NCBI GenBank assembly: GCA_013166835.1
Contig: JABLTI010000002.1
Coordinates: forward strand, 594-64,593
Origin: Promethearchaeati archaeon
GTDB lineage: Archaea; Asgardarchaeota; Heimdallarchaeia; JABLTI01
Length of the DNA stretch: 64,000 nt
Direction of reading: 5' to 3'
Numbering within the stretch: the stretch's first letter is position 1; each line of letters opens with the position of its first letter. Both the position numbers and the translations under genes were made by a program. This document shows positions 1-64,000 of this stretch, piece by piece. The notes beneath the pieces were generated by a model. That model saw nothing but the letters and a program-made list of their open reading frames with translations. It did no database searches and was not told the DNA's origin.

Positions 1-210
1 ATCCAAAGACGAGAAAGTGATTCTTCAAGAAAACGTGATGAAGATACTGCTGATGTCTTGTTTGAGCATCAACTCATCAATAAAACCGTTGCTTCAACTA
101 TCTGTCAAAAAACAGGTGCCCTGCTCTCTGTCATAAAAAATGGTCACAGTAAAGCTGCTGAAGCAGGAAAAGAATTGCTTTTACAACTTATGACTTTGAG
201 ACAAGATTAA
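1..210 (+). CDS. C-terminal fragment of an unidentified protein (gene continues left of the window)
   Basis: Frame +1 is open from base 1 to TAA at 208-210 (...GKELLLQLMTLRQD*). No motif I recognise. Confidence 0.35.
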   Translation: MQRRESDSSRKRDEDTADVLFEHQLINKTVASTICQKTGALLSVIKNGHSKAAEAGKELLLQLMTLRQD

Positions 211-362
211 TACCATTATTACCTTTTCCTCATCTATTTTCTACAATCTTGTACTCCTTTTTCTTCTGTTCTTTTAATAGAAAGACCTAACATTTAAAAG
301 GTAAATTATATTATATGACCATAAAATAATGAAAACTAAAGGATAAACAGGTTGTAATTATA

Positions 363-1598
363 ATGGCAGGAATTTGGTTAATAGGTGCTTATGGTGCGGT
401 GTCAACCACAACTATGACTGGTTTGGCAGCAATAAAAGTAGGAGCAGCACCACGAGTACAAGCAGGAATAGTCACAGAAGATCCAGAATGTGATCCCATT
501 AGAAGTAAATTTCCATTAGAGGAAATAGCATTAGGTGGACATGAAGTTAGATTTCTAGATCGAAATGCATTCCAAGCTTCTGAAAAGATCTGGGAGGAAA
601 ATGTTCATTTTAAAAGATCGTTTCTTGATGCCGGAAAGAATGAATTGTCTAAAATAAAAGCTAAAAAAGGAACTGCTATTAATTGTGGTCCAGGTGTAAC
701 TGCTTTAGGTGAACTTGAAACCTTAGAAGGTGAAGGTTTGACTCTTTCTGAAATAGTTGGACGTTTAATGAAGGATTATGAGTCGTTCAAAAACAAAAAT
801 GGTGAAGTATGTGTTATTAATGCTGCATCCACTGAACCTCACATTCCACTCACAGAAGAGCATCAATCATTAGATGCTTTTGAAGGATTGATCGATGAAA
901 ACAAAACTGAAAAAGTAACTGCAAGTATGCTTTACGCTTATGCATCCTTCAAACAAAAAATTCCCTACGGAAACTTTACTCCTTCACATGGTGCAACTGT
1001 TCCAGCAATCAGGGAATTAGCAGTTAAGCAGCAGATGCCTTATATGGGTGATGATGGAAAAACTGGCGAGACTCTTATGAAAACTACTTTAGCTCCCATG
1101 TTTAAGATGAGAAGCCTTAAGATACTTGGTTGGGCTGGATTTAATATTCTTGGTGATGATGATGGGGTCACTTTGAGTAAAGACGCAAATAAGGAAAGTA
1201 AAATTGAAAGTAAAGATAAAGCAATTAGTAGTAGCATTGGTTATTCACCATTTTCAATAACTGAAATCAAGTACTTCCCACCACTAGCTGATCACAAAGT
1301 AGCCTGGGACTATATATCATATCGAGGTTTCTTAGGAACTAAGATGGCTTTGCAATTTACTTGGCATGGAATTGATTCTATCTTAGCCGCACCAGTAGCA
1401 ATAGATATCGCTCGCAGTTTAATGTTTGCAAAATCAAGAGGTGAATTCGGAGCAATTCATGAGTTAGCTTTCTTCTTTAAACATCCAATAGATGATATCA
1501 TTGGAAACACCTTCCTACAATATGAGCTCTATATGAACTGGATCAAAGAAGGAAAGAAAGTTCCGCTTAAAGACATGCAAGCAAAGATTGTAAAATAA
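363..1598 (+). CDS. ino1: myo-inositol-1-phosphate synthase (inositol-3-phosphate synthase)
   Basis: 411-aa ORF. N-terminal dinucleotide-binding start (IWLIGAYGAVSTT). Conserved core GNFTPS...MGDDGKTGETLMKTTLAPMF...LGWAGFNILGDDDG matches the archaeal/bacterial MIPS family as I recall it. Confidence 0.85.
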   Translation: MAGIWLIGAYGAVSTTTMTGLAAIKVGAAPRVQAGIVTEDPECDPIRSKFPLEEIALGGHEVRFLDRNAFQASEKIWEENVHFKRSFLDAGKNELSKIKAKKGTAINCGPGVTALGELETLEGEGLTLSEIVGRLMKDYESFKNKNGEVCVINAASTEPHIPLTEEHQSLDAFEGLIDENKTEKVTASMLYAYASFKQKIPYGNFTPSHGATVPAIRELAVKQQMPYMGDDGKTGETLMKTTLAPMFKMRSLKILGWAGFNILGDDDGVTLSKDANKESKIESKDKAISSSIGYSPFSITEIKYFPPLADHKVAWDYISYRGFLGTKMALQFTWHGIDSILAAPVAIDIARSLMFAKSRGEFGAIHELAFFFKHPIDDIIGNTFLQYELYMNWIKEGKKVPLKDMQAKIVK

Positions 1599-1625
1599 AA
1601 GTCAATGAGTAAGGGATAATCCCTT

Positions 1626-2756
1626 ATGGACTTTCTTTTTTTAGATGAAAAACACAAAAGGAACATCATGAAAAAAAAGAGTCTTGTAGGGTTGATATAT
1701 GTGACTGAAACAAGTGGCTCAGAAAAGGAAGAAATCAAAGATTTGCATCAAATAGAAATGATGCTTAAATCAAATGTAAGTGCAAAAAGAGTTCAAGCAA
1801 TTCATTTACTACGGCAAAATGATTTCCCAGAATCAATTGATCTTTTACAAAATATCGTTTTAACTGATTCTCAAGTTCCAATTCAAGAATTAGCTTTAAT
1901 TTCCTTAGTTGTAACTAACCCACAAAATCTCATGCAATTACTAAAGAAACTATATAATGATTCATCAGAGAAGAAAGAAATTCGCGCTCGCGTAGTTTGG
2001 GCTCTCAGTCAGATCAAAACTGAAGAAGCATTTGAGCTTCTAAAAGAAGCCTTGGATGATAAAACTGAAGAAGTACTCTATTGGGCTATAGTTGGTTCGA
2101 TTTCTTTTGAAAGTTTTCCCGAAGTTTTGTCAAAGATAAGAAAGCTCTTAGCTGATAGTCGTCAATCTTTTATTCGTCAGACTGCTGCTTGGGCATTAGG
2201 ATCAATTCGTGATTCCGATGCGAAAGAATTATTCGAGAAACAATTATTGCATGATCCTCATCCTTCTGTCAAGCTTTTGTGTGCATTAGCTCTAAGTAGA
2301 TTAGATAATTTCACCTCAGTACCAACATTAAGTGAAGCTCTTCAAAAAGATGCTAATGAAATGACTCGAAGAGAAATTGCATATGCACTTGGGTCAATTT
2401 TAGCTTATCAAAAAATCAAATCTCAGAATTTGGAGAACCTCTTAGTAAGAGATTCTATAACAACTGCGGTTCGTTCCCTCTCAAAAACACTCTTGAGAGA
2501 TCAATCTTATATTGTCCGTAGATCTTGTGCTGAAGCATTGGGAAAAATTCGGGATAAATCTGCTGTAAAACATCTCATCAATGCAATGACTATGGACACA
2601 AATCAATTCGTTCGAAGTGAAATTGCTCGTGCTCTAGGTATAATGGGAGATTCCAGTGCAATTGAAATCCTAACTAAAGCATCACGAAGTCAATATCGAA
2701 AAATAGTTGAATCAGCAAAGAAAGCTCTTCAACAAATACGAGAAAGTAGTGAATGA
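1626..2756 (+). CDS. HEAT-repeat (PBS-lyase-like) protein
   Basis: Repeated ~30-aa units of the form VR..A..ALG.I.d..A...L...L.D (e.g. IRARVVWALSQIKTEEAFELLKEAL, VRRSCAEALGKIRDKSAVKHLINAM, VRSEIARALGIMGDSSAIEIL). The start is uncertain (alternative M at 1668). Confidence 0.75.
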   Translation: MDFLFLDEKHKRNIMKKKSLVGLIYVTETSGSEKEEIKDLHQIEMMLKSNVSAKRVQAIHLLRQNDFPESIDLLQNIVLTDSQVPIQELALISLVVTNPQNLMQLLKKLYNDSSEKKEIRARVVWALSQIKTEEAFELLKEALDDKTEEVLYWAIVGSISFESFPEVLSKIRKLLADSRQSFIRQTAAWALGSIRDSDAKELFEKQLLHDPHPSVKLLCALALSRLDNFTSVPTLSEALQKDANEMTRREIAYALGSILAYQKIKSQNLENLLVRDSITTAVRSLSKTLLRDQSYIVRRSCAEALGKIRDKSAVKHLINAMTMDTNQFVRSEIARALGIMGDSSAIEILTKASRSQYRKIVESAKKALQQIRESSE

Positions 2757-2859
2757 GTTTCAAACGTTCATTTTATTTTGAATTTTAAATTAAATCAAAA
2801 CAATTTTAATAGATGGGATAATTGGTAAGTAGAAGCAAGAATCTTGAGTGATTAAGTAG

Positions 2860-4674
2860 ATGCATCCAATTCTAAGAGTATTTAGTTTTATGAAAAGAAA
2901 AACTTGGTTTGCCCTGATTGTAGTTATTTTCTCTGCTATTCTTGATTCTGGTTTTACTCTATTTACTCCTTGGATTATTAAGATTTTAATCAATGATGTC
3001 TTTTATGGAAAGAATTATGATCAAATGATTTTATGGTTACCCATTTATGTTGGTGTAGGTTTATGTGCAGCAATTTTTCGTTTTCTTCAACGATATATTA
3101 ATGAGTACGTCTCGCAATCTCTTATCTTTGATTTGCGAAATCAGTTGTACACAAAAATCCAGAAACAATCAATTGATTTCTTTGATCGAATTGAAACTGG
3201 CCAATTAATCTCTCGAGGAACAAGTGATGTTGAAGCAATTAGACGATTGCTTAGTATAGGTATGCGTATTTTCTTGCGTGCAATCATGCTGTATTTTGGA
3301 ATTTTCATCTCGATTGGTCGAATGGATTGGCAGCTTCTCTTAATTGTTATTGGTATTGCTCCTGTGATGTTTGTAATCATGTTTTCTTATGCGAAACGAG
3401 CAAGACCTCTCATGAGGGAAATTCAGAATAAATTCGGAGATATGAATTCAGTTCTAGCAGAAAATGTTTATGGTGCTCAAGTTGTTAGAGCTTTCGCTGC
3501 AGAAGATTTTGAAGTTAGAAAATTTGAAGATGAAAACCAATTATATCTTGATTTGAATATGAGGATGGCTCGGTTACGGGCTTTTCTAACAACTATCTTT
3601 CCATTTGTACTTGGTCTTGGTTCTTTTTTCCTTCTGTATTTTGGAGGAAAAAGTGTTATCACTGGAAACCTCCTTGTTGGTGATTTAATTGCAATTAATA
3701 GTTTCTTGATCTTAATGCAGATGCCTACTCGATTCCTCTCATTTGCAATTCTCCATTTTCAAGAGGGAACAGCTTCACTCAACAGAATATTTGAGATTAC
3801 AGACATGGAGAAGAAGATACAAGAAAAATCTGATGCTATTGAAATGCCTAAAATAGCTGGCTTAATATCTTTTGAAGGAGTAACTTTTGCTTATGTAGAA
3901 GATAATCCTCCTGTTCTCAAGAATATTAATTTAGAAATCCCCGCAGGGGAAACTGTCGCGTTTCTTGGAACAACAGGGTCCGGTAAAAGTACAATTGTAA
4001 GTTTAGTTCCAAGATTTTATGATCCTCAGGAAGGTTCTGTGAAAATTGATGGAATTAATATTAAGGATGTAAAAATTGATTCTTTGCGACAGCAAATTGC
4101 TATCGTTCAACAAGAAGCTTTTCTTTTTGCTCGGACAGTTAAAGAGAATATTGCTTTTGGGAAACCAGATGCTACAGACGAAGAAATCATCCGAGTAGCC
4201 AAAATCGCTCAAGCTGATGAGTTTATAACCACATTTCCAGATGGTTATGATACCGTTGTAGGCGAACGAGGAGTTACACTTTCCGGTGGACAAAAACAAA
4301 GGCTTACAATTGCTCGAGCATTACTGCTAAATAATCCTCTCTTAATAATGGATGATTCTTCGAGTGCTCTTGATTTTGAGACGGAACATCAATTCCAAAA
4401 TGCAATTGATGAATTGATTAAAAACAGAACTACTTTGGTAATCACTCAAAGATTGTCAACGATTAAATATGCAACTTTAATCATAGTTATGGATAAAGGG
4501 GAAATTGTTGAACAAGGCACTCATGAAAAATTACTTGAGAAAGGTGGATTATACAGACATTTGTATGAAACTCAACTATTGGAACAAGAATATCTCACAA
4601 TAAATGAGATGTCTCAAATCTCTAGTGAAGAAGCCACATCTGTCATCAAAGAAAGTACTGGAGGTAAAAAATAA
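2860..4674 (+). CDS. ABC exporter, fused permease/ATPase half-transporter (MsbA/multidrug type)
   Basis: Six predicted TM helices, then Walker A GTTGSGKST, signature LSGGQKQR and Walker B LLIMDDSSSALD. The stop overlaps the start of the next half-transporter (TAATG at 4672-4676). Confidence 0.9.
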   Translation: MHPILRVFSFMKRKTWFALIVVIFSAILDSGFTLFTPWIIKILINDVFYGKNYDQMILWLPIYVGVGLCAAIFRFLQRYINEYVSQSLIFDLRNQLYTKIQKQSIDFFDRIETGQLISRGTSDVEAIRRLLSIGMRIFLRAIMLYFGIFISIGRMDWQLLLIVIGIAPVMFVIMFSYAKRARPLMREIQNKFGDMNSVLAENVYGAQVVRAFAAEDFEVRKFEDENQLYLDLNMRMARLRAFLTTIFPFVLGLGSFFLLYFGGKSVITGNLLVGDLIAINSFLILMQMPTRFLSFAILHFQEGTASLNRIFEITDMEKKIQEKSDAIEMPKIAGLISFEGVTFAYVEDNPPVLKNINLEIPAGETVAFLGTTGSGKSTIVSLVPRFYDPQEGSVKIDGINIKDVKIDSLRQQIAIVQQEAFLFARTVKENIAFGKPDATDEEIIRVAKIAQADEFITTFPDGYDTVVGERGVTLSGGQKQRLTIARALLLNNPLLIMDDSSSALDFETEHQFQNAIDELIKNRTTLVITQRLSTIKYATLIIVMDKGEIVEQGTHEKLLEKGGLYRHLYETQLLEQEYLTINEMSQISSEEATSVIKESTGGKK

Positions 4675-6548
4675 TGGGTTGGAGAAGAAGCGGTCACTTT
4701 GGCTCTTTAATAGAAGATGAAGAAAAGAAAGAAAGACCAAAAATTGCCTCAGACTGGGTCTTAGCAAAATGGATTTTGAAATACCTCTTTAGAGATTTCA
4801 AAGTATTAGCTATTGCGGCTCTTTTCTTAGTTACAATTGGTTCTGTCCTTGCCTTAGCCTCTCCAAAAATAATTCAATGGTTAATAGATGGTGTTTTTGA
4901 CAAAAACATCTTAACCAATGAGGAAAAGTTTCTCCATTTACTTTACTTAACCTTAATGCTTTTAGCTGTTGCATTAATTACTGCAGTAATACAGATTTTT
5001 AGAACAATTCTCTTGTATAAAATTGGATATAACACTGTGAAGAAAATTAGAACAGATACATTTACTCACTTGCAAAGTTTGTCTCTCAAATATTTTGATA
5101 CTCAGGAATCTGGGAGATTAATTTCAAAAGTAACAAATGATTGTGATAAAATCAATGAGCTTATGAGTGGTGGAATTATTACTTCTCTCATTGATTTCTT
5201 AACTTTGATTGGAATTTCAATTATGTTGCTTGTTATGAATTGGCAATTAGCTCTTTGGTGCTTTTTATTCACTATCCCTACTACTCTTCTCATTAGTTTC
5301 TTCTTTAGAAGACGTGCTCGAAAAGCATATAGAAAGACAAGAAAAACAATCGCAAATGTGACAGCTAATCTCTCAGAAAGCATCTCAGGTGTTAGAGTAT
5401 CAAAATCCTTCACACGTGAAACAAGGAATATACAGGAATTTCGTACTGTTAATGAAGAGAACAGAGTGGCAAATATGAAAGCAGTTGCTGTTTTTGCTAC
5501 AACATTCCCATTATTTAATTTCATGGCATCAGCTGTAGTTGGATTTGTATATCTCTACAGTGGGACAACATTGATTTTTGGCTCAACAGCCATATTCAAA
5601 GCTATAACCATTGGTACTGCAATTGCCTTCACTCAGTATATTGGCAACTTTTTCAGACCTATTCTAAATCTTACAATGTTCTACAACACTTTCCAATCAA
5701 CCATGGCAGCAACAGAAAGGGTTTACGAGTTAAATCATACAACATCTGATGTTGTAGAAAAAGAGGATGCTTTTGTGTTACCAGAAATAAAAGGGCATGT
5801 CTCTTTTGAAAAAGTTGATTTCGCCTATAAGGAAAATGAACCTGTACTGAAGAAATTTAGTTTGGAGGTAAAACCAGGGGAAACTATTGCTATAGTTGGT
5901 CCAACGGGTTCAGGAAAAACGACGATTATTAATTTATTATCTAGGTTTTATGAGATACAAAATGGAACAATCCAAATTGATGGTCATAATATTCAAGATG
6001 TTACCTTAGACTCTATACATAGTCAAATGGGAATTGTGCTTCAGGATCCTTATTTATTCTCTGGAACTATTGCTGAAAATATAATTTTCAATCAAAAAGA
6101 AGTTCCATTTGCTGAGATACAAGTTGCAGCTGAATCTGTTAATGCTCATGAATTTATTGAACGGATGCCTAAAGGTTATGATACTGAAGTGGGTGAACGA
6201 GGAAGCAAATTATCAGTAGGTCAGAGACAATTGATTTCATTTGCTCGAGCATTATTACCTAATCCAAAAATCTTGGTTCTCGATGAAGCAACCTCTTCTG
6301 TTGATCCATATACTGAAATTCTGATTAAACAAGCTCTAAACAAACTTCTTTATGGTCGAACCTCTTTCATTATTGCTCATAGATTATCAACAGTTAGAAC
6401 TGCAGACAGGATTATAGTCATTAAGGATGGCGAAATTATCGAAGAAGGGTCTAATGATGTTCTTCTCGCTAAGAAAGGAGAATATTATCGCTTATACCAA
6501 TTACAATTCAAGGATCAAGAAAACGGATCTAATAATAACAACTTGTAA
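4674..6548 (+). CDS. ABC exporter, fused permease/ATPase half-transporter (heterodimer partner)
   Basis: TM domain plus Walker A GPTGSGKTT, signature LSVGQRQL and Walker B ILVLDEATSSVD. Translationally coupled to the upstream paralog. Confidence 0.9.
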   Translation: MGWRRSGHFGSLIEDEEKKERPKIASDWVLAKWILKYLFRDFKVLAIAALFLVTIGSVLALASPKIIQWLIDGVFDKNILTNEEKFLHLLYLTLMLLAVALITAVIQIFRTILLYKIGYNTVKKIRTDTFTHLQSLSLKYFDTQESGRLISKVTNDCDKINELMSGGIITSLIDFLTLIGISIMLLVMNWQLALWCFLFTIPTTLLISFFFRRRARKAYRKTRKTIANVTANLSESISGVRVSKSFTRETRNIQEFRTVNEENRVANMKAVAVFATTFPLFNFMASAVVGFVYLYSGTTLIFGSTAIFKAITIGTAIAFTQYIGNFFRPILNLTMFYNTFQSTMAATERVYELNHTTSDVVEKEDAFVLPEIKGHVSFEKVDFAYKENEPVLKKFSLEVKPGETIAIVGPTGSGKTTIINLLSRFYEIQNGTIQIDGHNIQDVTLDSIHSQMGIVLQDPYLFSGTIAENIIFNQKEVPFAEIQVAAESVNAHEFIERMPKGYDTEVGERGSKLSVGQRQLISFARALLPNPKILVLDEATSSVDPYTEILIKQALNKLLYGRTSFIIAHRLSTVRTADRIIVIKDGEIIEEGSNDVLLAKKGEYYRLYQLQFKDQENGSNNNNL

Positions 6549-6604
6549 GTTTAAATTAACTTGATATAGCGAAAATTTAAATCTAAATTCTCTGGTGAAT
6601 ATAA

Positions 6605-7990
6605 ATGGAAGAAGAAAAAAATCGTACATTGAAAGAACTTCTACCACCTGTGAATTTGTTACCTTTACTATTTTCATATACTATAGATCACATAGCTGTT
6701 TCATCTTATTGGATATTTTTCGGTATTTTTCTTAGTGAAGAAATTTCTGATTCATATCTAGATGTCGCAGTTATTCTAGCAATCCCAGCTATAATATCTG
6801 TTTTTGGAACTACAGTACTTAGTTCCTTTTCAGATAAAACTGGTCGTCGAAAACTATTGATATTTGTCGCAAAAATCGCATTAATGATGCAGTATGTCTT
6901 GTTATTGCTTTTTGGGACAAAAGTCTGGAATATATTGCTAATTCTTACACTCTTTGGTATTTTCGCTCAAATCTATTATACTCAAGTTAGTGCACTTATT
7001 ACTATTATTTGTCCACCAGATAAAAAAGGACAAGTCTCAAGTTATCTAATATTTTTCGCCAGCTTAGGATGGATGATTGGTAGTAGTTTATCAGATATAA
7101 TTTATGATTGGCAGGGAATTACTGGTAGTCTTGGATTTGCTGCTGGTTTTGCTCTAGTTGCAGGTCTAATAGCAATGCTTTCAACTTCGAAACCTTATAG
7201 TAAACAAGTTGAAGTAGATCATGCTGAAATTACTCATGAAAAGGAAATTAAGACATGGGTTTTGGATCATAAACCTCGGATAGTTGAACCTATAAAATCC
7301 ACAGAGAAATACGCATCATACTTTGAGATTTTCAAAAGACGGAAAATACTAGTTCTTTTATTAACGCTAGCTATTTTGGATTTCGGATTTGGTCCATTTA
7401 ATGTTATAAGTTCTGTTTATATGAAGAATGTTTATTTGACGCATTTCGGTGATGAGATCTTGGCAAATACCTTAATAGCCAAATCAAACACAATAGCAAC
7501 AGTTCTTGGTATGGTTATATTATTTACCAGTGGTTCAATCCTGGATAGAACAGGACGTAAACCAATCATTATCTTTTCGATTCTTTGTTATCCAATTCTG
7601 TATACGTTTATGTTCTTCTTTTCGAGTCATCCTTGGGCATTGTTTGCAATATATTTGTATCCTCTTTATGCATTGAAAGCTCCTACAGCAAATACAATTA
7701 TGGCAGATTTGACTTCAGATAATGAACGAGGAAGAGGTATAAGTTTAGTTCAAATAGAACAAATTGTCTTTGGGAACTTAGGTGCAATATTAGGTTGTTA
7801 TATTGCTGATATCTTTCCAGGCGATTTAATTCCACGATTTGTTCCAGAGGGTATATATATAATTCCAATATTCCCGATGGTACTTGGTCTTGTAGCACTA
7901 TTATTATCGATATTTCTAATAAAAGAATCAAATCCAAAAGTACTTGCTAAAATTGCTGGAATAGAAAAAATGAGTGTCGGCCCTAAATAA
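6605..7990 (+). CDS. MFS-type transporter
   Basis: About 12 hydrophobic helices in two halves split by a charged loop. MFS-like loop motifs SDKTGRRK and LDRTGRKP follow TM2 and TM8. Confidence 0.75.
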   Translation: MEEEKNRTLKELLPPVNLLPLLFSYTIDHIAVSSYWIFFGIFLSEEISDSYLDVAVILAIPAIISVFGTTVLSSFSDKTGRRKLLIFVAKIALMMQYVLLLLFGTKVWNILLILTLFGIFAQIYYTQVSALITIICPPDKKGQVSSYLIFFASLGWMIGSSLSDIIYDWQGITGSLGFAAGFALVAGLIAMLSTSKPYSKQVEVDHAEITHEKEIKTWVLDHKPRIVEPIKSTEKYASYFEIFKRRKILVLLLTLAILDFGFGPFNVISSVYMKNVYLTHFGDEILANTLIAKSNTIATVLGMVILFTSGSILDRTGRKPIIIFSILCYPILYTFMFFFSSHPWALFAIYLYPLYALKAPTANTIMADLTSDNERGRGISLVQIEQIVFGNLGAILGCYIADIFPGDLIPRFVPEGIYIIPIFPMVLGLVALLLSIFLIKESNPKVLAKIAGIEKMSVGPK

Positions 7991-10900
7991 TTAAGAGCCA
8001 ATTGCACTTTCAACTACTTCTTCACAGGAAATTTCGCGAAGTATTTCTTTGATAATATCAGGTGGGATACGCATTTCATTTGCAACTTGCATTGGATCAA
8101 AAATCGCTGCTTTCTTTCGCTCGCGATTCAAGATGAGGGAAATTTCAGCTTTCAACCTATCTGAGGAATAGAACGTTTTTTGATCATTATCAAGAATTCC
8201 CATATAGAGTGATGATAAGAATTCTCTTCGGACAATTGAAACAGAATCATTATGCTGAATACTAAATTCTTTTGTGATTGCTTCTAAATCAATTCTACCC
8301 CAAAGTTGGTATTCAGAGTAGAAGTACGAACGAATAGCTTGGATTTTATTTAATGATATGAAGACATCTTTGTTAATTGGTTGTCCTTCGATTTTTCTAG
8401 CAATGATTAGACTTTCAAGTAAATAATCTGAGAGTGGTAGTGATCTATCTGTTGATGAGAAGAGTGTTCGGTCGAATGTTCCTTTCTGTGACAGATCATA
8501 TATTATTCTGTTTTTAGTAGAGCTCATTATTTTCCTAAGCCTACCATGCGAAATGAAAGGAAGAGAAGCTATCAAGTCCCACGCAGCACCAACCTTTGAT
8601 GAATTTACTAACTTTAGGGTTCTAGCAATTGTCTTTGTGAACTTAGATTTCTTTAATTCAGCAAGCTCCATAATTCGTATGAAAATTGTTTCAAGCGAAT
8701 CCATGTCACAACCTGCCATTCTATTTACAGCAGTTTTTGTTAATAATTCAATAACAACTGTCTCAACATTCTTTCTTGTTTTCATTAATCGTAAGAATTT
8801 TAAAATTGCATTATCGTAAGCATTTGCTGCATCTTTGTTTGCTCCGATATCTTCGAAAATTTTTCCAGCTAATGCGATGAATTTTGTAGAAAGGTGTACT
8901 GGAATACGTGGTTGATCTATAAACGCAATACCTCTATTGAAGCATTTATTAGCAATTTCGTGTGCTTTCTGGAAATTTCTTACTCTTACTGCAGAATCTG
9001 ATGCAATTTTATAGCATTTATATGCAATATTTACATCTGCATCCCATTCTCGTGTTTGAAAGATTCGATTAATTAATCGATTTGAGCTTTCATCATCGTT
9101 TGCTTTATCAAAAGCTTCCACAGCTATTTCATAAAAGGTCATGGATTCAGGGATTTTTGTTTCTGTGACTAATCTGTCTCCTGCACTCAATGCAAAAAGC
9201 CCTATGTTTTTCAATTCTGTTGCCATAGATAATTTTTCATTGAGTTTCAAAGAGCTATCTAAGAAACTTATTGAATCACTATATTTCTTCTTCTCAAATT
9301 GTGCTTGAGCTGTTTTGAAGGAGGTTTCTGCAACTTCATTTGCTACATCAGAATTTCTTAAATCAATTAAAAGCAGAGCAGTGTGTTTCAAACGATAAGC
9401 TGCATCTTTATTCGCTCTTCTAAAAAGCTTCTGGAAGTCCCTTTGGTTATCAGTCAATTCCCTCTCAATAGCAGTTTGATTCTTTGATAATGTCAGAACT
9501 CGCATACATAATTCTACAATTTTCTTTCCTAGCGCATAATTATTATCATCTTTGCTTTCTTTTTCACCGAAAGAAATGATTGATTTTATGTAATCCGAAA
9601 TAACTTTGTAATCCACTTCTGCTCTATTTGAGTGTGGGACTTCAAATGCTTCAAGTCCTTCTATTATGTCTTCCAAAGTAGTTTGGGTAGTTCTTGCATT
9701 ATTTGTTGATAGTTGCTTGGCAAAATCTAGTAATGCTAGAACAACTGTTGTCATTAATGAGTCATTCTGTGTTTGAACCGCAATATCACGACTAGTTAAT
9801 AATGCATCATATCCTCTCACAGATTGCATATTAATAATCAAATCTTTAGATCCTAGCTTGAGAAATTCCTTCCCAACTTTTTCTATTGCATCCATATTTT
9901 GAACTTCTTGAAACATCTGGTAACAATAGCCTAGCAATTTGTATCTAATATCTAGGTCTGATTCTTGATCTAGAATTAATAATTGTTCAAAAGATTCACT
10001 GCCAATTAACGATAATAATTGCTGGCTTTCCGCATCTCTTGCTAATCTAATTGCAAAATCTAAGAAATAGAATCCTAATTGTGGTTTATTTAACATTATA
10101 TCTGCATTCGCTCTCTTAGTTAAAATTGATATTAGTTGATTGATTTTTTCTTCTTGTTTTGTTGCTTTAAAGAACTGCATAGCATCTCGAGTTATTTTAC
10201 CAATCATATTCCATTCGACATCTAGTGTTATTTTTATTCCTACTATGTAGGTTTCTGAAACATATGGTAGAAGCGCTCTTTTCGAGATATCGTGATTTCC
10301 CACAATCTCCAAAACCTTGGCACCTGCAATTGAATTCTTCTTACTAATTATATCGATAGCAAGTTTCAATGACAAATCAATAATCCTCTTAATTTCCTCT
10401 GGGTCTGGACTGCTATTCGCTAGATCTAAAGCTCTATTCAAGAAGAAAATTCCAATAGATGATTTTCTATTTGGTAAGAATTGGTTTGCAGCAGAAAGGT
10501 AAATACTAACAATTATTGCGAGAAGATCAAATCTGGAAATTTTCTCAACTAGTAATCTACCTTTCTCTAGAATATGAACGGCTTTAGTTAATTCATTTCC
10601 TTCCAAAAATCTTCTTGCTGATTCAAGAATTTGTTTTGTTGTCCCTACAGCACGCTCAATATTTTTATCTTTAAGATAAAGCTCAACTGCTTTTTGTGCA
10701 TTCTTGACAGCTTCATTTGCCTTACCTACACTTAGATGATTTCCAATAACTGTAGATGAAGTCTCTCCTGCTTTTGTATAAGCACCTGCTTTTTCAAAAA
10801 TTGTTACAGCTAGTTCATAAATATCATTTGCTTTTTCCAAGTCACTCTGAGCTAATTCAACAGCTTTAGCAAGTGTAATATCGCCAAGTTCATTACAACC

Positions 10901-13900
10901 AGCCATATTTTTAGTTTGCAATTCAATCTCAATTGCTTTATCTATAGCTAATCTCCCGCTTTTTTGATGCCCTAATTCAACTAAAATGAAACCTGAAATT
11001 AGATAGATTTTAGCTGCTTCATGTGAACCTAAAATTTCATTAGCAATGTTGGCAGCATAATCGATCAATTCTATACCGTTTACCTCGTCTCCTTTCTCAA
11101 TGAATCTATGACTCATTGATAAACAGAGATTTTTTGCATGTTCATGGTTTTCAGATTTCCGATAATACTCAATTGCAGTTTGAATAAAGCTCTTGGAGAG
11201 CTCCAATTCATTTTTATCATATAATTCACCAGCAATATTAGCTATTATATTTCCTTGTTCTAACATTCGCTCATTATTCTCTTCCAAGATTGGAAGTATT
11301 TGCGTAAACGCATTATTCATGGAATTATACATTCCAGCAGCTCGCAAACTTTCGATTCGCATACCATTGATTTCTAAAGCAAATTCTAGACTTGTTGAAA
11401 CACTGTAGTTTGCAACTTCTTCCCATAATTGCTCACCTTCCATAATTTTACCATTAGCAATTACATCTTGAGCATTTCCAACTAATTTGTGAATTGCTTT
11501 TTTCTGTTCATCTATATTCCCAGTTTTTTGATGTACTGTAACAATTTGTCCGGTAACTATGGAAGCATTCTGGTAATCCTTCATATCAAATAAGAGATCA
11601 GCAATTTCCTCTAAAATTTTTGCAGCTTGTTCGAATTCATTAGCAACCATTAAAGTGTCTGAAGCAAGCAGAACTAGTTTTACTCCCTCAACAATTCTAT
11701 TTTGTTTCAAAAGCGAATTGCAGGATTTCATATATACTTCAGAAGCTTTTATTGGTTGACTGAGTCGAAGATAGATGCCTGTAGACAAGTCAGCAATATG
11801 CAATCCAAGTTCAGTTTCTTCTTCCAATATGAAACTTGTAGCATAATTGGAAAGTTCCTCAGCAACACTCGGTGATTTCACTTTCTCATCTTGTTGCTCA
11901 AGTAAATTGACAGCTTGTAGAAATAGGTTGTATGTTGTTTGATGATCTTTGATTGAAGCAAAAGCTCTTGCTTCGAATAGGTAGACATCAATTGTTGTTT
12001 CAATAAGCTGTGATTCTTGAGCAATAGTAGAAGCTATTTCAAAACAGCTTAATGCATATTCTCTATTTCCGTCAGGGTTATTAATTAGTGATTTAGCTCC
12101 AATTTCAGCAGTTTTCAAAATGGAATTTGCTAGTTTCTCAGGGAGATTTGCTTGTTGATATGATTTGTTTGATAACTGTATTTGCCTTAATGCATTTACC
12201 CAATTTTCACGGCGAATATTGACATCAGCTAAAGCTTGAAATGCATCACCTGATCTTTCTGAATCGTTTGTTTTGATGAAGATCTGTGCTCCTGTCTCGA
12301 TTAGTTCCTCACCAAAGATGTAATTACCTTTCTCAATGAATAATTTTCCTTGAGCAAGTGCTGCTTCTCCAGCTTCCGTCAGCATTCCAATTTGATTTAA
12401 TATTGTAATACCGTTTCTAATGAATTCGGAAGCCTCATCAAACATTTCTTTTTGATCTCTCAAAATTCCTCCTTGAACGATGATTAATCTTCCTAGTTTT
12501 GCTAGATAGTCCTTCTCACCCTCAAGATTGTTTCTCGCAAAATCATGGAATTCCCTAACAGCATATAAATCGCCTAAATCAAGGAAAACGGTAGTTGAAT
12601 CATGAAGAATTTGATCTTGTGTTTCCAGATTTACTAGTGAACTAAATTCCATAGCAGTAATAAACAAGTGTTTAGCATGAATAGTTTCATTATTACTGAG
12701 AGCTCGTTTCGCTTTATCTGCACAATAAAATGCTATCTGTATAACAGGTTCATTTGAACCCAAACTTAAGTAAGATCCAACCGCTTTTCTTAATAGTTCA
12801 ATTCCGTCTTCAATGAAATTATAATCTACGAGAATTTTTGCTCCAAAGGAAACTTTTTGTGCGAAAATATCTGGGTTATTTTCACCTGTAATTATTTTAG
12901 TTAATTGAACTAACAGATCCTTAGCCAAATCATTTTGATTATTATCGAATAAAAGCTGACTATGTTCTATTAATAGGTTGGTTGCATCAAGACTTTCGCC
13001 AAGTAATGCTAAAGTATTGATACCTGTTTCAATGAAACTTTTTCCTAAAGTAAAATTCTGATCAGAGATTATTAATTGCTTCCCTGTTGAAAGCAATTTA
13101 TTAACAATATTCTTGTTTTCTTCTGGATAGTTTTTCCCCAGCACCCTTGTTGCATAAGCCAAATATTCAAGAGCAAGTTCAGGAAAACCAGTGAAAATTG
13201 CATGATCAGTAAATTCAAGAACAATGGTTGTTTCTGATATTGGATCCTTTTGTTGCGCACACTGAGCAGCGCCATTGAAAAGTTGTTTTGCTAAATTCAC
13301 ATTCTTTTCATTTAGCTTGTTTTTTGCTGCAATCACTAAGGGTGTAATTGCTCCAAGTATTTCTTCCTCAGCTTTTGCGCTTTTATATAATTTCGATGCT
13401 TCAATCATACGGAAAATTGATGCTTCATATTGTTCTAACCCTAATAATGATTCTCCGAAAGCTTTGTGCGATTTTGCAGCTCCTACTACATCACCAGCTT
13501 TTATTAGGTTCTCAACAGCTTTTATTGAGAGATTTTCTGCTTCTTTTATCTGATTTGCTTTACTTAATGCCACAGAAATTTGACTTAAGTTAGTACCTAA
13601 TTGATCAAATGCTTGGACTCCCTCTAATATTTCTTGTCCACTTTCAGTGTATTTTGTAGCTATCTCAATTTTTTTATTTGCAATTAATTCAACCGCTTTA
13701 GCAAAAATCTCATCTACAATAGCGGTAAACTTCTCGAGTAGTTTTCCAAAGAGATATGCTTTAGTAGAATTCTTGTAATCTTCTAATGCAATTTCAATTC
13801 TTCCTCTCAAAAACATGTTTTGAGCTTTTACTTGATAAAATGCTCCTATGTATTCCAAATCTATCTTTTCTATTTGGTGAATGCTTGCAAAATAATTCAT

Positions 13901-14941
13901 ACCAGTTGCAAACATTCCTTTCATACCCAAAAGAGCATAAGCATTCTTAACAATTCCATCAGCTAGTTTTAATGCTGAATCTTTTTGACCAATTTCAACA
14001 AGTAATTGTAATGCTTTATTATAGACCTCGAGAGCTGCGTCATATTTTTTCTTCGCATAAATTAATTGTGCATACTCAGAAAGAATTAGCGCAATTTCAG
14101 CAATTGTCTCAGTTAGACCAATATCTCTGCCTTTTTCAATTCCAAGATCTAATAGTTCTCCACCTGGATCTGTTTCATTTAATTTTTCTTTTATGGCTTT
14201 CAATAATTTCTTTGAACCCTTCCCAACGAGAATTTCTTGTGCTTGTGTAATTACAATCTTTATTGCATCTGCTGCTTTCCCTAACAATCTCTCAGCTTTA
14301 CAGTATTCAATCAATCCATCAAAAATAAGAAGTCCTTCTTCCAAAAAACCTTCCTCTAAAAGAAGTGTAAAAGCTTCGATTTCACCCTGAACTTTCTCTT
14401 CTTTCTTATTAATTTCTAGTAATGTTTCAGATGCTTCTTTAAGGTAATTGTTTCCTAATTTCCTATCTTCATCTTTTTTACTTGCGAGAATTAATAAAGC
14501 AATTTTTTGCAGATACTTCCCCTTTTCTGTTTGTGCTTCTTCAACATCTTTCTGAATTGCTTTTGCAGTAATTACCTTTTTATCAACAAAATCAAGTAAT
14601 AAATTATATCTCTTCTTTTTTTCTGCTTCTTCAATTAACTGATTTAATGGTTTTATTGCTTTCAAAAGGACTATCTTTTTTTCTGCTTCAGAAGTAATAC
14701 TTTCAAAAATAAATATGATTTCTACTAATAATGATGGAATATCTTCTTTCTCTGCATTCTCAATAGCTTTTAGTAGGGGTTCTTTAGCACTTTCTGGTTT
14801 ACCAGAATCAATGAATTCATTTGCAGCTTTAAGAAAAGTCTCCGCTGCATTTTTCCATTTGCTTTTTTCTTCTAATGCTATTGCTTTTTCCAATAATTGG
14901 GACATAATAACTTGCCTCTTAAATTCTTTAAACACGTACAA
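7991..14941 (-). CDS. giant (about 2,300 aa) cytoplasmic helical-repeat (TPR/SNAP-like alpha-solenoid) protein with a winged-helix-like C-terminus
   Basis: Uninterrupted 6.95-kb ORF. There is no signal peptide or TM segment. Degenerate antiparallel-helix repeats rich in A/L/E/K run throughout (e.g. WKNAAETFLKAANEFIDSGKPESAKEPLLKAIENAEKE; ALEVYNKALQLLVEIGQKDSALKLADGIV). The annotated start at 14941 is TTG. The first ATG, at 14905 (MSQLLEK...), has GAGG 9 nt upstream and is the more likely start. Confidence 0.8.
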   Translation of the reverse strand: MYVFKEFKRQVIMSQLLEKAIALEEKSKWKNAAETFLKAANEFIDSGKPESAKEPLLKAIENAEKEDIPSLLVEIIFIFESITSEAEKKIVLLKAIKPLNQLIEEAEKKKRYNLLLDFVDKKVITAKAIQKDVEEAQTEKGKYLQKIALLILASKKDEDRKLGNNYLKEASETLLEINKKEEKVQGEIEAFTLLLEEGFLEEGLLIFDGLIEYCKAERLLGKAADAIKIVITQAQEILVGKGSKKLLKAIKEKLNETDPGGELLDLGIEKGRDIGLTETIAEIALILSEYAQLIYAKKKYDAALEVYNKALQLLVEIGQKDSALKLADGIVKNAYALLGMKGMFATGMNYFASIHQIEKIDLEYIGAFYQVKAQNMFLRGRIEIALEDYKNSTKAYLFGKLLEKFTAIVDEIFAKAVELIANKKIEIATKYTESGQEILEGVQAFDQLGTNLSQISVALSKANQIKEAENLSIKAVENLIKAGDVVGAAKSHKAFGESLLGLEQYEASIFRMIEASKLYKSAKAEEEILGAITPLVIAAKNKLNEKNVNLAKQLFNGAAQCAQQKDPISETTIVLEFTDHAIFTGFPELALEYLAYATRVLGKNYPEENKNIVNKLLSTGKQLIISDQNFTLGKSFIETGINTLALLGESLDATNLLIEHSQLLFDNNQNDLAKDLLVQLTKIITGENNPDIFAQKVSFGAKILVDYNFIEDGIELLRKAVGSYLSLGSNEPVIQIAFYCADKAKRALSNNETIHAKHLFITAMEFSSLVNLETQDQILHDSTTVFLDLGDLYAVREFHDFARNNLEGEKDYLAKLGRLIIVQGGILRDQKEMFDEASEFIRNGITILNQIGMLTEAGEAALAQGKLFIEKGNYIFGEELIETGAQIFIKTNDSERSGDAFQALADVNIRRENWVNALRQIQLSNKSYQQANLPEKLANSILKTAEIGAKSLINNPDGNREYALSCFEIASTIAQESQLIETTIDVYLFEARAFASIKDHQTTYNLFLQAVNLLEQQDEKVKSPSVAEELSNYATSFILEEETELGLHIADLSTGIYLRLSQPIKASEVYMKSCNSLLKQNRIVEGVKLVLLASDTLMVANEFEQAAKILEEIADLLFDMKDYQNASIVTGQIVTVHQKTGNIDEQKKAIHKLVGNAQDVIANGKIMEGEQLWEEVANYSVSTSLEFALEINGMRIESLRAAGMYNSMNNAFTQILPILEENNERMLEQGNIIANIAGELYDKNELELSKSFIQTAIEYYRKSENHEHAKNLCLSMSHRFIEKGDEVNGIELIDYAANIANEILGSHEAAKIYLISGFILVELGHQKSGRLAIDKAIEIELQTKNMAGCNELGDITLAKAVELAQSDLEKANDIYELAVTIFEKAGAYTKAGETSSTVIGNHLSVGKANEAVKNAQKAVELYLKDKNIERAVGTTKQILESARRFLEGNELTKAVHILEKGRLLVEKISRFDLLAIIVSIYLSAANQFLPNRKSSIGIFFLNRALDLANSSPDPEEIKRIIDLSLKLAIDIISKKNSIAGAKVLEIVGNHDISKRALLPYVSETYIVGIKITLDVEWNMIGKITRDAMQFFKATKQEEKINQLISILTKRANADIMLNKPQLGFYFLDFAIRLARDAESQQLLSLIGSESFEQLLILDQESDLDIRYKLLGYCYQMFQEVQNMDAIEKVGKEFLKLGSKDLIINMQSVRGYDALLTSRDIAVQTQNDSLMTTVVLALLDFAKQLSTNNARTTQTTLEDIIEGLEAFEVPHSNRAEVDYKVISDYIKSIISFGEKESKDDNNYALGKKIVELCMRVLTLSKNQTAIERELTDNQRDFQKLFRRANKDAAYRLKHTALLLIDLRNSDVANEVAETSFKTAQAQFEKKKYSDSISFLDSSLKLNEKLSMATELKNIGLFALSAGDRLVTETKIPESMTFYEIAVEAFDKANDDESSNRLINRIFQTREWDADVNIAYKCYKIASDSAVRVRNFQKAHEIANKCFNRGIAFIDQPRIPVHLSTKFIALAGKIFEDIGANKDAANAYDNAILKFLRLMKTRKNVETVVIELLTKTAVNRMAGCDMDSLETIFIRIMELAELKKSKFTKTIARTLKLVNSSKVGAAWDLIASLPFISHGRLRKIMSSTKNRIIYDLSQKGTFDRTLFSSTDRSLPLSDYLLESLIIARKIEGQPINKDVFISLNKIQAIRSYFYSEYQLWGRIDLEAITKEFSIQHNDSVSIVRREFLSSLYMGILDNDQKTFYSSDRLKAEISLILNRERKKAAIFDPMQVANEMRIPPDIIKEILREISCEEVVESAIGS

Positions 14942-15049
14942 TATTAAATATTTGGAAATATGAACTTGCTAAATATTCGCACTTAGACAATATGAATAGG
15001 AAAAAACAACTCATAAGTTTTTAGTAGTAGGTATGTTTGTAGAATTCTA

Positions 15050-17236
15050 CTAGAAAGTATCATCAGGGGGTGGTGGTAAGGGAATTAACATACCATTTTC
15101 TAGATATTTTATTAATACAATTAATGCTTCTTCTTTCGAAAGATTGATTTCAGGATTTTGATAGGCTACATCTATCAATTCTGTAACATAAAATACTTCA
15201 TCCTCTGTTTTTGTCAAAAATTCAGTGTAAGTTTTAGCTAATTTCTTTTCGTTTTGAGTAATTGCTGTTAACCTCATTCTTTTGACGTCTGGTTTCAATG
15301 GATAAAGATATTCGAGTCTCAAATGCTTTTCAAGCAAGTCTGTTGCACCAGTAAATGTAGAAATAAACCCTGTGAAATTCAAAAGATCTTTCTTATAATT
15401 AGCTTCGAATTCATTCATGAAGAATTTTATTCGTTTCTTTAATAGAGCTCCTAACTTTTCAGTAACTAATAAAGCTGTTTTAGAATGTTCTCCTTCGTAG
15501 ATTATAATCCAAAAACCTTCACGACCAATCTCACTGAAAACACCAATACGTTTTTCTGTTTCTCCGGACATTTCTTCAGTAAATGTACCAACTGCACTCA
15601 AGAATCCACTTGTTAAAGAAACATCAATATCCTTGCCAAAACCTTGACTGAATAAGGGAACACCAGATTGTGAATGAATAAGTATAACATGTCTGATTTT
15701 CAAAATATCATTGAAAAATTCTGCCCCTGCTTCAGGATCAGCTTCCAAATCTAATGGTAGAAAGTAATTAGCTTCTGGTTCGACCTCTGCAGGTTGTTCT
15801 TTATCTTCTTGCCATTCAATTTCTTTACTTTCACCCATGCCTGCAAGGGAGCTTTCCACTTTTGATTTTACTTTGTCAATTCCTTGTTGTGTTTGGGTTT
15901 GACCATCAGTTTGAGCAGCATAAGGTGGATATGGTTCATAAGGTGAACCAATAGAATACGGACTACCATGAGTTTGAGCATCAATTTGTGGTTTTCTAGT
16001 AGCTGATTCTTGCTTGCTTACGGGAGCAACATATTGACGACAACTATAGCAATACCAGCGTCTATACTGTTCTATGAATCGGACTTGTGATTGGCAATTG
16101 GGACAGAAATTATTTGTAACATCAGGTGAATGTGGGGCAGGTGGTTTTGTTCCAGCTGGTGCAACACTTTGATAGGGTAGTAATTCTGCATTTGGTTTTT
16201 CTCTTGTTTTATCTCTCATAAAACTAAATGCTACAATTCTTCTCTTATCAATTGAGAAAACCAAGTCATTTGAACTATTGCCATTTAAATCTCCAATGCG
16301 AAGATCGTTAATATTACTATAACCCTCATAGCTTTCCATGGTGTTTTTACGGAAGATATGAAATGAACCATTAGCAGTTCCAACAACTACTTCTAGTTGT
16401 CGATCATTATCAACATCACCCACAGCGCCACAAGTTATTGCTCCATCCAAATTATGAATAGACATTAATCTATTTCGTTTGAAGATGCTCAGTCTTCCAG
16501 AGTATTCTCCAATCATAACTTCTGAAATACCATCTCGGTCAATATCTCCACTAAAGCAAAAACTAGGTTCTGTTTCTACTCTGAATTCACCTATTAAATC
16601 AAATTTCTGTAATTGTGGCCTGAATTCAATTTCTTTGAACATACCATCTTTGGATCCCGCAATAAATCCTATTTGTCCATTTCCATTGAAATCTCCAGTT
16701 ATTACATTGTTTACTGGTTGCTGGTAAACTTTACCTAATGAGAATCCTCTGATTTTATCCCAGCGATGTTTTTTCCCGGGGATTCTCTCAACCATAACTA
16801 CTTCACCATTTGCACAACCAACAACTATCTCAGAAAGTTTATTTCCATTCATATCCCCAGGTGCTGCTCGAAGAACAGCAGAGGGCAGACGAATTCCATC
16901 CTTAATATCTTTACTAAAGAAAGGTTTGCCATTTCGAGAATTAATTCGAACAACACCTTTGATATCACCCGTTACTAACTCAAATCCTCTATCTAAACTT
17001 GTTTGAGCGACACACATTGTGTTGATTTTCTCATTAATTTTTACCCCATAGTTAGCCATATGCTTGGGGTGTATGATGCATACTTCTGTTCCTCCCTTTC
17101 CTAATCTAGCCGCCATTATTTCTGATATACCATCTATATTGAAATCATGAGTTAATAATGAATGGAAATTTTGTGTTACTTCCTCAAGAGTTTGTTGCAA
17201 TGATACAAACGACCAATTAGTTAATTTCTCTCTCAT
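15050..17236 (-). CDS. multidomain protein: 7-bladed FG-GAP-like beta-propeller, zinc ribbon, low-complexity linker, longin-like domain, winged-helix-like tail
   Basis: Seven spaced blade motifs: HDFNIDGISEI, GDIKG, GDMNGNKLSEIVVG, GDFNGNGQIGFIAG, GDIDRDGISEVMIG, GDVDNDRQLEVVVG, GDLNGNSSNDLV. Zinc ribbon CPNC-x16-CYSC. P/Q/Y/T-rich linker. A beta-beta-alpha-beta-beta-beta-alpha pattern (IRHVILIHSQSGVPLFSQGFG..DVSLTSGFLSAVGTFTEEM...FWIIIYEGEHSKTALLV...). No signal peptide or TM. Confidence 0.8.
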   Translation of the reverse strand: MREKLTNWSFVSLQQTLEEVTQNFHSLLTHDFNIDGISEIMAARLGKGGTEVCIIHPKHMANYGVKINEKINTMCVAQTSLDRGFELVTGDIKGVVRINSRNGKPFFSKDIKDGIRLPSAVLRAAPGDMNGNKLSEIVVGCANGEVVMVERIPGKKHRWDKIRGFSLGKVYQQPVNNVITGDFNGNGQIGFIAGSKDGMFKEIEFRPQLQKFDLIGEFRVETEPSFCFSGDIDRDGISEVMIGEYSGRLSIFKRNRLMSIHNLDGAITCGAVGDVDNDRQLEVVVGTANGSFHIFRKNTMESYEGYSNINDLRIGDLNGNSSNDLVFSIDKRRIVAFSFMRDKTREKPNAELLPYQSVAPAGTKPPAPHSPDVTNNFCPNCQSQVRFIEQYRRWYCYSCRQYVAPVSKQESATRKPQIDAQTHGSPYSIGSPYEPYPPYAAQTDGQTQTQQGIDKVKSKVESSLAGMGESKEIEWQEDKEQPAEVEPEANYFLPLDLEADPEAGAEFFNDILKIRHVILIHSQSGVPLFSQGFGKDIDVSLTSGFLSAVGTFTEEMSGETEKRIGVFSEIGREGFWIIIYEGEHSKTALLVTEKLGALLKKRIKFFMNEFEANYKKDLLNFTGFISTFTGATDLLEKHLRLEYLYPLKPDVKRMRLTAITQNEKKLAKTYTEFLTKTEDEVFYVTELIDVAYQNPEINLSKEEALIVLIKYLENGMLIPLPPPPDDTF

Positions 17237-17519
17237 ACCGAGAAGCTTAGCTCTATTTCATTATTTTCTTTTTAGTTAATCTATAAATTCCTTTTGTTTC
17301 AGTACCTTTTCTACTAAATATCCTTAGTCTATGTTGGTTCTTTTTTTTAGAAAAAATATTAATTTACTATTCAATTCATAAATAATTAGAAACTTAATAC
17401 TCAACAAGACAAATTGAAAGATTCAAAGGGAATTTATTCTCTAATATTAAGTTTTTAATCAGTAACTATTTTAAAAAACAACGAGAATCATTGATTAGAA
17501 ATACTAGGAGTATATTGTA

Positions 17520-18194
17520 GTGTCAGCATTAATGGATGAAAGTTTGAAATCGGTTGTCTCACAGCGATTTACTAATATGATAGAGCCTGTTACATTGAAG
17601 GTCTTTTCTAATAAGAATCATTGCTTATTCTGTAATGAAATGATTTCTTTAGTGAATTCTGTTGCAGAATTATCTGATAAGATCAAAGTTGAGATTTGTG
17701 ATTGTGAAGAAAATGATCTTAAAGCAAAGGAATATGGGATAGAAAGACATCCTGCAATATCGATTGATGGGGATAAGGACTATGGAATTAGATTCTATGG
17801 GGTTCCTGCAGGTAAAGAATTTACTACATTCATTGAATCAATTATGTTAGTTTCCGGCAGAAAACCAGTACTCACCTCGGAAGCAACAGAATTACTGTCT
17901 AAAGTGAACCACAAGGTAAATCTAAAAGTCTTTGTTACTTTAGAATGTCCCTACTGCCCAGCAATGGTTATTCGAGCTCACAAGTTAGCTTTAGCCAATG
18001 ATTACATAACAGCGGAAATGATTGAGTCCTCGCAATTTGCTCAGCTAGCTGCAGATTTCGATATCTTTGGTGTGCCAAATACTATAATTAACAACGGCTT
18101 AGGAAGTGTGGAGGGTTTGGTAACAGAGGAAGTTTTGCTTCAACAAATACTTGCTGCTTTGGAAAGAACCGGAGAAAAAAGCCCTTTCACATAA
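17520..18194 (+). CDS. protein disulfide oxidoreductase (glutaredoxin-like, two thioredoxin folds)
   Basis: 224 aa with two CxxC sites in two Trx-like halves (CLFC and CPYC), ending in GVPNTIIN. This is the architecture of Pyrococcus-type PDO. GTG start with AGGAG upstream. Confidence 0.8.
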   Translation: MSALMDESLKSVVSQRFTNMIEPVTLKVFSNKNHCLFCNEMISLVNSVAELSDKIKVEICDCEENDLKAKEYGIERHPAISIDGDKDYGIRFYGVPAGKEFTTFIESIMLVSGRKPVLTSEATELLSKVNHKVNLKVFVTLECPYCPAMVIRAHKLALANDYITAEMIESSQFAQLAADFDIFGVPNTIINNGLGSVEGLVTEEVLLQQILAALERTGEKSPFT

Positions 18195-18348
18195 ATCGAA
18201 TAATTGGTTGTAAAAAAAATTAATTTTACAACTACTCTTATCATTCCAAATCTTAGAAAATAAGCAATCTTTAATAAATTAGTTCACTTTTTTTTGCGAT
18301 ATCTTTTTCAAGAAGATGAAATTCAAACTATATTCGAGGTAAAAAAAA

Positions 18349-19536
18349 TTGGTTAGCCAAGAAATAAAACCTAACATTTTTTATGTTGGAGCAAAGGATT
18401 ATGATAGGCGACTCTTTGATGATTTGATACCTTTACCTGATGGAACAACCTATAATTCTTATCTTGTCATTGGTAGTAAGAAAACAGCTTTAATTGATGC
18501 TGTAGATGCAACAAAATTCTATGAACTAAAAGCGAATATTGCCAAAACTCCTGTCAAAACTATTGATTATCTTGTATCAAATCACTCTGAGCAGGATCAT
18601 TCAGAAAGCTTAGTTAAACTCACTAAAATGTATCCTGATGCTAAAGTTGTTACTAATCCAAAAGGTAAAGAACATCTTATGGTTCATTTACATATTCCAG
18701 AAGAAAAATTCATTGTTAAAAAGGATGGAGAGACTCTTTCTCTAGGTGACAAGACACTTCAATTTATTGAAGCTCCTTGGGTTCATTGGCCTGAAACCAT
18801 GTTCACCTTAGTTATAGAAGACAAGATTCTTTTTTCATGTGATCTTTTCGGAACCCATCTCGCACAATCAGAGACTTTTGTAACTGATGAAGCAAAAACC
18901 TATGAGTCTGCCAAAAGGTATTATGCTGAAATTATGATGCCTTTCAGGAAATTGATTGTTAAACATTGTAAGAAACTTGAAGATTATGATTTTGATATGA
19001 TTGCTCCAAGTCATGGTCCGATTCATAAAAATCCTAAGCATATTATTAATGCTTACAAGGATTGGATTTCTGATAATGTGAAAAATGAAGTAATACTCCC
19101 TTATGTTTCAATGCATCACTCCGTTCGAGAAATGGTGGAGTATTTAACTGAAGCTCTTATTGAACGTGGTATTGTTGTTAAACCATTCAATTTAACAGCT
19201 ACCGATTTAGGCGAATTAGCTATGGCTCTTGTCGATGCTGCAACAATAGTTGTCGGTGCACCAGCAGTTCTTACAGGTGCTCATCCAGTTGCAGCCTATG
19301 CTGTTTTCTTAACCAATGCTTTGCGACCAAAAGCTAAACATCTTACAATAATTGGTTCTTTTGGTTGGAAATGCCAGATGCTTGAACAACTTACAGGTAT
19401 GCTTACTCGTCTAAAAGCTGAAATACTTGAGCCAGTTATTGTTCGAGGAAAAGTAACTGATGAAGGTAAAAAGAAACTAGATGCACTAGCAGATACTATT
19501 CAGAAAAAACATAAAGAATTAGGCATTTTAAGCTAG
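18349..19536 (+). CDS. fprA: flavodiiron protein (FprA / A-type flavoprotein; O2 or NO reductase)
   Basis: Metallo-beta-lactamase-like N-domain with the FDP diiron motif H-x-E-x-D-H (NHSEQDHSE), plus a C-terminal flavodoxin-like domain. About 395 aa, as in the family. Confidence 0.85.
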   Translation: MVSQEIKPNIFYVGAKDYDRRLFDDLIPLPDGTTYNSYLVIGSKKTALIDAVDATKFYELKANIAKTPVKTIDYLVSNHSEQDHSESLVKLTKMYPDAKVVTNPKGKEHLMVHLHIPEEKFIVKKDGETLSLGDKTLQFIEAPWVHWPETMFTLVIEDKILFSCDLFGTHLAQSETFVTDEAKTYESAKRYYAEIMMPFRKLIVKHCKKLEDYDFDMIAPSHGPIHKNPKHIINAYKDWISDNVKNEVILPYVSMHHSVREMVEYLTEALIERGIVVKPFNLTATDLGELAMALVDAATIVVGAPAVLTGAHPVAAYAVFLTNALRPKAKHLTIIGSFGWKCQMLEQLTGMLTRLKAEILEPVIVRGKVTDEGKKKLDALADTIQKKHKELGILS

Positions 19537-19666
19537 AATTTCAAAATTTTCAGAGAATTCTAGTTCCATTTTTCTTTTTTCATCGCTTTATAGATTTTCC
19601 ACTTTATAATTTATAGAAAAATTATTAATAAGACTCTTATTTAAAATTCTTAATGGAGTTCTCGTT

Positions 19667-20059
19667 ATGGCTAAAAAGTTAGAGATTTATAAATGCGAGA
19701 TATGTGGCAATATAATTGAAGTTCTCCATGGTGGTCAAGGCCAACTTGTATGTTGTGGTCAACCAATGATTCTCCTTGAAGAGCAGACTGCTGATTGGAA
19801 AAATGAAAAACATGTTCCAGTAATCAAAGAGAAGAAAGACGACGAAGGCAATTTAAAAGGCATCAAAGTCGTTGTTGGTAGTACCCCTCACCCGATGGTA
19901 GATGATCACTATATTGAGTGGATCGAAGTTATCAAAGACGGCAAGGCTTATAGAAAGTTCTTGAAACCTGGGGATGATCCAAAAGCTAAATTCAAAATGA
20001 AAGCTGATGGAGTCATTGCTCGAGAATACTGTAATAAGCACGGCTTATGGAAAAACTAA
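19667..20059 (+). CDS. dfx: desulfoferrodoxin (2Fe superoxide reductase)
   Basis: N-terminal desulforedoxin site CEIC...CCG. The SOR centre II motifs [16 protein letters not shown] and CNKHGLW are all present. Confidence 0.9.
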
Positions 20060-20074
20060 ACGAGTGGATACGAT

Positions 20075-20614
20075 ATGGGTAAATCAGTAAATGCTGGAGA
20101 ATCACAAGCAAGAAACCGCTATACAATGTATTCCAAAATAGCTTTCAAAGAAGAATATGTACAAATTGCTGCATTATTTACTGAAACAGCAGATAATGAA
20201 TATCAACATGCTAAACAATTCTTTAATTTCCTTGAAGGTGGCATGGTGGAATTCACAGCAGCTTATCCAACTGACATTGGTACTACAGAAGAGAATCTAA
20301 AATTCGCTGCAATGGGCGAAAACGAAGAGCATACAATACTTTATCCCGGATTTGCTAAGGTTGCTGAAGAAGAAGGTTTTCCAGAAGTTGCATTGAAATT
20401 CAAAAATATTGCTAAAGTTGAAGTTGAACATGAAAAGAGATACCTTGCACTTTTAGAGAGTATTAAAGAAGGTACAGTATTCAAAAAATCAAAGAAAATG
20501 CGATGGAAATGTCGCGTTTGTGGTTTTGTATACGAAGGTGAAGAACCACCAGAAATATGTCCAGTATGTGGACATGATCATCATTTCTACGAGCTCATTT
20601 GCGAAGAATACTAG
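20075..20614 (+). CDS. rbr: rubrerythrin
   Basis: Ferritin-like diiron ExxH motifs ([29 protein letters not shown]) followed by a C-terminal rubredoxin-like CRVC...CPVC. Confidence 0.9.
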
Positions 20615-20637
20615 ACGTGAAGGAAATCTCTTTGTAG

Positions 20638-20681
20638 ATTGCAGTTTTAATTCTACTGCAATACTTTTTTTCTTTTATTTC
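20638..20681 (+). terminator. hairpin plus T-tract downstream of rbr
   Basis: ATTGCAGT (20638-20645) pairs with ACTGCAAT (20655-20662), followed by ACTTTTTTTCTTTTATTTC. Confidence 0.4.
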
Positions 20682-20761
20682 TCAGTCAATTTCTATTTTT
20701 TGCAAAGGCATATATATCGCTATACCATTATACTATTCATGAAATTATTTGTGGGAGAATA

Positions 20762-21148
20762 ATGGCTGCTACAAAGATTAAATGCCCAAATTGTGGAAAG
20801 AAAATCGAGAATTGGCTAGTTTATTGTGAATTTTGTGGGCATCTACTTGATAAGAAAAAAGCTCCTAAAATCAGCACTCCTACTTCTAATTTAAAATCAA
20901 ATGTTGCTGTTTCATCCTCAACTATTGATCCTGTTACAGGTGAGAAAAAACTCATTGTTAAAGTATCCGAACAAAAGAAACAAAAAGTGAAATGGTATAC
21001 TCCTCCAAAACGAGAGCGTCCTGCTTATCATCCTCTTGAGTGGTTTTTCTGGATTGGTTGGGGTCTCTATGTTTTCTTTCGTTTTCTAGTGAAAGAAACA
21101 ATTCGTTACTTTAAATGGTGTTGCTATTGGGGGCCATCAAAAGATTAG
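20762..21148 (+). CDS. zinc-ribbon membrane protein, function unknown
   Basis: N-terminal CPNC-x12-CEFC ribbon, a basic linker, and a C-terminal hydrophobic helix (WFFWIGWGLYVFFRFL). Confidence 0.5.
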   Translation: MAATKIKCPNCGKKIENWLVYCEFCGHLLDKKKAPKISTPTSNLKSNVAVSSSTIDPVTGEKKLIVKVSEQKKQKVKWYTPPKRERPAYHPLEWFFWIGWGLYVFFRFLVKETIRYFKWCCYWGPSKD

Positions 21149-21158
21149 AAAATTCTGT

Positions 21159-22409
21159 TCATGTGAACAAGACTTTTTCTCTTTCAATTGATTTTCGTGC
21201 TAAGAAAACCATACCACCTAAGAGTAGTACTATTAATCCAAGAAATATTCCATCAACCCATCCAAATGATAGATCAACCATTGAAAGGAAGGAATGATAA
21301 ATCCAGTAAAAGGGATTGATCTGGGCATAGAACATCGTTGTTCCAGGATCAAATGCAACGGTAAAATAGAATAGCAAACCAAGACCCATTACAACTGTAA
21401 TTCCAACTCGTTCAGCAACAGTCTTTGAAAACATGGTGTCAACTGTCATTAAAGCTAGCATAGTTAAGACTAGTGCAATTACAATTCCTAATAGCAAAAC
21501 TATTCCTTGTATTGAAATCAAATCTTGTATTGAAAGAGATAAGATTCCTTCAACGCCTACGCTTTCACCAGGATCACCAAGAACTTGTAAGCTAATCAAA
21601 CCAGCAAAAGCAGAACCAGCAAAGTACGCTAAAATGCTGAGTAATGATGCTATGAATCCAACTATTAACTTTGAGAAAACTAAGTTAGACCTGTTCCTTG
21701 TAATAGACAGCATCGTTTCAAATGTTCCATCTTCTTTTTCCTTAGAAAATCCTATAGTTCGACCCATATTGCCAACAAGTGTCACAAGAATAAACATCGC
21801 GTAAGCAAATGGAGCTGCTAGTTTCATTGTATCTTGGGACCAGCCCGAATCTGAGTCTCCTGCTGGAGGTGTATAACTTATTTGTTCTAATCGTGGTAAA
21901 TTTTCTTGAGTAACATTGTTCATAAATAGTATCGTCCCATCAACAACTTCCTGAATCTTTAGAACGATTTGATCAAAATACACACCTTGAATTGAAATTT
22001 CACTTGATGATTTCCGTGATTCAATTTTCGAGATTCCATCGAATGTTGTCTCTGTAAAATTAGCGGGGATGTAAATACTGTTCGTTGCATTTAATGCTTC
22101 TTCTCTTGTATCTACTATTTCAATTACTAAGTTAGATGTGTTTTCAGCAAAATATTGCATGTTGAATATAGCTGATTCTCCCAGATTTATTTCAAAGAGA
22201 GTCCCATTAACATGTTGTTCGATTGAACCTAAATCATCAGAACAAACTGTAATTACAGTATCAGCTGTCCCAAGAAATAAGGTGGGTAAGCTAACTATAA
22301 GAAACATCATGATGAATGGCACAAAGACAGTTATGAGAATTGTTTTCCAAGTAAAGACAAGTCTCAAATCTTTTCTTAATATTGCTCCAAACTGACTTTT
22401 CTTTTTCAT
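21159..22409 (-). CDS. ABC-2 type exporter permease
   Basis: N-terminal TM helix, a large extracytoplasmic loop, then five C-terminal TM helices. Its start overlaps the stop of the upstream ABC ATPase gene by 4 nt. Confidence 0.7.
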   Translation of the reverse strand: MKKKSQFGAILRKDLRLVFTWKTILITVFVPFIMMFLIVSLPTLFLGTADTVITVCSDDLGSIEQHVNGTLFEINLGESAIFNMQYFAENTSNLVIEIVDTREEALNATNSIYIPANFTETTFDGISKIESRKSSSEISIQGVYFDQIVLKIQEVVDGTILFMNNVTQENLPRLEQISYTPPAGDSDSGWSQDTMKLAAPFAYAMFILVTLVGNMGRTIGFSKEKEDGTFETMLSITRNRSNLVFSKLIVGFIASLLSILAYFAGSAFAGLISLQVLGDPGESVGVEGILSLSIQDLISIQGIVLLLGIVIALVLTMLALMTVDTMFSKTVAERVGITVVMGLGLLFYFTVAFDPGTTMFYAQINPFYWIYHSFLSMVDLSFGWVDGIFLGLIVLLLGGMVFLARKSIEREKVLFT

Positions 22410-23209
22410 TTGCCTTCCTCCAATACAGACTCCTTTAGAGTTTTTGCTGTGTTAAGTTGTCTTCCTATTTTGAAAGCAGAAATAATTGCTTCCTCAAAAT
22501 CTGAATCTGGAGCATACGCTTGAATAACTTCTCCCTTTGTTCCCTCAAATACTAACTCTCCATCCTTCAAAATCCCTGTATGTGTTGCTAAATCTTCTAA
22601 ATCAGAAGTAATGTGCGAGGACATAACTACTGTTCTTCCTTCTTTTTCTACCAAATCATGTATTATATCTCGAACCATCTTTGCTCGTGCAATATCAAGA
22701 CCTGTGGTTGGTTCATCTAAAATTATTAAATCGCCACTTGAGATGATAGTTCTTACCAAACTAATAACTCGTTTTTCTCCTCCAGATAATTTCCCGAAAT
22801 TGAGATCTAGTTTGTCTTCCATCTCTAATAATCTGAGAAGTTTCTCCATATTTATTGTTGCTTCAATTTTATCCACGCCTACAATGGAAGTAAACAAGAG
22901 AATATTATCTCGAGTTTTGAAATCCTTATAACCAGCACTTAATTGAGACAAGATGCCAATTTCTGATCTAACAAGTTCAGGATTACTAACAACATCGATA
23001 CCTTGAACAAAAACTTCTCCGGAAGTAGGTTTGAGTATTCCAGTTAAAATTCTAATAGTTGTAGTTTTACCAGCACCATTTGGACCTAAGAGTGCATAAA
23101 TACACCCTTTGGGAATATTTAATGAAACATTTTTCAGAATTTGTTTAGATCCAAAGTTTTTGCACAAATTCTTTGTTTCAATAATGAATTCATTTGACAT
23201 TTCAATCAC
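22406..23209 (-). CDS. ABC transporter ATP-binding protein
   Basis: Walker A GPNGAGKTT, signature LSGGEKR, Walker B LIILDEPTTGLD, H-loop SSH. Confidence 0.9.
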   Translation of the reverse strand: MIEMSNEFIIETKNLCKNFGSKQILKNVSLNIPKGCIYALLGPNGAGKTTTIRILTGILKPTSGEVFVQGIDVVSNPELVRSEIGILSQLSAGYKDFKTRDNILLFTSIVGVDKIEATINMEKLLRLLEMEDKLDLNFGKLSGGEKRVISLVRTIISSGDLIILDEPTTGLDIARAKMVRDIIHDLVEKEGRTVVMSSHITSDLEDLATHTGILKDGELVFEGTKGEVIQAYAPDSDFEEAIISAFKIGRQLNTAKTLKESVLEEGK

Positions 23210-23334
23210 ATATCATGGATTTTACGAATTAGGGTAAGTGAATAAATTTAATCCTACTTGATTTGAATAGAGAGATTGAGTATAAAAACAAGTTCAAATC
23301 TCTAAAAATTCTTTTGTATGGAAATTTCGTAATG

Positions 23335-24396
23335 TTATTTCTTCAAATAGAATTTATATCTTGGGGTTTTTTCAATTCCTCCTTCCCAGACAAATTCTAG
23401 TCTTCTTTCTATGATTTTTTTCTTTTCGAGCTTTTTCAAATAATCATAAATTATTGGACTGAAGGACAACCCATTAATTGGTGAGAGATCACTGAATTCC
23501 TCCTTTGTTAATCCAATCTTCTCACTGTTATTCATAATAAACACCCAAATACCCGCAACATCATTTTGTTGATTTTTTATTGCTTCAAGAACTATCTTTG
23601 TGAATTCATCCTTTTTGGGGGAAAAATCTGGGGGAGATCGATGATGTAGTAATTGTTCAACTGAAATATTGTTTCTCTCTAGAGTAATTAACACATTCTG
23701 TGGTGGTTCAAACTTGCAAGGGAGAAGTGTTTTCACAGCTTTAAATCCAACTTCAAATGAACTGAAAAAGGAACTGTGTTGAGAACAACTCAAATACAGT
23801 GGTTGCATCCAATTTGCTATGAAAATTTGGTTTGGATAATATTTATGTAGAACAACAAAGGCGAATTGTCCTTGGAAGTTTTCACAAGATTTCTTTATTG
23901 CTTCCTTAATATCATCCGTTTTGTGAAGATTTTCTTCTAGAAGAAACCCGAAAATTTCACTATCACAATAATCTACAACAATTTCTTTTGTTTCCTTATC
24001 ATAGTATTCCGATTTTGATTTAAATTCATAACCCTTTGCTTCTAAATCATCTATGTACGGCTTATAATTTGTTATAGTGCCATTATGCATAGTTACGAAT
24101 GTTTTATCGTTGTTCCAGAAAGGGTGTGCTTTATCTACAGTATTAGTTTCAGCATTTTTCACATTCTTTATTGCATACCTTGTATGACCAATCCCAATCT
24201 CTGGTTCTTCTTTTATTTGAAAGAGTTCCTTAAAATTCTTCATTGGTCCTACTGTTTTATACATTGTAATTCCTGCATCATTCATAGTTGCTAGCCCTGT
24301 TGCTTGGGCTCCAATAATTGGTTCTTGGACTTCTAGCGAATCAAGTATGATAGGTATGCAGTTTTTATTTCCGATATAACCAGCTAAATGACACAT
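23335..24396 (-). CDS. class-II (Ntn) glutamine amidotransferase domain protein, GlmS-N-like, with winged-helix-like C-terminus
   Basis: Starts MCHLAGYIG (catalytic Cys2). GIGHTRYA and HNGTITNY parallel GlmS MCGIVG / GIAHTRWA / HNGIIEN. There are no SIS domains. The C-terminal ~120 aa end in a wH-like LKKLEKKKIIERRLEFVWEGG. Confidence 0.65.
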   Translation of the reverse strand: MCHLAGYIGNKNCIPIILDSLEVQEPIIGAQATGLATMNDAGITMYKTVGPMKNFKELFQIKEEPEIGIGHTRYAIKNVKNAETNTVDKAHPFWNNDKTFVTMHNGTITNYKPYIDDLEAKGYEFKSKSEYYDKETKEIVVDYCDSEIFGFLLEENLHKTDDIKEAIKKSCENFQGQFAFVVLHKYYPNQIFIANWMQPLYLSCSQHSSFFSSFEVGFKAVKTLLPCKFEPPQNVLITLERNNISVEQLLHHRSPPDFSPKKDEFTKIVLEAIKNQQNDVAGIWVFIMNNSEKIGLTKEEFSDLSPINGLSFSPIIYDYLKKLEKKKIIERRLEFVWEGGIEKTPRYKFYLKK

Positions 24397-24423
24397 TTTT
24401 TTCCTCTATTTATGGTTTGATAA

Positions 24424-25395
24424 TTATATGCCGATTTCAACCTTTTGGTGTTTAAGGAATTCCTGAAGATCCTCTCGAGTAGGTAAAGATGTCATTGCGC
24501 CTTTTTTCTGAACAACTAGAGCTCCTACAGCATTACCAATGATCCCTGCTTCCTGTATTGATTTCTCTTCTAACAAGCCAAAAATGAACCCAACATTAAA
24601 TCCATCACCAGCGCCGGTTGTATCTAAAACTTGGACATCAAATGATGGAACTGCAAGAAAGAAATCTTCTCTTTTCTTAATGAGACATCCTTCCTTTCCT
24701 CTTTTAAGTGCAACAATATCAATAGGATACTTTTTCATGATTAAATCAACGGCTTCTTGCTCTTCAATATCTTCTCTTTGTAAAATGAATTTTAATTCTT
24801 CTAAAGAAGGATATAAGATATCTGTTTTTTTCAAAACCTTATCCATTATCTCCCTCAAAGTCTTGAGATTATCCCATAAATCTAAACGAAGATTCGGATC
24901 AAAACATGAGATCCCTCCTGCTTCTCGACATTTATCTATAGCAGAGATTGTTGCTGTTCTACTTGGCTCTTCAGTTAATGATACTGTTCCAAAGTGAATG
25001 TATTTAGCATTCGTTAAATATTCTAATTTTAATTCCTTCTCTGTTAACTGTAAATCTGCGGCATTTTTTCTATAAAATACAAAATCCCTTTCGGCATCTT
25101 CATCCAATGAAACGAAAGCAAGGGCTGTCCGTTCATTTTTCTGTGCTTTTATTACATTCTCAGTGTTAACTTTCTCATTTTTCAATACTTCAATGAGATA
25201 TTCTCCAAATGGATCATTACCAACTTTACCAACAAAAGCTACATCTACTCCTAATCTTGCTAATCCAACTGCAAAATTTGCAGGAGCACCACCAGGACAC
25301 TTTTGAAAACTTTTTACTTTATTTATAACCCCTACTTCCTCAGAGATAAAATCAATGAGCACTTCACCTATAGAAAGCACAACAGGAAAACCCAC
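24424..25395 (-). CDS. PfkB-family sugar kinase (fructokinase/KDG-kinase-like)
   Basis: N-terminal GGAPAN motif and C-terminal DTTGAGDGFNVGF anion-hole/catalytic motif. Confidence 0.85.
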   Translation of the reverse strand: MGFPVVLSIGEVLIDFISEEVGVINKVKSFQKCPGGAPANFAVGLARLGVDVAFVGKVGNDPFGEYLIEVLKNEKVNTENVIKAQKNERTALAFVSLDEDAERDFVFYRKNAADLQLTEKELKLEYLTNAKYIHFGTVSLTEEPSRTATISAIDKCREAGGISCFDPNLRLDLWDNLKTLREIMDKVLKKTDILYPSLEELKFILQREDIEEQEAVDLIMKKYPIDIVALKRGKEGCLIKKREDFFLAVPSFDVQVLDTTGAGDGFNVGFIFGLLEEKSIQEAGIIGNAVGALVVQKKGAMTSLPTREDLQEFLKHQKVEIGI

Positions 25396-25580
25396 TTTAG
25401 ATCACGGGTCAATTATTTGTTTTACTTTTGAAAAAGATTTTCCTCATAAAACTGTATTGAATTTCATTTCAATAAATTTAAAATTCGTAAAAGCTAACCT
25501 TATTAAGTAAAAATACCTTATGTAGATAAATCAAATATATAATTCGATTTTATCTCTAATACCCTTGGAGTAAATGAATC

Positions 25581-26102
25581 TTGAGTGAAATATTCCTAGA
25601 CTGTGATTCCCCTTGTGTGAGTTGCCCGTTCAATAGAATTTTCAAGATTGGCAACTTTAATGGCAGGCATCTTCGAGGTTCTTATTATTGTGTAAATGAT
25701 GGTATTTTGTACCTCTGTAAAAGAGGAGTTGGTTTTAGAATGGTTAAGGGGCAATTACGACCATTCTGTCCAAGATGTGATAGGGAATTAGGGCAAATCA
25801 TTCTAAGTTATAATCAAGGAAAAGACTTCCGTCCTTTTGAAGACGATATTTTACTTGTTGTTCGTATTCCTCTTCAATCGAGATTTGACATCACAAAGGT
25901 TCTAAGAGGATCCTATTTCAAAGATCTTTCAGAGGTCTTACTATACATCTATTTCAATGAAGGCGAAGGTGAGTTTAATATTGTCAGATACAGAAAATCT
26001 GATAATCAATACTCTGTGATCTTCTCAGGTAGAATAAGTTCAGATGATATAGAAATTGAAATTATTAGAACAGAAGTAATCGAACCTCCTCAGCTACGAT
26101 GA
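25581..26102 (+). CDS. hypothetical Cys-rich protein
   Basis: 173-aa ORF with GGAG upstream of a TTG start. CxxxC..C and CPRC pairs suggest a Zn site. No family recognised. Confidence 0.4.
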   Translation: MSEIFLDCDSPCVSCPFNRIFKIGNFNGRHLRGSYYCVNDGILYLCKRGVGFRMVKGQLRPFCPRCDRELGQIILSYNQGKDFRPFEDDILLVVRIPLQSRFDITKVLRGSYFKDLSEVLLYIYFNEGEGEFNIVRYRKSDNQYSVIFSGRISSDDIEIEIIRTEVIEPPQLR

Positions 26103-26170
26103 AAAAAATATACTATCTTTCTTGTGAAAATCTTTTTAATGGTACTAGCTGAAGTAGGATTTGTGATACA

Positions 26171-26407
26171 ATGTCCCAAACAAACAAATTGTTTCATATT
26201 TGCCATGTAATGTTCTCCAATGGTGTTACTAAACCTGAAATGTCACGAACTTTACAAGAGCTACAAGGCATCATCGAACATGTTGAAGACTATGATATGC
26301 CGGTTATTATGAAGGATCTTATTGAACAAGGATACGTTGGGGAATTTGAAGGAAAATATTTCCTTCTAGGGAAAGGTATCATTGCAGTAGCAGCGATATT
26401 TACCTAA
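26171..26407 (+). CDS. hypothetical small protein (winged-helix-like)
   Basis: 78-aa ORF. MKDLIEQGYVGEFEGKYFLLGKG resembles a recognition helix plus wing. Confidence 0.35.
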   Translation: MSQTNKLFHICHVMFSNGVTKPEMSRTLQELQGIIEHVEDYDMPVIMKDLIEQGYVGEFEGKYFLLGKGIIAVAAIFT

Positions 26408-26471
26408 TAACTTCAATGTGCTCTACTACACGTTGTTGGGATAAACTACAACAAGTTTTTAGAGAACAAAA

Positions 26472-27206
26472 ATGAAAGTTATTAGTTGTACGAATGAAAA
26501 TGAAAACATTACATATGAAAATTATGACCTACTAGGAGAAATTAAGGTGTCAAAGAGTAAGAAACCAAAAGGAATTATCCTTGTCTCTTTTGAATATCCC
26601 CCAAGGAGATTAACTAAAACTAGCGATGTAGTTTTCAAGTTAGCTCAGCACCTTACAAAACAAAAAGTGAAAACACATGTTATTACTTTTGATGATTGGC
26701 GTTCCGGTACAGAAGTAGAAAAGAAAATTATTGTTACTCGTATTCCGAATCATATACCAAATAATATTTCACCTTTTTCGACTATTATGAATTTGAAACC
26801 TGCCTATCAAAGTGCTATTACATCTGTTTTACAGAAGGAACAAATTGATGTGATTCATTTCTTTAATTGGCAAACACTTCCGTTATTGATTCCATGGGGG
26901 TCAAGTTTGGATGCTGCAAAGATGTATACAGCTTCATCTGTTCAATTAACTCGAGATGCATCTTCATCCCCACAAAATGATGGAATTAAAAAAGTAGAGC
27001 AAAAGAGTTTGAAAGAATTAGATTTTATTCTAGCGGATTCAATAGCTGTAATGAAATTTCTACATAATGATTATGAAATTGATGAGAAAAAAGTCTTATT
27101 GCAGCCTTTAATTGACATAAATTACTCGAAAAATGTTTACTTAATTTATCAGAAAATGGTTGAAAAAGCTGAATTAAAAAAAGAAGAAAAGAAGGGTAAA
27201 AAATAA
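26472..27206 (+). CDS. half-glycosyltransferase paralog (GT-B N-terminal Rossmann half only)
   Basis: Aligns by eye with the N-terminal half of the downstream GT (GIILVSFEYPP vs LNVLMLSWEFPP; IDVIHFFNW vs IDIIHAHDW). It stops before the nucleotide-sugar-binding half, and its stop lies 1 nt before the next start. Confidence 0.5.
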   Translation: MKVISCTNENENITYENYDLLGEIKVSKSKKPKGIILVSFEYPPRRLTKTSDVVFKLAQHLTKQKVKTHVITFDDWRSGTEVEKKIIVTRIPNHIPNNISPFSTIMNLKPAYQSAITSVLQKEQIDVIHFFNWQTLPLLIPWGSSLDAAKMYTASSVQLTRDASSSPQNDGIKKVEQKSLKELDFILADSIAVMKFLHNDYEIDEKKVLLQPLIDINYSKNVYLIYQKMVEKAELKKEEKKGKK

Positions 27207-27207
27207 A

Positions 27208-28446
27208 ATGTCTCTAAACGTGCTAATGCTAAGTTGGGAATTTCCTCCATTCAAGGTTGGCGGTTTAGCAGCACATGTTTATGATTTATCGAAAATGCTT
27301 GTTAAAAAAGGCTATAATATTCATGTTGTTACTTGTAGCTTTCCAGGAACTGCTGATTATGAATTAGTTGATGGAGTTCATGTCCATCGTTTTGATGCTT
27401 ATGAAATTCCTGCTCCTGAATTTCTTCAATGGGATTTGAACATGAATGTCCTAATGGAAAAGAAAGCTATAGAGATTATCAATGAACATGATATAGATAT
27501 AATCCATGCTCACGATTGGTTAGTTGCTTCTGCAGCAATTGGCTTGAAGCATTTATTCAGAAAACCTATGATAGCTACTATTCATTCGCTAGAACGAGGT
27601 CGAAGAAATGGTCTTTCAAATGATGGTCAACACATGATTGATCAGATCGAGAATTTCCTTATTCAAGAAGCATGGCACAACATAGTTTGTAGTCAATATA
27701 TGCAGTCACTCTGTCACTTTTCCTTTAGATTTCCAAATGATAAAATGACCATTATACCAAATGGTGTTAGATATGATGATTTCTCTGTTGAGCTTTCAAA
27801 AGGAGATGCAGTAAAGCATCATAAGAAATATGCGCAAATTGAAGAGCAAATTGTTGCGTATATTGGAAGATTAGTCCCTGAGAAAGGTGTTAATATTTTA
27901 CTTGGTGCGGTTAAACCTGTTCTTGAGAAAATGCCTAACACAAAATTCGTTATTGCTGGAGAAGGTTGGCATAGAAATGAATTACAGCGAATTGCAAAAG
28001 AATTGAACATTGAAGAAAAGGTTCTTTTCACCGGATACTTGCCTGAGGAGGATTTCCTAGCTTATTTCAATGTATCAGATATTTTAGTTGTCCCCTCCAC
28101 TTATGAACCATTTGGGATTGTTGCTCTTGAAGGGATGGCTACAAAAACTCCTATAATTGTTTCTGACGTAGGAGGATTATCAGAGATTGTGGATCATCAA
28201 TGGACAGGAATGAAAGTTCCAGCTGATAATTCACAAGCCTTAGCTGATTCTATTATTGAATTACTTACAAATGAAACATTAAGAACTCGAATTGTCTCAA
28301 ATGCCATAGACAAGCTAAAACATGTCTATGACTGGTTCATAATTGCTGATCATACAATCAAGGTCTACCAAAATGTCTTTGATGAATGGAAAGATCATTC
28401 CTGGAAAACTAAAGAAGATTCACTCAAATATAAGATAAAGAAATAA
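27208..28446 (+). CDS. GT-B glycosyltransferase (GT4/glycogen-synthase-like)
   Basis: SWEFPPFKVGGLAAHV N-terminus, GRLVPEKG, and the E-x7-E motif (YEPFGIVALEGMA). Confidence 0.8.
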   Translation: MSLNVLMLSWEFPPFKVGGLAAHVYDLSKMLVKKGYNIHVVTCSFPGTADYELVDGVHVHRFDAYEIPAPEFLQWDLNMNVLMEKKAIEIINEHDIDIIHAHDWLVASAAIGLKHLFRKPMIATIHSLERGRRNGLSNDGQHMIDQIENFLIQEAWHNIVCSQYMQSLCHFSFRFPNDKMTIIPNGVRYDDFSVELSKGDAVKHHKKYAQIEEQIVAYIGRLVPEKGVNILLGAVKPVLEKMPNTKFVIAGEGWHRNELQRIAKELNIEEKVLFTGYLPEEDFLAYFNVSDILVVPSTYEPFGIVALEGMATKTPIIVSDVGGLSEIVDHQWTGMKVPADNSQALADSIIELLTNETLRTRIVSNAIDKLKHVYDWFIIADHTIKVYQNVFDEWKDHSWKTKEDSLKYKIKK

Positions 28447-28452
28447 TTCTTT

Positions 28453-29676
28453 TTAGACAGAAAGGTAAATTTCTTTTTGGGCCTCAAAAATCTCATTAAA
28501 GATTCTTTTTACTGTCTCAATTTCATTATTATCTGTACAATTTTTCAAAACAACTTTTAGAGCTTCGGATGAAGCAAGAATCAATTGATTTAATCCTTTA
28601 AGGATCATTTCTGAAGAATACCAAGGTCTTCCTGAAGCCCACCATAGTTGACAGCTATGCAATCCCATGTCTAACCATGACCGAGCATTTTCGTATCTCG
28701 TAACAATTTCCTTTGGTTGTTTATGATTATTATTGAAATATCTTTGAGCTTTCCCAACTAGAAAAAGTGTATGATTCATAACAGTTAATTGTAAATTGTG
28801 TATACGGTTATTCGGATCAGACCACAGAGGAAATGGCACTCCTTGTTGTAAATCTTCTGCAGTTGTAGACCAAGTACTTGGCACAGGATTTACTTTTCTC
28901 TCTTGAGAGAAGTATTGAGGTAACTCAGCGATTTTTACTAGCTTAACCTCTGAATCTTGATTTATCTTTGCAATCAATGGTTCGAAGAACTTCTCAATTA
29001 ATCCCTTGATATGGTGTCCATAAGTTTCCCCATCCATTGCTAAAATAACATAATAATCATCATTTTCAGGTTTTTTTGTACCCTTTAATTCTTGATAAAA
29101 CTCTTCCACAGTTGGATCCTTAAATGAAATTAAATTTGATAGTAAATCATTTCTAAAATAAATCTTGAAATTTGACTTTACAAATGGTATAAAGTCGTCT
29201 GGGAGTTCAACTTCTGGTGTTGCAACACTTGAGATAACTGTCCATTCGAAATTTTCAGCTATTAATGGTTCTATTACTCCATATTCATATGCCATTTCTG
29301 GTAACCAGAAACCTTTTGGTCTGAAGACATTTTCACCTAAAACCTTGTTGTATATTTCCTCATTGAGTTTTATCTGTCTGATTATTTCCTCTTGAGGTAT
29401 TAACGGTAAAATAGCATGATAACAACTAGAACCTATCAAATCTATTTGTTCTTTTATTACAAGAGATTTTATTGCATCAAGTAATTTGTTTTCTTCATAT
29501 AGATTTAGCAATTCAATTAGTGAACCATTTATGTTGAAAGTTATTCTTGTTTCAGGATTTTTTGCTATTACCTCAAATAGCGGTAGGTAAGATTCTTTGA
29601 TTATTTGCTTTAGAATCGCAGGTGTTTGAGTGGGTGGTTGATAAATATGTAGTACTAATGCAACGTATAATGTCAT
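28453..29676 (-). CDS. glycoside hydrolase family 57 enzyme (alpha-amylase / amylopullulanase / branching-enzyme-like)
   Basis: GH57 signatures: LHIYQPP (the HQP region), GFWLPEMAY (nucleophile Glu region), AMDGETYGHH (acid/base Asp region). Confidence 0.8.
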   Translation of the reverse strand: MTLYVALVLHIYQPPTQTPAILKQIIKESYLPLFEVIAKNPETRITFNINGSLIELLNLYEENKLLDAIKSLVIKEQIDLIGSSCYHAILPLIPQEEIIRQIKLNEEIYNKVLGENVFRPKGFWLPEMAYEYGVIEPLIAENFEWTVISSVATPEVELPDDFIPFVKSNFKIYFRNDLLSNLISFKDPTVEEFYQELKGTKKPENDDYYVILAMDGETYGHHIKGLIEKFFEPLIAKINQDSEVKLVKIAELPQYFSQERKVNPVPSTWSTTAEDLQQGVPFPLWSDPNNRIHNLQLTVMNHTLFLVGKAQRYFNNNHKQPKEIVTRYENARSWLDMGLHSCQLWWASGRPWYSSEMILKGLNQLILASSEALKVVLKNCTDNNEIETVKRIFNEIFEAQKEIYLSV

Positions 29677-29879
29677 TTATTCAGGTTCCATCTTGAGTTT
29701 GTTATATTTTTCTTTAATCTTGGTGATATAGGTTAAAAGATTTTAGATTGTCATAAAATTAACTAAAATTATTTTTTTACTTTCCCCCAAATTACAAACT
29801 CATACTTTATGGATTTAACCGAAAGTTTCTTTAAACCCTCACAAAGTTGTTGAATTATTACAAAATCGGAGGAAAAATT

Positions 29880-30233
29880 GTGTCAAAAGGCATTAGTCCC
29901 CAATTAGAAGATAAAATAAAAAGATACCAATCTTTGCAACAGCAAATGGGTTCCCTTCAACAACAAATACAAGCTGTAAAACTTGAACAACTTGACATTG
30001 ATAAAGCTCTAAAAGAAATTGAAGAATTACCAGATAACGAAGAATGTTATCGTAGTATTGGTAGACTTCTAGTTAAAAGTACAATTAAAGAAACTAAAGT
30101 GAAGCTAGGTGAACAAAAGGATCTTTATGATACTCGAGTAAAGCTTGCAGAGAAAAGCTACGAAAAGATCAAGAAGCAATTTGAAGACCTTGAAAAAGAC
30201 ATTAAGGCTGCTTTAGAAACTGGTGAAAAATAG
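29880..30233 (+). CDS. pfdB: prefoldin beta subunit
   Basis: About 118 aa in coiled-coil / beta-hairpin / coiled-coil layout (QLEDKIKRYQSLQQQ...CYRSIGRLLVKSTIKE...). I chose the in-frame GTG at 29880, preceded by GGAGG, over the upstream ORF-track start at 29847. Confidence 0.8.
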   Translation: MSKGISPQLEDKIKRYQSLQQQMGSLQQQIQAVKLEQLDIDKALKEIEELPDNEECYRSIGRLLVKSTIKETKVKLGEQKDLYDTRVKLAEKSYEKIKKQFEDLEKDIKAALETGEK

Positions 30234-30251
30234 TTTTTTTAGATTTTTTGG

Positions 30252-30578
30252 GTGATTCTTTTGAGTGACGAAGAAAGTCCCCAAACAACTTTTGTTGGTT
30301 TAAGAGAACTCACTGAGGTAGATATTGAGCAATTGTCTGATGAAGTATTACAATTAGTTCGAAAATTCCTTAGTGAGAAGATTCCCCAACACAATATAGA
30401 CCAATATGATATTATTATTGATATTGATAATTCTAAAGAAGATCTCAGTATAGATATTGATATCAATTTAGATTTACCTCCTCGGTTTGATCTTGATGAG
30501 GAAAAAATCATTCAAGAAACAATGGATAAAACGTTTATTGAACTGGAAAAAATACTAAAGGAGAATTTTTCTAGTTGA
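30252..30578 (+). CDS. small acidic hypothetical protein
   Basis: 108-aa D/E/I-rich ORF between pfdB and the DHH gene, overlapping the latter by 4 nt. Family not recognised. Confidence 0.4.
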   Translation: MILLSDEESPQTTFVGLRELTEVDIEQLSDEVLQLVRKFLSEKIPQHNIDQYDIIIDIDNSKEDLSIDIDINLDLPPRFDLDEEKIIQETMDKTFIELEKILKENFSS

Positions 30579-31585
30579 GCATAAAAGGAAAATTCCTGAA
30601 AAGAATGAAAAAAGGGAATTATGATAATATAGCTATTGTTGGACATTCAAGTATTGATCCTGATTCAATTGCTTCTGCTTTTGGGATGGAATTTATTGTT
30701 AAAAAATTACATTCACCCATAAATGTTGATGTTTTAGTAGATGGTATTAGTAAACATACATCTAAAGTAATGGAATATTTTGATAAAGAATATAAAGTTG
30801 AATCAAAGAAAAAATATGATCTTATTATAATTGTTGATGTTAATGTCCCCAGTCAATTAGGCAAATTTTTAGAATTAATACAATCTCATGATAAAGAAAA
30901 CATTATTCTTATCGATCATCACTCTCACACTGATTTTGCAGAATCAAATACCTCTATTGCTTATATTGATGAAAGTAGGACTTCAACTGCTGAGATGGTT
31001 TTGGAACTAATTCTTGAACTCTCATTAAAACCACCAGACAATCTCCTCAATATTCTGCTTTCAGGCATTCTATATGATAGTCGGAGATTTTATTCTCTAA
31101 ATCAAAAAACTCTCGACCTCGTGAATAAGATGTTTCAGCTGGGGGTTGACTATGATTTTGCTGTAAGTCTAATTCAGAAGCGTCTTGAGGATTCAGAACG
31201 GATTGCAAGAATTAAATGTGTTTCGAGAATCCAATATGAAAAAATACAAGATTGGATTCTAGTATGGAGTAGAGTGGGATCACATGAAGGTTCTTCCGCT
31301 CGAGCAATTTTGGAAGTGGGGGCAGATGTTGCATTAATTTATTCTACAAGAGCTAAAGAAACACGACTTAACGTTAGAGCTACTCACGCATTTCATCGAA
31401 AAACTAACATTCATTTTGGCAAAGATATCATGAAGGAATTAAGTGTTGAATTCAAAGGTGATGGAGGAGGTCATTCAACAGCAGCTGCATTGAATATACC
31501 AGCGATAGTTAGTGAAGAGAAACTAAAGAAATCAACTCTAGAACTTTTAAAGAACCTTATACAGAAAAATAGAAGCGAAACTTGA
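30575..31585 (+). CDS. DHH/DHHA1 phosphoesterase (NrnA-like)
   Basis: Motifs HSSIDPDS, IIVDVN, DHHSH and C-terminal GGGH. The size (336 aa) fits NrnA-type enzymes. Confidence 0.8.
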   Translation: MSIKGKFLKRMKKGNYDNIAIVGHSSIDPDSIASAFGMEFIVKKLHSPINVDVLVDGISKHTSKVMEYFDKEYKVESKKKYDLIIIVDVNVPSQLGKFLELIQSHDKENIILIDHHSHTDFAESNTSIAYIDESRTSTAEMVLELILELSLKPPDNLLNILLSGILYDSRRFYSLNQKTLDLVNKMFQLGVDYDFAVSLIQKRLEDSERIARIKCVSRIQYEKIQDWILVWSRVGSHEGSSARAILEVGADVALIYSTRAKETRLNVRATHAFHRKTNIHFGKDIMKELSVEFKGDGGGHSTAAALNIPAIVSEEKLKKSTLELLKNLIQKNRSET

Positions 31586-31598
31586 TGGAGGATTATTT

Positions 31599-32486
31599 TT
31601 GCCTAAGAAAGTGGTACAATTCAATCGAGTAACATACAAGTATCGCAGCAGTTCATTTCACGCTTTAACTAATGTTTCACTTGATATTAATGAAGGTGAT
31701 TTTCTCTTATTAGTGGGTTTTAGCGGTTCAGGAAAATCTACTCTGTTAAAAACCATAAATGGTCTTGTTCCGAATTTCTATGCTGGTTCATTTGGTGGAG
31801 AAGTTAGTGTTTATGATGAAAAAGTAGCTGAGAAAGACACTGCTTTATTAGCTAAAAAAGTGGGTTTTGTATTTCAGAATCCTGAAAATCAATTATCTAA
31901 TCTCACCATTGAACGAGAAATTGCTTTTCCCTTAGAGAATTTTGGTGTTCCTAGAGATGAAATGATTGCCCGTATTGATGAAATAATAACCTTACTAGAT
32001 ATCGAAAAAATTAGGTTCAAATCCCCATTTGCTATCTCAGGAGGAGAACAACAACTTGCAGCTATTGCTGCTGCATTAGCACTTGATCCCCCTATTTTAG
32101 TACTAGATGAAGTTACTGCTCATCTCTCACCTAAAAGCGCCAATGAATTATTAGCTAAATTATATGAGCTCAATCAAGAATATAATAAAACAATCATAAT
32201 CTCTGAGCATCGCTTGGATAGATGTATTCATTTTGCAAATAAAATGGCATACATCGAAAACGGACATTTGAAAGCCTTTGGTAAACCTCAAGAAGTGTTA
32301 GAAAATCCAAATTATCCTAGAGAGCTTTTACCAAAGATTCCAGCTATTTATTTGAAACTCCAAGAAGAAACTAAAGATTTCTCAACTTTATCAAAACATT
32401 ACTCCTTTATCTCTAAAAGAGACTCTGTCCCATTAACTACCAACGATTTCATGTCTATATTTAGTAAGGAGGGTGAGAGAAAGTGA
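31599..32486 (+). CDS. ecfA: ECF transporter ATPase component (EcfA-type)
   Basis: Walker A GFSGSGKST, Q-loop FQNPENQL typical of ECF/Cbi ATPases, signature ISGGEQQ, Walker B ILVLDEVT. Confidence 0.85.
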   Translation: MPKKVVQFNRVTYKYRSSSFHALTNVSLDINEGDFLLLVGFSGSGKSTLLKTINGLVPNFYAGSFGGEVSVYDEKVAEKDTALLAKKVGFVFQNPENQLSNLTIEREIAFPLENFGVPRDEMIARIDEIITLLDIEKIRFKSPFAISGGEQQLAAIAAALALDPPILVLDEVTAHLSPKSANELLAKLYELNQEYNKTIIISEHRLDRCIHFANKMAYIENGHLKAFGKPQEVLENPNYPRELLPKIPAIYLKLQEETKDFSTLSKHYSFISKRDSVPLTTNDFMSIFSKEGERK

Positions 32487-33313
32487 TCGAGTTTATTGAT
32501 GTTTCATTTAGTTATGACAAAAAAGGAACTACCGTTCTAAACAATCTCACTTTCAAAATTGAAAAGGGTGAGTTTGTTGCTGTTGTTGGTAAAAATGGAG
32601 CTGGAAAAACTACCCTTCTAAAACACATTAATGGTCTATTAAGACCGACAATTGGTCAAGTCAAAATTGAAGATGAAGACATTGTCAAGAAGCCACTTTC
32701 TGAGATGGCTATGACAGTTGGTCTTGCTTTTCAAAATCCTGATCATCAATTATTTGCTGAAACAGTACTGAAAGAACTTGAATTTGGCCCTAAGAATCTG
32801 GGTTCAGATCCCGAGAAAATCGAAGAGAAAATACAAGAAATTGCAGAGCATTTCGGGATAACCCATTTACTCGAGAGAAATCCCCTTGAATTATCTGGTG
32901 GAGAAAGAAGACTTGTCTCTATTGCTTCAGTTTTGACAATGAATCAAAGTATATTAGTCTTAGATGAACCTACCTTTGGTCAGGATTATCGTCAGAAAAA
33001 GAGATTGGGAAATTTTCTTAAAAGCCTTTCAGAAAAAGGAATTACTATTATTGTTGTGTCACATGATCTCAATTTCATATTGGATTTTGCCCAGAGAATT
33101 ATTGTTGTATCTAATGGTGAGGTCATTAAAGATGAAAGTACTTTCGATGTACTTAGTGATGAAACTCTTCTTGAGAAATCTGATTTAGCGCAACCTGTTT
33201 TGTTGAATTTAGCTACTAACCTAAGAAAGCGATTCGATGATTTCCCTCTGAGTTACAATTCTGAGGAGTTTGTTGAAAATCTAAAGCAAATTCTGCAAAA
33301 AGGAGAAAAGTGA
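32483..33313 (+). CDS. ecfA: ECF transporter ATPase component (second EcfA)
   Basis: GKNGAGKTT, FQNPDHQLF, LSGGERR, ILVLDEPT. Overlaps the upstream gene by 4 nt. Confidence 0.85.
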   Translation: MIEFIDVSFSYDKKGTTVLNNLTFKIEKGEFVAVVGKNGAGKTTLLKHINGLLRPTIGQVKIEDEDIVKKPLSEMAMTVGLAFQNPDHQLFAETVLKELEFGPKNLGSDPEKIEEKIQEIAEHFGITHLLERNPLELSGGERRLVSIASVLTMNQSILVLDEPTFGQDYRQKKRLGNFLKSLSEKGITIIVVSHDLNFILDFAQRIIVVSNGEVIKDESTFDVLSDETLLEKSDLAQPVLLNLATNLRKRFDDFPLSYNSEEFVENLKQILQKGEK

Positions 33314-33323
33314 GGGTAAAACG

Positions 33324-34166
33324 ATGAGTATGAAATTACTAGAGTATTTCAATTATGATTTACAGAAATCACTTCTACATCATCTGGATCCTCGAGGAAA
33401 GATGCTTTTCATTATCGTTGTAACCTGTTTTACAATTTTATTCCGAGAACTGGTTCCTTTACTTATTTTACTTGGTATTGTAATTCCTTTAGTGCTCATG
33501 GGTAATTTTATGAGAAAATGGTTGAAGACTCTTCTACTTCTTCTCCCACTTTTGATAATCATCATACTAGTTGATGCTTTAGTTATAAATACAGAGTATC
33601 CAACTACTTTTGCCTTTGCCATTGCTTTGAGGTTAATAGTACTAACCGCTATTTTTGGATTATATTTCCAAACTGTTTCGCCTGATGACCTTTCCCAGAT
33701 GCTGAGGAAATTTGGATTACCATATGCTTTTGCATGGGCAGTCAGTACTGCTTACAGATTTATACCAACTTTAGCTAAGGAAACAGAAATTATCTTTGCT
33801 GCTCAGAAATCACGTGGTTTACAAATAGATAGAGGAAACATATTCAAAAGAGTCAGGAAAATGCTTCCCTTACTTATTCCTATTTTTGCTTCTGCAATGA
33901 GACGTTCTTGGCAATTAGCGGAAGCAATAGAATCTCGTGGTTGGAACGCAATTAAAAAGCGAACCTACTTGTATTCTTTGAAATTGAAGTGGTGGGATTA
34001 TCTGTTAATCATATTCTCCCTTGCATTATTTGCTTTATTCCTCTTGCAAGCCATTAAACAATATCCCTATCCTGCTTGGGTTACCTGGCATATTCCTGCA
34101 AAGTATGAGCTTGAAAGACTCTTAGGGATAGCTTGGAGCTGGTTTAAGGGTCTTTTTCAGAAGTGA
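33324..34166 (+). CDS. ecfT: ECF transporter transmembrane (T) component, CbiQ family
   Basis: Polytopic membrane protein with the two coupling-helix Ala-Arg-Gly-like motifs (AQKSRGLQI and AIESRGW). Confidence 0.8.
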   Translation: MSMKLLEYFNYDLQKSLLHHLDPRGKMLFIIVVTCFTILFRELVPLLILLGIVIPLVLMGNFMRKWLKTLLLLLPLLIIIILVDALVINTEYPTTFAFAIALRLIVLTAIFGLYFQTVSPDDLSQMLRKFGLPYAFAWAVSTAYRFIPTLAKETEIIFAAQKSRGLQIDRGNIFKRVRKMLPLLIPIFASAMRRSWQLAEAIESRGWNAIKKRTYLYSLKLKWWDYLLIIFSLALFALFLLQAIKQYPYPAWVTWHIPAKYELERLLGIAWSWFKGLFQK

Positions 34167-34251
34167 ATCTTCCGGAGTAATTCTAAATAATCAAAACTAC
34201 TAAATAACTTGAGTTTTCAATATTCTATGAATTAAAAAGGTGAATATTTAG

Positions 34252-35172
34252 TTGTCACAATTAACAGATGAAGAGCTTGAGAAGTATCGAGAAGCTGGGA
34301 AAATTGCGGTAGAAGTTATGCGAAAAGCTAAGAAATTGGTTTCTAAAGGTAGAAAACTCCTCATTATCTGCGAAACTTTAGAAAAGGAAATAATTCGTTT
34401 GGGAGCCAAACCGGCTTTTCCTGTCAATATTTCTATAAATCAAATTGCAGCTCATTATACTTCTCCAATTGATGATGAATTAAAAATTCCTGAACGAGCT
34501 ATTGTTAAAATTGATTTAGGAGCTCATATCGATGGTTATATCTCTGATCATGCTAAGACGTTTCTAGTTGGTGGTACAAAAACTTATCAGAAATTAAAGA
34601 AAACTGCTGAACTAGCACTTCAAAATGCCGTTGATTTTGTTAAACCAGGTGTACGACCGAGTGATATAGGGGAGGTTATAGAGAATACCATAAGAAACGA
34701 AGATTTAATCCCAATAACTGATCTTACGGGGCATGTTATCGAAAGGTGGAAGCTTCATACCGGCACTAGTATACCCAATTATAAACCAAAATTAGATATT
34801 TTTGGCTCAAAATTAAAACAAGGTCAAGTTTTAGCTATTGAACCATTCGTAACAACATCAGAAGGAACTGAAAAAATCTATGATGAATCCTATAGTTTCA
34901 TCTTTTCACAAATAGGAAAGAAGGCAAAATCAGAAGATGGGAAGATTTTGTTAAAAGAAATTGAACAATATAATAAATTGCCATTTGCTTTAAGGTGGTT
35001 AGAAGGGTTATTCCCTCAGACAAGACTTTTTGAAGCATTAAAGGAACTTATCTCATTCAAAACATTAAATCGATATCCTATGCTTGTAAGTAAAAGCCAA
35101 ACTCCTGTAGCTCAAGCAGAGCATACTATTATTATTACCAAGAATGGGAACGAAGTTATAACAAAACTCTAA
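34252..35172 (+). CDS. map: methionine aminopeptidase, type 2 (archaeal/eukaryotic type)
   Basis: Pita-bread metal ligands in DLGAHIDGY, GHVIERW.LH, AIEPF and AQAEHT, with the type-2 helical insert. Confidence 0.9.
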   Translation: MSQLTDEELEKYREAGKIAVEVMRKAKKLVSKGRKLLIICETLEKEIIRLGAKPAFPVNISINQIAAHYTSPIDDELKIPERAIVKIDLGAHIDGYISDHAKTFLVGGTKTYQKLKKTAELALQNAVDFVKPGVRPSDIGEVIENTIRNEDLIPITDLTGHVIERWKLHTGTSIPNYKPKLDIFGSKLKQGQVLAIEPFVTTSEGTEKIYDESYSFIFSQIGKKAKSEDGKILLKEIEQYNKLPFALRWLEGLFPQTRLFEALKELISFKTLNRYPMLVSKSQTPVAQAEHTIIITKNGNEVITKL

Positions 35173-35256
35173 ATGTTTTTCTTTTAGCTTGCTGTTGTAC
35201 AAATAAAAACCTACAAAAGGAACATTGAACATGAATCTTTCAGAGGTTAGTTTATA

Positions 35257-36072
35257 ATGTCAAAAATGTTTCAAAGAAAAATTGTTTTACTTGGAGATCC
35301 AGGAGTTGGTAAGACAAGTTTAGTACAAAGATACATTTTTGATTCTTTTAAGAAAGACTATATGACTACACTTGGTCTAAATTTCTATGTAAGAACATTC
35401 GAGTATCCTGGAGCTAAAGTTAAGCTAATGATTTGGGACATAGCTGGTCAACAAAGCAGAAGAAAAATAGGTTTAAGATATTTACAAGGAGCTTCAGGAG
35501 CTATCCTTGCATATGATTTAACCAAAGAAGAAACTTTTGATAATTTGCCTGGTTGGTATGATGATTTAAAGGAAGCAAATGGTAAAGATGTCCCGGTTAT
35601 TGTTGTTGGCACTAAATTAGATTTAGCAAAATCAAATCGTCTTCCATTAGCTTATAATGTTAAAAAGCTGGGTGATACACCTGCTGCCAAAGCTAATTTA
35701 ATTTTCACAAGTGCGAAAACTGATACTAATGTAGATGCTGCTTTCAATTTAATCATCCAAGAAATTGTAAGTGGTTTAATACCAACACCAGATATTTCTC
35801 CAAAAATTCTAGAAGAAATAGCTACAAAGATTTTATTTTTTGTTAAAAAAGGTGATGCTTGGTCTAAAGTGGCATTAAATCATATTGAGAAAGTTGGCAA
35901 GAAATACGCTTTAGAAGTCGAAACGATAGATGCTGAAAAGGATCCTAATATTGCTGAAGCATATGGGATAACTGCATTGCCCACCATTCTTGTTGCTGGA
36001 CGTCAGTTGGTTGGTATAATACAAATTGCTCATCTCGAGAGTATTATGCACCAAATTATCGAAAACAAGTGA
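35257..36072 (+). CDS. Rab/Ras-like small GTPase fused to a C-terminal thioredoxin-fold domain lacking CxxC
   Basis: G1 GDPGVGKTS, G3 WDIAGQQ, G4 GTKLDL, G5 TSAK. Residues ~185-271 read like a small archaeal Trx/Grx (ILFFVKKGDAWSKVAL...ETIDAEKDPNIAEAYGITALPTILV.GR..VG), with DAWS where the CxxC would be. Confidence 0.8.
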   Translation: MSKMFQRKIVLLGDPGVGKTSLVQRYIFDSFKKDYMTTLGLNFYVRTFEYPGAKVKLMIWDIAGQQSRRKIGLRYLQGASGAILAYDLTKEETFDNLPGWYDDLKEANGKDVPVIVVGTKLDLAKSNRLPLAYNVKKLGDTPAAKANLIFTSAKTDTNVDAAFNLIIQEIVSGLIPTPDISPKILEEIATKILFFVKKGDAWSKVALNHIEKVGKKYALEVETIDAEKDPNIAEAYGITALPTILVAGRQLVGIIQIAHLESIMHQIIENK

Positions 36073-36074
36073 GA

Positions 36075-36881
36075 TTATTTGTATTTTTTCTGTATTTTCC
36101 CATCGGGACTGTACCCTTCTCTCATTCTATGACCAGCAATATATTGAAAAATTTTCCCTTGACAAGTTGTAAGTTTTTGTTGGATTTCAAATTCATTTGT
36201 GAAATTAATAAATTCATCAATTCTTGTTGCCAAATCCTCTAATTCATTTCTTGACAAACGGTTTCCTGCACTAGTAATGCATTGTACAAGTCCATCTGAA
36301 ACCTGAGTAAGTATTTCCTTCCCTGGAAAGAATGTAACTAGTCCAATGATTTCCCATAAAATGTTGTAGGTGATATCCTTGTTTTCTTTTTCAGAGAAAT
36401 ATTCGGCAACTTGTGATAAAGCCATAGCATAATTAAACTGAACGAAAGGATTGGTTTGATGTTTTCTCGCAAAATTACCAAGTTTAGTTAGTGTTCTATG
36501 AACATTTTTGTCCATTTCATTCATAATATAATGATAAATTAAAGCCCCTAATGCTTCACCGTAAAATTCTTGCAAATCCTCTGATTGTGACTGTGATTTT
36601 AGAATTGCTTCAATTTTAGCAATCATCTGTTCACAATCTCTGAATTTCTTTGCAACTCCAAATGGTTCCAAAGCATGTCTATAAGCTTCTGCTAATAACA
36701 ACTGAATTTCAGCATCCCCTCTATGATGCTTCACTTCTTTTTCAAAATCGCTGAGAGTTTGCACGACTGATCTGAGATTGCCAGTTTTTCCGTTCGAAAT
36801 GATTACATTAATCAAAGCTTTGAGGTTACTCGTTGAAGGCTTTGGCGACATTGTTCTCCAATCTCCGAATCTGCTTTTCAT
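36075..36881 (-). CDS. all-helical hypothetical protein downstream of a small GTPase gene
   Basis: 268-aa ORF made of helix-loop-helix repeats. No TM and no recognised motif. Confidence 0.5.
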   Translation of the reverse strand: MKSRFGDWRTMSPKPSTSNLKALINVIISNGKTGNLRSVVQTLSDFEKEVKHHRGDAEIQLLLAEAYRHALEPFGVAKKFRDCEQMIAKIEAILKSQSQSEDLQEFYGEALGALIYHYIMNEMDKNVHRTLTKLGNFARKHQTNPFVQFNYAMALSQVAEYFSEKENKDITYNILWEIIGLVTFFPGKEILTQVSDGLVQCITSAGNRLSRNELEDLATRIDEFINFTNEFEIQQKLTTCQGKIFQYIAGHRMREGYSPDGKIQKKYK

Positions 36882-36994
36882 ATTTTTTAATTAATCCATC
36901 TATTCATAATTAACTAATTAGTGTTAATAAAGATAGAGGTGATTCAAATAGGACCTTGTGCTATATATTCTGGATATGTCTCTTAAATAATTAA

Positions 36995-37555
36995 TTATTT
37001 AGGTATAGTTGTGTCTTGTTTTGGGCCGTTCAGCTTCTTTTCGATTGTAGTGTCTATGATAACATTAGCAATTGCTTGAAAAACATCATCCACACCATCA
37101 CCTGTAGCTGAAGAGGTTTCAAGATATGTCTCGAAGTTATATTTTTCGTTGAGTTCTTCAAAGGAATCCAATTCAAAGGTTATACCTTGTGCCAAATCCT
37201 TTTTTCCGCCTACTAAAATTAGTTTAGTATTACTAGAATTTAAAGCTAGATCAGCCCATTCAGGAATACTATTCAAAGTATTTAGTCTTGTCAAATCAAA
37301 CATAATTACCGTAACAGTAGCACCTTTGAAGTACTTGTCAAAGATTCCCATCTGTTTGAATTGCTCTTGTCCTCCCAAATCCCATATTTGAACTAAAACA
37401 GAATGCTCCCCTGATTGTATTTCATGAGTGTGAAATGCAGCACCTATAGTTAGCTTTGTAGAATCGATAAAACTATTAGTAATATAGCGATGGATTAATG
37501 TTGTTTTGCCAACTCCACCATCTCCTGCTAAAACTACCTTTGCTAATAGTCTCAC
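36995..37555 (-). CDS. Rab/Ras-like small GTPase
   Basis: G1 GDGGVGKTT, switch-I T (KLTIGAAF), G3 WDLGGQEQF, G4 GGKKDL, G5 TSSATG. 186 aa. Confidence 0.85.
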   Translation of the reverse strand: MRLLAKVVLAGDGGVGKTTLIHRYITNSFIDSTKLTIGAAFHTHEIQSGEHSVLVQIWDLGGQEQFKQMGIFDKYFKGATVTVIMFDLTRLNTLNSIPEWADLALNSSNTKLILVGGKKDLAQGITFELDSFEELNEKYNFETYLETSSATGDGVDDVFQAIANVIIDTTIEKKLNGPKQDTTIPK

Positions 37556-37735
37556 TGCTTTCCACCTATTAATATTTCAGACTGTCATTTTTGACCTTTA
37601 GTCATCTCTTTGCTTCGTAAGTTTATTCTTCTAATAAAAAAACTTGTTGATTTTAGCAAAACAGATGAAAATTCATTAAAAATTTACTTTTTTTTATATT
37701 ACGGGTGTTTTAATAGAGATTTACTATAATTCTCT

Positions 37736-37963
37736 TTGATAACAATGTCTAAGCACCAAGAAGCAAAGAAAATTCAAGAGCCCTTACTTGAGAACTCAGC
37801 TGAAATTAATGATCTTATAAATTCACCAGATTTTATTGAATTTGTACGAACAATAAGTGATACTATTGATGACGATACAACATTTAATGAAATGTTTTCT
37901 TCTCGTATTATTCTACAAAAAGCATTAGCTATTTTGAAGAAGCTAAAAAAAGAATCTAAGTAA
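37736..37963 (+). CDS. small hypothetical protein
   Basis: 75-aa ORF (a likely ATG start at 37745). No motif. Confidence 0.3.
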   Translation: MITMSKHQEAKKIQEPLLENSAEINDLINSPDFIEFVRTISDTIDDDTTFNEMFSSRIILQKALAILKKLKKESK

Positions 37964-38010
37964 GAATGATCTGAAAAAATTTTATTCTACAAATTTCTTG
38001 GTGTATAATT

Positions 38011-39132
38011 ATGACATTTGATTCCTTACAAAAAACACTGCCACAGAGCAAAGAAACAATCGACCAAAGCTTTTTTGTTAAGAAGTGTTTAACAAATAGT
38101 GGACTTGAATTGAGTACAAATGAATTGGAATCCGAAATCGTTCGTTGCGAACAATGTAATTTTCCATTGAGATCTGGGATTACTACAGAAGATAGTTCAG
38201 AAGAAGATCATGAGGAACTATCTAATTTATCAGATAGACTAACGAGAAAGGGAACATACGAAGTTTGTAAGATTTGTTGGCGAGAAAGAATCTTCAATTA
38301 TGTTTTAATTGGAAGTTATGTTGTTTTTGGGCTTTTGTTCATTGTTTGTATAATCGGGGTAGTATATGATAAACTCTCAATAAATATTTGTCTAATTATA
38401 GGTTGCCTTGAAATAATTTTCCTATTATTTTTCGGTCGATTTTTAGAAGATGCTGTTTTCTTTGGTTTGACAAAACGAGAGAAACTTCTTGCTGCATTGT
38501 ATCGATATTCATTAACTGCGGAAATGCAAGCATTTGATATTGTGTTAAAGTATTTTGGAAAAAACATAAGTGTTGATTCTGAATTAATTCGCGGATTATT
38601 ACAAGTAACTATTTTTCAACCAACAAATTTACCTACAAATTGGTTTGTCGATATTAGTCACAGAATAGACTCTAATCCAAAAGAATTCATAAAATTACTT
38701 GTTGCAGAGATTGATGAACCAAATGAAGAAAAATATATTCGTGAAGTAATTGATCAAGCACCACCCTCAGGAATTTCTCTTTTAGTTGAACTTTTTCTGA
38801 TTACAGAAAATAAATATGGTATAAAATTATTACAGGAGCGAATTACAAAGGAACTCTCCAATGATTCTATTGATAATAAATTTTTGAATGAATTCTATAT
38901 CTATAAACAAAAGTATCAGAAAGCATTACTAAATATCGAAAAACAAGACACTTACTCACAAATAGAAGAGAGTTTAACAGACTTTCATGAACCCAAAGTC
39001 CCAACAATAGATGTTATTGAAAGCAGTAGAAATATCATTCAAAGAAATCCCTTTCTACGCTATATCTTTAGGATTTTTCTTTACATATTTTTAGCCTTCA
39101 TTTTAGGCTTATTGTATCAGTTATTTGATTAG
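38011..39132 (+). CDS. zinc-ribbon membrane protein, function unknown
   Basis: CEQC...CKIC pair, two central TM helices, a ~200-aa soluble region, and a C-terminal TM helix (IFRIFLYIFLAFILGLLY). Confidence 0.5.
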   Translation: MTFDSLQKTLPQSKETIDQSFFVKKCLTNSGLELSTNELESEIVRCEQCNFPLRSGITTEDSSEEDHEELSNLSDRLTRKGTYEVCKICWRERIFNYVLIGSYVVFGLLFIVCIIGVVYDKLSINICLIIGCLEIIFLLFFGRFLEDAVFFGLTKREKLLAALYRYSLTAEMQAFDIVLKYFGKNISVDSELIRGLLQVTIFQPTNLPTNWFVDISHRIDSNPKEFIKLLVAEIDEPNEEKYIREVIDQAPPSGISLLVELFLITENKYGIKLLQERITKELSNDSIDNKFLNEFYIYKQKYQKALLNIEKQDTYSQIEESLTDFHEPKVPTIDVIESSRNIIQRNPFLRYIFRIFLYIFLAFILGLLYQLFD

Positions 39133-39181
39133 TGAGGAAAAACTCTATAATCTGAATTTTCTAATTCTTTTGTTGATAATA

Positions 39182-40741
39182 ATGACAATTGAAATTGATC
39201 TTGTTGTGAAAAATGCCTTTATTGTGACTATGAATAAAAAACAACCTCAAGCTGAAGCATTAGCAGTAAATGAGGGAAAAATTATTGCTGTTGGTAATAA
39301 TTCTGAAATTTTAAAGGAATTTTCAAAAGCGAAAAAAATTCTTGATTTAAAAGGAAAGTTTCTGTGTCCAGGTTTTAATGATACTCATACTCATTTACTT
39401 AGTATGGCTTCAAAAACCAAGGATGTATTATTAGATAAAGTGAAATCTCCAAAAGAAGCTCTCGAAAAAATCGAAGAAAGAGTGAAAATAACACCAAAAG
39501 GTAAGTGGGTCTTCGGAGATAGATGGGATGAAAGCAATTGGGAAGATAAGCGTTATTTAACTATGGCAGAATTAGATGAAATTGCTCCCAATAATCCTTT
39601 GTATATCAGACGAGTTTGTGGACATATGGCTGTTGCAAACAGTCTTGGTCTCAAAGAACTAGAAATCTCTTGGGATGAACCTGATTTGGAGATTGATCAA
39701 GAAACAAAGAAACCTACAGGAGTTATCGCATCACCTCTTAGTCATCGTGTTGCTGATAATCCTAAATTAAAGAAGACACAGGAAGATTTGGATGAAGCAA
39801 TTCCTATAGCTAATGAATTAGCAAATTCCTTGGGTATTACCTCAATAACTGATAATTTGCCTGTTATGTGTGTGAGATCCTATATCTCTGCTCATAATAA
39901 AAATCAACTCACAGTTAGAGTAAATATGAATATCCCTCGAGATTCTTTTGATCACTATCTTGAAGCTGGTTTAAAGTCTGGTTTTGGTGATGAAATTCTA
40001 AAACTAGGCGGAGTAAAAATATTCACAGATGGCTCACTAGGAGCAAGAACTGCCAAACTTTACGAACCATATTTTGATGACTCTTCAACATCAGGTGATT
40101 TCTATATAGAGAAGGAAGTCTTGTTTGAAACTTATCAAAAAGCAGTTGACAATAATTGGCAACTAGTTACTCATGCAATTGGAGATGAAGCCATTGATAT
40201 GGTTCTTGATGCATTTGAGAGAATCAACAAACCAGAAATAATATCCTTAGGAAGACATCGCATTGAACATGCAGAATATTTGTTAGATGAAAAATTAGCG
40301 AGAGCAAACAAGCTAGGGCTCGTTTTATCTATGCAACCAAACTTCCCAGGAAGATGGGGTAAACCCGGTCAGCTATATGAAATCAGATTGGGCTCAGAAA
40401 AGTATAAACTGTTAAACAATTTCCGGAAAATCATTGATTCGAAAGCTAGGCTTTCTTTTGGTTCTGATAATATGCCTTTAAGTCCACTTTTTGGGATATG
40501 GTCTGTGGTTACCCATCCGATTGATGACATAAAGATCACTGTTGAAGAAGCAATTTACCATTATACTTTGGATGCAGCATATTCCAGTTTTGAAGAAAAT
40601 ATCAAAGGTTCTTTAGAAGTAGGGAAACTAGCTGATTTTGTTGTTTTAGAGAAGAATCTCTATCAAATAGAACCTGATGTAATAAAAGATGTTCAGGTTC
40701 TTATGACCTTTTTAGGTGGAGAATTAGTCTACGAACAGTAA
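39182..40741 (+). CDS. metal-dependent amidohydrolase (YtcJ-like, TIM-barrel)
   Basis: DLVVKNAFIVT start, HxH metal motif (FNDTHTHL), later H/D ligands (THAIGD, RIEHAE, FGSDN). The ATG at 39182 is preferred over the TTG at 39125, which would add a hydrophobic leader. Confidence 0.8.
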   Translation: MTIEIDLVVKNAFIVTMNKKQPQAEALAVNEGKIIAVGNNSEILKEFSKAKKILDLKGKFLCPGFNDTHTHLLSMASKTKDVLLDKVKSPKEALEKIEERVKITPKGKWVFGDRWDESNWEDKRYLTMAELDEIAPNNPLYIRRVCGHMAVANSLGLKELEISWDEPDLEIDQETKKPTGVIASPLSHRVADNPKLKKTQEDLDEAIPIANELANSLGITSITDNLPVMCVRSYISAHNKNQLTVRVNMNIPRDSFDHYLEAGLKSGFGDEILKLGGVKIFTDGSLGARTAKLYEPYFDDSSTSGDFYIEKEVLFETYQKAVDNNWQLVTHAIGDEAIDMVLDAFERINKPEIISLGRHRIEHAEYLLDEKLARANKLGLVLSMQPNFPGRWGKPGQLYEIRLGSEKYKLLNNFRKIIDSKARLSFGSDNMPLSPLFGIWSVVTHPIDDIKITVEEAIYHYTLDAAYSSFEENIKGSLEVGKLADFVVLEKNLYQIEPDVIKDVQVLMTFLGGELVYEQ

Positions 40742-40762
40742 TCTAAAATAAATTACTTGGTA

Positions 40763-41365
40763 TTAACTTGTAGAAGATTTATCTTTAACCGGTAATTCTT
40801 CTTCAATTTCTTCTATATCTTGCACTGTTTCCGTAGTTATCATACCTGCAATTTGTTTTGCTATGTAATGAGCAATGATTCCTCCAATATTCCCAGTGAG
40901 TAATGCAATCAATGATATGAATAGCGTTAATCTCCATTCTAATCTAAAAATCAAAATGAGCACCGAAAGTGAACCTACGAAATTAGCAATAGCTCCTTCT
41001 ACTAATGAACATATGACTGTATTATTTTTTGATCGAAAAAGTAAATCAACAAAATCAACTGCTAAGCCGGGGAGAGAATAGGTAATTATTGTGAAAATAC
41101 CATGTGAACCGAAAGGTAAAATCATTACAACTAACGCTTGAGTTAATCCAAAAAGAAACCCGGACCCTGTCTTTGGAGCAAGTCTTTTTGTGAGGACTAA
41201 CCAAAGCATGTAAAATCCTCCAACTATTGCTCCACCAGGAATACCTAATGGAACACTAATTAAGGATACTAATGGTCGTACGATTTGTTTTGTACCTAGA
41301 CCTATGGCTGCCATTATTGCAATTATTATTAGATCAGAGGTACTGTATCTTTTCATATTTTCCAA
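40763..41365 (-). CDS. ECF-type substrate-capture (S) component-like membrane protein
   Basis: 200 aa with about 6 TM helices and Gly-rich helices (GIPGGAIVGGFYMLW), as in S components. Last gene of a five-gene operon that contains a CbiQ/EcfT homolog. Confidence 0.55.
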   Translation of the reverse strand: MENMKRYSTSDLIIIAIMAAIGLGTKQIVRPLVSLISVPLGIPGGAIVGGFYMLWLVLTKRLAPKTGSGFLFGLTQALVVMILPFGSHGIFTIITYSLPGLAVDFVDLLFRSKNNTVICSLVEGAIANFVGSLSVLILIFRLEWRLTLFISLIALLTGNIGGIIAHYIAKQIAGMITTETVQDIEEIEEELPVKDKSSTS

Positions 41366-41392
41366 ACCAACTTGTTTTGTTTCTAATCTTTG

Positions 41393-41920
41393 CTACTGTT
41401 CACCTACTATTATCTCAAGAACTACGACAAACTTCACGCAGAATTGCCCATTGTATTCCCCTGGAAATTTTTGTGGAATTACTAGTCTAAGAGGTCCTTC
41501 ACCATCAAGCGATTTTCCATCCATATACTCTCCATTTTTCTTGTAGGCAATGATAATATCACGAGTTTGATTAATATCGTCAAAACTTAGAGTATACGCA
41601 AAATTATCACTAGCAATCACTCTTACGGTTATATTTTCAGTATAGTTAGCAACTTGAGTCACAAGGTAAAAAACAGAAACGCCTGTATAATTTGCTGAAA
41701 ATGACTCACTACCTTGTAAATAGTATTCTTGAGAGATATTTGGAAAACTCTCTAATTGGGTGATGTTCAGCTTGATATCCTCTGTTGGTAGCCCAGTTAT
41801 CGTTAGGAATCCATCATCTCCACTACTTGAAGGGAGCCAAACTGTAAAATATAAGGTAACAATCGTAGTGACTAGAACAACATTGATTCCTATAATTATT
41901 GCTAATGTTTTCCTATTCAT
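41393..41920 (-). CDS. membrane-anchored protein with molybdopterin-oxidoreductase (SUOX/YedY)-fold-like ectodomain
   Basis: N-terminal TM anchor. Then LTITGL...L..L..FP...Y.GVSVFYLV...ASDNFAYTLSFDDI...IIIAYKKNGEYM....GEGPLRLVIP......NGQFCVKFVVVLEI, matching the YedY/MsrP-type domain pattern. Confidence 0.5.
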   Translation of the reverse strand: MNRKTLAIIIGINVVLVTTIVTLYFTVWLPSSSGDDGFLTITGLPTEDIKLNITQLESFPNISQEYYLQGSESFSANYTGVSVFYLVTQVANYTENITVRVIASDNFAYTLSFDDINQTRDIIIAYKKNGEYMDGKSLDGEGPLRLVIPQKFPGEYNGQFCVKFVVVLEIIVGEQ

Positions 41921-42698
41921 TATTTTTCACTTTCTTTGGTTCATACGAAATTTGGATTTCAACACTTGAGAGTTCTTCTTCTTCAACTTTTAAAGAGGTA
42001 AGAATGCCAGAAACCACATTTTTGATGAGATCTTGAATAAAAGGTTTGCAGGGAACATTCTTATCATTTGCTTTGAGAATTACAAAGGAATCTTCAATCC
42101 CTAAAACTACACAATCTTCCATATTTTTCTTCCCATGAATAACTTCTTTCATTAACTCTTGGCATGTGCTATATCCACAGTGTTCACAATCTAATTCAGG
42201 AAAAAGCGGCAACGCCTTTTCTTTCACTGTATCTGCTAATTTAGCATACTGAATAAATAAGTCATGTTTGCTTTTTATAGAAAACTCCGGAATGGAGGAT
42301 AAAGCAACAGTATAATCACCTATGAATTCCTCTTCTTGCCCTGCTTCTTTTAACATAGTAATTTGTGGTATTCCCTCTAAATTCTCCTTAAAACCCTCGA
42401 GAAGAACAATATCTAAATCTTTACTGATAATTTTTAGAGCTTCTCTCAATGAATGCTTTTCATTTCTGAAAATTACTGTTTCAATCCCTGATTTAAATAA
42501 AGTCAATTTAGGTGAACTTTGTCTATGTCTAATAACATCATAATGCTCTTGATCAACATCAATAGAAACATCTCTAAAAGCAACTTTAACTGTACCAATT
42601 CGAAGATTCTTCTTCTGTAGAATTGGTACCAATGCTTCTATTGTTGTAGTTTTCCCCGATTTTTTCGGGCCAGTTATTCCAATAAATCTTGTTAACAT
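41913..42698 (-). CDS. MobB-like P-loop NTPase fused to a putative Fe-S cluster domain
   Basis: Walker A GITGPKKSGKTT with a MobB-like N-half. The C-half has DCEHCGYSTCQELMKEV...C, resembling the RnfB/CdhD-type Fe-S domain (C-x2-C-x4-C...C). Confidence 0.7.
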   Translation of the reverse strand: MLTRFIGITGPKKSGKTTTIEALVPILQKKNLRIGTVKVAFRDVSIDVDQEHYDVIRHRQSSPKLTLFKSGIETVIFRNEKHSLREALKIISKDLDIVLLEGFKENLEGIPQITMLKEAGQEEEFIGDYTVALSSIPEFSIKSKHDLFIQYAKLADTVKEKALPLFPELDCEHCGYSTCQELMKEVIHGKKNMEDCVVLGIEDSFVILKANDKNVPCKPFIQDLIKNVVSGILTSLKVEEEELSSVEIQISYEPKKVKNNE

Positions 42699-42710
42699 TA
42701 TTATTCACTC

Positions 42711-43580
42711 CTAGCTAAAACCTAACCATAATCCTGAGAAAAATGTCACTAATTCCATTCGAAACACATAGCAAATCCCTGCAATCAAACTAAGAACTAA
42801 AATTGTAATGAAGATATCAAAAAGACCAAATTTTAATTTCCGGTAATAGGTGCGTTTTCTCCTGGAATTGAATCCACGAGACTCTAAAGCAATTGCTTGA
42901 TATTTTGATTTCTCAATAAAATTCATCAGAATTGATGTAGCGAGAATCTTGAAATTCTTTAATCTAGAGATAATATTTCCTCTATTAATACTAACTCCTC
43001 TGGTTTCCAAAGAAAGTCTTATTTCTGTGGCCTCTGAAATTACTAAAGGTAAGAAATAAATAACAAGCCCAGTCGTAAAAGCAATTTCAAATGGGAACCC
43101 AATTTTTGTCAATGACTGTAAATAATCATTTGAATTCGTTGTTAAACTGAACAAACTGGAACCAACTGCCAAGTTTAGTATTCTTAGACATGAGTTTGAT
43201 GCAAATATTAGCGCATTAACACTAATTGAAATTGTCCTATCATTTATTGTCATATGGGATGAAAAACCAAAGTCCAAAGGGATAACAATAAAATTGCCTG
43301 TAAGACTATCCCAGGCTAGTAATTGAATGATAAAAATAGTTGGAATTAACCAAAAAGTTGGCTTTACGTATCTTATTATTTTCCTAATATCTACTCGAGA
43401 GATTATTACTAAGATTAGCATAATATTGAGCAGAAACAGCAGTAAGTACATATTTTCAATCATAAATGAAAAGACTGATACTGCGAAAAGCATAAGCAAT
43501 TTAGTTCTAGGGTCAAGTGTAAGAGTTTTTCTAGTTTGAACTCTTGAAGAACTTTGAATGAAAGCCAATTTATTATTCAA
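42711..43580 (-). CDS. CbiQ/EcfT-family transmembrane component
   Basis: Polytopic membrane protein with LETRGVSI and ALESRGF coupling motifs, like the EcfT at 33324. Confidence 0.75.
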   Translation of the reverse strand: MNNKLAFIQSSSRVQTRKTLTLDPRTKLLMLFAVSVFSFMIENMYLLLFLLNIMLILVIISRVDIRKIIRYVKPTFWLIPTIFIIQLLAWDSLTGNFIVIPLDFGFSSHMTINDRTISISVNALIFASNSCLRILNLAVGSSLFSLTTNSNDYLQSLTKIGFPFEIAFTTGLVIYFLPLVISEATEIRLSLETRGVSINRGNIISRLKNFKILATSILMNFIEKSKYQAIALESRGFNSRRKRTYYRKLKFGLFDIFITILVLSLIAGICYVFRMELVTFFSGLWLGFS

Positions 43581-43628
43581 CCAAACAATCAGTATTAAAT
43601 TAATAGAATCGAAGATGAACTTCGATTT

Positions 43629-44186
43629 CTATTCGAAATACATTTCTATTGTGTTTTTCACACATCTTTGACCATTGAAATCAAATTCATCATAATTTGG
43701 GACTATTAACCATAGGTAACCGTTACCACCATCGTCAAAGCTATCGAGATATTGATTGTTTTGCATATATGCTAAGATGTATGTATTGTTGTTTTGTATT
43801 TCAGCTATTGGAAATGTCCATTGATAATCATCTACTGCAATGAAAGTAACATTTTCTGCACTAGGATCAATAGTAATCTCATCTTGGAAGAGATTCGCTA
43901 AAATAGCTCCTTGAAAAAGATAAATTGTATTTGTTTTGGCTCTTACTTCATATTCAGCTTTATACGCAGGCATGTTGAGGATTTCACTCATAGTTATGGT
44001 GGTATTTCCACCTTGAACATTGCCATTTATATTAAGAGTCCACCCTGGATCTGGATGCAAATTTGATTTAACACCAAACCAGATACCAATTCCCGTTCCC
44101 ACAATAATCATTGAACTAATGACTATAACTGCAATCATTACTCCAACTTTCTTTGTACTTGCTACCATTATTCTTTCCAAACTCAC
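43629..44186 (-). CDS. membrane-anchored SUOX/YedY-fold-like ectodomain protein (paralog of 41393..41920)
   Basis: TM anchor followed by WTLNINGNV...ITMSEILNMP...GAILANLF...AVDDYQWTFPIAEI...ILAYMQNNQYL....GNGYLWLIVP...NGQRCVKNTIEMYF. Confidence 0.5.
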   Translation of the reverse strand: MSLERIMVASTKKVGVMIAVIVISSMIIVGTGIGIWFGVKSNLHPDPGWTLNINGNVQGGNTTITMSEILNMPAYKAEYEVRAKTNTIYLFQGAILANLFQDEITIDPSAENVTFIAVDDYQWTFPIAEIQNNNTYILAYMQNNQYLDSFDDGGNGYLWLIVPNYDEFDFNGQRCVKNTIEMYFE

Positions 44187-44366
44187 ATTTTTTTTTCTCT
44201 TTCATTAGTTGTTCTTACTAATTAAGAGATATCGTTATGTTTGAACGAACATTTCGATAAAAAAACTTTTCTTAAGATAGAAGAAATATAAAAGTCCTAT
44301 AAGGCAAAATATTAAACCTCAAAAGAAGAATTTAATACAAGTAACAGCTCAAATATATCGTAGAAA

Positions 44367-45707
44367 TTGCTTAAGTTGGAGAAGAATAGCTTGATAAAAA
44401 GAGTGTTAATTATAAAAAATAATCTCCCATTAGTCTATAGAAATTATGAACCTGGTGCAGATCAAAGTCTAGGAACCTCTTTTGGGGATTATCAATCATT
44501 AGTAGAGTCAATTGCAAGTAAAGCTATACATGGTCAACAGAGAGAAGAAATTTCAGGAAATAATAAATTAGTGTATGAATTAGATGAATCGATTCTTTTC
44601 CTTGTTAGTACTGATACAAATGAAGTTGGTGTAATTGAAATCCTCATTCCAGAGCTTAAAAACCTCTTTTTCGCAGTATTTCCCAAAGATTATGTTTTAG
44701 GGTGGACTGGAGATGATACCTCTGTTTTCAAAGGATTTGATTCCAAATTAGATCAATTAAGAAGTGCTTTTGAAAATAGAATTATGACGAAACCAGGGAG
44801 TAGAAGAATTATAGATACACTAAGTGTTATGGAGTTACCTCAAAGATTACAAAAAACAGCCTTAAAAATCCTTGATGCAAAAATAGCTTCCTTTGAGGAA
44901 ATCATTGAAACAACAAATGTTTCACCTCAAGAAGCAGTTGCAAATATACAAGAAATTCTGAATGCTGGATTTCTTTACACGACAAAGATAGGTAATAAGG
45001 TATTTTATTCAGTTAAATCCTTTGGTGAAGCAGCTCCCTTAGTAGCACCACCAAGTATTGCTCCAAGTGTAACACCAACAGCTCCTATTGAACCTGTTCA
45101 AGCAACAACGGCTTCTGATGCCACGATAGGAGTTGAGGTGACAAAGCGAGATGTTAACAAAGGTAATATGCCTTTCTTAATGAAGCAATTCAAGAAGGAA
45201 TTGGATAAAGTCTTTAATACAATCATAAATGGGGAATTGCTTCTCATTGTGCTCGATCCGGAAACTGATAAGAACCAAGTTTTGTTAAATATGATTTTGG
45301 ATACTTTCCAATGTTTTGTCCCTGAACGTGAATTACGTATTGTGAATTTTGCTAATGATTTCATTCACCCTAGAGATGCCGATATTATTCGTATAGATAG
45401 AAACCTGATACAATTTTACTCAAATGAAACATTGCTAGATATGGATAGCAAGAAAATCATAAATGGTGATAATTCCATTTATTTAGCAGACATAATAAAA
45501 GAAATGTTGAAATTGAAACATCATTCAGAATGTGTTTCTCTTCTAATAAATCGTGTCGCTCTCATAGAGAAACTTGCTCAAGATTGGGCTAAAATAAAGA
45601 AGTTAAATCTTCCATCTGAAGATTTCATAACAAATGTGAGAACAAAACATAATCCAGCAATCATTGAAGTTATGGATAATGTTGCTGTTAATCTCTTTAT
45701 GGACTAA
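44367..45707 (+). CDS. hypothetical protein: N-terminal longin-like domain, winged helix, A/P/T-rich linker, unknown C-terminal domain
   Basis: IKRVLIIKNNLPLVYRNYEP...YQSLVESIASKAI...LVYELDESILFLVSTDT...IEILIPELKNLFFAVF gives a beta-beta-alpha-beta-beta-beta-alpha pattern. wH segment: TALKILDAKIASFEEIIETTNVSPQEAVANIQEILNAGFLYTTKIGNKVFYSV. Linker: APLVAPPSIAPSVTPTAPIEP. The start codon is uncertain. Confidence 0.5.
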   Translation: MLKLEKNSLIKRVLIIKNNLPLVYRNYEPGADQSLGTSFGDYQSLVESIASKAIHGQQREEISGNNKLVYELDESILFLVSTDTNEVGVIEILIPELKNLFFAVFPKDYVLGWTGDDTSVFKGFDSKLDQLRSAFENRIMTKPGSRRIIDTLSVMELPQRLQKTALKILDAKIASFEEIIETTNVSPQEAVANIQEILNAGFLYTTKIGNKVFYSVKSFGEAAPLVAPPSIAPSVTPTAPIEPVQATTASDATIGVEVTKRDVNKGNMPFLMKQFKKELDKVFNTIINGELLLIVLDPETDKNQVLLNMILDTFQCFVPERELRIVNFANDFIHPRDADIIRIDRNLIQFYSNETLLDMDSKKIINGDNSIYLADIIKEMLKLKHHSECVSLLINRVALIEKLAQDWAKIKKLNLPSEDFITNVRTKHNPAIIEVMDNVAVNLFMD

Positions 45708-45750
45708 TAGTTCACTTAAGAACTATTATCGTCTATTTTTATTTTTTTCA
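45707..45750 (+). terminator. hairpin plus T-tract
   Basis: ATAGTTC (45707-45713) pairs with GAACTAT (45720-45726), then TATCGTCTATTTTTATTTTTTTC. Confidence 0.4.
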
Positions 45751-45894
45751 TCTAATTTTCAGCTAATTGTGCACTATGTGCTTTAATGCTAAAAGTTATA
45801 ATTAATAGTGAAGAATCATAATATTAGTTGAAAAGGTAAATATCGAAATCTTTTTCACAGAATGAGGATTTAATCATAATTAAGGTGTTGAAAT

Positions 45895-46641
45895 ATGACT
45901 GATATTTCAGAAGTTTTGTCAGCTCTGAAACGTGGGGATTTAACCGTTGAAGAAGTCCTGAAAGAGCTGAACGATTTGTTAACAACTGTTAAGAAAGGTA
46001 TAGATGAACTCAAACAACCAATAGAGAATCTAGTTGAGTTTGAAAAAAGACAGAGTGATGAAATATTACAATTTGAATCAGGCAATTTGTCATTGTCACA
46101 AGAAATAGCTTCACTAACTGAAGAAAAAGCTACTAGTGAAAATTCACTTCAAAGAACTCAAGAAGAGTATACTGAGACAACAGAAAAAAGGGTGAAACTT
46201 GAGACAAAGGTCAGAGAGTTATCAACAGAATTGTCTAACACAAAGAAAAGGTTAGAAGCAGCAAATGCAGAACTAGCTGTTGAAACTGAAACTAATCAGA
46301 AAATAGTAGCTGAATTAAGTACTATTGTTGAATCTGCCGAACAAAAAGTTTTAGGAATTGAAAATCAAGCAGAAAAGGAAAGAGATATCATACGAAAATC
46401 AAAAGGTGAACGTATGGCTCTTGAATTTTTGATAAAGAAAAACCACATTGAATTCAATGAAATTAAGGTTATCAACTCATTAGATGGTAGAACTAATACT
46501 GATATGGCAACTATCTCAAAAATTACTGGTTTATCTGAAGCTTTAATATCAAAAACTCTACAAGGTTTAGAAAAAAGAAATTTGATTTCCTATGATGGCT
46601 CAACAGGAGCTATAACCGTGACAGGGAGTATGAAACTTTAG
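45895..46641 (+). CDS. coiled-coil protein with C-terminal winged-helix-like domain
   Basis: About 170 aa of heptad-like E/K/L/T-rich sequence, then a wH-like tail (MATISKITGLSEALISKTLQGLEKRNLISYDGSTGAITVTG). AAGGTG lies upstream of the ATG. Confidence 0.55.
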   Translation: MTDISEVLSALKRGDLTVEEVLKELNDLLTTVKKGIDELKQPIENLVEFEKRQSDEILQFESGNLSLSQEIASLTEEKATSENSLQRTQEEYTETTEKRVKLETKVRELSTELSNTKKRLEAANAELAVETETNQKIVAELSTIVESAEQKVLGIENQAEKERDIIRKSKGERMALEFLIKKNHIEFNEIKVINSLDGRTNTDMATISKITGLSEALISKTLQGLEKRNLISYDGSTGAITVTGSMKL

Positions 46642-46652
46642 GAGGGAAAAAA

Positions 46653-47402
46653 ATGACTGATTTTGTAAATATCCGAAGAAACATAATCGCTGAAAAAGAA
46701 CGACTTGAGAGATTAGCAACTAGCTCAAATCAGAAAATAGCTGATACTGTTAATGAACTTCAGAATGCAGTGGAATTCTTAGATAAAACTGAAGCCACTT
46801 TTAAAGAAATGTCTCAAAATCTTGCTGATCGTAAGAGAGATGAAATTAATAGCAAAGATCAAAGGAAAGAATTGCTTTCAATTATTGACACATTGAAAGA
46901 AAATATAGAAAGAACGCGAATTTCAATCAAAGATGAAGAAGAAAAAAATGACTCACATGAAAAAGAAATCTCACAACTATCAATAGATCTTAGCAACACC
47001 CAGAATGAACTCTCATCTACTCAACACAAAATTACAAACATAAAAGAAAATAATGCTCTAAAAACTCAAGAGAAAACTGATGTAACAGCTAGATTGGAAA
47101 ACCAGTTGACTGAAGCTCAAAGAATTCTAACTAATCTTTCTGAGGAAAAAGAGAAAGAGGTACAACTAAGCCCTATTTTAGATTTCCTTTTGAAAGAAGT
47201 AAGAATAGACATTCCTGAAGTAGAGATATTATCCGTTTTAGCCTATCGAAATCAAGCAATGGGATTGGATGAACTAAAACAAGCGGTTTCAAAAACACCT
47301 CCAGTTATTATCTTAAAAGTAATAAGAAGCCTTGATAGTAAGGGTGTCATCAAATATGATGAGAGATTAGACACTATAGAGCTAACAGCTAATTTAGTTT
47401 AG
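46653..47402 (+). CDS. coiled-coil protein with C-terminal winged-helix-like domain (tandem paralog)
   Basis: Same length (249 vs 248 aa), the same MTD start and the same layout. wH-like tail: ILSVLAYRNQAMGLDELKQAVSKTPPVIILKVIRSLDSKGVIKYDERLDTIELTA. Sits 11 nt after the upstream stop, with GGAGGG. Confidence 0.55.
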   Translation: MTDFVNIRRNIIAEKERLERLATSSNQKIADTVNELQNAVEFLDKTEATFKEMSQNLADRKRDEINSKDQRKELLSIIDTLKENIERTRISIKDEEEKNDSHEKEISQLSIDLSNTQNELSSTQHKITNIKENNALKTQEKTDVTARLENQLTEAQRILTNLSEEKEKEVQLSPILDFLLKEVRIDIPEVEILSVLAYRNQAMGLDELKQAVSKTPPVIILKVIRSLDSKGVIKYDERLDTIELTANLV

Positions 47403-47406
47403 GATT

Positions 47407-47438
47407 GGATTCGACAAAAATTGAATCCCTTTTTTTAT
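47407..47438 (+). terminator. hairpin plus T-tract
   Basis: GGATTC (47407-47412) pairs with GAATCC (47423-47428), then CTTTTTTTATC. Confidence 0.4.
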
Positions 47439-47545
47439 CTTATGATTCAAAATATGACAACAAACTTGATACATTAGATGGATTTATTAATATAATTCAT
47501 GAATATGATTTCGTAGTAAAATATTGACAAAAAACTAATTCATCA

Positions 47546-48103
47546 TTGAAGAGGAAGATTTGTGTGAGCTTCTTACAAAGACTATTCCGGCAAAAAAAAC
47601 AATTCAAAATTGCAGTCGTAGGATTAGATTCTGCTGGAAAAACTACAATGTTAAATTTCTTACGTTTTGAAAAAAACATTGAAACATTGCCTACAATTGG
47701 TGTAAATGTTGAAGTTCTGAAAAGAGAAAATGTTAACTTGAGTATTTTTGATCTCGGTGGACAAATGCATTTTCGAAGTCTTTGGGGAACATTAATGCGA
47801 GGGGCAAGTGCGATTATTTTTGTGGTTGATTCCGCAGATAGTGATCGATTAGAAGAAGCGAAAACTGAATTATGGAAAGTATTACTTGATCCTCAATATC
47901 CTGATGCTCCACTTCTTATTGTAGCGAATAAACAAGATAAAGTAGGAGCAATGCCTGTTGAGGAGATTGTTCGAGCCTGTAATCTAGATGACCCAGTAAA
48001 AATGGGTAGACGTAGCTGGCATATTCAACCAACAGTAGCAACTACTGGACAAGGTGTTGAAGAAGCGATTAAATGGATCGTAATAGAATTAGACAAATTA
48101 TGA
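47546..48103 (+). CDS. Arf/Arl-family small GTPase
   Basis: KIAVVGLDSAGKTTMLNFL, TIGVNVEVL, FDLGGQMHFRSLW, IFVVDSAD, ANKQDK and WHIQPTVATTGQGV are collinear with human ARF1 as recalled (RILMVGLDAAGKTTILYKL, TIGFNVETV, WDVGGQDKIRPLW, IFVVDSND, ANKQDL, WYIQATCATSGDGL). The likely real start is GTG 47564 (GAGGAAG 6 nt upstream), giving the N-terminus (M)SFLQRLFRQKK. Confidence 0.85.
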   Translation: MKRKICVSFLQRLFRQKKQFKIAVVGLDSAGKTTMLNFLRFEKNIETLPTIGVNVEVLKRENVNLSIFDLGGQMHFRSLWGTLMRGASAIIFVVDSADSDRLEEAKTELWKVLLDPQYPDAPLLIVANKQDKVGAMPVEEIVRACNLDDPVKMGRRSWHIQPTVATTGQGVEEAIKWIVIELDKL

Positions 48104-48122
48104 TAGTTGGGGGTATTGTTGA

Positions 48123-48422
48123 ATGGTAGAAATCTCAAGACCTATGATCCTTCGGATTGGAACACCGAAAGTTGAAAAAGATATCAAAAAAGTACATAAA
48201 TTGCTAATTAGTGCAGGATACCAGAAAATTGAGGAAGGAAAATATGCACATAATGCAGAACCTACACTTTCAGCATTGCTACACTTAGATACGATTAAGG
48301 ATCAAGAAGGAAATCCTTTGGAAGAAGTTATAGAATTAATTCTTTCAGATGCTGATAGTTATGTCAATCAAACAATTTATAATGCGTTGGCAACTGTTTT
48401 TCCACTAGAATTAACAAAATAA
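48123..48422 (+). CDS. small hypothetical protein co-transcribed with the Arf-like GTPase
   Basis: 99-aa ORF starting 19 nt after the GTPase stop, preceded by GGGGG. Mixed alpha/beta pattern, no recognised motif. Confidence 0.4.
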   Translation: MVEISRPMILRIGTPKVEKDIKKVHKLLISAGYQKIEEGKYAHNAEPTLSALLHLDTIKDQEGNPLEEVIELILSDADSYVNQTIYNALATVFPLELTK

Positions 48423-48547
48423 CCAAATAATTGTTCTTTTCTACTGGACTTATCATTTATTCTTTTATTTCAAGCAGAATTTTTTAAACCGAATAGTGGA
48501 AACTGAATATAGAGATGCAGTAAAACACAATTAAGGTCTAAGATAAA

Positions 48548-49561
48548 ATGCCAGAAGAGGATTTCATAATCTCATTAGGTATCGAGAGCACCGCACATAC
48601 ATTAGGTATAGGTATAATTGATTCTACAGGGAAGGAATACAGTGATGTAAAATCCTCCTATATGCCCCCGTTTGGTGAGGGAATTCATCCTCGAGAGGCT
48701 GCGAGACACCATAGTAATAAGGCATCATCTCTGATCGAAGAGGCTCTGAAAGAAGCAAAACTCAAACCAATGGATTTAACATTAATATCATTCTCAAGAG
48801 GTCCTGGAATGGGTCCATGTTTGAGAACAGGAGCAGTGATTGCTCGATCTCTCTCTGGCTTCTATAACATTCCATTAGTTGGAGTAAATCATGTAGTTAG
48901 CCATATAGAAATTGGAAAAATATTAACAAAAGCAAAAGATCCTGTAATTCTTATGGTGAGTGGAGGAACTACACAAATTTCATCACTTGTTGATGATCAC
49001 TATACAATTTTCGGAGAAACCCTGGATATTTCAATAGGCAATTGCTTCGATAAATTCTCTCGAGAAGTAGGAATACATGACCCTAATAATCCGTGGCCAG
49101 GACCTGTATTTGATAAAATCGCTGCAAAAGGAAAAGAGTATTTTGAACTTCCCTATAGTGTGAAAGGTATGAGCGTAAGTTTCTCTGGATTATTAACTGC
49201 TGCAATACGCCTTGTTAAAGAAGAGGCTATATCAATAGAAAATGCTGCTTACAGCTTACAAGAAACAGCTCTCTCAATGCTAACAGAGATAGCTGAAAGA
49301 GCTATAGCCCATACTAGAGCAAAGGAATTATTAGTAGTAGGAGGATTCGCTCGAAATAAAAGATTTCAATCAATGCTTCAAGAAATCTGTGATGATTGGA
49401 ATTTGAAAATGCTTGTTTGCCCGTATAGATATGCAAGTGATAATGGAACAATGATAGCTTGGGGAGGAATTTTACAATATAAAGCAGCTGGCAGTCTTAA
49501 ACCAGAAGAATCTTTAGTTTTACCTGATTGGAGAAGTGATGAGGTAAAAATCATCTGGTAA
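48548..49561 (+). CDS. kae1: Kae1, tRNA N6-adenosine threonylcarbamoyltransferase (KEOPS catalytic subunit)
   Basis: ASKHA-fold start LGIESTAHTLGIGI, metal-binding NHVVSHIE, VSGGTTQ, GNCFDKF, and C-terminal SDNGTMIAW. Not fused to Bud32. Confidence 0.9.
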   Translation: MPEEDFIISLGIESTAHTLGIGIIDSTGKEYSDVKSSYMPPFGEGIHPREAARHHSNKASSLIEEALKEAKLKPMDLTLISFSRGPGMGPCLRTGAVIARSLSGFYNIPLVGVNHVVSHIEIGKILTKAKDPVILMVSGGTTQISSLVDDHYTIFGETLDISIGNCFDKFSREVGIHDPNNPWPGPVFDKIAAKGKEYFELPYSVKGMSVSFSGLLTAAIRLVKEEAISIENAAYSLQETALSMLTEIAERAIAHTRAKELLVVGGFARNKRFQSMLQEICDDWNLKMLVCPYRYASDNGTMIAWGGILQYKAAGSLKPEESLVLPDWRSDEVKIIW

Positions 49562-49590
49562 AAACTAAGTTTCAAATTTAATAATCATGA

Positions 49591-50268
49591 GTGGTTGAAA
49601 TGATAATTAAAGTAGACATTCGCAAACCAAAGAAAGAGACAATTGAAAAAGCTGTAAAGATACTGAAGAAAGGAGGTATCATAGTTTATCCTACTGAAAC
49701 AGCTTATGGTTTAGGATGTGACAGTTTCAATGTTCAAGCGATTAAGAAAATTTATGAAATTAAATCAAGACCACTAGATCAACCTCTTTCAGTAATAGTA
49801 GATAGTCTAAAAATGATTGAAAGAATAGCTTTTATGCAAGAAAATGCAAAGCTTCTGATTGAAAAATTCCATCCTGGTCCTTTAGTGATTGCTCTAAAAA
49901 AGAAAAGTCTTGTCCCTGATGTTTTAAATAAAGATAGAATTGCTTTTCGTATTTCAAATAATGAATTTGTTCAGAACATTGTAAGAAATTTAGGAAAACC
50001 AATTGTGTCAACAAGTGCAAATCAAACTGGCTTTAATTCTCCATATTCAATTGATGATGTTTTGGAATCAATAGCTGAAAAGGCTGTTGATTTGATTTTT
50101 GATGCAGGATCCTTAGAAAAAAACAAACCATCAACTATTATAGATTTCGTCATGCAATCTTCCCCTCAGATAATAAGAGTTGGAGCAATATCTGCAAAAG
50201 AAATTTTTCAAACATTAAAAATAAAAGAAGAATGCTGGGATCAACATCTAACACTCACAAAAGAATGA
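49591..50268 (+). CDS. tsaC: threonylcarbamoyl-AMP synthase, YrdC/TsaC-type (no Sua5 C-domain)
   Basis: KILKKGGIIVYPTETAYGLGCD, PL.VIV, RISN, STSANQTG. 225 aa means the YrdC domain only. Confidence 0.85.
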   Translation: MVEMIIKVDIRKPKKETIEKAVKILKKGGIIVYPTETAYGLGCDSFNVQAIKKIYEIKSRPLDQPLSVIVDSLKMIERIAFMQENAKLLIEKFHPGPLVIALKKKSLVPDVLNKDRIAFRISNNEFVQNIVRNLGKPIVSTSANQTGFNSPYSIDDVLESIAEKAVDLIFDAGSLEKNKPSTIIDFVMQSSPQIIRVGAISAKEIFQTLKIKEECWDQHLTLTKE

Positions 50269-50284
50269 TCTAACAATTGTCCTA

Positions 50285-51268
50285 TTACTTCTTTGCTTTG
50301 TCAGAAATTCCTTTTTCAGTGACGAAGAATACACATTCTCTATCAGGTAATCGTGAGGAATCATACATTCTAGCAATACGAGCTTGATCTCTACCTTTAC
50401 GCAAAAGTATTCTTTGATGTGGTCGGTGCGCCCAAGCAAAACCAAGCGCAGGATGCGGTGATTTGTCAAAAAGACTATCATCCATGGTAGCAATTACTTG
50501 ATTTGTTACTACAATAGCTATATCAAACCTCTCTATCAATTGCTTCATTGTTTCAGCTAAGCGCATAACAGCTTGTTGTCTCGAAACCAATCTATCTTCG
50601 CCAACATATTCTGCTCGAAAATGAGATGCTATTGAATCAATTATGAATAATTTGATATTCCTTTCTTTAATTATCTTTTCAACATTCATTATTAGGAAGG
50701 TTAAATGATCAGAATTGTATGTTCTTGTTACAGCAATGTTATTAAGAAATTTAAGTGGCTTTAAACCATTGCTCTGAGCAATTTGTACTATTCTTGTAGA
50801 AGAAAATGTTCCTTCAGTATCAATATAATATACTCCTCCCTCTAAACCTCCTTGTTCTGGAGGTAATTGAACATTTATACATAATTGGAAACATAGTTGG
50901 GTTTTCCCAGTAGCAAATTCACCAGATACTTCAGTTATTTCTCCTGTGAAAATACCTCCTCCAAGGAGGTTATCTAATTCTGTTGAACCAGTTGAGATCT
51001 TTAGACGCTTCTCTTCCTTTACCAATAAATCTGCAGCAGAAATAGGTTTTTGATCTATCTTAGAAATTGCTTCAGTTATTATTTTCTTAGCAATTTCAAG
51101 GTCAATCTTGATTTTTTCAGATAATTCTTCAGGAGTTAACCAACTAAGAGATTCAACTGTTGAAAATCCTGCAGATTCTAATTTGTCAAGAAGCTCTTTT
51201 GTTACTGATTGTAAATCTTCTAAGTTCTTCTGAAACAAATCCAAACACCTAATAGCTCTTTTTCCCAC
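50285..51268 (-). CDS. radA: RadA recombinase (Rad51/Dmc1 homolog)
   Basis: N-terminal HhH domain (LESAGFSTVESL), GGIFTGEITEVSGEFATGKTQLC Walker A, Walker B LFIIDSI, and NQV...HA motifs. Confidence 0.9.
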   Translation of the reverse strand: MGKRAIRCLDLFQKNLEDLQSVTKELLDKLESAGFSTVESLSWLTPEELSEKIKIDLEIAKKIITEAISKIDQKPISAADLLVKEEKRLKISTGSTELDNLLGGGIFTGEITEVSGEFATGKTQLCFQLCINVQLPPEQGGLEGGVYYIDTEGTFSSTRIVQIAQSNGLKPLKFLNNIAVTRTYNSDHLTFLIMNVEKIIKERNIKLFIIDSIASHFRAEYVGEDRLVSRQQAVMRLAETMKQLIERFDIAIVVTNQVIATMDDSLFDKSPHPALGFAWAHRPHQRILLRKGRDQARIARMYDSSRLPDRECVFFVTEKGISDKAKK

Positions 51269-51384
51269 ACTAGTGTTTTTTTATAGGAAATATCTTCTTA
51301 ATAACTATTTGTGATATGAGGTATAAAATCCCATCTCATACCCTCTAGGTTAAGAAAGTTGATTATCACCATTGATATTCGCTA

Positions 51385-51726
51385 TTAACTTAATGGTGGA
51401 TAAAGGATTAATACCAAAATTACAGCAATTACCATTAGAATAAAAATAATAGTCCATACTATGAAAGTATTTCTCAATGTATCCGGTTTGTCAAGTAGTC
51501 TTAATCTTAAAGAGATTGTAATCACAACCATGATGAATGGCAAGAGAACAATGGGAAAAACTCGTACATTTATTTCTGTTCCAATTAAATTGAAAATAAT
51601 TTCAATGATTCCAACTACTAACCATGCTAAAGTTGCGAGGTCCATAATTTTGATTTCAAGTGGGTATTCTCTCCAAGCTGCGAATCGTATAGTTTTCTTA
51701 GGTTCGGAAATTTCGGTGCTGCTCAT
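51385..51726 (-). CDS. small membrane protein
   Basis: 113 aa with three hydrophobic helices. Confidence 0.4.
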   Translation of the reverse strand: MSSTEISEPKKTIRFAAWREYPLEIKIMDLATLAWLVVGIIEIIFNLIGTEINVRVFPIVLLPFIMVVITISLRLRLLDKPDTLRNTFIVWTIIFILMVIAVILVLILYPPLS

Positions 51727-51823
51727 AGTTATTCCTCACTGTTTATGTTCAGTTCTAGAATCGAATTTTCTTTAATAATCTTTAAATCTTTTTATGGGAT
51801 TTTCTTTTAGATTTTTTAGAATA

Positions 51824-52741
51824 TTATATTTCTCCACCAACTAATTCCCTTCTTTTTCTCAATCTATAGATAATTGTCCCCACAATAACGACTCCGTAAA
51901 ATGTAATTGTAATGCTAAAGATTGTGTTTTGATTAATATTCTTAAGTGGGAGAAGTTCAGCATTTGTATCTCTAAGTTTGAAGAAAACAGCCATTCTCCT
52001 GTCAGTGACAGGTTCTACAAAATATCCAGCCATATAAAATAATACTCCATACCAATCACTACTACCATGTCTCGCATATCCATATAACAAAGTCATGTTT
52101 AGTGTGCTACCAAAAGTCCTGAACATAATAACCTCGTAATATTTGTCTAATATAGAGATGGATTCACTTCTTGTTGTAGTAGAAGTATAATTCTGAATTT
52201 TAACCGTGGAATTAAACGCAAGATCCTGTGGGAAAACCCACATAGGTGTCGGAATGATTTCTTCAGTTCTGTCGAAAAAGTAATCCCAAAACAACCAGAT
52301 GATATAGGTGTTTTCAGTTGCGATATCTAAATGTCGAGTAAGTAAGTCTTCACTTCCACCTGTGGTTTCATTATAGAAATCTAAAGGTGAAACAACTTCA
52401 ACATGGAATTCTCCATAAATATGGGTGTCATCTAGCATTGTTAAATATTCAATGGATAAAGTTCCGGATGCAGCAATAATACTGCCAGTAGACTGTGTGA
52501 TATCATAAAGTAATTCCATCCCAACAAATGGAAATAGTTCCTCATCTTCCTGAGCATTAACTGTCAAAGGGTTTATCTCAACGAGTTTGCTGGTTAAATC
52601 TACAAAGAAAATACAGAGTACGATTAGTGAAACTTTAATGAAAATTTTACTTGGAATTCTTTTTCTAACCAGCATGATATATCTCACATTCACAAATATA
52701 CTTACTAACTTGTCAGTATTTATTGTTTCTATTATTTTCAA
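51824..52741 (-). CDS. membrane-anchored extracytoplasmic protein, unknown function
   Basis: N-terminal signal anchor (IFIKVSLIVLCIFFVDL), a ~220-aa Y/T/F-rich domain, a C-terminal TM helix and a basic tail (VVIVGTIIYRLRKRR). Confidence 0.45.
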   Translation of the reverse strand: MKIIETINTDKLVSIFVNVRYIMLVRKRIPSKIFIKVSLIVLCIFFVDLTSKLVEINPLTVNAQEDEELFPFVGMELLYDITQSTGSIIAASGTLSIEYLTMLDDTHIYGEFHVEVVSPLDFYNETTGGSEDLLTRHLDIATENTYIIWLFWDYFFDRTEEIIPTPMWVFPQDLAFNSTVKIQNYTSTTTRSESISILDKYYEVIMFRTFGSTLNMTLLYGYARHGSSDWYGVLFYMAGYFVEPVTDRRMAVFFKLRDTNAELLPLKNINQNTIFSITITFYGVVIVGTIIYRLRKRRELVGGEI

Positions 52742-52856
52742 GTAAAAGAAAGCAAATGTATTAAAGATTATTACTCGACTTTCCTAACAACTAGGAAGAA
52801 TTTTAACTTTGAAAAACCATTAACTTATAGTTTACGCAAAATTATGAGGAACATGA

Positions 52857-53795
52857 ATGGACCCAATAATTAAGGTGGAGAATGTATCAAAAATATTCGG
52901 TCGATACATATCCCGAGCTAGAGTAACTTCATTACGAGATATTGATTTCACAATCAAAAAAGGTGAAAGAATTTGTTTATTCGGTCCAAATGGTGCTGGA
53001 AAATCAACTTTAATGAAAGCAATAATGGGCTTACTCAAGCCAACAGAAGGGCAAATCTACATTAAAGGTTATAATGTTCGATGGAACCCACTAAAAGTAA
53101 AACAAAGCATAGGTTACTTGCCTTCTGAGTTAGATTTCTATCTGAATACCCCATGTAAAGAATCGCTATTTCATTTTGGAATTTTGAGAGGCCTTCCCAG
53201 AAAAGTAGCATTGCAAGAGACTGATAGATTATTAGAATTAATTGGCTTAGCAAAATGGTGGGATCTACCTCCAAAATTAATGTCATCAGGTATGAAACAA
53301 AGATTTAGTCTTTCATTAGCAATTATTGGAGATCCGGAGATAATTCTCTTTGATGAACCAGTCGCCTTTATAGATGTTCAAGGAAAATTGAAAGTCTATC
53401 AATTAGTACAAGATTATGTTAAAGACAAAGCAAAAACAGTCATCATGTCCACACATAATATCCAAGATGCTCTAGTAATGAGTGATCGTTTAATCCTCAT
53501 GGATAGAGGACGAATAATAGTCGATGGACCAATTACAGAAGTTATTACAAAACGATGTAAGTCTATGGAAATTATCCTATCACAAGACGTTCCCTCTAAA
53601 AAGGAAATAGTAAAAGTTATTGGAGAAGAGGATTTCGAGCTCTCGGGCCGAAAAATCTTGGTACGATCAGAAAATGCTTTGCAAATTAGCACCTCAATTG
53701 TAAATAGACTCCAAGAGAATAAAATCTCGGTGTTTTCATTCAGACCTTTTGTAGAACAGAGGAGAACTAAAAACGATGCGGAGGAAGCAACCTAG
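52857..53795 (+). CDS. ABC transporter ATP-binding protein
   Basis: GPNGAGKST, MSSGMKQR signature, IILFDEP Walker B, STH H-loop, plus a C-terminal extension. Confidence 0.85.
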   Translation: MDPIIKVENVSKIFGRYISRARVTSLRDIDFTIKKGERICLFGPNGAGKSTLMKAIMGLLKPTEGQIYIKGYNVRWNPLKVKQSIGYLPSELDFYLNTPCKESLFHFGILRGLPRKVALQETDRLLELIGLAKWWDLPPKLMSSGMKQRFSLSLAIIGDPEIILFDEPVAFIDVQGKLKVYQLVQDYVKDKAKTVIMSTHNIQDALVMSDRLILMDRGRIIVDGPITEVITKRCKSMEIILSQDVPSKKEIVKVIGEEDFELSGRKILVRSENALQISTSIVNRLQENKISVFSFRPFVEQRRTKNDAEEAT

Positions 53796-53805
53796 GTGAT
53801 GCATT

Positions 53806-54693
53806 ATGGGAACAGAACCTCTTGAACCTCAAAAAAAGAACTTTTTCAGTCGTTTATTTATGCAAATAACAGAAAGAAATCCCCTCTTAGAAATCCGGGA
53901 AACAAGTGAAATAGTAAGATACGAATTCAAAAGAATAATTCTAACATTAAAATTCTTTATTGCCTTATCTTTTGTTTTGCTTCCCGCAATAATATTCTTG
54001 AATTCAATTGCAAGCGATTATGAAGCATTACTACTAGATTTTGGAGTAGATGCATTTAGAGCTTTCAGCGCAGCAGGATTTGTGAATATTGGACAATTCC
54101 TCCTACAAATGATTGGAATTATGTTGACATTAGACAGTTTTGGAAAAGTAGCTGATGATAGTATGAAGAGATATTTTGCATTACCAGTAAGAAAAAATAA
54201 TCTATACATTGCTCATGCAATAACTGCATTTTTGGGGACCATTTTAACAGGACTACTTGGCATAATAGTATTCAATCTAATACTCTGGATTTGGACAGGA
54301 GTCTCGTTAACATTCTTGCTAATAGTAAAATCATTCTTTTTAATATCAGCAGGAGCATTTCTAGCAATATCAATAACCACTTTATTTGTTATAATCGCGA
54401 ACTTTTTCGGTTTCGCAAGTTCTATAGCCATAGTTCCAACACTCTTTATTTTCTATATTATCCCCTTCCTAGTTAATTTCGTAACATCTTTCGCATTTGG
54501 TTTGCCAGAAGCATATCAATGGACGTTTATGTATCAACTGGCAGTCGCAACGGATTTCATGATAGAACCTTTCATCGGACTGCAACTGAGTCTGGAACAA
54601 GTAACAAATAGGAATGCATGGTTAATAATTGGAATAATCAGTGGTATCACACAAATACTATCACTAATTATTTTTGCTGGAAGTGAAAAATAA
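53806..54693 (+). CDS. ABC-2-like permease partner
   Basis: 295 aa with six hydrophobic helices, starting 10 nt downstream of the ATPase gene. Confidence 0.55.
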   Translation: MGTEPLEPQKKNFFSRLFMQITERNPLLEIRETSEIVRYEFKRIILTLKFFIALSFVLLPAIIFLNSIASDYEALLLDFGVDAFRAFSAAGFVNIGQFLLQMIGIMLTLDSFGKVADDSMKRYFALPVRKNNLYIAHAITAFLGTILTGLLGIIVFNLILWIWTGVSLTFLLIVKSFFLISAGAFLAISITTLFVIIANFFGFASSIAIVPTLFIFYIIPFLVNFVTSFAFGLPEAYQWTFMYQLAVATDFMIEPFIGLQLSLEQVTNRNAWLIIGIISGITQILSLIIFAGSEK

Positions 54694-54706
54694 AAGAAAG
54701 AGGAAA

Positions 54707-56128
54707 CTAAATTCTTGGTTTTATGTAGTTAGTTTCCATTAATAGATCTGTTAAGTTACGAGCATATTTTATCTTTTCCGAAACGATTTTGTAAAGCTCT
54801 TCTTCTTCCATTTCATTTCGAGCGATCCCTTGTTCAATAGCTTTCATTCCTACTCGTGTAGCCTCGAGTAAATAGACTTCAGTTTCACTCATTTTGGGTA
54901 TCACATAGTCTTCCTTCAAACCATTCTTCTCTGCAACTTCAACTAGAGCATGTGCAGCAGCAATACACATTTCATCTGTAATTGTTTTCGCATGAACATC
55001 CAATGCTCCACGGAAAATAGCTGGAAATCCTAAACTATTGTTGATCTGATTTGGAAAATCACTGCGTCCAGTGCCAACTACTTTAGCACCAGCATCTTTA
55101 GCATCCCAAGGCCAAATTTCAGGAAGCGGATTTGCACAAGCAAATACAATGGAATCTTTAGCCATATGAGATATCCATTCTTCCTTTATAGTCCCAGGTT
55201 TAGAACGAGCAGCAGAAATTACAACATCAGCACCTTTGGTAGCATCACCAAAATCACCACTAATGTCATCTTTATTTGTTTTATGAGCCAAATCGTATTT
55301 GAATGGGTCATATTCCTTTTGTGCAATAACATCTTGACGTTTATCATTGAGAATGCCTTTTGAATCACACATGATAATGTTATTCGGATCAGCACCTGCA
55401 GCTATTAACAAATATGCAGTCCTAGTGTTTGCTGCACCAACACCAAGCATAGCAATTTTAGCTTGATCAAGTTCTTTACCAACAAATTTCAGAGCACCAA
55501 GAACACCTGCAAGAACAACAGTGCCAGTTCCTTGAGCGTCATCGTGAAAAACTGGGATTTCAACTTCAGGATCATTTCTTAACGCTTCAAGCACTTTGTA
55601 GCACTTGGGTTTAGAAATATCCTCTAAATTAATACCTCCAAATGATGGTTGAATGAGTTTAACTGTTCGGATGATATCTTCAGGATCCTTAGTATTCAAA
55701 CAGAGAGGAACTGCATCAACACCACCCAAGTATTTGAAAAGTAAGCTCTTCCCCTCCATTACGGGCATTGCAGCTTCAGGACCGATATCCCCTAATCCTA
55801 ACACTCGGGTTCCGTCAGAAACGACTGCAATAATATTGGATTTGTTAGTGTGCTCATAAACTTGTTCTTTGTCCTCTTTAATTGCTAAACAAGGAGCAGC
55901 AACTCCTGGAGTATACCACACACTGAAAGCATCAAATCCCCATATAGAACATTTAGGAACAGTCTGCATTTTACCTTTGTAATATGGATGTAGTTTCATA
56001 GCTTCTTTCTCAGGTCTCTTAGCCTTCTTTATCAATTCTTCTTCAGTAACTTTTTTCTCTGTCAATCCTTTCATCTTCTCAGAATAAGTTTTATGAATGG
56101 AATAGCTTGAACTATTTAAAATATCCAT
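54707..56128 (-). CDS. NAD(P)-dependent malic enzyme (short prokaryotic type)
   Basis: YYKGK...VWYTPGVAAPC, VSDGTRVLGLGDIG, VFHDDAQGTGTV, LGVGAAN. The true start may be an internal Met (e.g. MKGLTEKK). Confidence 0.85.
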   Translation of the reverse strand: MDILNSSSYSIHKTYSEKMKGLTEKKVTEEELIKKAKRPEKEAMKLHPYYKGKMQTVPKCSIWGFDAFSVWYTPGVAAPCLAIKEDKEQVYEHTNKSNIIAVVSDGTRVLGLGDIGPEAAMPVMEGKSLLFKYLGGVDAVPLCLNTKDPEDIIRTVKLIQPSFGGINLEDISKPKCYKVLEALRNDPEVEIPVFHDDAQGTGTVVLAGVLGALKFVGKELDQAKIAMLGVGAANTRTAYLLIAAGADPNNIIMCDSKGILNDKRQDVIAQKEYDPFKYDLAHKTNKDDISGDFGDATKGADVVISAARSKPGTIKEEWISHMAKDSIVFACANPLPEIWPWDAKDAGAKVVGTGRSDFPNQINNSLGFPAIFRGALDVHAKTITDEMCIAAAHALVEVAEKNGLKEDYVIPKMSETEVYLLEATRVGMKAIEQGIARNEMEEEELYKIVSEKIKYARNLTDLLMETNYIKPRI

Positions 56129-56232
56129 CGCTTCAAACTATAAAAGAAATATTTAACAAGAAATGATTTTATCAAAAAAAGAGAAATGCTTAAAACAGAT
56201 GAGGAAAAGAACAAAACAAGCTAGGTATACGA

Positions 56233-56379
56233 GTCGAGGTAGCCTAGCCTGGTTTCGGATGTCCATGCGTGTTCATTCGCCAGAATGGGCGCCTGACTCA
56301 TAATCAGATCAATGAAAATCAGGGCCAGATTTGATGGGACATCAGGAGGTCGGGGGATCAAAGCCCCCCCTCGACACCA
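56233..56379 (+). tRNA. tRNA with CAT anticodon (elongator Met, or Ile2 if C34 is modified), two introns, encoded CCA
   Basis: 7-bp acceptor GTCGAGG/CCTCGAC, discriminator A, CCA. D-stem GCCT/GGGC. Anticodon arm CCTGA-CTCATAA-TCAGG, completed only after removing 56303-56340 (the canonical 37/38 position). T-arm GGGGG-ATCAAAG-CCCCC. The D-loop is about 32 nt too long, and the extra sequence folds (CTGG/CCAG and CGGATG/CATTCG). It is not initiator-like (G1:C72, no GGG/CCC in the anticodon stem). Confidence 0.75.
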
Positions 56380-56395
56380 TTAATTTCAATGTTTA

Positions 56396-56900
56396 AAACA
56401 ATTTTCGAGTTTTTTTTAATTCAGAAGCATGTGTGATAGTATAATAAAAATCTAAAACTCAAATTATACGATACTATTCATCATATTGGATATCAGATGC
56501 GGTTTGTGTTATTACGTCAGAATACTTACTTAAAACACGTTTTCTCTCTTCATGCAACATAAGAAATATGTTTTATATGAATTTAACATAGCAAGCTTCT
56601 GAAATATCACTAGCTCTTTTTTTTATACTAATTATTTTGCTTATAATTGGTATCGATTTCTTAACTTCATCTGTATATAGTTTTGTAATAAGCTTGTCTG
56701 ATTTGAAAAATATCTTAGCTATGCGTCCATATAACGTTTCAGAGGCTGTTTGACCTATTTTAACTCACTTGCCTGCTTGAATAATCAAACCATTCTTTTT
56801 AAAAACAACAAGATATTTCTAATTGGTTTTTCCTCTAAGCTCCTTTTTTTTTTAATTTCTAATAGCATTTTTTCTTTGAAAAAAGTCATAACCATTCTCA
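56396..56900 (-). pseudogene. degraded partial copy of the wHTH gene at 58158..58862 (C-terminal two thirds only)
   Basis: Nucleotide similarity to 58158-~58680 is visible by eye over ~500 nt (e.g. TACTAATTATTTTGCTTATAATTGGTATCGATTTCTTAA vs TACTAATTATTTTTGCAATAATTGGTATTGATTTCTTAA). No ORF of 60 aa or more survives on either strand. Boundaries are approximate. Confidence 0.6.
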
Positions 56901-56957
56901 AATAAATTAGAATGTATGTAAGGAATATTTAAGAATAAGTTAGATTACCACATAATT

Positions 56958-57839
56958 ATGAATCAGTCCAAATTAAAAGAATTAACAAGTAAGATCTATT
57001 ATTTACCTTTTGGTGAAAATTATCGCCCTAATTTGGTAGCAATAGTAGGAGCACAAATTACTTTATTAGTAGATGCAGGGAATTCTCCAAAACATGCAAA
57101 ATTGTTTTTAGAAGAATTATCTAAATGTGATATCGCACCCATAAAATATGTAGCTTTAACTCATTGGCATTGGGATCATCATTTCGGATTAGCAGCAATG
57201 AATTTTACAAGTATAGCTCATTTCAAAACAAAAGAGAAAATGGTAGAACTAAGTCACTTTTCTTGGGATGATGAGTCAATACAAAAAAGAGTGGAAGAAG
57301 GAACAGAAAATATCTTTGTGAGAGATGGTATCAAACAAGAATTTCCTGAAGCAAATAGAACAATTCAAATTGGTACCATAGATATTTCATTCACTGAAAA
57401 ATTAGAAATTCAGCTTGGTGATCTCTTTTGTATAATAGAGAACGTTGGAGGAGATCATTCATCCGATTCTAGTATAATATTCGTTCCAGAAGAGAAGGTT
57501 GTCTTAACCGGTGATTGTTTATCTCCAAATCCTTATAGAAAAGACGGCAAAATTGAATATCGAACCGAAAAATTATTTCCTTTGATTGACAAGCTTAAAA
57601 GCTATAATGCTGAATATTATGTCAATTCACATGGTTTACCAATGACTAGAACGACCTTTGAAAAGTGGTGTCAGGAATTTATTTTAATTGGTTCGTTAGT
57701 AGAGAAACAGAATAAGCAATTCGAAGAAATTCTAAGTGAATTAAAAAACAAAGCTCACAAAGAAAACAAAGCTATTGATGATAGTTGGCTCGAAGAAAAA
57801 AGTTTTATTATTCAAGCATTTCTGAATGGTTTAGATTGA
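56958..57839 (+). CDS. metallo-beta-lactamase-fold hydrolase
   Basis: HxHxDH motif (LTHWHWDHHFG), later GDHS and TGDC...H ligands. 293 aa. Confidence 0.75.
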   Translation: MNQSKLKELTSKIYYLPFGENYRPNLVAIVGAQITLLVDAGNSPKHAKLFLEELSKCDIAPIKYVALTHWHWDHHFGLAAMNFTSIAHFKTKEKMVELSHFSWDDESIQKRVEEGTENIFVRDGIKQEFPEANRTIQIGTIDISFTEKLEIQLGDLFCIIENVGGDHSSDSSIIFVPEEKVVLTGDCLSPNPYRKDGKIEYRTEKLFPLIDKLKSYNAEYYVNSHGLPMTRTTFEKWCQEFILIGSLVEKQNKQFEEILSELKNKAHKENKAIDDSWLEEKSFIIQAFLNGLD

Positions 57840-58096
57840 ACTAAAAGGAGAAATGTTTGTGTTCGAGCTATTTCTTCTTTTGAGTAGTTCTTTTGTTTTT
57901 ATTTTTTGGGTAATATTATGATTGAGATATAAGTTATTGCTAGGTTACTTTTTTTAAAGCTATAAAATCTGGAAAAGATTAGGTAATAAAATCGCAACCC
58001 AATTCGAGCTCAACATATTGCTTGAATACTTTAGCAAGTTTACAACCCTTTACAATATACTCTCCTTTATCATTTTGAAAAACGTCTTCATGAAGA

Positions 58097-58151
58097 CCAA
58101 ATTTGATGTGACGTCAGGAGGTCGTGGGATAAAAGCCCGCCCTCGACACCA
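58097..58151 (+). repeat. orphan copy of the tRNA 3' part (end of intron 2, then exon through CCA)
   Basis: 49 of 55 positions are identical to 56325-56379 by hand alignment. It lacks the 5' two thirds of the tRNA, and the invariant T-loop C56 is changed (ATCAAAG to ATAAAAG). Confidence 0.7.
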
Positions 58152-58157
58152 TTCATT

Positions 58158-58862
58158 CTAGGATTTTATGCAATCATTAAGTAATTTTTTCAATTCTGAT
58201 GCATGTGTTATTAAGTAGTATATATCAAGAAATTGATTAACAAGATTCAATTCATTATATTTAGCATCAACTGCAGTTTTGGTAATTTCTTCTGAATATT
58301 TACTTAATACTCGTTTTCTTTCATTATGCAGCATAATATAACACTCTTTTACAAATTTAGTAAGGCACTCTTCTGAGATTTCTTTTGCTTTTTTTTCCAT
58401 ACTAATTATTTTTGCAATAATTGGTATTGATTTCTTAATCTCATTTACACGTAGTTTTGTAAAATCCTTATCTGATTTGAAGTAAACCTTAGCTGTACGA
58501 CCATATAATGTTTCAGATGCAGTTTGACCCATCTTAACTCGTTTACCTGCATGAACTACTAATCCTAATTTTATCAAGATATCAAGATATTTGTAAAGTG
58601 TTTTACCTTTTCGTTCAGCTTTTTCTCTAATTTCCTTCTTCTCTTTATCTTCTAAAGGCATCTTTTCGATTTTTTTAGCAATAATCAAATTATATTCTCT
58701 TTCCAATTCTTTAACAGACATGGGTCCTTTTCGTAAAGCAATTAAAATTGGTTCATATCTTGGATCTTCTATTACTTCCCAAATTTTTTTGTCACCTAAG
58801 ATTTCAAATGCTTTTTCTTCTGTAGTTACAAAATCTCGATAATCCAATTTCATCACATGCAT
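58158..58862 (-). CDS. winged-helix (ArsR/PadR-like) DNA-binding protein with long helical C-terminal domain
   Basis: N-terminal wHTH pattern (YEPILIALRKGPMSVKELEREYN...GKTLYKYLDILIKLGLVVHAG.RV). 234 aa. Parent copy of the pseudogene at 56396-56900. Confidence 0.55.
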   Translation of the reverse strand: MHVMKLDYRDFVTTEEKAFEILGDKKIWEVIEDPRYEPILIALRKGPMSVKELEREYNLIIAKKIEKMPLEDKEKKEIREKAERKGKTLYKYLDILIKLGLVVHAGKRVKMGQTASETLYGRTAKVYFKSDKDFTKLRVNEIKKSIPIIAKIISMEKKAKEISEECLTKFVKECYIMLHNERKRVLSKYSEEITKTAVDAKYNELNLVNQFLDIYYLITHASELKKLLNDCIKS

Positions 58863-58998
58863 TTAATAATTATTTAATAATGCTAAAGGATTAAAACTTT
58901 TCTCCAGTTATGAAAAAATGTTTCTCTAGTTATAGAAACATTAATATATAGAATTAGAGAATTATTTCTCTATAATTGGAGAAAATTGTCTGTGATAA

Positions 58999-60381
58999 AT
59001 GATGTTGGAAACAGAAACTAAGCAACCAAAAATACAATCAAATATGAAAGGTTTCATGTTTTTCTGGTCTGGCCAATTAGTATCAATATTAGGATCTACT
59101 ATTATACAATTTGTATTAACATGGTGGATCACTATTGAAACATCGAGTCCGCTTTTATTATCATTAGCTATGTTTGTTGGTTTTATACCAACGATAATCT
59201 TAACTCCTATTGCTGGAGTATTTGTTGATAGATGGAATAGAAAAGCACTAATTGGTACTGTTGATTTTCTACAAGCAGCAGTAACCGTAGTATTACTGTT
59301 CCTTTTCAGATATGATTTTGTTACTATTCCTATTTTATTGATCTTCTTAGCTGTTCGAGGAGTGTTTCAAGCGTTTCATCAACCAAGTCTTATGGCCTTA
59401 ATTCCCATTATGGTTCCTCGAAAACATCTTGGTCGAGTAAATAGTATTGCTTTTTTCTTCAACAGCATCATATTCCTCATAGGTCCTATCATTGCTGCTT
59501 TCTTGTATAAATTTCTAGCAGTTTACCATATTCTGTGGATAGATGCTGCAACATTTTCTATTGCTGTCATTCCATTAATCTTCATAAAAATTCCAAAGAT
59601 TATCAAAGAGAAAGTAGAGACCAAAGAAAAGAAGAAGTTTTTTGCAGACCTTAAAGTAGGATTTGCCTTTATTAAAGAGAAAAAAGGATTGCTTCCACTC
59701 CTAGGTGCATTTACAGGAGGAAATTTCTTTATGATGCCTTTGTTCACCTTACTCAATCTTTTTATTTATTCTACGCATGCTGGAACTGAAACAAATTTAG
59801 CTTTTGTTCTTGCATTTAATCAAGCTGGAGTGATCGTCGGATCAATACTCTTTATAATATGGAAAGGATTTAAGAAAAAAGCACTTGGTGTCATAATTGG
59901 TCTTCTCTGCATGTATTCTGGTTTCATGTTTCTAACATTCGCTCCGAGTCAGTGGTTCTGGTTTATAGGCATAGGTTTTATGATAATAGGATTCGGTTTG
60001 CCAATGGCGAACATCTCAAGTCAAACCATTTGGCAATCTGTAGTTCCAAAAGAGAAGTTAGGTAGAATTATGTCAGTAAGAATGGCTATTGCTCAATTTA
60101 CTGCGCCTCTTGGTATGATATTGAGTGGCGTTATAACTGATGCTATTGCTAGAAGACTTGCTAAGAATGTTGCTCAAGACGTTGCTGATGCATTATCAAT
60201 AAAGTACATCTTCATCGGAGCGACGGTTTTAGGCATAGTTTTTCTAGCAATTTCATGGTTATTCACCTCAATGAGACATGTTGAACAAGGAATTATTCCC
60301 ATAGAAGATGATGCATTGAAGTTAGAAACAGATGATCTTTTTGATGTAGAACCTTCCACAAAATTAACAACAGTGGATTAG
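58999..60381 (+). CDS. MFS transporter (EntS/macrolide-efflux-like)
   Basis: 12 TM helices. GVFVDRWNRK loop after TM2 and a charged central loop. Confidence 0.8.
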   Translation: MMLETETKQPKIQSNMKGFMFFWSGQLVSILGSTIIQFVLTWWITIETSSPLLLSLAMFVGFIPTIILTPIAGVFVDRWNRKALIGTVDFLQAAVTVVLLFLFRYDFVTIPILLIFLAVRGVFQAFHQPSLMALIPIMVPRKHLGRVNSIAFFFNSIIFLIGPIIAAFLYKFLAVYHILWIDAATFSIAVIPLIFIKIPKIIKEKVETKEKKKFFADLKVGFAFIKEKKGLLPLLGAFTGGNFFMMPLFTLLNLFIYSTHAGTETNLAFVLAFNQAGVIVGSILFIIWKGFKKKALGVIIGLLCMYSGFMFLTFAPSQWFWFIGIGFMIIGFGLPMANISSQTIWQSVVPKEKLGRIMSVRMAIAQFTAPLGMILSGVITDAIARRLAKNVAQDVADALSIKYIFIGATVLGIVFLAISWLFTSMRHVEQGIIPIEDDALKLETDDLFDVEPSTKLTTVD

Positions 60382-60430
60382 AATTCAAACCTATATGTAA
60401 TAGGTTTGAATAATCCACTTTCTTTTTTTA
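60373..60430 (+). terminator. long hairpin plus T-tract overlapping the MFS stop codon
   Basis: GTGGATTA/TAATCCAC (8 bp), a 3-nt bulge, then TTCAAACCTAT/ATAGGTTTGAA (11 bp) with a 5-nt loop, followed by TTTCTTTTTTTA. Confidence 0.5.
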
Positions 60431-60600
60431 TAAAACTCAATAATTATTTGATATTTTTTGCGAGTAAAAAAAAGATACCTTTTAATGTAATGTGTTTGCT
60501 AGTTCTTGAATGTAAAGAAAACATTTATACAAAAGCGGTAATATTTCGTTTTATACGTTTAAATCGAAATTTCGACAATGAATAACAGGAGATTTGTTCC

Positions 60601-61764
60601 TTGAGCGAAAAAAGTAATAGTGGTCGTCGAAGAAAACAGAAAAAAAGAGTGGGTATTCCACGTGGTCTACTTTACTATTACTTTGATACTATGTGGGAAA
60701 GCTTTTTTGGAGCTTTAGGAGCAGAAGTGGTTCTTTCATCTGAATCAAATAAGAAGATAAAAGATACTGGTGTGCTGGAAACTCTTGATGATGAATGCTA
60801 TTCTACCAAGCTATATCATGGTCACGTTTTAGATTTAGTAGATGAAGAGCTTGATTACTTGTTTGTTCCTAGATTTGCAAGTCGTAATAAGCAAGAAGTG
60901 GGTTGCCCGAAATTTGTTGCTCTCGCTGATGTTCTCCAACATACCAAGGAGAATCTTCCACCAATCATTGGACCTTATTATAGTACTTCTCGAGAAAAAC
61001 ATGGTTTTTGGCGTCTCGTCAGAATAATCTTCGAGATTGGATTTAAATTCACAAAAAATCCTCTACGTATAATCTATGCTGCTCTTAAATCTCTGAGAGA
61101 TCATAGAAAATCAAAGAAAGAACTCGTAAAAAGTGAATATATTCTGAAGAAATGGGAACGATCAGAAATTTTACTGAATGATCCTCCTTTGAATACTAAC
61201 GGAGATGAAATACTGAAGGTAGCACTTGTCGGCCATTCCTATGTTATTAACGATAGTTTTGCTTCTCTAGGTGTTCGTAAAAAACTTCAAGAACTGGGGA
61301 TTGACATTGTAACCTCTGAACAAATGCCAAGAAATCTCATTAAGAGACAGCTCCTTCGATTATCCATGAGAAATTATGGCTTAGAGTTTCCTGAACCAGA
61401 AAAACTTCCTAAAAAAGAATTACAGAAGCAATTTGTTGGAAGGAATGATTATCTTTACTTTGAATTTGAACACGAAATAGTTGGAACAGCAATGCATTTC
61501 CTCGAGACAAACTCGATAGATGGGATATTAATGCTTGTTAATTTCATCTGTGGTCCAGTCTCAGTCACAACAGAATATGCAAAACAATTTGCTAAGAAAA
61601 TAAAGGCAGAAACCCCACTAGCCATACTTACACTTGATGCTCATACTGGTGAAGCAGGTTTCCAAACTAGATTAGAAGCATTTAGCGATATTCTTAGAAT
61701 GAAGAAAAGTACCGGCACACTCTCTGAATCTGTAAAGGAGAAATCTGAATTTATAATATTTTGA
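60601..61764 (+). CDS. DUF2229-type domain protein (CoA-enzyme-activase-associated, 2-hydroxyacyl-CoA dehydratase-like fold)
   Basis: VGIPRGLLYYYFDTMWESFFGALGAEVVLS...LDDECYSTKLYHGHVLDL matches the N-terminal pattern of the uncharacterised domain usually fused to BcrAD/BadFG activases. Confidence 0.65.
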   Translation: MSEKSNSGRRRKQKKRVGIPRGLLYYYFDTMWESFFGALGAEVVLSSESNKKIKDTGVLETLDDECYSTKLYHGHVLDLVDEELDYLFVPRFASRNKQEVGCPKFVALADVLQHTKENLPPIIGPYYSTSREKHGFWRLVRIIFEIGFKFTKNPLRIIYAALKSLRDHRKSKKELVKSEYILKKWERSEILLNDPPLNTNGDEILKVALVGHSYVINDSFASLGVRKKLQELGIDIVTSEQMPRNLIKRQLLRLSMRNYGLEFPEPEKLPKKELQKQFVGRNDYLYFEFEHEIVGTAMHFLETNSIDGILMLVNFICGPVSVTTEYAKQFAKKIKAETPLAILTLDAHTGEAGFQTRLEAFSDILRMKKSTGTLSESVKEKSEFIIF

Positions 61765-61781
61765 AGGAGTAGAAAGAAAAT

Positions 61782-62924
61782 ATGTCTATAGTTACTTACC
61801 CCCATTTTGGTCCTCTAACAAGACTCTTTAAAGCGGTTTTTCAAGTATTAGAAGTTCCAGAAGAACGAATTGTTGCTCCTTCAGTTCCTAACAAACGAAC
61901 TCTCGATATTGGATCAGAGCATTCTCCTGAATGGATGTGCACTCCCTTCAAATTAAGTTTAGGTTCACTCATTGAAAGCTTGGAAAGAGGGGCTAATCAT
62001 GCTTTTCAGATTGGAGGAATCGGAACTTGTCGTGCAAGTTGTTATGGTCCAGTTCAAAGAGTAATAATCGAAGATCTTGGTTTTAGTGCTAAGTTTTCTA
62101 ATATTGATTATCATTTACCCATTGACATGTTAAAGGATTTCAAATCGGTTAGTAATGGTTTTACTTTTTTGCAAACAGTAGCAGCTATCCGTAAGATTTG
62201 GGTGAAAAATTATTCTCTTGACTTAACCGAGAATTTGATTAATTTTTATCGAGGAGTAGAAATAGAGAAAGGGCAGACAGATAAGGTTGCTAGTGAAGTA
62301 TATGATAAATTATTCGATATTCATCGTGTTCGAGAAATTAAGAAATACCACAAAGAAATACCAAAAATCTTTAAAGAGAAAATTCCAATTGATGAAGATG
62401 CCGATCCCTTGAAAATCGGTGTTATCGGTGAAATCTACGTTGTTCTAGAACCAATGCTTCACTTGGATTTGTATCGACGATTGAATGATTTGGGAGTCAT
62501 TTGTCGAAATACTGTTTCATTAAAGAAATTCACAGATATCCCTGCGAAGTTTAATCCATTTGTTAAAGAATACTATAAAGTTTATAGAGAAAAAGCACGG
62601 CCCTATATTCAACAATACTGTGGTGGGGATGGACAGGAAAGCATCGGAGCAACAATCTTGTTACGGGAATTAGGTTGGGATGGAATGGTCCATATTTGGC
62701 CATTCAGTTGTATGCCTGAATTAAGTGCTCAAACTGTCATTCCTGTTGTTTCACATGATACTGGAATGCCTGTTCTTCCAATGGTTGTAGATGAACAAAC
62801 AGGTGAAACAGGATATCAAACAAGATTAGAAGCATTTGTTGATATGTTAAAAATAAAACGCGAAAAAGAACGAGCTGGAAAACCACCAGAAAAAATATCT
62901 TGGGAGAAATTTAATTATGACTAA
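61782..62924 (+). CDS. DUF2229-type domain protein, second half
   Basis: SPEWMCTPFKLSLGSLIESLERGAN and a C-terminal DEQTGETGYQTRLEAF that parallels DAHTGEAGFQTRLEAF in the upstream ORF. Confidence 0.65.
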   Translation: MSIVTYPHFGPLTRLFKAVFQVLEVPEERIVAPSVPNKRTLDIGSEHSPEWMCTPFKLSLGSLIESLERGANHAFQIGGIGTCRASCYGPVQRVIIEDLGFSAKFSNIDYHLPIDMLKDFKSVSNGFTFLQTVAAIRKIWVKNYSLDLTENLINFYRGVEIEKGQTDKVASEVYDKLFDIHRVREIKKYHKEIPKIFKEKIPIDEDADPLKIGVIGEIYVVLEPMLHLDLYRRLNDLGVICRNTVSLKKFTDIPAKFNPFVKEYYKVYREKARPYIQQYCGGDGQESIGATILLRELGWDGMVHIWPFSCMPELSAQTVIPVVSHDTGMPVLPMVVDEQTGETGYQTRLEAFVDMLKIKREKERAGKPPEKISWEKFNYD

Positions 62925-64000
62925 AAATTGTAATTGTCCAACTGAACCAGAATTAGTTATCACTGAATCCCCTACTGGCGAGGAATTAATTGAAAATATC
63001 GAAGAAGAACTCTCAGTAAAAGATGAATCTGAGAAGTTCTATTTAGGAGTAGATGTGGGTTCTATAAGTACAAATCTTGCAATTATTGATGGGCAGAAGA
63101 GGCTAATTAAGTCTGTTTACATTCGTACAGAAGGACGACCAATACAATCAATTCAAAAAGGAGTTACTCTCTTAAAAGAGATGGTTGGCGAGGATTTTCA
63201 AATCGTTGGCGTAGGTGCAACTGGAAGTGCAAGGCAATTAACAGGATTATTAGTCGGTGCTGATGTAGTAAGAAACGAGATTACTGCTCATTCACTTGCT
63301 TCTCTCCATGAGAATTCTGAAATACAAACAATTATGGAGATCGGAGGACAGGATAGTAAAATCATACTAATTAGAAATGGTGTTCCTGTCGATTTTGCCA
63401 TGAATACTGTTTGTGCAGCAGGAACAGGTTCATTTCTGGATCAACAAGCAAATCGTCTTGAAATACCAATCGAGGATTTTGGAGGATTAGCAAGTAAATC
63501 AGATAACGCTGTTGCTATTGCAGGGCGTTGCACAGTTTTTGCAGAATCAGATATGATCCACAAGCAACAACTTGGTCATCCAGTTGAAGATATTATTCGT
63601 GGATTGAGTGAAGCATTAGTACGCAATTATTTGAATAATGTTGGAAAAGGAAAGGATATTCGTGGTCCGATTATGTTTCAAGGTGGAGTTGCAGCTAACA
63701 TTGGTATAAGGGATGCCTTCAGACGATCTCTCATAAAATCAGGAAAGATAAGCCATAAAGATGAATTAATCGTTCCTGAAAACTTTTTTGTTATGGGAGC
63801 TATTGGTGCTGCTATTCTCGCATTGAATAAAATGGTTAAAAATCCTGAAGCAAAAACGAAATTCGTTGGTTGGCAAATTCCAGATATTCAATATAAAACA
63901 AAGGGATTTGAGTGCAAAGATTGTCCAAATATCTGTGAAATAATTGAGGTTTATATGGACGAAGAAGTAATCGCTCGATGGGGTAGTAAATGTGGGAAAA
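62917..64000 (+). CDS. BcrAD/BadFG/HgdC-type ATPase (CoA-substrate-specific enzyme activase), partial, runs off the right edge
   Basis: Frame +1 is open from ATG 62917 (8-nt overlap with the upstream gene, 62917-62924) to the window end. ASKHA motifs LGVDVGSISTN, EIGGQDSK, NTVCAAGTGSFLD and RCTVFAESD (cluster-ligand Cys region). Absent from the ORF track because there is no stop in the window. Confidence 0.85.
   Translation, partial: MTKNCNCPTEPELVITESPTGEELIENIEEELSVKDESEKFYLGVDVGSISTNLAIIDGQKRLIKSVYIRTEGRPIQSIQKGVTLLKEMVGEDFQIVGVGATGSARQLTGLLVGADVVRNEITAHSLASLHENSEIQTIMEIGGQDSKIILIRNGVPVDFAMNTVCAAGTGSFLDQQANRLEIPIEDFGGLASKSDNAVAIAGRCTVFAESDMIHKQQLGHPVEDIIRGLSEALVRNYLNNVGKGKDIRGPIMFQGGVAANIGIRDAFRRSLIKSGKISHKDELIVPENFFVMGAIGAAILALNKMVKNPEAKTKFVGWQIPDIQYKTKGFECKDCPNICEIIEVYMDEEVIARWGSKCGK

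Follow-up and report, generated by a model that had tools for sequence, protein, structure and literature searches.

The window, meaning the whole 64,000-nucleotide stretch of DNA that was analysed, contains two adjacent genes on the minus strand (Table 1). The first encodes a protein that joins a β-propeller to a roadblock/longin-class domain (its residues are numbered here as in the 728-aa form of the ORF), and the second encodes a giant helical-repeat protein. The initial annotation described them as co-oriented ORFs of 728 and 2,316 aa, 108 nt apart. As ORFs both are present with that spacing, but refined start sites give proteins of 716 and 2,304 aa and a wider gap. The longer form of the propeller gene opens at an ATG at 17236 (15050–17236, minus strand). 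Two observations make the TTG at 17200 the probable true start: the MQQTLEE with which the 26 orthologues (57–94% identity) open corresponds to residue 13 onward of the 728-aa ORF, and in a relative with 96% identity the upstream ATG is missing. The giant ORF at its full extent runs from a TTG (7991–14941, minus strand). Its orthologues are 2,302–2,306 aa long and its start is most likely the ATG at 14905, so that the intergenic gap is 144 nt.

Table 1. Features of the propeller/giant gene pair, by position in the window
Feature	Position	Strand	Basis or description
Conserved BRE/TATA-like promoter, AAAAGGAATTTATAGA	17280..17295	-	Some 80 nt ahead of the propeller gene's start
Propeller–roadblock gene (putative adaptor)	15050..17200	-	716 aa from the probable TTG start at 17200
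Seven-blade FG-GAP-type β-propeller, residues 14–348	16193..17197	-	Pfam, AF2 and Foldseek
Four-cysteine zinc ribbon, CPNC-x14-CYSC, residues ~376–403	16028..16111	-	Conserved cysteines and AF2
Disordered linker, residues ~404–495	15752..16027	-	pLDDT below 50; variable, indel-rich alignment columns
Roadblock/longin-class α-β-β-α-β-β-β-α domain, residues ~496–613	15398..15751	-	AF2 secondary structure, pLDDT 60–86
Helical winged-helix-like tail, residues 614–728	15053..15397	-	AF2 pLDDT ~80–86; invariant columns
Invariant LIKYLENGML-x-P-x-PPPP end of the propeller protein	15065..15088	-	Orthologue alignment
Conserved ~25-nt intergenic block, C..T.CTAAAWRYTTATSAGT..TTT, with T-run	14998..15030	-	Alignment of 8 orthologous intergenic regions, 15 columns invariant
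Giant TPR-like gene (putative scaffold)	7991..14905	-	2,304 aa, most likely from the ATG at 14905
N-terminal half of the giant protein, residues 1–1113	11567..14905	-	Presumed helical-repeat solenoid; Pfam TPR_12 and hhalign
TPR-like α-solenoid, residues ~1114–2141	8483..11566	-	AF2, pLDDT mostly 80–92
C-terminal non-solenoid region, residues ~2156–2303	7997..8440	-	AF2: two small winged-helix/HTH-like domains

The AAAAGGAATTTA core of the promoter was found in the window and in L002, L003, L006, L009, L012, L013 and L014, and the four bases after it vary (TAGA, TACA, or AAGA in L013). The intergenic block lies 10–25 nt past the stop codon of the propeller gene, within intergenic regions that are otherwise divergent. 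It has one exact match in the window and is absent from L001. The block may act as a terminator and/or promoter element, and because the intergenic region contains it together with a T-run, the pair need not be co-transcribed. The AT-rich stretch and the GAGG that had been pointed out ahead of the giant gene are both present, but the orthologues do not share the AT-rich box.

Domain structure of the two proteins

The domain calls made earlier for the 728-aa protein (propeller, zinc ribbon, linker, longin/roadblock-class domain and winged-helix tail) hold in the Pfam matches, AF2 model and orthologue alignment. Pfam matches to FG-GAP_3 (E 2e-10) and FG-GAP (E 9e-7) both exceed the curated cut-offs. 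The AF2 model has 28 strands, forming seven four-stranded blades, at residues 14–348 (pLDDT 70–90), and a GD-x-[DN]-x-[DN] loop can be read from the sequence in every blade. The zinc-ribbon cysteines (C378, C381, C396 and C399) are invariant across the 26 orthologues; the region is modelled as three short strands and its Pfam zinc-ribbon matches are weak. The linker that follows sits where paralogues have a membrane helix, and a hydropathy scan found no hydrophobic segment in it. Taken more narrowly from the model and alignment, the low-confidence, poorly conserved stretch spans residues 408–491, the α-β-β-α-β-β-β-α fold residues 501–613 and the winged-helix-like tail residues 615–719.

Residues ~496–613 have no Pfam match (Robl_LC7 included) and no PDB sequence match. 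By hhalign they align in register with LAMTOR3/MP1 (P = 0.003), and single members of the wider family described below give sub-threshold matches to Sybindin, MAPKK1_Int and Robl_LC7. The AF2 topology and these weak sequence signals suggest a roadblock-like domain, placed here in the roadblock/longin class. It includes an invariant IDVSLTSGFLSAVGTFTEEM stretch and is the first half of a C-terminal module completed by the winged-helix-like tail.

The AF2 model of the giant protein covers residues 1105–2304 (pLDDT 78), and a solenoid fold is seen in it: roughly 52 helices, each some 17 residues long, are arranged in hairpins until about residue 2141. The N-terminal half is the least conserved part of the protein. 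It appears to be a solenoid as well, from a composition like that of the C-terminal half, the hhalign likeness between the halves (P = 1.5e-4) and a Pfam TPR_12 match at residues 271–309 (36.1 bits; cut-off 30.1). The description of the giant as helical hairpins from end to end thus agrees with the model to about residue 2141, but fails for the last ~160 residues because of the two winged-helix/HTH-like domains there. These are modelled as helices and short strands (pLDDT 45–70), with a weak Pfam match to HTH_Cmi2_C (E 0.04), and belong to the best conserved parts of the protein (column identity 0.84–0.85). Nine of the 11 orthologues are full-length, at 2,302–2,304 aa, and two are truncated. 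The farthest has 40% identity, yet just five one-residue gaps across 2,306 columns. The giant is predicted to be a TPR-like superhelix of almost invariant length with winged-helix-like ends.

The C-terminal module and its family

In a search with the roadblock-like plus winged-helix-like module, 930 representative proteins matched at E ≤ 1e-3, and 333 of them did so at E ≤ 1e-10. The winged-helix-like half accompanies the roadblock-like half in the 930 proteins, and the module defines a large family without a Pfam model. All of the named members sampled are from Asgard archaea (Hodarchaeota, Hermodarchaeota, Promethearchaeota and Lokiarchaeum ossiferum). Among the 147 best matches, 119 (81%) have a membrane helix ahead of the module, at a median of 15 residues, and 60 of these 119 have an additional N-terminal hydrophobic segment. 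In the few proteins scanned, the domains preceding the helix are FG-GAP, LVIVD, Ig-like or solute-binding-type. R/K-rich stretches come after the helix, and so the module of these single-pass proteins fits the cytoplasmic side of the membrane. The paralogue P0065, whose module is 32% identical to that of the window (E 4e-32), begins with a hydrophobic segment, followed by an FG-GAP propeller, then a membrane helix and finally the module. The propeller protein of the window differs as a soluble version, with the zinc ribbon and linker in place of the membrane helix of such paralogues. No recurring neighbour genes were found among the membrane-anchored paralogues examined.

FG-GAP/VCBS repeats are usually extracellular, and the closest module-bearing paralogues have their propellers outside the cell, as would be expected if the propeller protein, in common with most prokaryotic proteins that have these repeats, were exported to act as an adhesin or surface protein. 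Such a role is scarcely credible, however, given a conserved hydrophilic N-terminus in the 26 aligned orthologues, a zinc ribbon with four invariant cysteines, and a module that faces the cytoplasm in paralogues anchored in the membrane. A Kyte-Doolittle scan found neither a membrane helix nor an N-terminal hydrophobic segment in the propeller protein or in the giant, as the initial annotation had it for signal peptides and TM helices, and a cytoplasmic location is supported.

Other members fuse the module to Ras-family GTPases (P0064, P0067), to HerA/DUF87 (HerA/FtsK-like) ATPases (P0076, P0120, P0132, P0189) or to HEAT repeats (P0104). At one locus two divergently oriented GTPase-module genes are 0.4 kb apart with one small gene in between, and another GTPase-module gene adjoins the genes for an SMCR8_C-like protein (a weak match) and a small GTPase. 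Roadblock and longin domains form dimeric platforms for small GTPases, as in MglB, Ragulator/Rag and TRAPP. The Ras-family fusions and the SMCR8-like and GTPase neighbours give indirect support to a small-GTPase link of the roadblock-like module. Roadblock/longin dimers have been described as GTPase platforms, and Asgard proteins of the roadblock superfamily as abundant and shuffled (PMC10933270; bioRxiv 10.1101/2020.10.19.343400).

Conservation of the pair and its likeness to eukaryotic complexes

Synteny of the pair, which the initial annotation proposed to look for across Asgard genomes, was found within one lineage: the giant gene is directly downstream of the propeller gene on the same strand in all 12 orthologous loci with enough sequence, from about 10 Heimdallarchaeial species. 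The pair is specific to this lineage, and with so narrow a range it cannot be read as ancestral. The adjacency itself is weak evidence of a functional link because the whole ~20-kb neighbourhood is conserved in the same genomes, with thioredoxin and oxidative-stress genes upstream and MFS and ABC transporters downstream. The two genes may be functionally unrelated neighbours, kept together only by block synteny among closely related genomes. Flanking genes conserved on both sides would fit this, as would a separate conserved upstream element for each gene, the glyoxalase gene that interrupts the pair in the most divergent locus, and unequal rates of change (40–67% identity across loci for the giant, 56–81% for the propeller protein). 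However, adjacency and orientation persist at 40% and 56% protein identity and despite the insertion, the two are orphan families that share one narrow distribution, and the fusion of HEAT repeats to the module in P0104 is a weak Rosetta-stone hint. An unrelated pairing of this kind seems unlikely, if far from negligible.

The initial annotation saw a split protocoatomer-like architecture and suggested a GTPase-regulated scaffold or coat-like assembly. In a split protocoatomer, propeller and solenoid subunits under the control of Arf/Rab-like GTPases would form a coat- or cage-like lattice, kin to the ancestors of COPI/II, clathrin, the NPC, IFT or the BBSome. Both fold classes are encoded by adjacent, co-oriented genes with cytoplasmic products, and the BBSome likewise has its propellers and TPR solenoids on separate subunits. 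In structure the propeller is most like FG-GAP-like propellers of the eukaryotic cytoplasm, those of KICSTOR ITFG2 and BBSome BBS2/9/1/7 (Foldseek ranks ITFG2, BBS2, BBS9 and BBS1 first and WD40 proteins after), and the matches of the solenoid include IFT139 and the TPR portion of IFT140. Adjacent β-propeller and α-solenoid genes in Asgard archaea are also an idea already in print (PMC6141808).

This likeness is nevertheless generic, and no specific kinship with coat or protocoatomer proteins was found. The Foldseek matches of the giant's C-terminal half are long TPR proteins only (Ski3/TTC37, IFT139, Ctr9, separase), led by the non-coat proteins Ski3, Ctr9 and separase and at the level of the repeats (TM-scores 0.1–0.17, rmsd 30–45 Å); chains of clathrin, COPI, Sec31, Nup and SZT2 are all absent from its top 50. 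The propeller is of the FG-GAP type rather than WD40, the solenoid is of the TPR type, and no GAE, platform or ACE1 elements were detected. ITFG2 (E 1e-11) barely beats ordinary WD40 proteins (E 1e-9) in Foldseek. The Pfam matches of the propeller to Itfg2, BBS2_Mid and BBS7 are below cut-off. The ITFG2/BBS2/BBS7/BBS9 signal is a general property of FG-GAP repeats; secreted or extracellular FG-GAP proteins from Asgard archaea and bacteria yield the same sub-threshold matches, at times stronger. The Arf-like and Ras/Rab-like GTPase genes (47546–48103, 35257–36072 and 36995–37555) are present in the window as had been reported, but they are 18–30 kb from the pair and not syntenic with it: none adjoins the pair in the window, and three orthologous loci have no GTPase gene within ±10 kb. 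The words propeller, solenoid and coat are absent from the main text of a large structure-based survey of Asgard proteomes (PMC12962969). The pair is also confined to about 10 species. A protocoatomer is improbable, and the pair resembles a eukaryotic coat in a generic way only.

True orthology is more doubtful still. The propeller protein would then be an orthologue or ancestor of ITFG2 or of BBS2/7/9, with the giant as counterpart of SZT2 or BBS4/8, and the two would foreshadow, in archaea, a complex for nutrient sensing or a cargo adaptor. ITFG2 is the best PDB profile match of the propeller (E 1.7e-8) and, within KICSTOR, its best Foldseek match (TM-score on target 0.65), and the presence of a roadblock-like domain alongside the propeller is reminiscent of Ragulator and Rag. 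The sequence match covers only 72 residues, though, equal to two FG-GAP blades, and ITFG2 is not known to carry a roadblock, zinc-ribbon or winged-helix extension. Together with the sub-threshold Pfam matches shared with extracellular proteins, the absence of SZT2 from the top 50 matches of the giant's C-terminal half and the very narrow distribution, this leaves orthology very improbable.

We tentatively favour, as quite possible, a lineage-specific cytoplasmic adaptor-plus-scaffold pair tied to roadblock/small-GTPase signalling, and not a coat ancestor. In such a pair the FG-GAP propeller could be the binding surface of the adaptor and the ~90-residue linker a flexible tether. By analogy with MglB, Ragulator/Rag and TRAPP, the module may serve as a docking or dimerisation platform that connects the protein carrying it to switches of the small-GTPase or NTPase kind, or to further proteins with the module. 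For the giant TPR protein, the proposed role is that of a scaffold of fixed length, brought to the module platform or anchored there by the adaptor. The two would assemble into a scaffold or adaptor complex in the cytoplasm rather than a polymerising membrane coat.

Anatomy, conservation and distribution of the gene pair

The window is AT-rich (~33% GC), and the two co-oriented minus-strand ORFs described in the initial annotation were confirmed: one encodes a β-propeller protein and the other a giant helical-repeat protein (residue numbers for the propeller protein follow the 728-aa ORF). The propeller gene probably starts with the TTG at 17200 rather than the ATG at 17236, because 26 orthologues have the N-terminus MQQTLEE, which corresponds to residue 13 of the window ORF, and a relative with 96% identity lacks the upstream ATG. 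For the giant gene the most likely start is the ATG at 14905, which matches the lengths of the orthologues (2,302–2,306 aa). The intergenic gap would therefore be 144 nt, not the 108 nt originally given.

In an AF2 model of the propeller protein, built on a 26-sequence alignment (mean pLDDT 67), residues 14–348 form 28 strands arranged as seven four-stranded blades, and a GD-x-[DN]-x-[DN] loop can be read in every one of the seven. With this fold, and with Pfam matches to FG-GAP_3 (41.4 bits, cut-off 26.9) and FG-GAP (29.1 bits, cut-off 22.1), the protein is a member of the FG-GAP/VCBS β-propellers. In the model the propeller is followed by a zinc ribbon (CPNC...CYSC, residues ~376–403, a small three-stranded element), a disordered linker (408–491, pLDDT <50), a roadblock-like domain (501–613) and a helical, winged-helix-like tail (615–719). 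All four zinc-ribbon cysteines are invariant in the orthologue alignment, as are the stretch IDVSLTSGFLSAVGTFTEEM and the C-terminal LIKYLENGML-x-P-x-PPPP. The P-x-PPPP end, unchanged in 26 of 26 orthologues, is a candidate polyproline ligand; Heimdallarchaeial profilin reportedly binds polyproline. A hydropathy scan found neither a signal peptide nor a membrane helix in the propeller protein, bearing out the cytoplasmic location proposed earlier – an unusual place for an FG-GAP propeller in a prokaryote. An NCBIfam search with both proteins of the pair gave no usable match.

The giant protein belongs to the TPR superfamily: TPR_12 is the sole Pfam family above threshold (residues 271–309, 36.1 bits, cut-off 30.1), AF2 predicts helical hairpins, and TPR proteins head its Foldseek list. 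The AF2 model of residues 1105–2304 (pLDDT 78) contains ~52 helices of ~17 residues, with pLDDT of 80–92 in the solenoid helices. The repeats had been described as running from end to end; in the model the regular hairpins continue to ~residue 2141, and beyond this point there are two small winged-helix/HTH-like domains of lower confidence. The two halves of the protein do not differ in composition, and the N-terminal half can be weakly aligned with the C-terminal one (hhalign P = 1.5e-4). Helical repeats with a C-terminal winged helix are also found in PCI-domain proteins, in which the winged helix mediates oligomerisation, and the giant protein is predicted to end in winged-helix-like domains; it has no Pfam PCI match, and no PCI protein is among the Foldseek top 50 for its C-terminal half.

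Judged from the alignment, the giant family is nearly free of indels, and such length conservation is unexpected for a repeat protein. Ten aligned sequences, with identity down to 54%, are held in 2,306 columns, and the most divergent orthologue (40% identity) has only five one-residue gaps over these columns. Conservation peaks at residues 1057–1152 and 1921–2304. That the length hardly changes even at 40% identity suggests an architectural role that demands precision, and would make the protein a good structural target. There are 11 orthologues, and outside their clade the only detectable sequence homologue is a remote Asgard TPR protein with 19% identity (P0059), in whose context no gene bearing the propeller protein's C-terminal module was found. 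A profile search of the PDB with the giant family gave no significant match. Another α-solenoid, consisting wholly of PBS-lyase-type HEAT repeats, is encoded 5 kb from the giant gene.

About 28 homologues of the propeller protein, 57–94% identical, make up a compact family, outside of which there are only partial FG-GAP matches. Those of the family that are named have Heimdallarchaeota or Asgard-group labels, apart from one partial sequence labelled Thorarchaeota. When one genome from each of 185,579 species was scanned with the orthologue alignment, the propeller gene was found in 10 records, nine of them labelled Heimdallarchaeota. The tenth, a locus with the GTDB label Candidatus Bathyarchaeia (L009, DATKZI010000004.1), also has the pair. 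It is probably from a mis-binned or mislabelled MAG, since all other labelled carriers are Heimdallarchaeota. Between the two genes it does not differ in sequence from locus L003, the record of which has no taxonomic label.

The giant gene lies downstream of the propeller gene, on the same strand, in each of the 12 loci where the sequence extends far enough. The synteny that was to be checked across Asgard genomes thus held, though within a narrow clade: the pairing is strict and clade-restricted. The giant always diverges faster than the propeller gene (40–67% identity, compared to 56–81%), and in the most divergent locus a glyoxalase gene is inserted between the two. The surrounding block is also kept, with thioredoxin and oxidative-stress genes upstream and MFS and ABC transporters downstream. 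The synteny is therefore real, yet weak evidence for a functional link.

The two genes probably have separate regulatory elements. A conserved BRE/TATA-like element precedes the propeller gene, and the four bases after its core differ among loci. Past the propeller stop codon, a ~25-nt block has 15 invariant columns across 8 orthologous intergenic regions whose remaining sequence has diverged, making it a candidate terminator, promoter or binding site. A separate promoter for the giant gene had been proposed from an AT-rich box and a GAGG. The GAGG/GGGG before the ATG is conserved; the box is not, and it was dropped as a promoter. The conserved block is a different one, after the stop codon.

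Features of the window in and around the gene pair and at the three small GTPase genes
Feature	Position	Strand	Remarks
HEAT-repeat protein gene	1626-2756	+	376 aa
Giant TPR protein gene	7991-14941	-	2,316 aa from TTG; 2,304 aa from the most likely start
Conserved intergenic block	14998-15030	-	CTAAAWRYTTATSAGT plus T-run, 10 to 25 nt past the propeller stop codon
Propeller protein gene	15050-17236	-	728 aa; 716 aa from the probable start
C-terminal module	15053-15763	-	family representatives P0062-P0208
P-x-PPPP tail	15065-15088	-	candidate polyproline ligand
BRE/TATA-like element	17200-17295 region	-	core AAAAGGAATTTA, ~80 nt upstream of the propeller gene start
Thioredoxin, ODP metallo-β-lactamase, desulfoferrodoxin and rubrerythrin cluster	17520-20614	+	divergent from the propeller gene; syntenic in orthologous loci
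Ras/Rab-like GTPase gene	35257-36072	+	C-terminal thioredoxin/KaiB-like extension
Uncharacterised ORF	36075-36881	-	268 aa
Ras-like GTPase gene	36995-37555	-	
Two ORFs and Arf-like GTPase gene	45895-48103	+	ORFs of ~248 aa each, co-oriented with the GTPase gene
Arf-like GTPase gene	47546-48103	+	

The C-terminal module and its family

The roadblock-like and winged-helix-like domains at the C-terminus of the propeller protein, here called the module, belong to a large family. Residues 492–728 have no Pfam or PDB sequence match, whether close or diverse alignments are used. When 1.84 billion representative proteins were searched with a profile, 930 matched with E ≤ 1e-3, of which 333 had E ≤ 1e-10; the family comprises no fewer than 930 clusters (50% identity). 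A word-indexed homologue search with the module profile returned orthologue fragments only. The match is nearly always C-terminal, in proteins of 250–2,640 aa. All named members sampled are Asgard (Hodarchaeota, Hermodarchaeota, Promethearchaeota and Lokiarchaeum ossiferum).

Most members are single-pass membrane proteins in which the module forms the cytoplasmic tail. A hydrophobic helix lies a median of 15 residues before it in 119 of the 147 best hits (81%), 60 of which also have an N-terminal hydrophobic segment, and in the membrane-anchored proteins the helix is followed by a stretch rich in R/K. N-terminally, the proteins scanned contain FG-GAP, LVIVD, Ig-like, SBP_bac_5 and TSP3 domains. 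Soluble members are fusions to Ras-family GTPases, HerA/DUF87 ATPases or HEAT repeats. In the Asgard paralogue P0065 the module, 32% identical to that of the window protein (E 4e-32), comes after a membrane helix, which in turn is preceded by an FG-GAP propeller and, before this, a hydrophobic segment at the N-terminus. By sequence, the window protein is a soluble relative of such membrane-anchored proteins. No description of Asgard receptors with roadblock tails was found in the literature searched.

The contexts of two membrane-anchored module proteins have no recurring neighbour. At one locus two divergently oriented GTPase-module genes, 0.4 kb from each other, flank a single small gene. 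At another (L017, 4262–8359), a GTPase-module fusion gene adjoins genes for a 555-aa protein with a weak SMCR8_C match and a 188-aa small GTPase; this contig is from the same metagenome sample as locus L001.

The module is reasonably called roadblock/longin-class, a call short of proof that comes from three kinds of evidence: the AF2 order, weak in-register alignments and sub-threshold profile matches. In the AF2 model, residues 501–613 (pLDDT 60–86) follow the order α-β-β-α-β-β-β-α, that of the roadblock platform of MP1/LAMTOR type, and the "longin-like" domain of the initial annotation probably named the right fold class. With a diverse alignment, hhalign placed the module in register with LAMTOR3 over β1-β2-α2 (P = 0.003, probability 11%). 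The in-register match to DYNLRB1 was weaker, and nothing was found with LAMTOR2; all three comparisons are to be read as leads only. The window module itself has no Pfam match, and so is not a member of the Robl_LC7, MAPKK1_Int or longin-family profiles; among 26 diverse module members there were single matches below threshold to Sybindin (0.01), MAPKK1_Int (0.06) and Robl_LC7 (0.22).

The module shares its predicted α/β platform topology with the roadblock/LC7-longin multidomain proteins of Asgard archaea (Liu et al., asCOGs; Tran et al. 2024), along with shuffled, lineage-specific architectures, small-GTPase fusions and, among its named members, an Asgard-only distribution. It differs from them in matching neither Pfam Robl_LC7 nor any longin family and in always having a winged-helix-like second half. 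The passages retrieved from these two sources do not mention its dominant context, that of a single-pass membrane tail. The likeness to Ragulator/Rag and MglB/MglA consists of the secondary-structure order of MP1/LAMTOR3, the weak LAMTOR3 profile match, and the GTPase-module fusions, which resemble Rag in having a GTPase with a C-terminal roadblock domain. However, the module has no significant sequence homology to those systems, and those systems lack a propeller, a zinc ribbon and a partner like the giant TPR protein.

Likeness to membrane coats and other eukaryotic assemblies

The pair had been read as a split protocoatomer-like architecture. What remains of this is that propeller and solenoid folds are adjacent and cytoplasmic, as they are in clathrin, COPI α/β', Sec31, Nup and IFT-A proteins. 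In protocoatomer proteins the propeller(s) and solenoid are in one polypeptide, while here two genes encode them, separated by 144 nt that include a conserved block and, in one locus, by an inserted gene. The propeller is FG-GAP rather than WD40, the solenoid is regular TPR rather than CHCR or ACE1, and the pair is clade-restricted, with resemblance at the level of repeats only. The coat reading survives only as a generic analogy. Adjacent β and α genes in Asgard archaea are an already published concept (PMC6141808), and the main text of a structure-based survey of Asgard proteomes does not use the words propeller, solenoid or coat (PMC12962969).

The proposed relation to coat solenoids (CHCR, COPI, ACE1) was not borne out for the modelled C-terminal half. 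A Foldseek search of the PDB with the C-terminal 1,200 residues of the giant protein was led by Ski3/TTC37, IFT139/TTC21B, Ctr9 and separase (E ~1e-8). These matches are to TPR proteins and extend to repeats only, with TM-scores of 0.1–0.17 and rmsd of 30–45 Å. The top 50 contained no clathrin, COPI, Sec31, Nup or SZT2 chain; coat-related IFT140 was represented by its TPR region, at rank 29 (E 1.8e-5). Like Ski3/TTC37, IFT139/TTC21B and Ctr9, the giant protein is a continuous TPR-like superhelix of >1,000 residues, but there is no global superposition (TM-scores <0.2), and it is twice as long, with winged-helix-like domains at its C-terminal end.

The best structural and profile matches of the propeller protein are to the BBSome and KICSTOR, which also have cytoplasmic FG-GAP-like seven-blade propellers and also carry propeller and scaffold on separate polypeptides. 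Foldseek with the propeller-protein model placed ITFG2 (KICSTOR), BBS2, BBS9, BBS1 and BBS7 first (E ~1e-11 to 1e-9), with ordinary WD40 proteins next (E ~1e-9). ITFG2 was also the best PDB profile match (E 1.7e-8), over just 72 residues, and the Pfam families BBS7 propeller, Itfg2 (22.1 bits, cut-off 27) and BBS2_Mid were all below cut-off. These signals are non-specific and generic to FG-GAP repeats, because other FG-GAP propellers share them: bacterial FG-GAP proteins have the same precomputed Pfam families, and the extracellular propeller of P0065 has a stronger BBS2_Mid match (2.6e-11). The propeller protein was not identified as ITFG2, given the short profile match, the sub-threshold Itfg2 score and the absence of SZT2 from the giant protein's Foldseek top 50, nor as BBS2/7/9, in which coiled coil, GAE, platform and α-helical domains come after the propeller and whose Pfam matches here are below cut-off. 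An identity of the giant protein with SZT2 of KICSTOR was rejected, because no SZT2 chain was in the top 50.

GTPases and a possible role in Asgard signalling

All three small GTPases reported in the window were confirmed, though they are 18–30 kb from the pair, and no GTPase gene was found within ±10 kb of the pair in three orthologous loci of other genomes. The Ras/Rab-like GTPase gene is followed by two minus-strand genes, the second encoding the Ras-like GTPase. The Arf-like GTPase gene may form an operon with the two ORFs that precede it; neither ORF product has a Pfam match above threshold, and one has a Lebercilin match below cut-off.

Small GTPases are described as abundant in Asgard genomes (bioRxiv 10.1101/2020.10.19.343400), and roadblock/longin dimers as platforms for GTPases (PMC10933270). 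By analogy with this role, and from the GTPase fusions, the module may be a docking platform, with the propeller protein as an adaptor and the giant TPR protein as a fixed-length scaffold acting with it. For putative binding or regulation of small GTPases by the module, the support is indirect only: its fusions to Ras-family GTPases and the locus where a fusion gene neighbours a GTPase gene and an SMCR8-like gene. In a much broader proposal, the module would be the common docking unit of an undescribed Asgard-wide signalling system. It would sit on the cytoplasmic tails of hundreds of single-pass surface receptors, which would pair, in the style of Ragulator/Rag, with GTPase-module and ATPase-module proteins. 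In the Heimdallarchaeial clade that has the pair, the soluble propeller-module adaptor would recruit the fixed-length, 2,304-residue TPR superhelix to this platform. Propeller and TPR protein, each a subunit of its own, would then form an assembly like the BBSome, switched by small GTPases. We consider this proposal, with all of its steps, improbable.

The pair adds to the Asgard repertoire of roadblock-superfamily and TPR proteins, already known to be heavily shuffled. It is not to be presented as an ancestor of coats: the likeness is one of fold class only, and the pair is confined to a handful of species. The main value of the locus lies in the module family and in how unusually well the giant protein has kept its length. 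Should the module prove to be a GTPase platform of roadblock type, there would be a widespread receptor-to-GTPase signalling layer in Asgard archaea, and this layer, if real, would bear on the way in which GTPase regulation of a eukaryote-like kind was set up before eukaryotes arose.

What the first reader, a model, noticed from the sequence alone, without database searches (positions are those of the whole stretch)
15050..17236. Cytoplasmic FG-GAP propeller fused to a zinc ribbon, a P/Q/Y-rich linker and a longin-like plus wH module
FG-GAP/VCBS propellers with Ca-binding-type DxNxDG loops are normally extracellular, as in integrin alpha and bacterial adhesins. Here seven such blades start right at residue ~30 with no leader. 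They are followed by CPNC-x16-CYSC, a low-complexity stretch (SPYSIGSPYEPYPPYAAQTDGQTQTQQG), an acidic segment, a beta-beta-alpha-beta-beta-beta-alpha unit and a wH-like tail ending in PLPPPPDD. I do not recognise this domain combination. The longin-like plus wH half recurs as the N-terminal half of the 446-aa protein at 44367.
Basis: partly seen in the sequence, partly recalled or inferred. Interest (0 to 1): 0.7.

Follow-up and report, generated by a model that had tools for sequence, protein, structure and literature searches.

The report
Cytoplasmic propeller–longin scaffold protein of Heimdall archaea
This is a real, highly conserved 728-residue protein of a small group of Heimdall-type Asgard archaea, and its tail belongs to a large, uncurated Asgard-only domain family that probably links membrane receptors and other sensors to small GTPase switches.

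Summary
The ORF at 15050-17236 (-) is real. It is one uninterrupted reading frame with 27 full-length orthologues at 57-96% identity, found only in Heimdall-type Asgard MAGs. There are seven FG-GAP blades with no signal peptide or membrane helix, and an invariant CxxC-x14-CxxC zinc ribbon (x14, not x16). A disordered P/Q/Y/acidic linker follows. The C-terminal module models confidently (pLDDT 85) as a longin/roadblock-type domain, a helical connector and an acidic winged-helix-like end with an invariant PLPPPP tail.

The new point is that this module is not an orphan. It defines an Asgard-only family of at least 928 clusters (50% identity) that no Pfam or NCBIfam model covers. In about 80% of the 149 members examined it sits directly after a single membrane helix, as the cytoplasmic tail of receptor-like proteins. 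Other members are fused to Ras-type GTPases, HerA ATPases or HEAT repeats. The window protein is a rare soluble member.

The closest solved propellers are cytoplasmic eukaryotic ones (ITFG2, BBS2/7), not integrins. A 2,316-residue TPR-like gene always follows it.

The likely function, a small-GTPase platform or scaffold, is inferred. Homology to the 44367 protein is only weakly supported.

The parts
15050..17236 (-). Whole ORF, 728 aa from the ATG. The probable true start is the TTG at 17200 (residue 13).
16202..17161 (-). Seven-bladed FG-GAP-type beta-propeller (residues ~26-345), with no signal peptide
   Evidence: Pfam above threshold. Seven D-x-[DN]-x-[DN]-G-type signatures. AF2 strands at 26-303, with blade 7 at low confidence. 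Foldseek top hits are ITFG2 and BBS2/7.
16025..16111 (-). Zinc ribbon, CPNC-x14-CYSC (residues 376-404)
   Evidence: All four Cys are invariant in 27 orthologues. Zn-ribbon Pfam hits are below threshold. Three short strands in the AF2 model.
15770..16024 (-). Disordered linker (residues 405-489): conserved GSPY, a P/Q/Y-rich stretch, then an acidic stretch
   Evidence: pLDDT below 50. Net charge -10, pI 4.3. Variable length among orthologues.
15737..15769 (-). Conserved short motif NYFLPLDLEAD (residues 490-500), just before the module
   Evidence: Y, P, D, E and D are invariant in the orthologues.
15380..15736 (-). Longin/roadblock-superfamily domain (residues 501-619), topology alpha-beta-beta-alpha-beta-beta-beta-alpha
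   Evidence: AF2 pLDDT mostly 75-94. Foldseek hits: AP sigma, Sec22b longin (TM 0.78), Fuzzy, NPRL3, MglB, LAMTOR, Loki Roadblock3.
15260..15379 (-). Helical connector containing the family-wide YLYP.K motif (residues 620-659)
15077..15259 (-). Acidic winged-helix-like end of the module (residues 660-720)
   Evidence: Order of helices and strands in the AF2 model. Net charge -5, putative recognition helix -1.
15053..15082 (-). Invariant C-terminal tail P-L-P-P-P-P followed by acidic residues
   Evidence: P719 and P721-P724 are invariant in 27 orthologues.
7991..14941 (-). Downstream 2,316-aa TPR-like all-helical protein, the candidate partner
   Evidence: Same strand, about 110 bp downstream. 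It follows the gene in 15 of 15 related loci that are long enough. TPR_12 E 7.7e-9.
44367..45707 (+). 446-aa protein whose residues 13-207 may be a remote relative of the module. It heads a conserved cluster that ends in an Arf-family GTPase.
   Evidence: weak similarity; cluster

Best explanation
The protein is a soluble, cytoplasmic member of a large Asgard-only family. The family is defined by a C-terminal module of about 220 residues: a longin/roadblock-type domain, a helical connector and an acidic winged-helix-like domain.

In most members the module lies directly after a single membrane helix, as the intracellular tail of receptor-like proteins with big ectodomains. In this Heimdall-group protein the ectodomain and membrane helix are replaced by an intracellular seven-bladed FG-GAP propeller, a zinc ribbon and a flexible linker.

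I infer that it works as a scaffold. The propeller binds a partner or ligand inside the cell. The 2,316-residue TPR-like protein encoded about 110 bp downstream on the same strand, and so possibly co-transcribed, is the obvious candidate. The longin/wH module, probably as a dimer, docks or regulates a small Ras/Arf-type GTPase, as longin and roadblock domains do elsewhere.

Shown here: the architecture, the cytoplasmic topology, the family and its fusions.

Inferred: GTPase binding, partnership with the neighbouring gene, dimerisation.
For: - **Architecture and conservation:**
- **No signal peptide or membrane helix:**. The zinc-ribbon Cys are invariant, which suits a reducing compartment.
- **Longin/roadblock fold:** Foldseek probability about 1.0 to AP sigma, Sec22b, Fuzzy, NPRL3, MglB, LAMTOR, the Rag C-terminal domains and Prometheoarchaeum Roadblock3. 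Chain C of 9o5a was identified as NPRL3 from its size and construct.
- **Family size:** 928 representatives at E<=1e-3 and 334 at E<=1e-10.
- **Membrane context:** 119 of 149 members have a membrane helix ending where the module starts, and most have an N-terminal signal or anchor plus extracellular-type domains.
- **Fusions to Ras-family GTPases:** P0095 and P0097, with module E-values of 2e-33 and 5e-27.
- **Taxonomy:** all 12 member clusters that carry a source name are Asgard.
- **Published context:** Asgard GTPase-longin/roadblock fusions are interpreted as functional GTPase-regulator links (PMC10933270; bioRxiv 10.1101/2020.10.19.343400).
- **Neighbour:** the gene pair is conserved in 15 of 15 loci.
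- **wH charge:** the wH-like part is acidic, which favours protein binding over DNA binding.
Against: - No GTPase gene is adjacent; the nearest is about 30 kb away.
- No sequence-level match links the module to any curated longin or roadblock family or to any solved structure. Foldseek E-values are only 4e-4 to 5e-3.
- No family-wide catalytic arginine was identified. The G-x-P in the beta1-beta2 loop is conserved only in the closest subfamily.
- The module is also fused to HerA-type ATPases and HEAT repeats, so it could be a generic assembly domain.
- The whole neighbourhood is syntenic among these closely related genomes, so the conserved pairing with the giant gene is weak evidence of partnership.
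- The propeller model has only moderate confidence: pLDDT about 65-85, with blade 7 low.
Confidence: 0.5

Rival explanations
1. The module is a generic oligomerisation or assembly domain with no GTPase link. It clusters receptors, ATPases and scaffolds through longin-type dimerisation and wH protein contacts. The window protein would then be a structural adaptor for the giant TPR protein.
For: Fusion partners are diverse: HerA/FtsK-type ATPases, HEAT repeats and many unrelated ectodomains. No conserved catalytic residue was found. No GTPase gene is adjacent here.
Against: Ras-GTPase fusions are among the module's closest relatives. Most characterised longin and roadblock domains act on small GTPases (established knowledge; PMC10933270, PMC12290439).
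Confidence: 0.3
2. It is a one-component transcription regulator. The wH end binds DNA, the longin-like domain or the propeller senses a ligand, and the membrane-bound relatives are membrane-tethered regulators.
For: A wH-like terminal domain is present. The module often sits next to sensor-like domains.
Against: The wH-like segment is acidic here (net -5), its putative recognition helix is -1, and the family mean is about -1. It ends in a proline tail rather than a full wing. No HTH family was hit in Pfam or NCBIfam.
Confidence: 0.07
3. It is a specific archaeal homologue of the eukaryotic cytoplasmic propeller proteins ITFG2 or BBS2/7. With its longin module and the neighbouring solenoid it would form an ancestor-like version of the KICSTOR-GATOR1 or BBSome/coat assemblies.
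For: ITFG2 is the only significant PDB sequence hit (E 1.6e-7, or 1.8e-8 with the orthologue profile) and the top Foldseek hit, followed by BBS2, BBS7, BBS9 and BBS1. NPRL3 of GATOR1 is the second-best fold match of the module. The adjacent gene is a giant helical-repeat protein.
Against: The sequence match covers two blades only. Prokaryotic extracellular FG-GAP proteins score higher (64 bits against 33-36 bits), and they also cross-hit the Itfg2 and BBS Pfam models. The Pfam Itfg2, BBS7 and BBS2_Mid scores are below threshold. The giant protein shows no similarity to SZT2 or to any solved chain.
Confidence: 0.1
4. It is an ordinary secreted or surface FG-GAP adhesin whose leader was missed.
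For: Most prokaryotic FG-GAP proteins, including module-bearing relatives such as P0094, are extracellular.
Against: None of the 27 orthologues has an N-terminal hydrophobic segment, from either possible start. There is no membrane helix between the propeller and the module, which is cytoplasmic in its relatives. The Cys4 zinc ribbon is invariant.
Confidence: 0.03

Closest known systems
Asgard multidomain Roadblock/longin-superfamily proteins (GTPase-longin/roadblock fusions; NPRL2-like longin fusions; PMC10933270, bioRxiv 10.1101/2020.10.19.343400)
   Same: Asgard-restricted. A longin/roadblock-type fold in lineage-specific fusions, including fusion to Ras-like GTPases.
   Different: This module carries a fixed helical connector and a wH-like end, and no curated model detects it. 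Its main context is the tail of single-pass membrane proteins. I found no description of the FG-GAP + zinc ribbon fusion: the search for 'Asgard' with 'FG-GAP' returned no papers.
NPRL2/NPRL3 of GATOR1 (a longin domain followed by C-terminal domains; GAP for RagA)
   Same: Order of a longin domain followed by helical and wH-like parts. NPRL3 is the second-best Foldseek match, aligned over 296 columns.
   Different: The overall superposition is poor (TM 0.32/0.19, rmsd 13.9). There is no sequence similarity. No arginine finger was identified. The loop has G-x-P instead of the GP motif, and only in the nearest subfamily (PMC12290439).
ITFG2 (KICSTOR) and the BBS2/BBS7/BBS9/BBS1 propellers
   Same: Cytoplasmic seven-bladed FG-GAP-type propellers. 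They are the best solved matches by sequence (ITFG2 only) and by fold.
   Different: Below the Pfam thresholds for those families. The match covers two blades. The protein is more similar to prokaryotic FG-GAP proteins. The eukaryotic proteins have no longin fusion or zinc ribbon.
MglB / LAMTOR / dynein LC7 Roadblock domains and SNARE/adaptor longin domains
   Same: A five-stranded sheet sandwiched by helices. Foldseek probability about 1.0. The Sec22b longin domain superposes with TM 0.78 and rmsd 2.5 A.
   Different: The module has both an N-terminal helix (roadblock-like) and a long C-terminal helix, so longin versus roadblock is not settled. There is no sequence-level relationship.
Prokaryotic extracellular FG-GAP/VCBS proteins, including module-bearing receptor-like relatives such as P0094
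   Same: FG-GAP repeats. P0094 has the same order of propeller then module, and its module is 32% identical over 222 residues (E 4e-32).
   Different: P0094 has a signal peptide, TSP3 repeats and a membrane helix between the propeller and the module. The window protein has none of these and has a zinc ribbon instead. The propellers themselves are only weakly similar (E 5e-8).

Membership tests
FG-GAP / VCBS beta-propeller (Pfam PF13517, PF01839) | Profile score above the curated threshold | tested here: met
   FG-GAP_3 scores 41.4 bits against a cut-off of 26.9. FG-GAP scores 29.1 bits against 22.1.
FG-GAP / VCBS beta-propeller (Pfam PF13517, PF01839) | About seven repeats with a D-x-[DN]-x-[DN]-G-type loop, folding as a propeller | tested here: met
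   Signatures at residues 31, 90 (degenerate), 128, 182, 231, 274 and 316. The AF2 model has four-stranded blades at 26-303, with blade 7 at low confidence. The top Foldseek hits are seven-bladed propellers.
ITFG2 family (Pfam PF15907; KICSTOR subunit) | Profile score above the curated threshold over most of the propeller | tested here: not met
   22.1 bits against a cut-off of 27, with only residues 262-299 matched. The PDB sequence match covers two blades.
ITFG2 family (Pfam PF15907; KICSTOR subunit) | Partnership with KPTN, KICS2 and SZT2 | tested here: not met
   The neighbouring giant protein has no detectable similarity to SZT2 or to any solved chain. No KPTN- or KICS2-like gene was seen in the window (with Pfam on selected ORFs).
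Longin / Roadblock superfamily | Five-stranded antiparallel sheet with beta-beta-alpha-beta-beta-beta order, flanked by helices | tested here: met
   AF2 model elements: H12-22, E25-32, E38-43, H50-66, E78-83, E86-92, E96-102, H108-130. pLDDT 85.5.
Longin / Roadblock superfamily | Structural match to solved members | tested here: met
   Foldseek probability 0.95-1.00 to AP sigma, Sec22b (TM 0.78), Ykt6, Fuzzy, NPRL3, MglB, LAMTOR, Rag C-terminal domains and Loki Roadblock3. E-values are modest, 4e-4 to 5e-3.
Longin / Roadblock superfamily | Sequence-profile membership in a curated longin or Robl_LC7 family | tested here: not met
   No Pfam or NCBIfam hit to the module in the window protein or in nine other members. 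No PDB sequence hit with profiles A2 or A4.
Longin / Roadblock superfamily | Binding or regulation of a small GTPase | not testable with these tools
   The only support is indirect: Ras-family GTPase fusions in P0095 and P0097.
GAP-type longins (FLCN, NPRL2, SMCR8, C9orf72; PMC12290439) | GP motif before strand beta2 plus an arginine finger | tested here: inconclusive
   The loop reads S-G-V-P here. The G is invariant family-wide, but the P occurs only in the nearest subfamily. A conserved basic residue (R in most members, K here) lies on a later strand, and its spatial position could not be checked.
Winged helix | H1-S1-H2-H3-S2 order | tested here: inconclusive
   Secondary-structure order is H172-187, a bridge at about 193, H195-204, H212-224, E228-230. 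The domain was not searched on its own, and the second wing strand is replaced by the proline tail.
Winged helix | Basic recognition helix (DNA-binding class) | tested here: not met
   Net charge is -5 for the domain and -1 for helix 3.
Zinc ribbon | Two CxxC knuckles on beta hairpins | tested here: met
   C378, C381, C396 and C399 are invariant in 27 orthologues. The model has short strands at 386-388, 393-396 and 401-403. Pfam zinc-ribbon hits are below threshold.
The Asgard longin-wH tail module defined here (profiles A2, A4) | Full-length match to the module profile at the C-terminus | tested here: met
   The window protein scores 216 bits (E 3.6e-66) against the profile built from 151 diverse members.
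The Asgard longin-wH tail module defined here (profiles A2, A4) | Membership of the 44367 protein | tested here: inconclusive
   HMM E 0.93. hhalign probability 22%, P 9e-4, collinear over 179 columns, above 120 shuffles and the reversed control.

The most novel reading that the evidence does not exclude
The propeller-longin protein and the adjacent 2,316-residue helical-repeat protein form an archaeal complex. It would be built on the same parts list (beta-propeller + alpha-solenoid + longin platform acting on a small GTPase) as the eukaryotic KICSTOR-GATOR1, BBSome and coat/adaptor assemblies. The wider module family would then be a previously undescribed Asgard system of transmembrane receptors that signal directly to small GTPases.
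Probability: 0.12. Interest if true: 0.9.

Novelty: new variant of a known kind. Interest (0 to 1): 0.6.

Why it matters
Asgard archaea are known to have many longin/roadblock proteins and small GTPases, but what these connect to is largely unknown.

This analysis defines a large Asgard-only longin-wH module that no curated model covers. It mostly forms the intracellular tail of single-pass receptor-like proteins, and it is sometimes fused directly to a Ras-type GTPase.

If the module does dock GTPases, that gives a concrete and testable route from the cell surface to GTPase switches in the closest prokaryotic relatives of eukaryotes. The window protein is the soluble member best suited to biochemistry. 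It is highly conserved, has no membrane helix, and combines a cytoplasmic ITFG2/BBS-like propeller with the module next to a giant solenoid gene.

Tried and rejected
- **Missed stop or frameshift:** rejected. The ORF is single and there are 27 collinear orthologues.
- **Signal peptide, lipobox or membrane helix:** none found in any orthologue.
- **Sequence searches of the module** against Pfam, NCBIfam and PDB found nothing. The TIM and B-Raf hits are noise at E>0.05.
- **Homology of the 44367 protein to the module:** not detected by BLASTP, by the narrow profile-profile comparison or by the HMM. Only the broad profile gives a weak signal.
- **SZT2-like nature of the giant neighbour:** no support.
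- **Third homologue search, with the diverse module alignment:** it returned only 11 proteins, mostly fragments.
- **Metagenome scan:** With A5 it returned only the source contig of P0094. A neighbourhood test for GTPase enrichment around other family members therefore could not be done.
- **Pfam at E up to 10 on the 44367 family and the 99-aa gene after the Arf GTPase:** nothing found.
- **Literature searches for Asgard with FG-GAP, or longin with winged helix:** no description of this architecture found.
- **DNA-binding wH reading:** disfavoured by charge.
Full report

The window has about 33% G+C. It carries a single uninterrupted ORF at 15050..17236 on the minus strand, 728 codons from an ATG. 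A search of 5.8 billion proteins returned 28 close relatives at 57-94% identity. All that carry a source name are labelled Heimdallarchaeota, Asgard group or (one partial) Thorarchaeota. The full-length ones are 708-728 aa.

An alignment of 27 of them is collinear from end to end. A missed stop or frameshift is therefore excluded.

The orthologues begin at the equivalent of residue 13 (MQQTLEE). That codon is TTG in the window, so the true start is probably 17200.

**2. Anatomy of the N-terminal half**

Pfam calls FG-GAP_3 (41.4 bits, cut-off 26.9) and FG-GAP (29.1 bits, cut-off 22.1). Seven D-x-[DN]-x-[DN]-G-type signatures lie at residues 31, 90, 128, 182, 231, 274 and 316.

No stretch of the protein approaches a membrane-helix hydropathy score, whereas relatives of the C-terminal module have clear ones.

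The zinc ribbon is C378-x2-C381-x14-C396-x2-C399. The spacing is 14 residues, not 16, and all four Cys are invariant.

After it come:
- a conserved GSPY,
- a P/Q/Y-rich stretch of variable length,
- an acidic stretch (linker net charge -10),
- an invariant-core motif, NYFLPLDLEAD.

A full-length AF2 model (mean pLDDT 62.7) shows four-stranded blades from residue 26 to 303. Blade 7 and the linker have low confidence.

**3. Anatomy of the C-terminal module**

Residues 490-728 were modelled with 14 orthologues and gave pLDDT 85.5 and pTM 0.83. The element order is helix, two strands, helix, three strands and a long helix. Short helices follow, and then a helix/strand arrangement compatible with a winged helix.

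Foldseek against the PDB returns only longin/roadblock-superfamily proteins at probability about 1.0:
- AP sigma subunits,
- the Sec22b longin domain (TM 0.78, rmsd 2.5 A),
- Ykt6, Fuzzy, Mon1-Ccz1, sedlin,
- MglB, LAMTOR subunits, the Rag C-terminal domains,
- Roadblock3 of Prometheoarchaeum.

E-values are modest, 4e-4 to 5e-3.

The second-best hit is chain C of the KICSTOR-GATOR1 complex, aligned over 296 columns. That chain is NPRL3. Its 461 modelled residues fit only that subunit, and the tagged NPRL3 construct of 8fw5 chain C is shared with 9o5a and 9o5d.

The presence of both an N-terminal and a long C-terminal helix leaves longin versus roadblock topology open.

The wH-like end is acidic (net -5, helix 3 net -1), which argues against DNA binding. 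The last residues, P-L-P-P-P-P, are invariant in all 27 orthologues.

**4. The module is a large, uncurated Asgard family**

A profile of the module was searched against 1.84 billion cluster representatives. It found 928 proteins at E<=1e-3 and 334 at E<=1e-10. They range from about 200 to 2,640 residues, with the module mostly at the C-terminus.

No Pfam or NCBIfam model hits the module in the window protein or in other members. No solved structure matches it by sequence, even with an 18-member diverse profile.

Of the 149 members examined:
- 119 have a predicted membrane helix that ends where the module starts.
- Among the 87 of those 119 that start with Met, 57 have an N-terminal signal or anchor.
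- Their N-terminal parts carry extracellular-type domains: FG-GAP and LVIVD propellers, SBP_bac_5, TSP3 repeats and Ig-like domains.
- Basic residues follow the helix, as in P0094 and P0128.

The module is therefore cytoplasmic in these proteins.

The minority without a membrane helix include:
- two Ras-family GTPase fusions (P0095, P0097),
- seven HerA/FtsK-type ATPase fusions,
- a HEAT-repeat fusion,
- stand-alone modules.

All 12 clusters that carry a source name are Asgard: Hodarchaeota, Promethearchaeota/Lokiarchaeota, Lokiarchaeum ossiferum and 'Asgard group'.

Family-wide conserved positions are few:
- the G of the beta1-beta2 loop,
- the SGFLxA helix,
- an F-E pair,
- the P of the YLYP.K motif,
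- a mostly-Arg position on a later strand.

**5. What is special about the window protein**

It has the same order, propeller then module, as the receptor-like relative P0094, whose module is 32% identical (E 4e-32). P0094, however, has a signal peptide, TSP3 repeats and a membrane helix between the two parts. The window protein has none of these and has a zinc ribbon and a flexible linker instead. Its propeller must therefore be on the cytoplasmic side.

The fusion is narrowly distributed. A scan of one genome per GTDB species found it in 10 genomes. Nine are labelled Heimdallarchaeota and one Bathyarchaeia, the last probably a mislabelled bin.

**6. Which propellers is it closest to?**

ITFG2 of KICSTOR is the only significant PDB sequence hit. 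It gives E 1.6e-7 with the single sequence and 1.8e-8 with the orthologue profile. ITFG2 is also the top Foldseek hit for the full-length model (E 1.6e-9). BBS2, BBS7, BBS9, BBS1 and LRRK2-WD40 follow, and no integrin appears in the top 50.

I do not read this as orthology, for three reasons:
- The sequence match covers two blades only.
- The Pfam Itfg2, BBS7 and BBS2_Mid scores are below threshold.
- Prokaryotic extracellular FG-GAP proteins score higher (64 bits). They also carry precomputed Itfg2, BBS2_Mid or BBS7 Pfam hits.

ITFG2 is the nearest solved relative. It shows that cytoplasmic FG-GAP-type propellers exist, and nothing more is established.

**7. Genomic context**

A 2,316-residue all-helical protein with weak TPR signal (TPR_12 E 7.7e-9) lies about 110 bp downstream on the same strand. 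The same gene follows in all 15 related loci that extend far enough. In the most divergent locus a glyoxalase gene is inserted between the two.

The whole neighbourhood is syntenic in these genomes, so this is only modest evidence for a partnership. The giant protein has no similarity to SZT2 or to any solved chain.

The upstream genes on the other strand are redox and oxidative-stress genes. No GTPase gene is adjacent; the nearest is an Arf-family gene at 47546.

**8. The 44367 protein**

Its family has 42 relatives, and all named ones are Asgard. No Pfam model hits it. The tests of similarity to the module gave:
- BLASTP: a collinear but non-significant alignment, E 0.5.
- Orthologue-only profile comparison: nothing, probability 0.2%.
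- Broad-family HMM: nothing, E 0.93.
- hhalign with the 151-member profile: module columns 25-229 align to residues 13-207, with score 32.7, probability 22% and P 9e-4.

That last score exceeds all 120 column and block shuffles (maximum 27.1) and the reversed control (16.7). One strand appears to be missing in the aligned region.

Remote homology is plausible but unproven.

The gene heads a cluster that is kept in three divergent genomes: the 446-aa protein, two coiled-coil + wH proteins, an Arf-family GTPase and a 99-aa protein.

**9. Mechanism**

My best reading (confidence about 0.5) is that the protein is a cytoplasmic scaffold. The propeller binds a partner or ligand, possibly the giant TPR protein. 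The longin/wH module, probably dimeric, docks or regulates a small GTPase.

Shown here: the architecture, the topology, the family and the GTPase fusions.

Inferred: everything about binding.

The literature supports the general logic:
- Asgard genomes are rich in GTPase-longin/roadblock fusions, taken as evidence of functional coupling (PMC10933270).
- NPRL2-like longin fusions are reported in lineage-specific architectures (bioRxiv 10.1101/2020.10.19.343400).

Here the loop reads G-V-P, and only in the nearest subfamily, so GAP-type membership is inconclusive.

The rivals are listed with their evidence in the Rival explanations section:
- a generic assembly domain (0.3),
- a specific ITFG2/BBS-like ancestor complex (0.1),
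- a transcription regulator (0.07),
- a missed secreted adhesin (0.03).

**10. Novelty**

The kinds of parts are known: Asgard longin/roadblock expansions, domain shuffling, FG-GAP propellers and zinc ribbons. Three things appear to be new, as far as the searched literature shows:
- the delimitation of this longin-wH module as a large family,
- its dominant position just inside the membrane in receptor-like proteins,
- the soluble fusion of a cytoplasmic FG-GAP propeller, a zinc ribbon and the module.

I rate it a new variant of a known kind, with interest 0.6.

Noticed in passing
window 7991-14941 (-): A 2,316-aa all-helical protein with weak TPR signal and no other detectable domain lies about 110 bp downstream of the finding on the same strand. 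It follows the gene in 15 of 15 related loci. It is less conserved (40-94% identity) than the propeller-longin protein (56-96%).
   Followed up: partly
window 44367-48422 (+): A conserved cluster of five genes: a 446-aa protein of unknown family, two paralogous coiled-coil + wH proteins of about 248 aa, an Arf-family GTPase (Pfam Arf E 3e-51) and a 99-aa protein with no family. The same order is kept in L018-L020, whose copies of the first gene are 53-63% identical.
   Followed up: partly
P0095, P0097 (Ras GTPase + module); P0109, P0111, P0112, P0149, P0154, P0162, P0235 (HerA/FtsK-type ATPase + module + about 200 more residues); P0137 (HEAT repeats + module): These are soluble fusions of the same longin-wH module to a Ras-family GTPase, to HerA-type P-loop ATPases and to HEAT repeats. 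The ATPase fusion recurs in several clusters and is unexplained.
   Followed up: partly
window 17200 / 17236: The longest ORF starts at the ATG at 17236, but all orthologues start at the equivalent of residue 13, a TTG at 17200. A TATA-like TTTATAG lies about 45 nt upstream of the ATG.
   Followed up: partly
window 17520-20614 (+): A divergently oriented redox cluster. Here it contains a double-thioredoxin-fold protein and an ODP-family metallo-beta-lactamase-fold protein. By synteny with L001 and L004-L006 it also contains desulfoferrodoxin and rubrerythrin. This oxygen-defence set sits next to the finding in all related genomes.
   Followed up: partly
L010 (DATKZI010000004.1): A genome labelled 'Candidatus Bathyarchaeia archaeon' carries a 74%-identical orthologue. 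The tblastn values for it and for its downstream giant gene are identical to those of Heimdall-type locus L006. The bin is probably mislabelled or contaminated.
   Followed up: no
window 15053-15082 (-), residues 719-728: The invariant C-terminal P-L-P-P-P-P tail is specific to this orthologue group. The wider family conserves only the G-[IL]-[LIV]-x-P of the last strand. Heimdall profilin is reported to bind polyproline (PMC8410842), so the tail is a candidate ligand.
   Followed up: no
window 1-64000: No tRNA gene (ARAGORN) and no Rfam family at gathering score anywhere in the 64 kb.
   Followed up: yes

What the first reader, a model, noticed from the sequence alone, without database searches (positions are those of the whole stretch)
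35257..36072. Small GTPase fused to a thioredoxin-fold domain whose CxxC is replaced by DAWS
Residues 1-170 are a complete Rab/Ras-like G domain (G1-G5 present). Residues ~185-271 are collinear with small archaeal thioredoxin/glutaredoxin-like proteins: beta1 ILFFVKK, then the active-site position, then ...IDAEKDPNIAEAYGITALPTILV.GR. The cis-Pro region (ALPT) is retained. The redox-active CxxC reads G-D-A-W-S, so the domain cannot do thiol-disulfide chemistry. It is more likely a binding or localisation module replacing the prenylated tail of eukaryotic Rabs. A genuine two-CxxC PDO is encoded 17 kb upstream, so the loss here is specific to this gene.
Basis: partly seen in the sequence, partly recalled or inferred. 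Interest (0 to 1): 0.65.

Follow-up and report, generated by a model that had tools for sequence, protein, structure and literature searches.

The report
Rab-like GTPase fused to cysteine-free thioredoxin fold
A Heimdall-type Asgard archaeon encodes a Rab-like GTP switch permanently joined to a thioredoxin-shaped domain that has lost both catalytic cysteines yet is strictly conserved, and the same genomes carry a sister version with the cysteines intact, an undescribed pairing that hints at a link between GTPase signalling and thioredoxin-fold partners in the closest archaeal relatives of eukaryotes.

Summary
ORF 35257-36072 (+) encodes 271 aa: a complete Rab-like G domain, a short conserved linker, and a thioredoxin (Trx) fold of topology beta-alpha-beta-alpha-beta-beta-alpha. 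D-A-W-S sits exactly where C-x-x-C belongs, and the cis-Pro loop is retained. The fusion is not an artefact: three independent assemblies carry it without gaps, about 26 orthologue clusters share it, and a metatranscriptome contig crosses the junction. D, W and S are invariant, the domain has no cysteine at all, and it is under purifying selection as strong as the G domain.

New here: a second GTPase-Trx family ("B", about 50 members) keeps CxxC in 38 of 40 sequences. It lies in a different conserved locus and occurs in the same assembly as family A. Whether A and B come from one fusion event is unresolved. The trees do not join them, but both share a switch-II RYL signature absent from 131 other Rab-like GTPases.

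Most likely function: a GTP switch with a built-in, non-redox Trx-fold binding module. No partner was identified. A KaiB-like adaptor role is a weaker rival. The idea that the domain replaces a prenyl tail has no support.

No paper in the held library describes this architecture, and databases call these proteins just "GTP-binding protein". Verdict: a new variant of a known kind, of moderate interest.

The parts
35257..36072 (+). Whole gene: 271-aa Rab-like GTPase fused to a Cys-less Trx fold (family A)
   Evidence: ORF. 26 full-length orthologue clusters. Gap-free in independent assemblies. An upstream TATA-like A/T stretch and GAGGT 8-9 nt before the ATG, read.
35269..35772 (+). Rab-like G domain (residues 5-172) with G1-G5 and the catalytic Gln65
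   Evidence: Pfam Ras 7.5e-41. All 60 top PDB sequence hits are Rabs, about 1e-31. Foldseek top 50 are all Rabs. Motifs tabulated.
35293..35319 (+). P-loop (G1), GDPGVGKTS
   Evidence: Invariant in family A.
35476..35484 (+). Switch-II RYL signature shared by families A and B only
   Evidence: Present in 10/10 family A, 10/12 family B and 0/131 other Rab-like GTPases.
35773..35826 (+). Linker (residues 173-190) with invariant P178-D179-x-x-P182; low model confidence
   Evidence: Alignment. pLDDT below 50 for residues 177-184. Higher pN than either domain.
35827..36063 (+). Thioredoxin-fold domain (residues 191-269), b-a-b-a-b-b-a, no cysteine
   Evidence: AF2. Foldseek. hhalign. Translation. 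Purifying selection.
35854..35865 (+). D-A-W-S in the place of C-x-x-C; D, W and S are invariant
35977..35988 (+). cis-Pro loop L-P-T-I (P242-T243 invariant)
36075..36851 (-). Convergent neighbour: ~258-aa all-helical protein without detectable relatives (true start probably M11 of the listed ORF). A link to the fusion is not established.
   Evidence: Syntenic in L001-L004, L038 and L039.
36995..37555 (-). Second Rab-like small GTPase (186 aa), same strand as the helical protein. A link to the fusion is not established.
   Evidence: Pfam Ras 1.8e-35. 32% identical to the family A G domain.

Best explanation
The gene encodes a functional Rab-like GTP/GDP switch whose C-terminus carries a built-in, redox-dead thioredoxin-fold module. 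That module descends from a small archaeal CxxC thioredoxin. It lost both cysteines (C-x-x-C became D-x-W-S) and is now kept as a non-covalent protein- or peptide-binding domain that uses the canonical Trx substrate groove: the DxWS loop, the cis-Pro loop and the V-G-I loop after strand b4. The nucleotide state of the G domain would control access to, or the position of, this binding module, or partner binding would feed back on the switch.

Shown: the architecture, the fold, the absence of cysteines, the invariance of the motif, purifying selection, coexistence with a CxxC-bearing sister fusion in one assembly, and transcription of the fused frame in a close relative.

Inferred: that the groove binds a partner, that binding is coupled to the GTPase cycle, and the identity of the partner, which is unknown.
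For: - G domain complete and Rab-like.
- Trx fold. Closest by profile to free-standing CxxC thioredoxins, with DAWS lying over CxxC.
- No Cys in the domain in 27/27 orthologues. D200, W202, S203, P242-T243 and R249-x-L-V-G-I-x-Q-I are invariant. These map to the three loops that line the substrate groove in thioredoxins; that mapping is established knowledge of the fold, not tested here in 3D.
- pN is 0.11-0.16 against pS 0.59-0.83 in the Trx domain, the same as in the G domain.
- The family is a single tight cluster among 1.84 billion representatives, and no free-standing copy was found.
- Family B keeps CxxC in 38/40 sequences and occurs in the same assembly, so the redox-competent form is not missing from these genomes and family A is a specialised derivative.
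- A metatranscriptome contig spans the domain junction.
Against: - No binding partner was found.
- The conserved neighbours (helical protein, second GTPase) are convergent, so not co-transcribed, and their conservation cannot be separated from the synteny of the whole block among fairly close relatives.
- I could not inspect the 3D position of the invariant residues or the inter-domain geometry. The full-length model has pLDDT 72, its five models range 54-72, and no PAE was available.
- The invariance of D, S and H209 could also mean a non-thiol chemistry or a ligand site and not simple binding.
Confidence: 0.55

Rival explanations
1. KaiB/SasA-type adaptor. The Cys-less Trx fold works like KaiB or the N-terminal domain of SasA, a Trx-like fold that docks on a KaiC/RecA-type ATPase ring. 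The fusion would put such docking under GTPase control.
For: - The domain profile retrieves Cys-less free-standing proteins that pass Pfam's KaiB threshold (P0141 35.9, P0137 32.7, P0129 28.3, P0131 27.5 bits; cut-off 27). One of this type sits just after two KaiC genes (L041).
- hhalign of family A against this KaiB-like set gives 98.4%, E 1e-14.
- The closest free-standing relative, P0123, lies in a cluster: Ras-like GTPase, Roadblock-like protein, Trx, KaiC, KaiC-like.
- KaiB (8fwj, 0.009) and SasA (0.05) appear in the PDB sequence search, and KaiB 4kun in Foldseek at TM 0.67-0.70.
Against: - The window protein scores only 16 bits on Pfam KaiB (cut-off 27).
- CxxC thioredoxins are clearly closer by profile (E 1.4e-24 against 1e-14), and thioredoxins or thioredoxin-fold proteins fill the first 44 Foldseek ranks.
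- There is no KaiC-type gene in the 64-kb window or in any family A or B locus.
- The GTPase-Trx-KaiC cluster was seen in one organism only (L035, L036 and L040 are identical).
Confidence: 0.15
2. Localisation module. The Trx fold takes the place of the prenylated C-terminal tail and targets the GTPase to a membrane or another cellular site.
For: - The domain occupies the C-terminal position where eukaryotic Rabs carry their hypervariable tail and prenyl cysteines.
- The protein has no C-terminal Cys.
- A targeting role would be a special case of partner binding.
Against: - Characterised Asgard Rab-like GTPases lack tails and prenylation machinery altogether (PMC10933270), so there is no tail to replace.
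- No hydrophobic or amphipathic membrane-binding segment is apparent in the sequence beyond the Trx helices.
- No membrane-protein partner is co-transcribed with it.
Confidence: 0.12
3. Residual or new chemistry. The invariant D200, S203 and H209 form a non-thiol catalytic or metal/ligand-binding site at the N-terminus of helix a1.
For: D200, W202, S203, H209 and E211 are invariant over 27 sequences. Ser occupies the position of the resolving Cys, as in CGFS-type monothiol glutaredoxins. A relative, P0136, has the intermediate motif C-A-F-S.
Against: No precedent known to me for a Ser/Asp/His catalytic site at this place in a Trx fold. H209 lies almost two helical turns from S203. Nothing here tests chemistry.
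Confidence: 0.06
4. Artefactual fusion of two genes through a sequencing or assembly error.
For: None found.
Against: - Three independent assemblies are gap-free and identical inside the ORF.
- 26 orthologue clusters from four data sources have the same single ORF.
- The linker carries invariant residues.
- An RNA-derived contig crosses the junction.
- The only 'free-standing' copies are truncated fragments (P0121 on a 510-bp contig; P0122 identical to part of P0022).
Confidence: 0.01

Closest known systems
Asgard Rab-like small GTPases (for example Thor-Rab, PDB 7EZB; PMC10933270)
   Same: Rab-like G domain with G1-G5 and the catalytic Gln. No C-terminal prenylation cysteines. Found in Asgard archaea, which encode many such paralogues. 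The closest solved structures are Rab8, Rab1, Rab43 and Sec4.
   Different: The described Asgard small GTPases are either bare G domains or fused to longin or Roadblock domains (PMC10933270; bioRxiv 2020.10.19.343400). A C-terminal Trx-fold domain is not mentioned in any paper I could search.
Small archaeal thioredoxins of the MJ0307 / Thioredoxin_3 type (PDB 1fo5, 6mos, 4xhm)
   Same: Same minimal b-a-b-a-b-b-a fold, the cis-Pro loop, and the pattern '...IDxxxxPxxAxxYGxxxxPTxxxxG...'. Best profile and fold matches.
   Different: CxxC is replaced by invariant D-x-W-S and there is no Cys in the domain. It is never free-standing and is always fused behind a G domain. It falls below the curated thresholds of all Trx family models.
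Family B GTPase-Trx fusion of the same archaea (P0128 and about 50 relatives)
   Same: Same two-domain architecture, similar length, collinear alignment over both domains (33% identity, 9e-52). Same P-loop Pro, the shared RYL switch-II signature, and Trp at the third position of the motif (CxWC in 27/40). Occurs in the same assembly.
   Different: CxxC is intact in 38/40 sequences. G4 is NKID, not TKLD. It sits in a different conserved locus (Rpr2, B, TrmI-like, ProRS, Roadblock). The Trx domains are only 24% identical. An A+B clade gets 20/200 bootstraps.
KaiB and the N-terminal domain of SasA (non-redox Trx-like folds that bind KaiC)
   Same: Trx-like fold without catalytic cysteines, used purely for protein-protein binding. 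Detectable sequence similarity.
   Different: Below the Pfam KaiB threshold (16 bits against 27). No KaiC nearby. CxxC thioredoxins are closer.
Other catalytically dead Trx-fold binding modules: PDI b and b' domains, phosducin's C-terminal domain, Dim1/TXNL4A, CnoX/YbbN. Also RJL/DNAJC27, a Rab-like G domain with a C-terminal J domain. (All from my own knowledge.)
   Same: Precedents that a Trx fold without CxxC serves as a binding platform, and that a Rab-like G domain can carry a C-terminal chaperone-type domain. YbbN (3qou) appears among the fold hits (rank 39).
   Different: No detectable specific sequence relationship. None of them combines a small GTPase with a Trx fold.

Membership tests
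Ras-superfamily small GTPase | G1-G5 nucleotide-binding motifs and a Ras-family HMM match above threshold | tested here: met
   Pfam Ras 139.8 bits (cut-off 21.6) and TIGR00231 90.6 bits (cut-off 42.5). Motifs GDPGVGKTS, T37/T38, DIAGQ, TKLD and SAK.
Rab family (eukaryotic sense) | Closest solved relatives are Rabs | tested here: met
   All 60 top PDB sequence hits and all 50 top Foldseek hits are Rabs.
Rab family (eukaryotic sense) | C-terminal cysteine(s) for geranylgeranylation | tested here: not met
   The protein ends ...HQIIENK and has no Cys in the last 86 residues.
Rab family (eukaryotic sense) | RabF1-F5 signature motifs (consensus recalled from Pereira-Leal and Seabra 2000) | tested here: inconclusive
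   Read from the sequence: LGLNF (F1-like), KLMIW (F2, 4/5), SRRKIG (F3, poor), YLQGA (F4, 3/5), LAYDLT (F5, 4/6). Only a partial match, so 'Rab-like' and not a Rab.
Thioredoxin-fold superfamily | b-a-b-a-b-b-a topology with a cis-Pro loop before strand b3 | tested here: met
   AF2 secondary structure. Foldseek probability 1.00 and TM 0.74 to thioredoxins. P242 invariant. The cis conformation itself cannot be tested here.
Thioredoxin / glutaredoxin (redox enzyme) | CxxC (or at least CxxS) active site at the N-terminus of helix a1 | tested here: not met
   D-A-W-S at that position, and no Cys in the domain in 27/27 orthologues.
Thioredoxin / glutaredoxin (redox enzyme) | Score above the curated cut-off of a Trx family model | tested here: not met
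   PF00085 15.3 bits (cut-off 23.5). TIGR01068 23.7 (cut-off 96.8). TIGR00411 20.6 (cut-off 92.75)..
KaiB | Pfam KaiB (PF07689) match above the gathering score | tested here: not met
   16 bits against a cut-off of 27. Free-standing relatives P0141, P0137, P0129 and P0131 do pass.
KaiB | Genomic or physical association with a KaiC-type ATPase | tested here: not met
   No KaiC-like ORF in the window or in 12 family A or B loci by tblastn. Physical association cannot be tested here.
KaiB | Metamorphic fold switch between a ground state and a Trx-like state | not testable with these tools
   It would need NMR or structures.

The most novel reading that the evidence does not exclude
Heimdall-type Asgard archaea have wired thioredoxin-fold proteins into small-GTPase signalling. 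One fusion (family B) would be a redox-sensing or redox-acting Rab-like switch. The other (family A) would be its cysteine-free pseudo-enzyme counterpart, binding the same class of targets, or a KaiC-type ATPase, without chemistry. A split-gene version of the arrangement also exists: GTPase, Roadblock, Trx/KaiB-like, KaiC. Together these would be a previously unrecognised regulatory module in the closest archaeal relatives of eukaryotes: GTPase plus Trx-fold adaptor, with a redox-active and a redox-dead paralogue working as a pair.
Probability: 0.15. Interest if true: 0.8.

Novelty: new variant of a known kind. Interest (0 to 1): 0.55.

Why it matters
Asgard small GTPases are studied as forerunners of the eukaryotic Rab, Arf and Rag systems, and how they reach their targets without lipid tails is an open question. 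A conserved Rab-like switch carrying its own thioredoxin-fold module is a concrete, testable case of how such a GTPase could be coupled to a partner. It exists in a redox-competent and a redox-dead version within one genome. The pair also offers a natural experiment in pseudo-enzyme evolution: the same architecture with and without cysteines. Both proteins are small and soluble-looking, so they should be easy to express. Public databases currently label them only 'GTP-binding protein', and the Trx domain of family A escapes all curated family models.

Tried and rejected
- The homology search with the C-terminal domain alone through the word-indexed database found only two truncated fragments, so it was uninformative. 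The filter-free profile search was needed.
It could not settle co-occurrence or taxonomy. Co-occurrence was settled instead through accession numbers and directly through one assembly.
- The helical neighbour gave no Pfam, NCBIfam, PADLOC or PDB-sequence match.
- A functional link to the neighbours was considered and set aside. The orientation is convergent, and the whole 12-kb block is syntenic in all family A genomes, so the signal is not specific.
- A KaiC link for the fusions themselves was considered. No KaiC is near any family A or B locus.
- Family A as a direct derivative of family B was not supported by the G-domain tree (20/200 bootstraps) or by Trx-domain similarity. The shared RYL signature keeps common origin alive.
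- A defence-system role has no PADLOC hits.
- Seven literature searches found no description of the architecture.

Full report
**1. The observation**

- The 84-nt gap upstream contains an A/T-rich TATA-like stretch and GAGGT 8-9 nt before the ATG (read).
- Residues 8-170 match Pfam Ras at 7.5e-41 and TIGR00231 at 8.9e-26.
- All five G motifs are present: GDPGVGKTS, T37/T38, DIAGQ with the catalytic Gln65, TKLD and SAK.
- By sequence and by predicted structure, the nearest solved proteins are all Rabs: Sec4, Rab43, Rab8A and Rab1 at about 1e-31, and the Foldseek top 50.
- There is no C-terminal cysteine and the RabF motifs match only in part, so 'Rab-like' is the correct label.

**2. The C-terminal domain**

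Single-sequence HMM scans give only hits below the curated cut-offs, but these fall consistently on thioredoxin, MJ0307-type Trx, PDO and KaiB models. Stronger methods settle the fold:
- AF2 on the orthologue alignment gives b-a-b-a-b-b-a for residues 191-269, both in the full-length model (pLDDT 72) and in the domain alone (pLDDT 79).
- Foldseek against the PDB returns thioredoxins first (probability 1.00, TM 0.74 to 6mos). Legionella KaiB appears only at rank 45.
- A profile of the domain finds MJ0307 thioredoxin (1fo5, 1e-4) and 6mos (1.3e-4) among PDB sequences.
- A profile-profile comparison with free-standing CxxC thioredoxins gives 99.6% and E 1.4e-24.
- In the 6mos alignment, in hhalign and in the alignment with family B, D-A-W-S (35854-35865) lies on C-x-x-C.
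- The cis-Pro motif LPT is retained.

**3. Not an artefact, not decay**

- Contigs from three independent marine-sediment metagenome runs (15-63x) cover 35000-36300 without a gap and without a single difference inside the ORF.
- About 26 clusters of full-length orthologues (269-277 aa, 67-98% identity) from JGI, ENA, NCBI and Logan share the architecture. They are labelled Heimdallarchaeota, Gerdarchaeota or 'Asgard group' where a name exists.
- Similarity then drops abruptly to about 40% identity over the G domain only.
- Among 1.84 billion 50%-identity representatives, the family is one cluster.
- The only 'free-standing' copies are truncated fragments.
- D200, W202, S203, P242, T243 and R249-x-LVGI-x-QI are invariant in 27/27 sequences, and the domain has no cysteine in any of them.
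- Non-synonymous divergence in the Trx domain (pN 0.11-0.16) equals that of the G domain, while synonymous sites are near saturation (pS 0.59-0.83). dN/dS is therefore at most about 0.15.
- Metatranscriptome contigs from 90-95% identical relatives cover 35546-36099. One crosses the junction (35644-35890) without gaps, and the differences are mostly at third codon positions. This is low-depth evidence of transcription, and DNA carry-over cannot be excluded.

**4. A redox-competent sister family**

The filter-free profile search turned up P0128, a 282-aa GTPase-Trx fusion with C-T-W-C. Searching with it revealed family B, about 50 clusters of 278-291 aa with the same taxonomic labels.
- A and B align collinearly over both domains (33% identity, 9e-52).
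- B has CxxC in 38/40 sequences, and CxWC in 27/40. Two members have lost the first Cys.
- B lies in a different conserved locus: Rpr2, B, TrmI-like methyltransferase, ProRS, Roadblock/LC7, then a 424-aa protein.
- A lies in: M24 peptidase, A, then convergently a 258-aa helical protein and a second GTPase.
- Both families occur in one assembly, GCA_034660795.1 (P0026 on JAYEJY010000036, P0196 on JAYEJY010000156). Near-adjacent NCBI accession numbers suggest the same for at least four further MAGs.
- Whether the genome of this window has a B gene is unknown. There is none within the 64 kb.

**5. One fusion or two?**

Unresolved.
- Against a specific relationship: the NJ tree of 153 G domains recovers A and B each at 200/200 bootstraps but A+B at only 20/200. 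Mean A-B identity (35.7%) equals A-versus-others (36.0%).
- The Trx domains are only 24% identical, and each is closer to the free-standing thioredoxin P0123 (34% and 32%).
- hhalign ranks CxxC thioredoxins (1.4e-24) above KaiB-like proteins (1e-14) and above family B (7.9e-13). There is a caveat: the first two sets were selected as the best hits of the family A profile.
- For a relationship: the same architecture and linker length, and a switch-II RYL motif in 10/10 A and 10/12 B sequences but 0/131 of the other, closest Rab-like GTPases.
- That signature means either common ancestry or a shared constraint, for example the Trx domain touching switch II. I lean slightly to a single ancient fusion (about 0.55).

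**6. Sequence neighbourhood of the domain, and a split-gene lead**

- Besides CxxC thioredoxins, the family A profile retrieves small Cys-less proteins that pass Pfam's KaiB threshold. One of that type follows two KaiC genes in L041.
- The closest free-standing relative, P0123 (CAFC), sits in a cluster: Mrp/NBP35-type ATPase, Ras-like GTPase, Roadblock-like protein, Trx, KaiC, KaiC-like. The Trx stop abuts the KaiC start.
- This is a split-gene association of a small GTPase with this kind of Trx, but it was seen in one organism only (L035, L036 and L040 are identical). Its GTPase is not specially close to A or B (35% and 31% identity).
- No KaiC gene lies near any family A or B locus.
- P0136 (C-A-F-S) shows a possible intermediate on the path CxxC, CxxS, DxxS.

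**7. Mechanism**

I commit to this reading: a working Rab-like switch with a built-in, non-redox Trx-fold binding module that uses the canonical groove, with the nucleotide state coupled to partner binding (confidence 0.55).
- The steps that are shown and those that are inferred are listed under the best explanation.
- Rivals: a KaiB/SasA-like adaptor for a KaiC-type ATPase (0.15); a localisation module (0.12); a new non-thiol chemistry at D200/S203/H209 (0.06); an artefact (0.01).
- The conserved neighbours give no usable evidence. They are convergent, and the whole block from prefoldin to the amidohydrolase is syntenic in every family A genome examined.

**8. Comparison with what is known, and novelty**

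- Papers on Asgard small GTPases describe bare G domains and fusions to longin or Roadblock domains. They note the absence of prenylation (PMC10933270; bioRxiv 10.1101/2020.10.19.343400; PMC11914678; PMC10307638).
- None of them mentions thioredoxin, and seven full-text searches found no description of a GTPase-Trx fusion.
- The proteins are in public databases as 'GTP-binding protein', with only GTPase Pfam families recorded for family A.
- The parts are known kinds: a Rab-like GTPase, and a dead Trx fold used as a binding module. The combination, its strict conservation, and the existence of a redox-active and a redox-dead pair in one genome are new as far as I can tell. Hence the rating 'new variant of a known kind', with moderate interest.

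**9. Limits**

- No partner was identified.
- No 3D inspection or PAE was possible.
- The taxonomic range rests on submitters' labels.
- The trees are simple NJ on 164 columns.
- The RNA evidence is thin.

Noticed in passing
L035:3010-6802 (also L036 and L040, identical): A gene cluster reading: Mrp/NBP35-type ParA ATPase, Ras-like GTPase (200 aa), Roadblock-like protein (130 aa; 22.3 bits, cut-off 23), CxxC thioredoxin P0123 (also 26.2 bits to KaiB), KaiC (250 bits), KaiC-like. The Trx stop abuts the KaiC start. This may be a GTPase/Roadblock module coupled to a KaiB/KaiC-like system. Seen in one organism only.
   Followed up: partly
L031:7001-12060, L033, L034, L050 (family B loci): The CxxC-bearing GTPase-Trx fusion (family B) always lies between the RNase P subunit Rpr2 and a TrmI-like tRNA methyltransferase, followed by ProRS, a Roadblock/LC7 protein (42.8 bits) and a 424-aa protein with a weak winged-helix hit. 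Its setting among tRNA and translation genes is unexplained.
   Followed up: partly
window:36075-36851 (-) and 36995-37555 (-): A highly conserved (59-70% identity) ~258-aa all-helical protein with no Pfam, NCBIfam, PADLOC or PDB-sequence relative, apparently in an operon with a second Rab-like GTPase (186 aa). It could be a regulator or effector of that GTPase. The ORF as listed starts 10 codons too early; orthologues begin at M11.
   Followed up: partly
window:37736-37963 (+) and 38011-39132 (+): Divergent from the GTPase pair: a 75-aa protein and a 373-aa protein with CxxC...CxxC (zinc-ribbon-like) followed by hydrophobic segments. No family hits. Syntenic in all family A loci.
   Followed up: no
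window:15050-17236 (-): A 728-aa protein with FG-GAP/beta-propeller repeats (FG-GAP_3, 41 bits; weak BBS2, BBS7 and ITFG2-like hits), a central Cys-rich zinc-ribbon-like motif and a C-terminal region that looks Roadblock/longin-like by eye. This is an eukaryote-flavoured architecture that may deserve its own look.
   Followed up: partly
window:47546-48103 (+): An Arf-family small GTPase (Pfam Arf 3.2e-51), just downstream of a 249-aa coiled-coil protein with a possible C-terminal winged helix (46653-47402). This is the third small GTPase in the 64-kb window.
   Followed up: partly
window:17520-18194 (+) to 20059: A genuine two-CxxC protein disulfide oxidoreductase (TIGR02187, 225.8 bits), followed by a 395-aa protein that by eye resembles a flavodiiron-type metallo-beta-lactamase/flavodoxin fusion and a 130-aa protein resembling desulfoferrodoxin. 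This looks like an oxidative-stress cluster. The two downstream calls were made by eye only.
   Followed up: partly
P0136 / L037:1494-1826: A free-standing 110-aa Trx-like protein from a Thorarchaeota-labelled MAG with the monothiol motif C-A-F-S. It is a possible intermediate between CxxC thioredoxins and the D-x-W-S domain.
   Followed up: no
(source labels): Several family A and B proteins are deposited under implausible taxon labels: 'candidate division Zixibacteria' for HUU77779, 'Candidatus Bathyarchaeia' for HUT79674 and HUT79866, and 'Thorarchaeota' for MFW9921755. These are probably mislabelled or mis-binned Heimdall-type MAGs.
   Followed up: no
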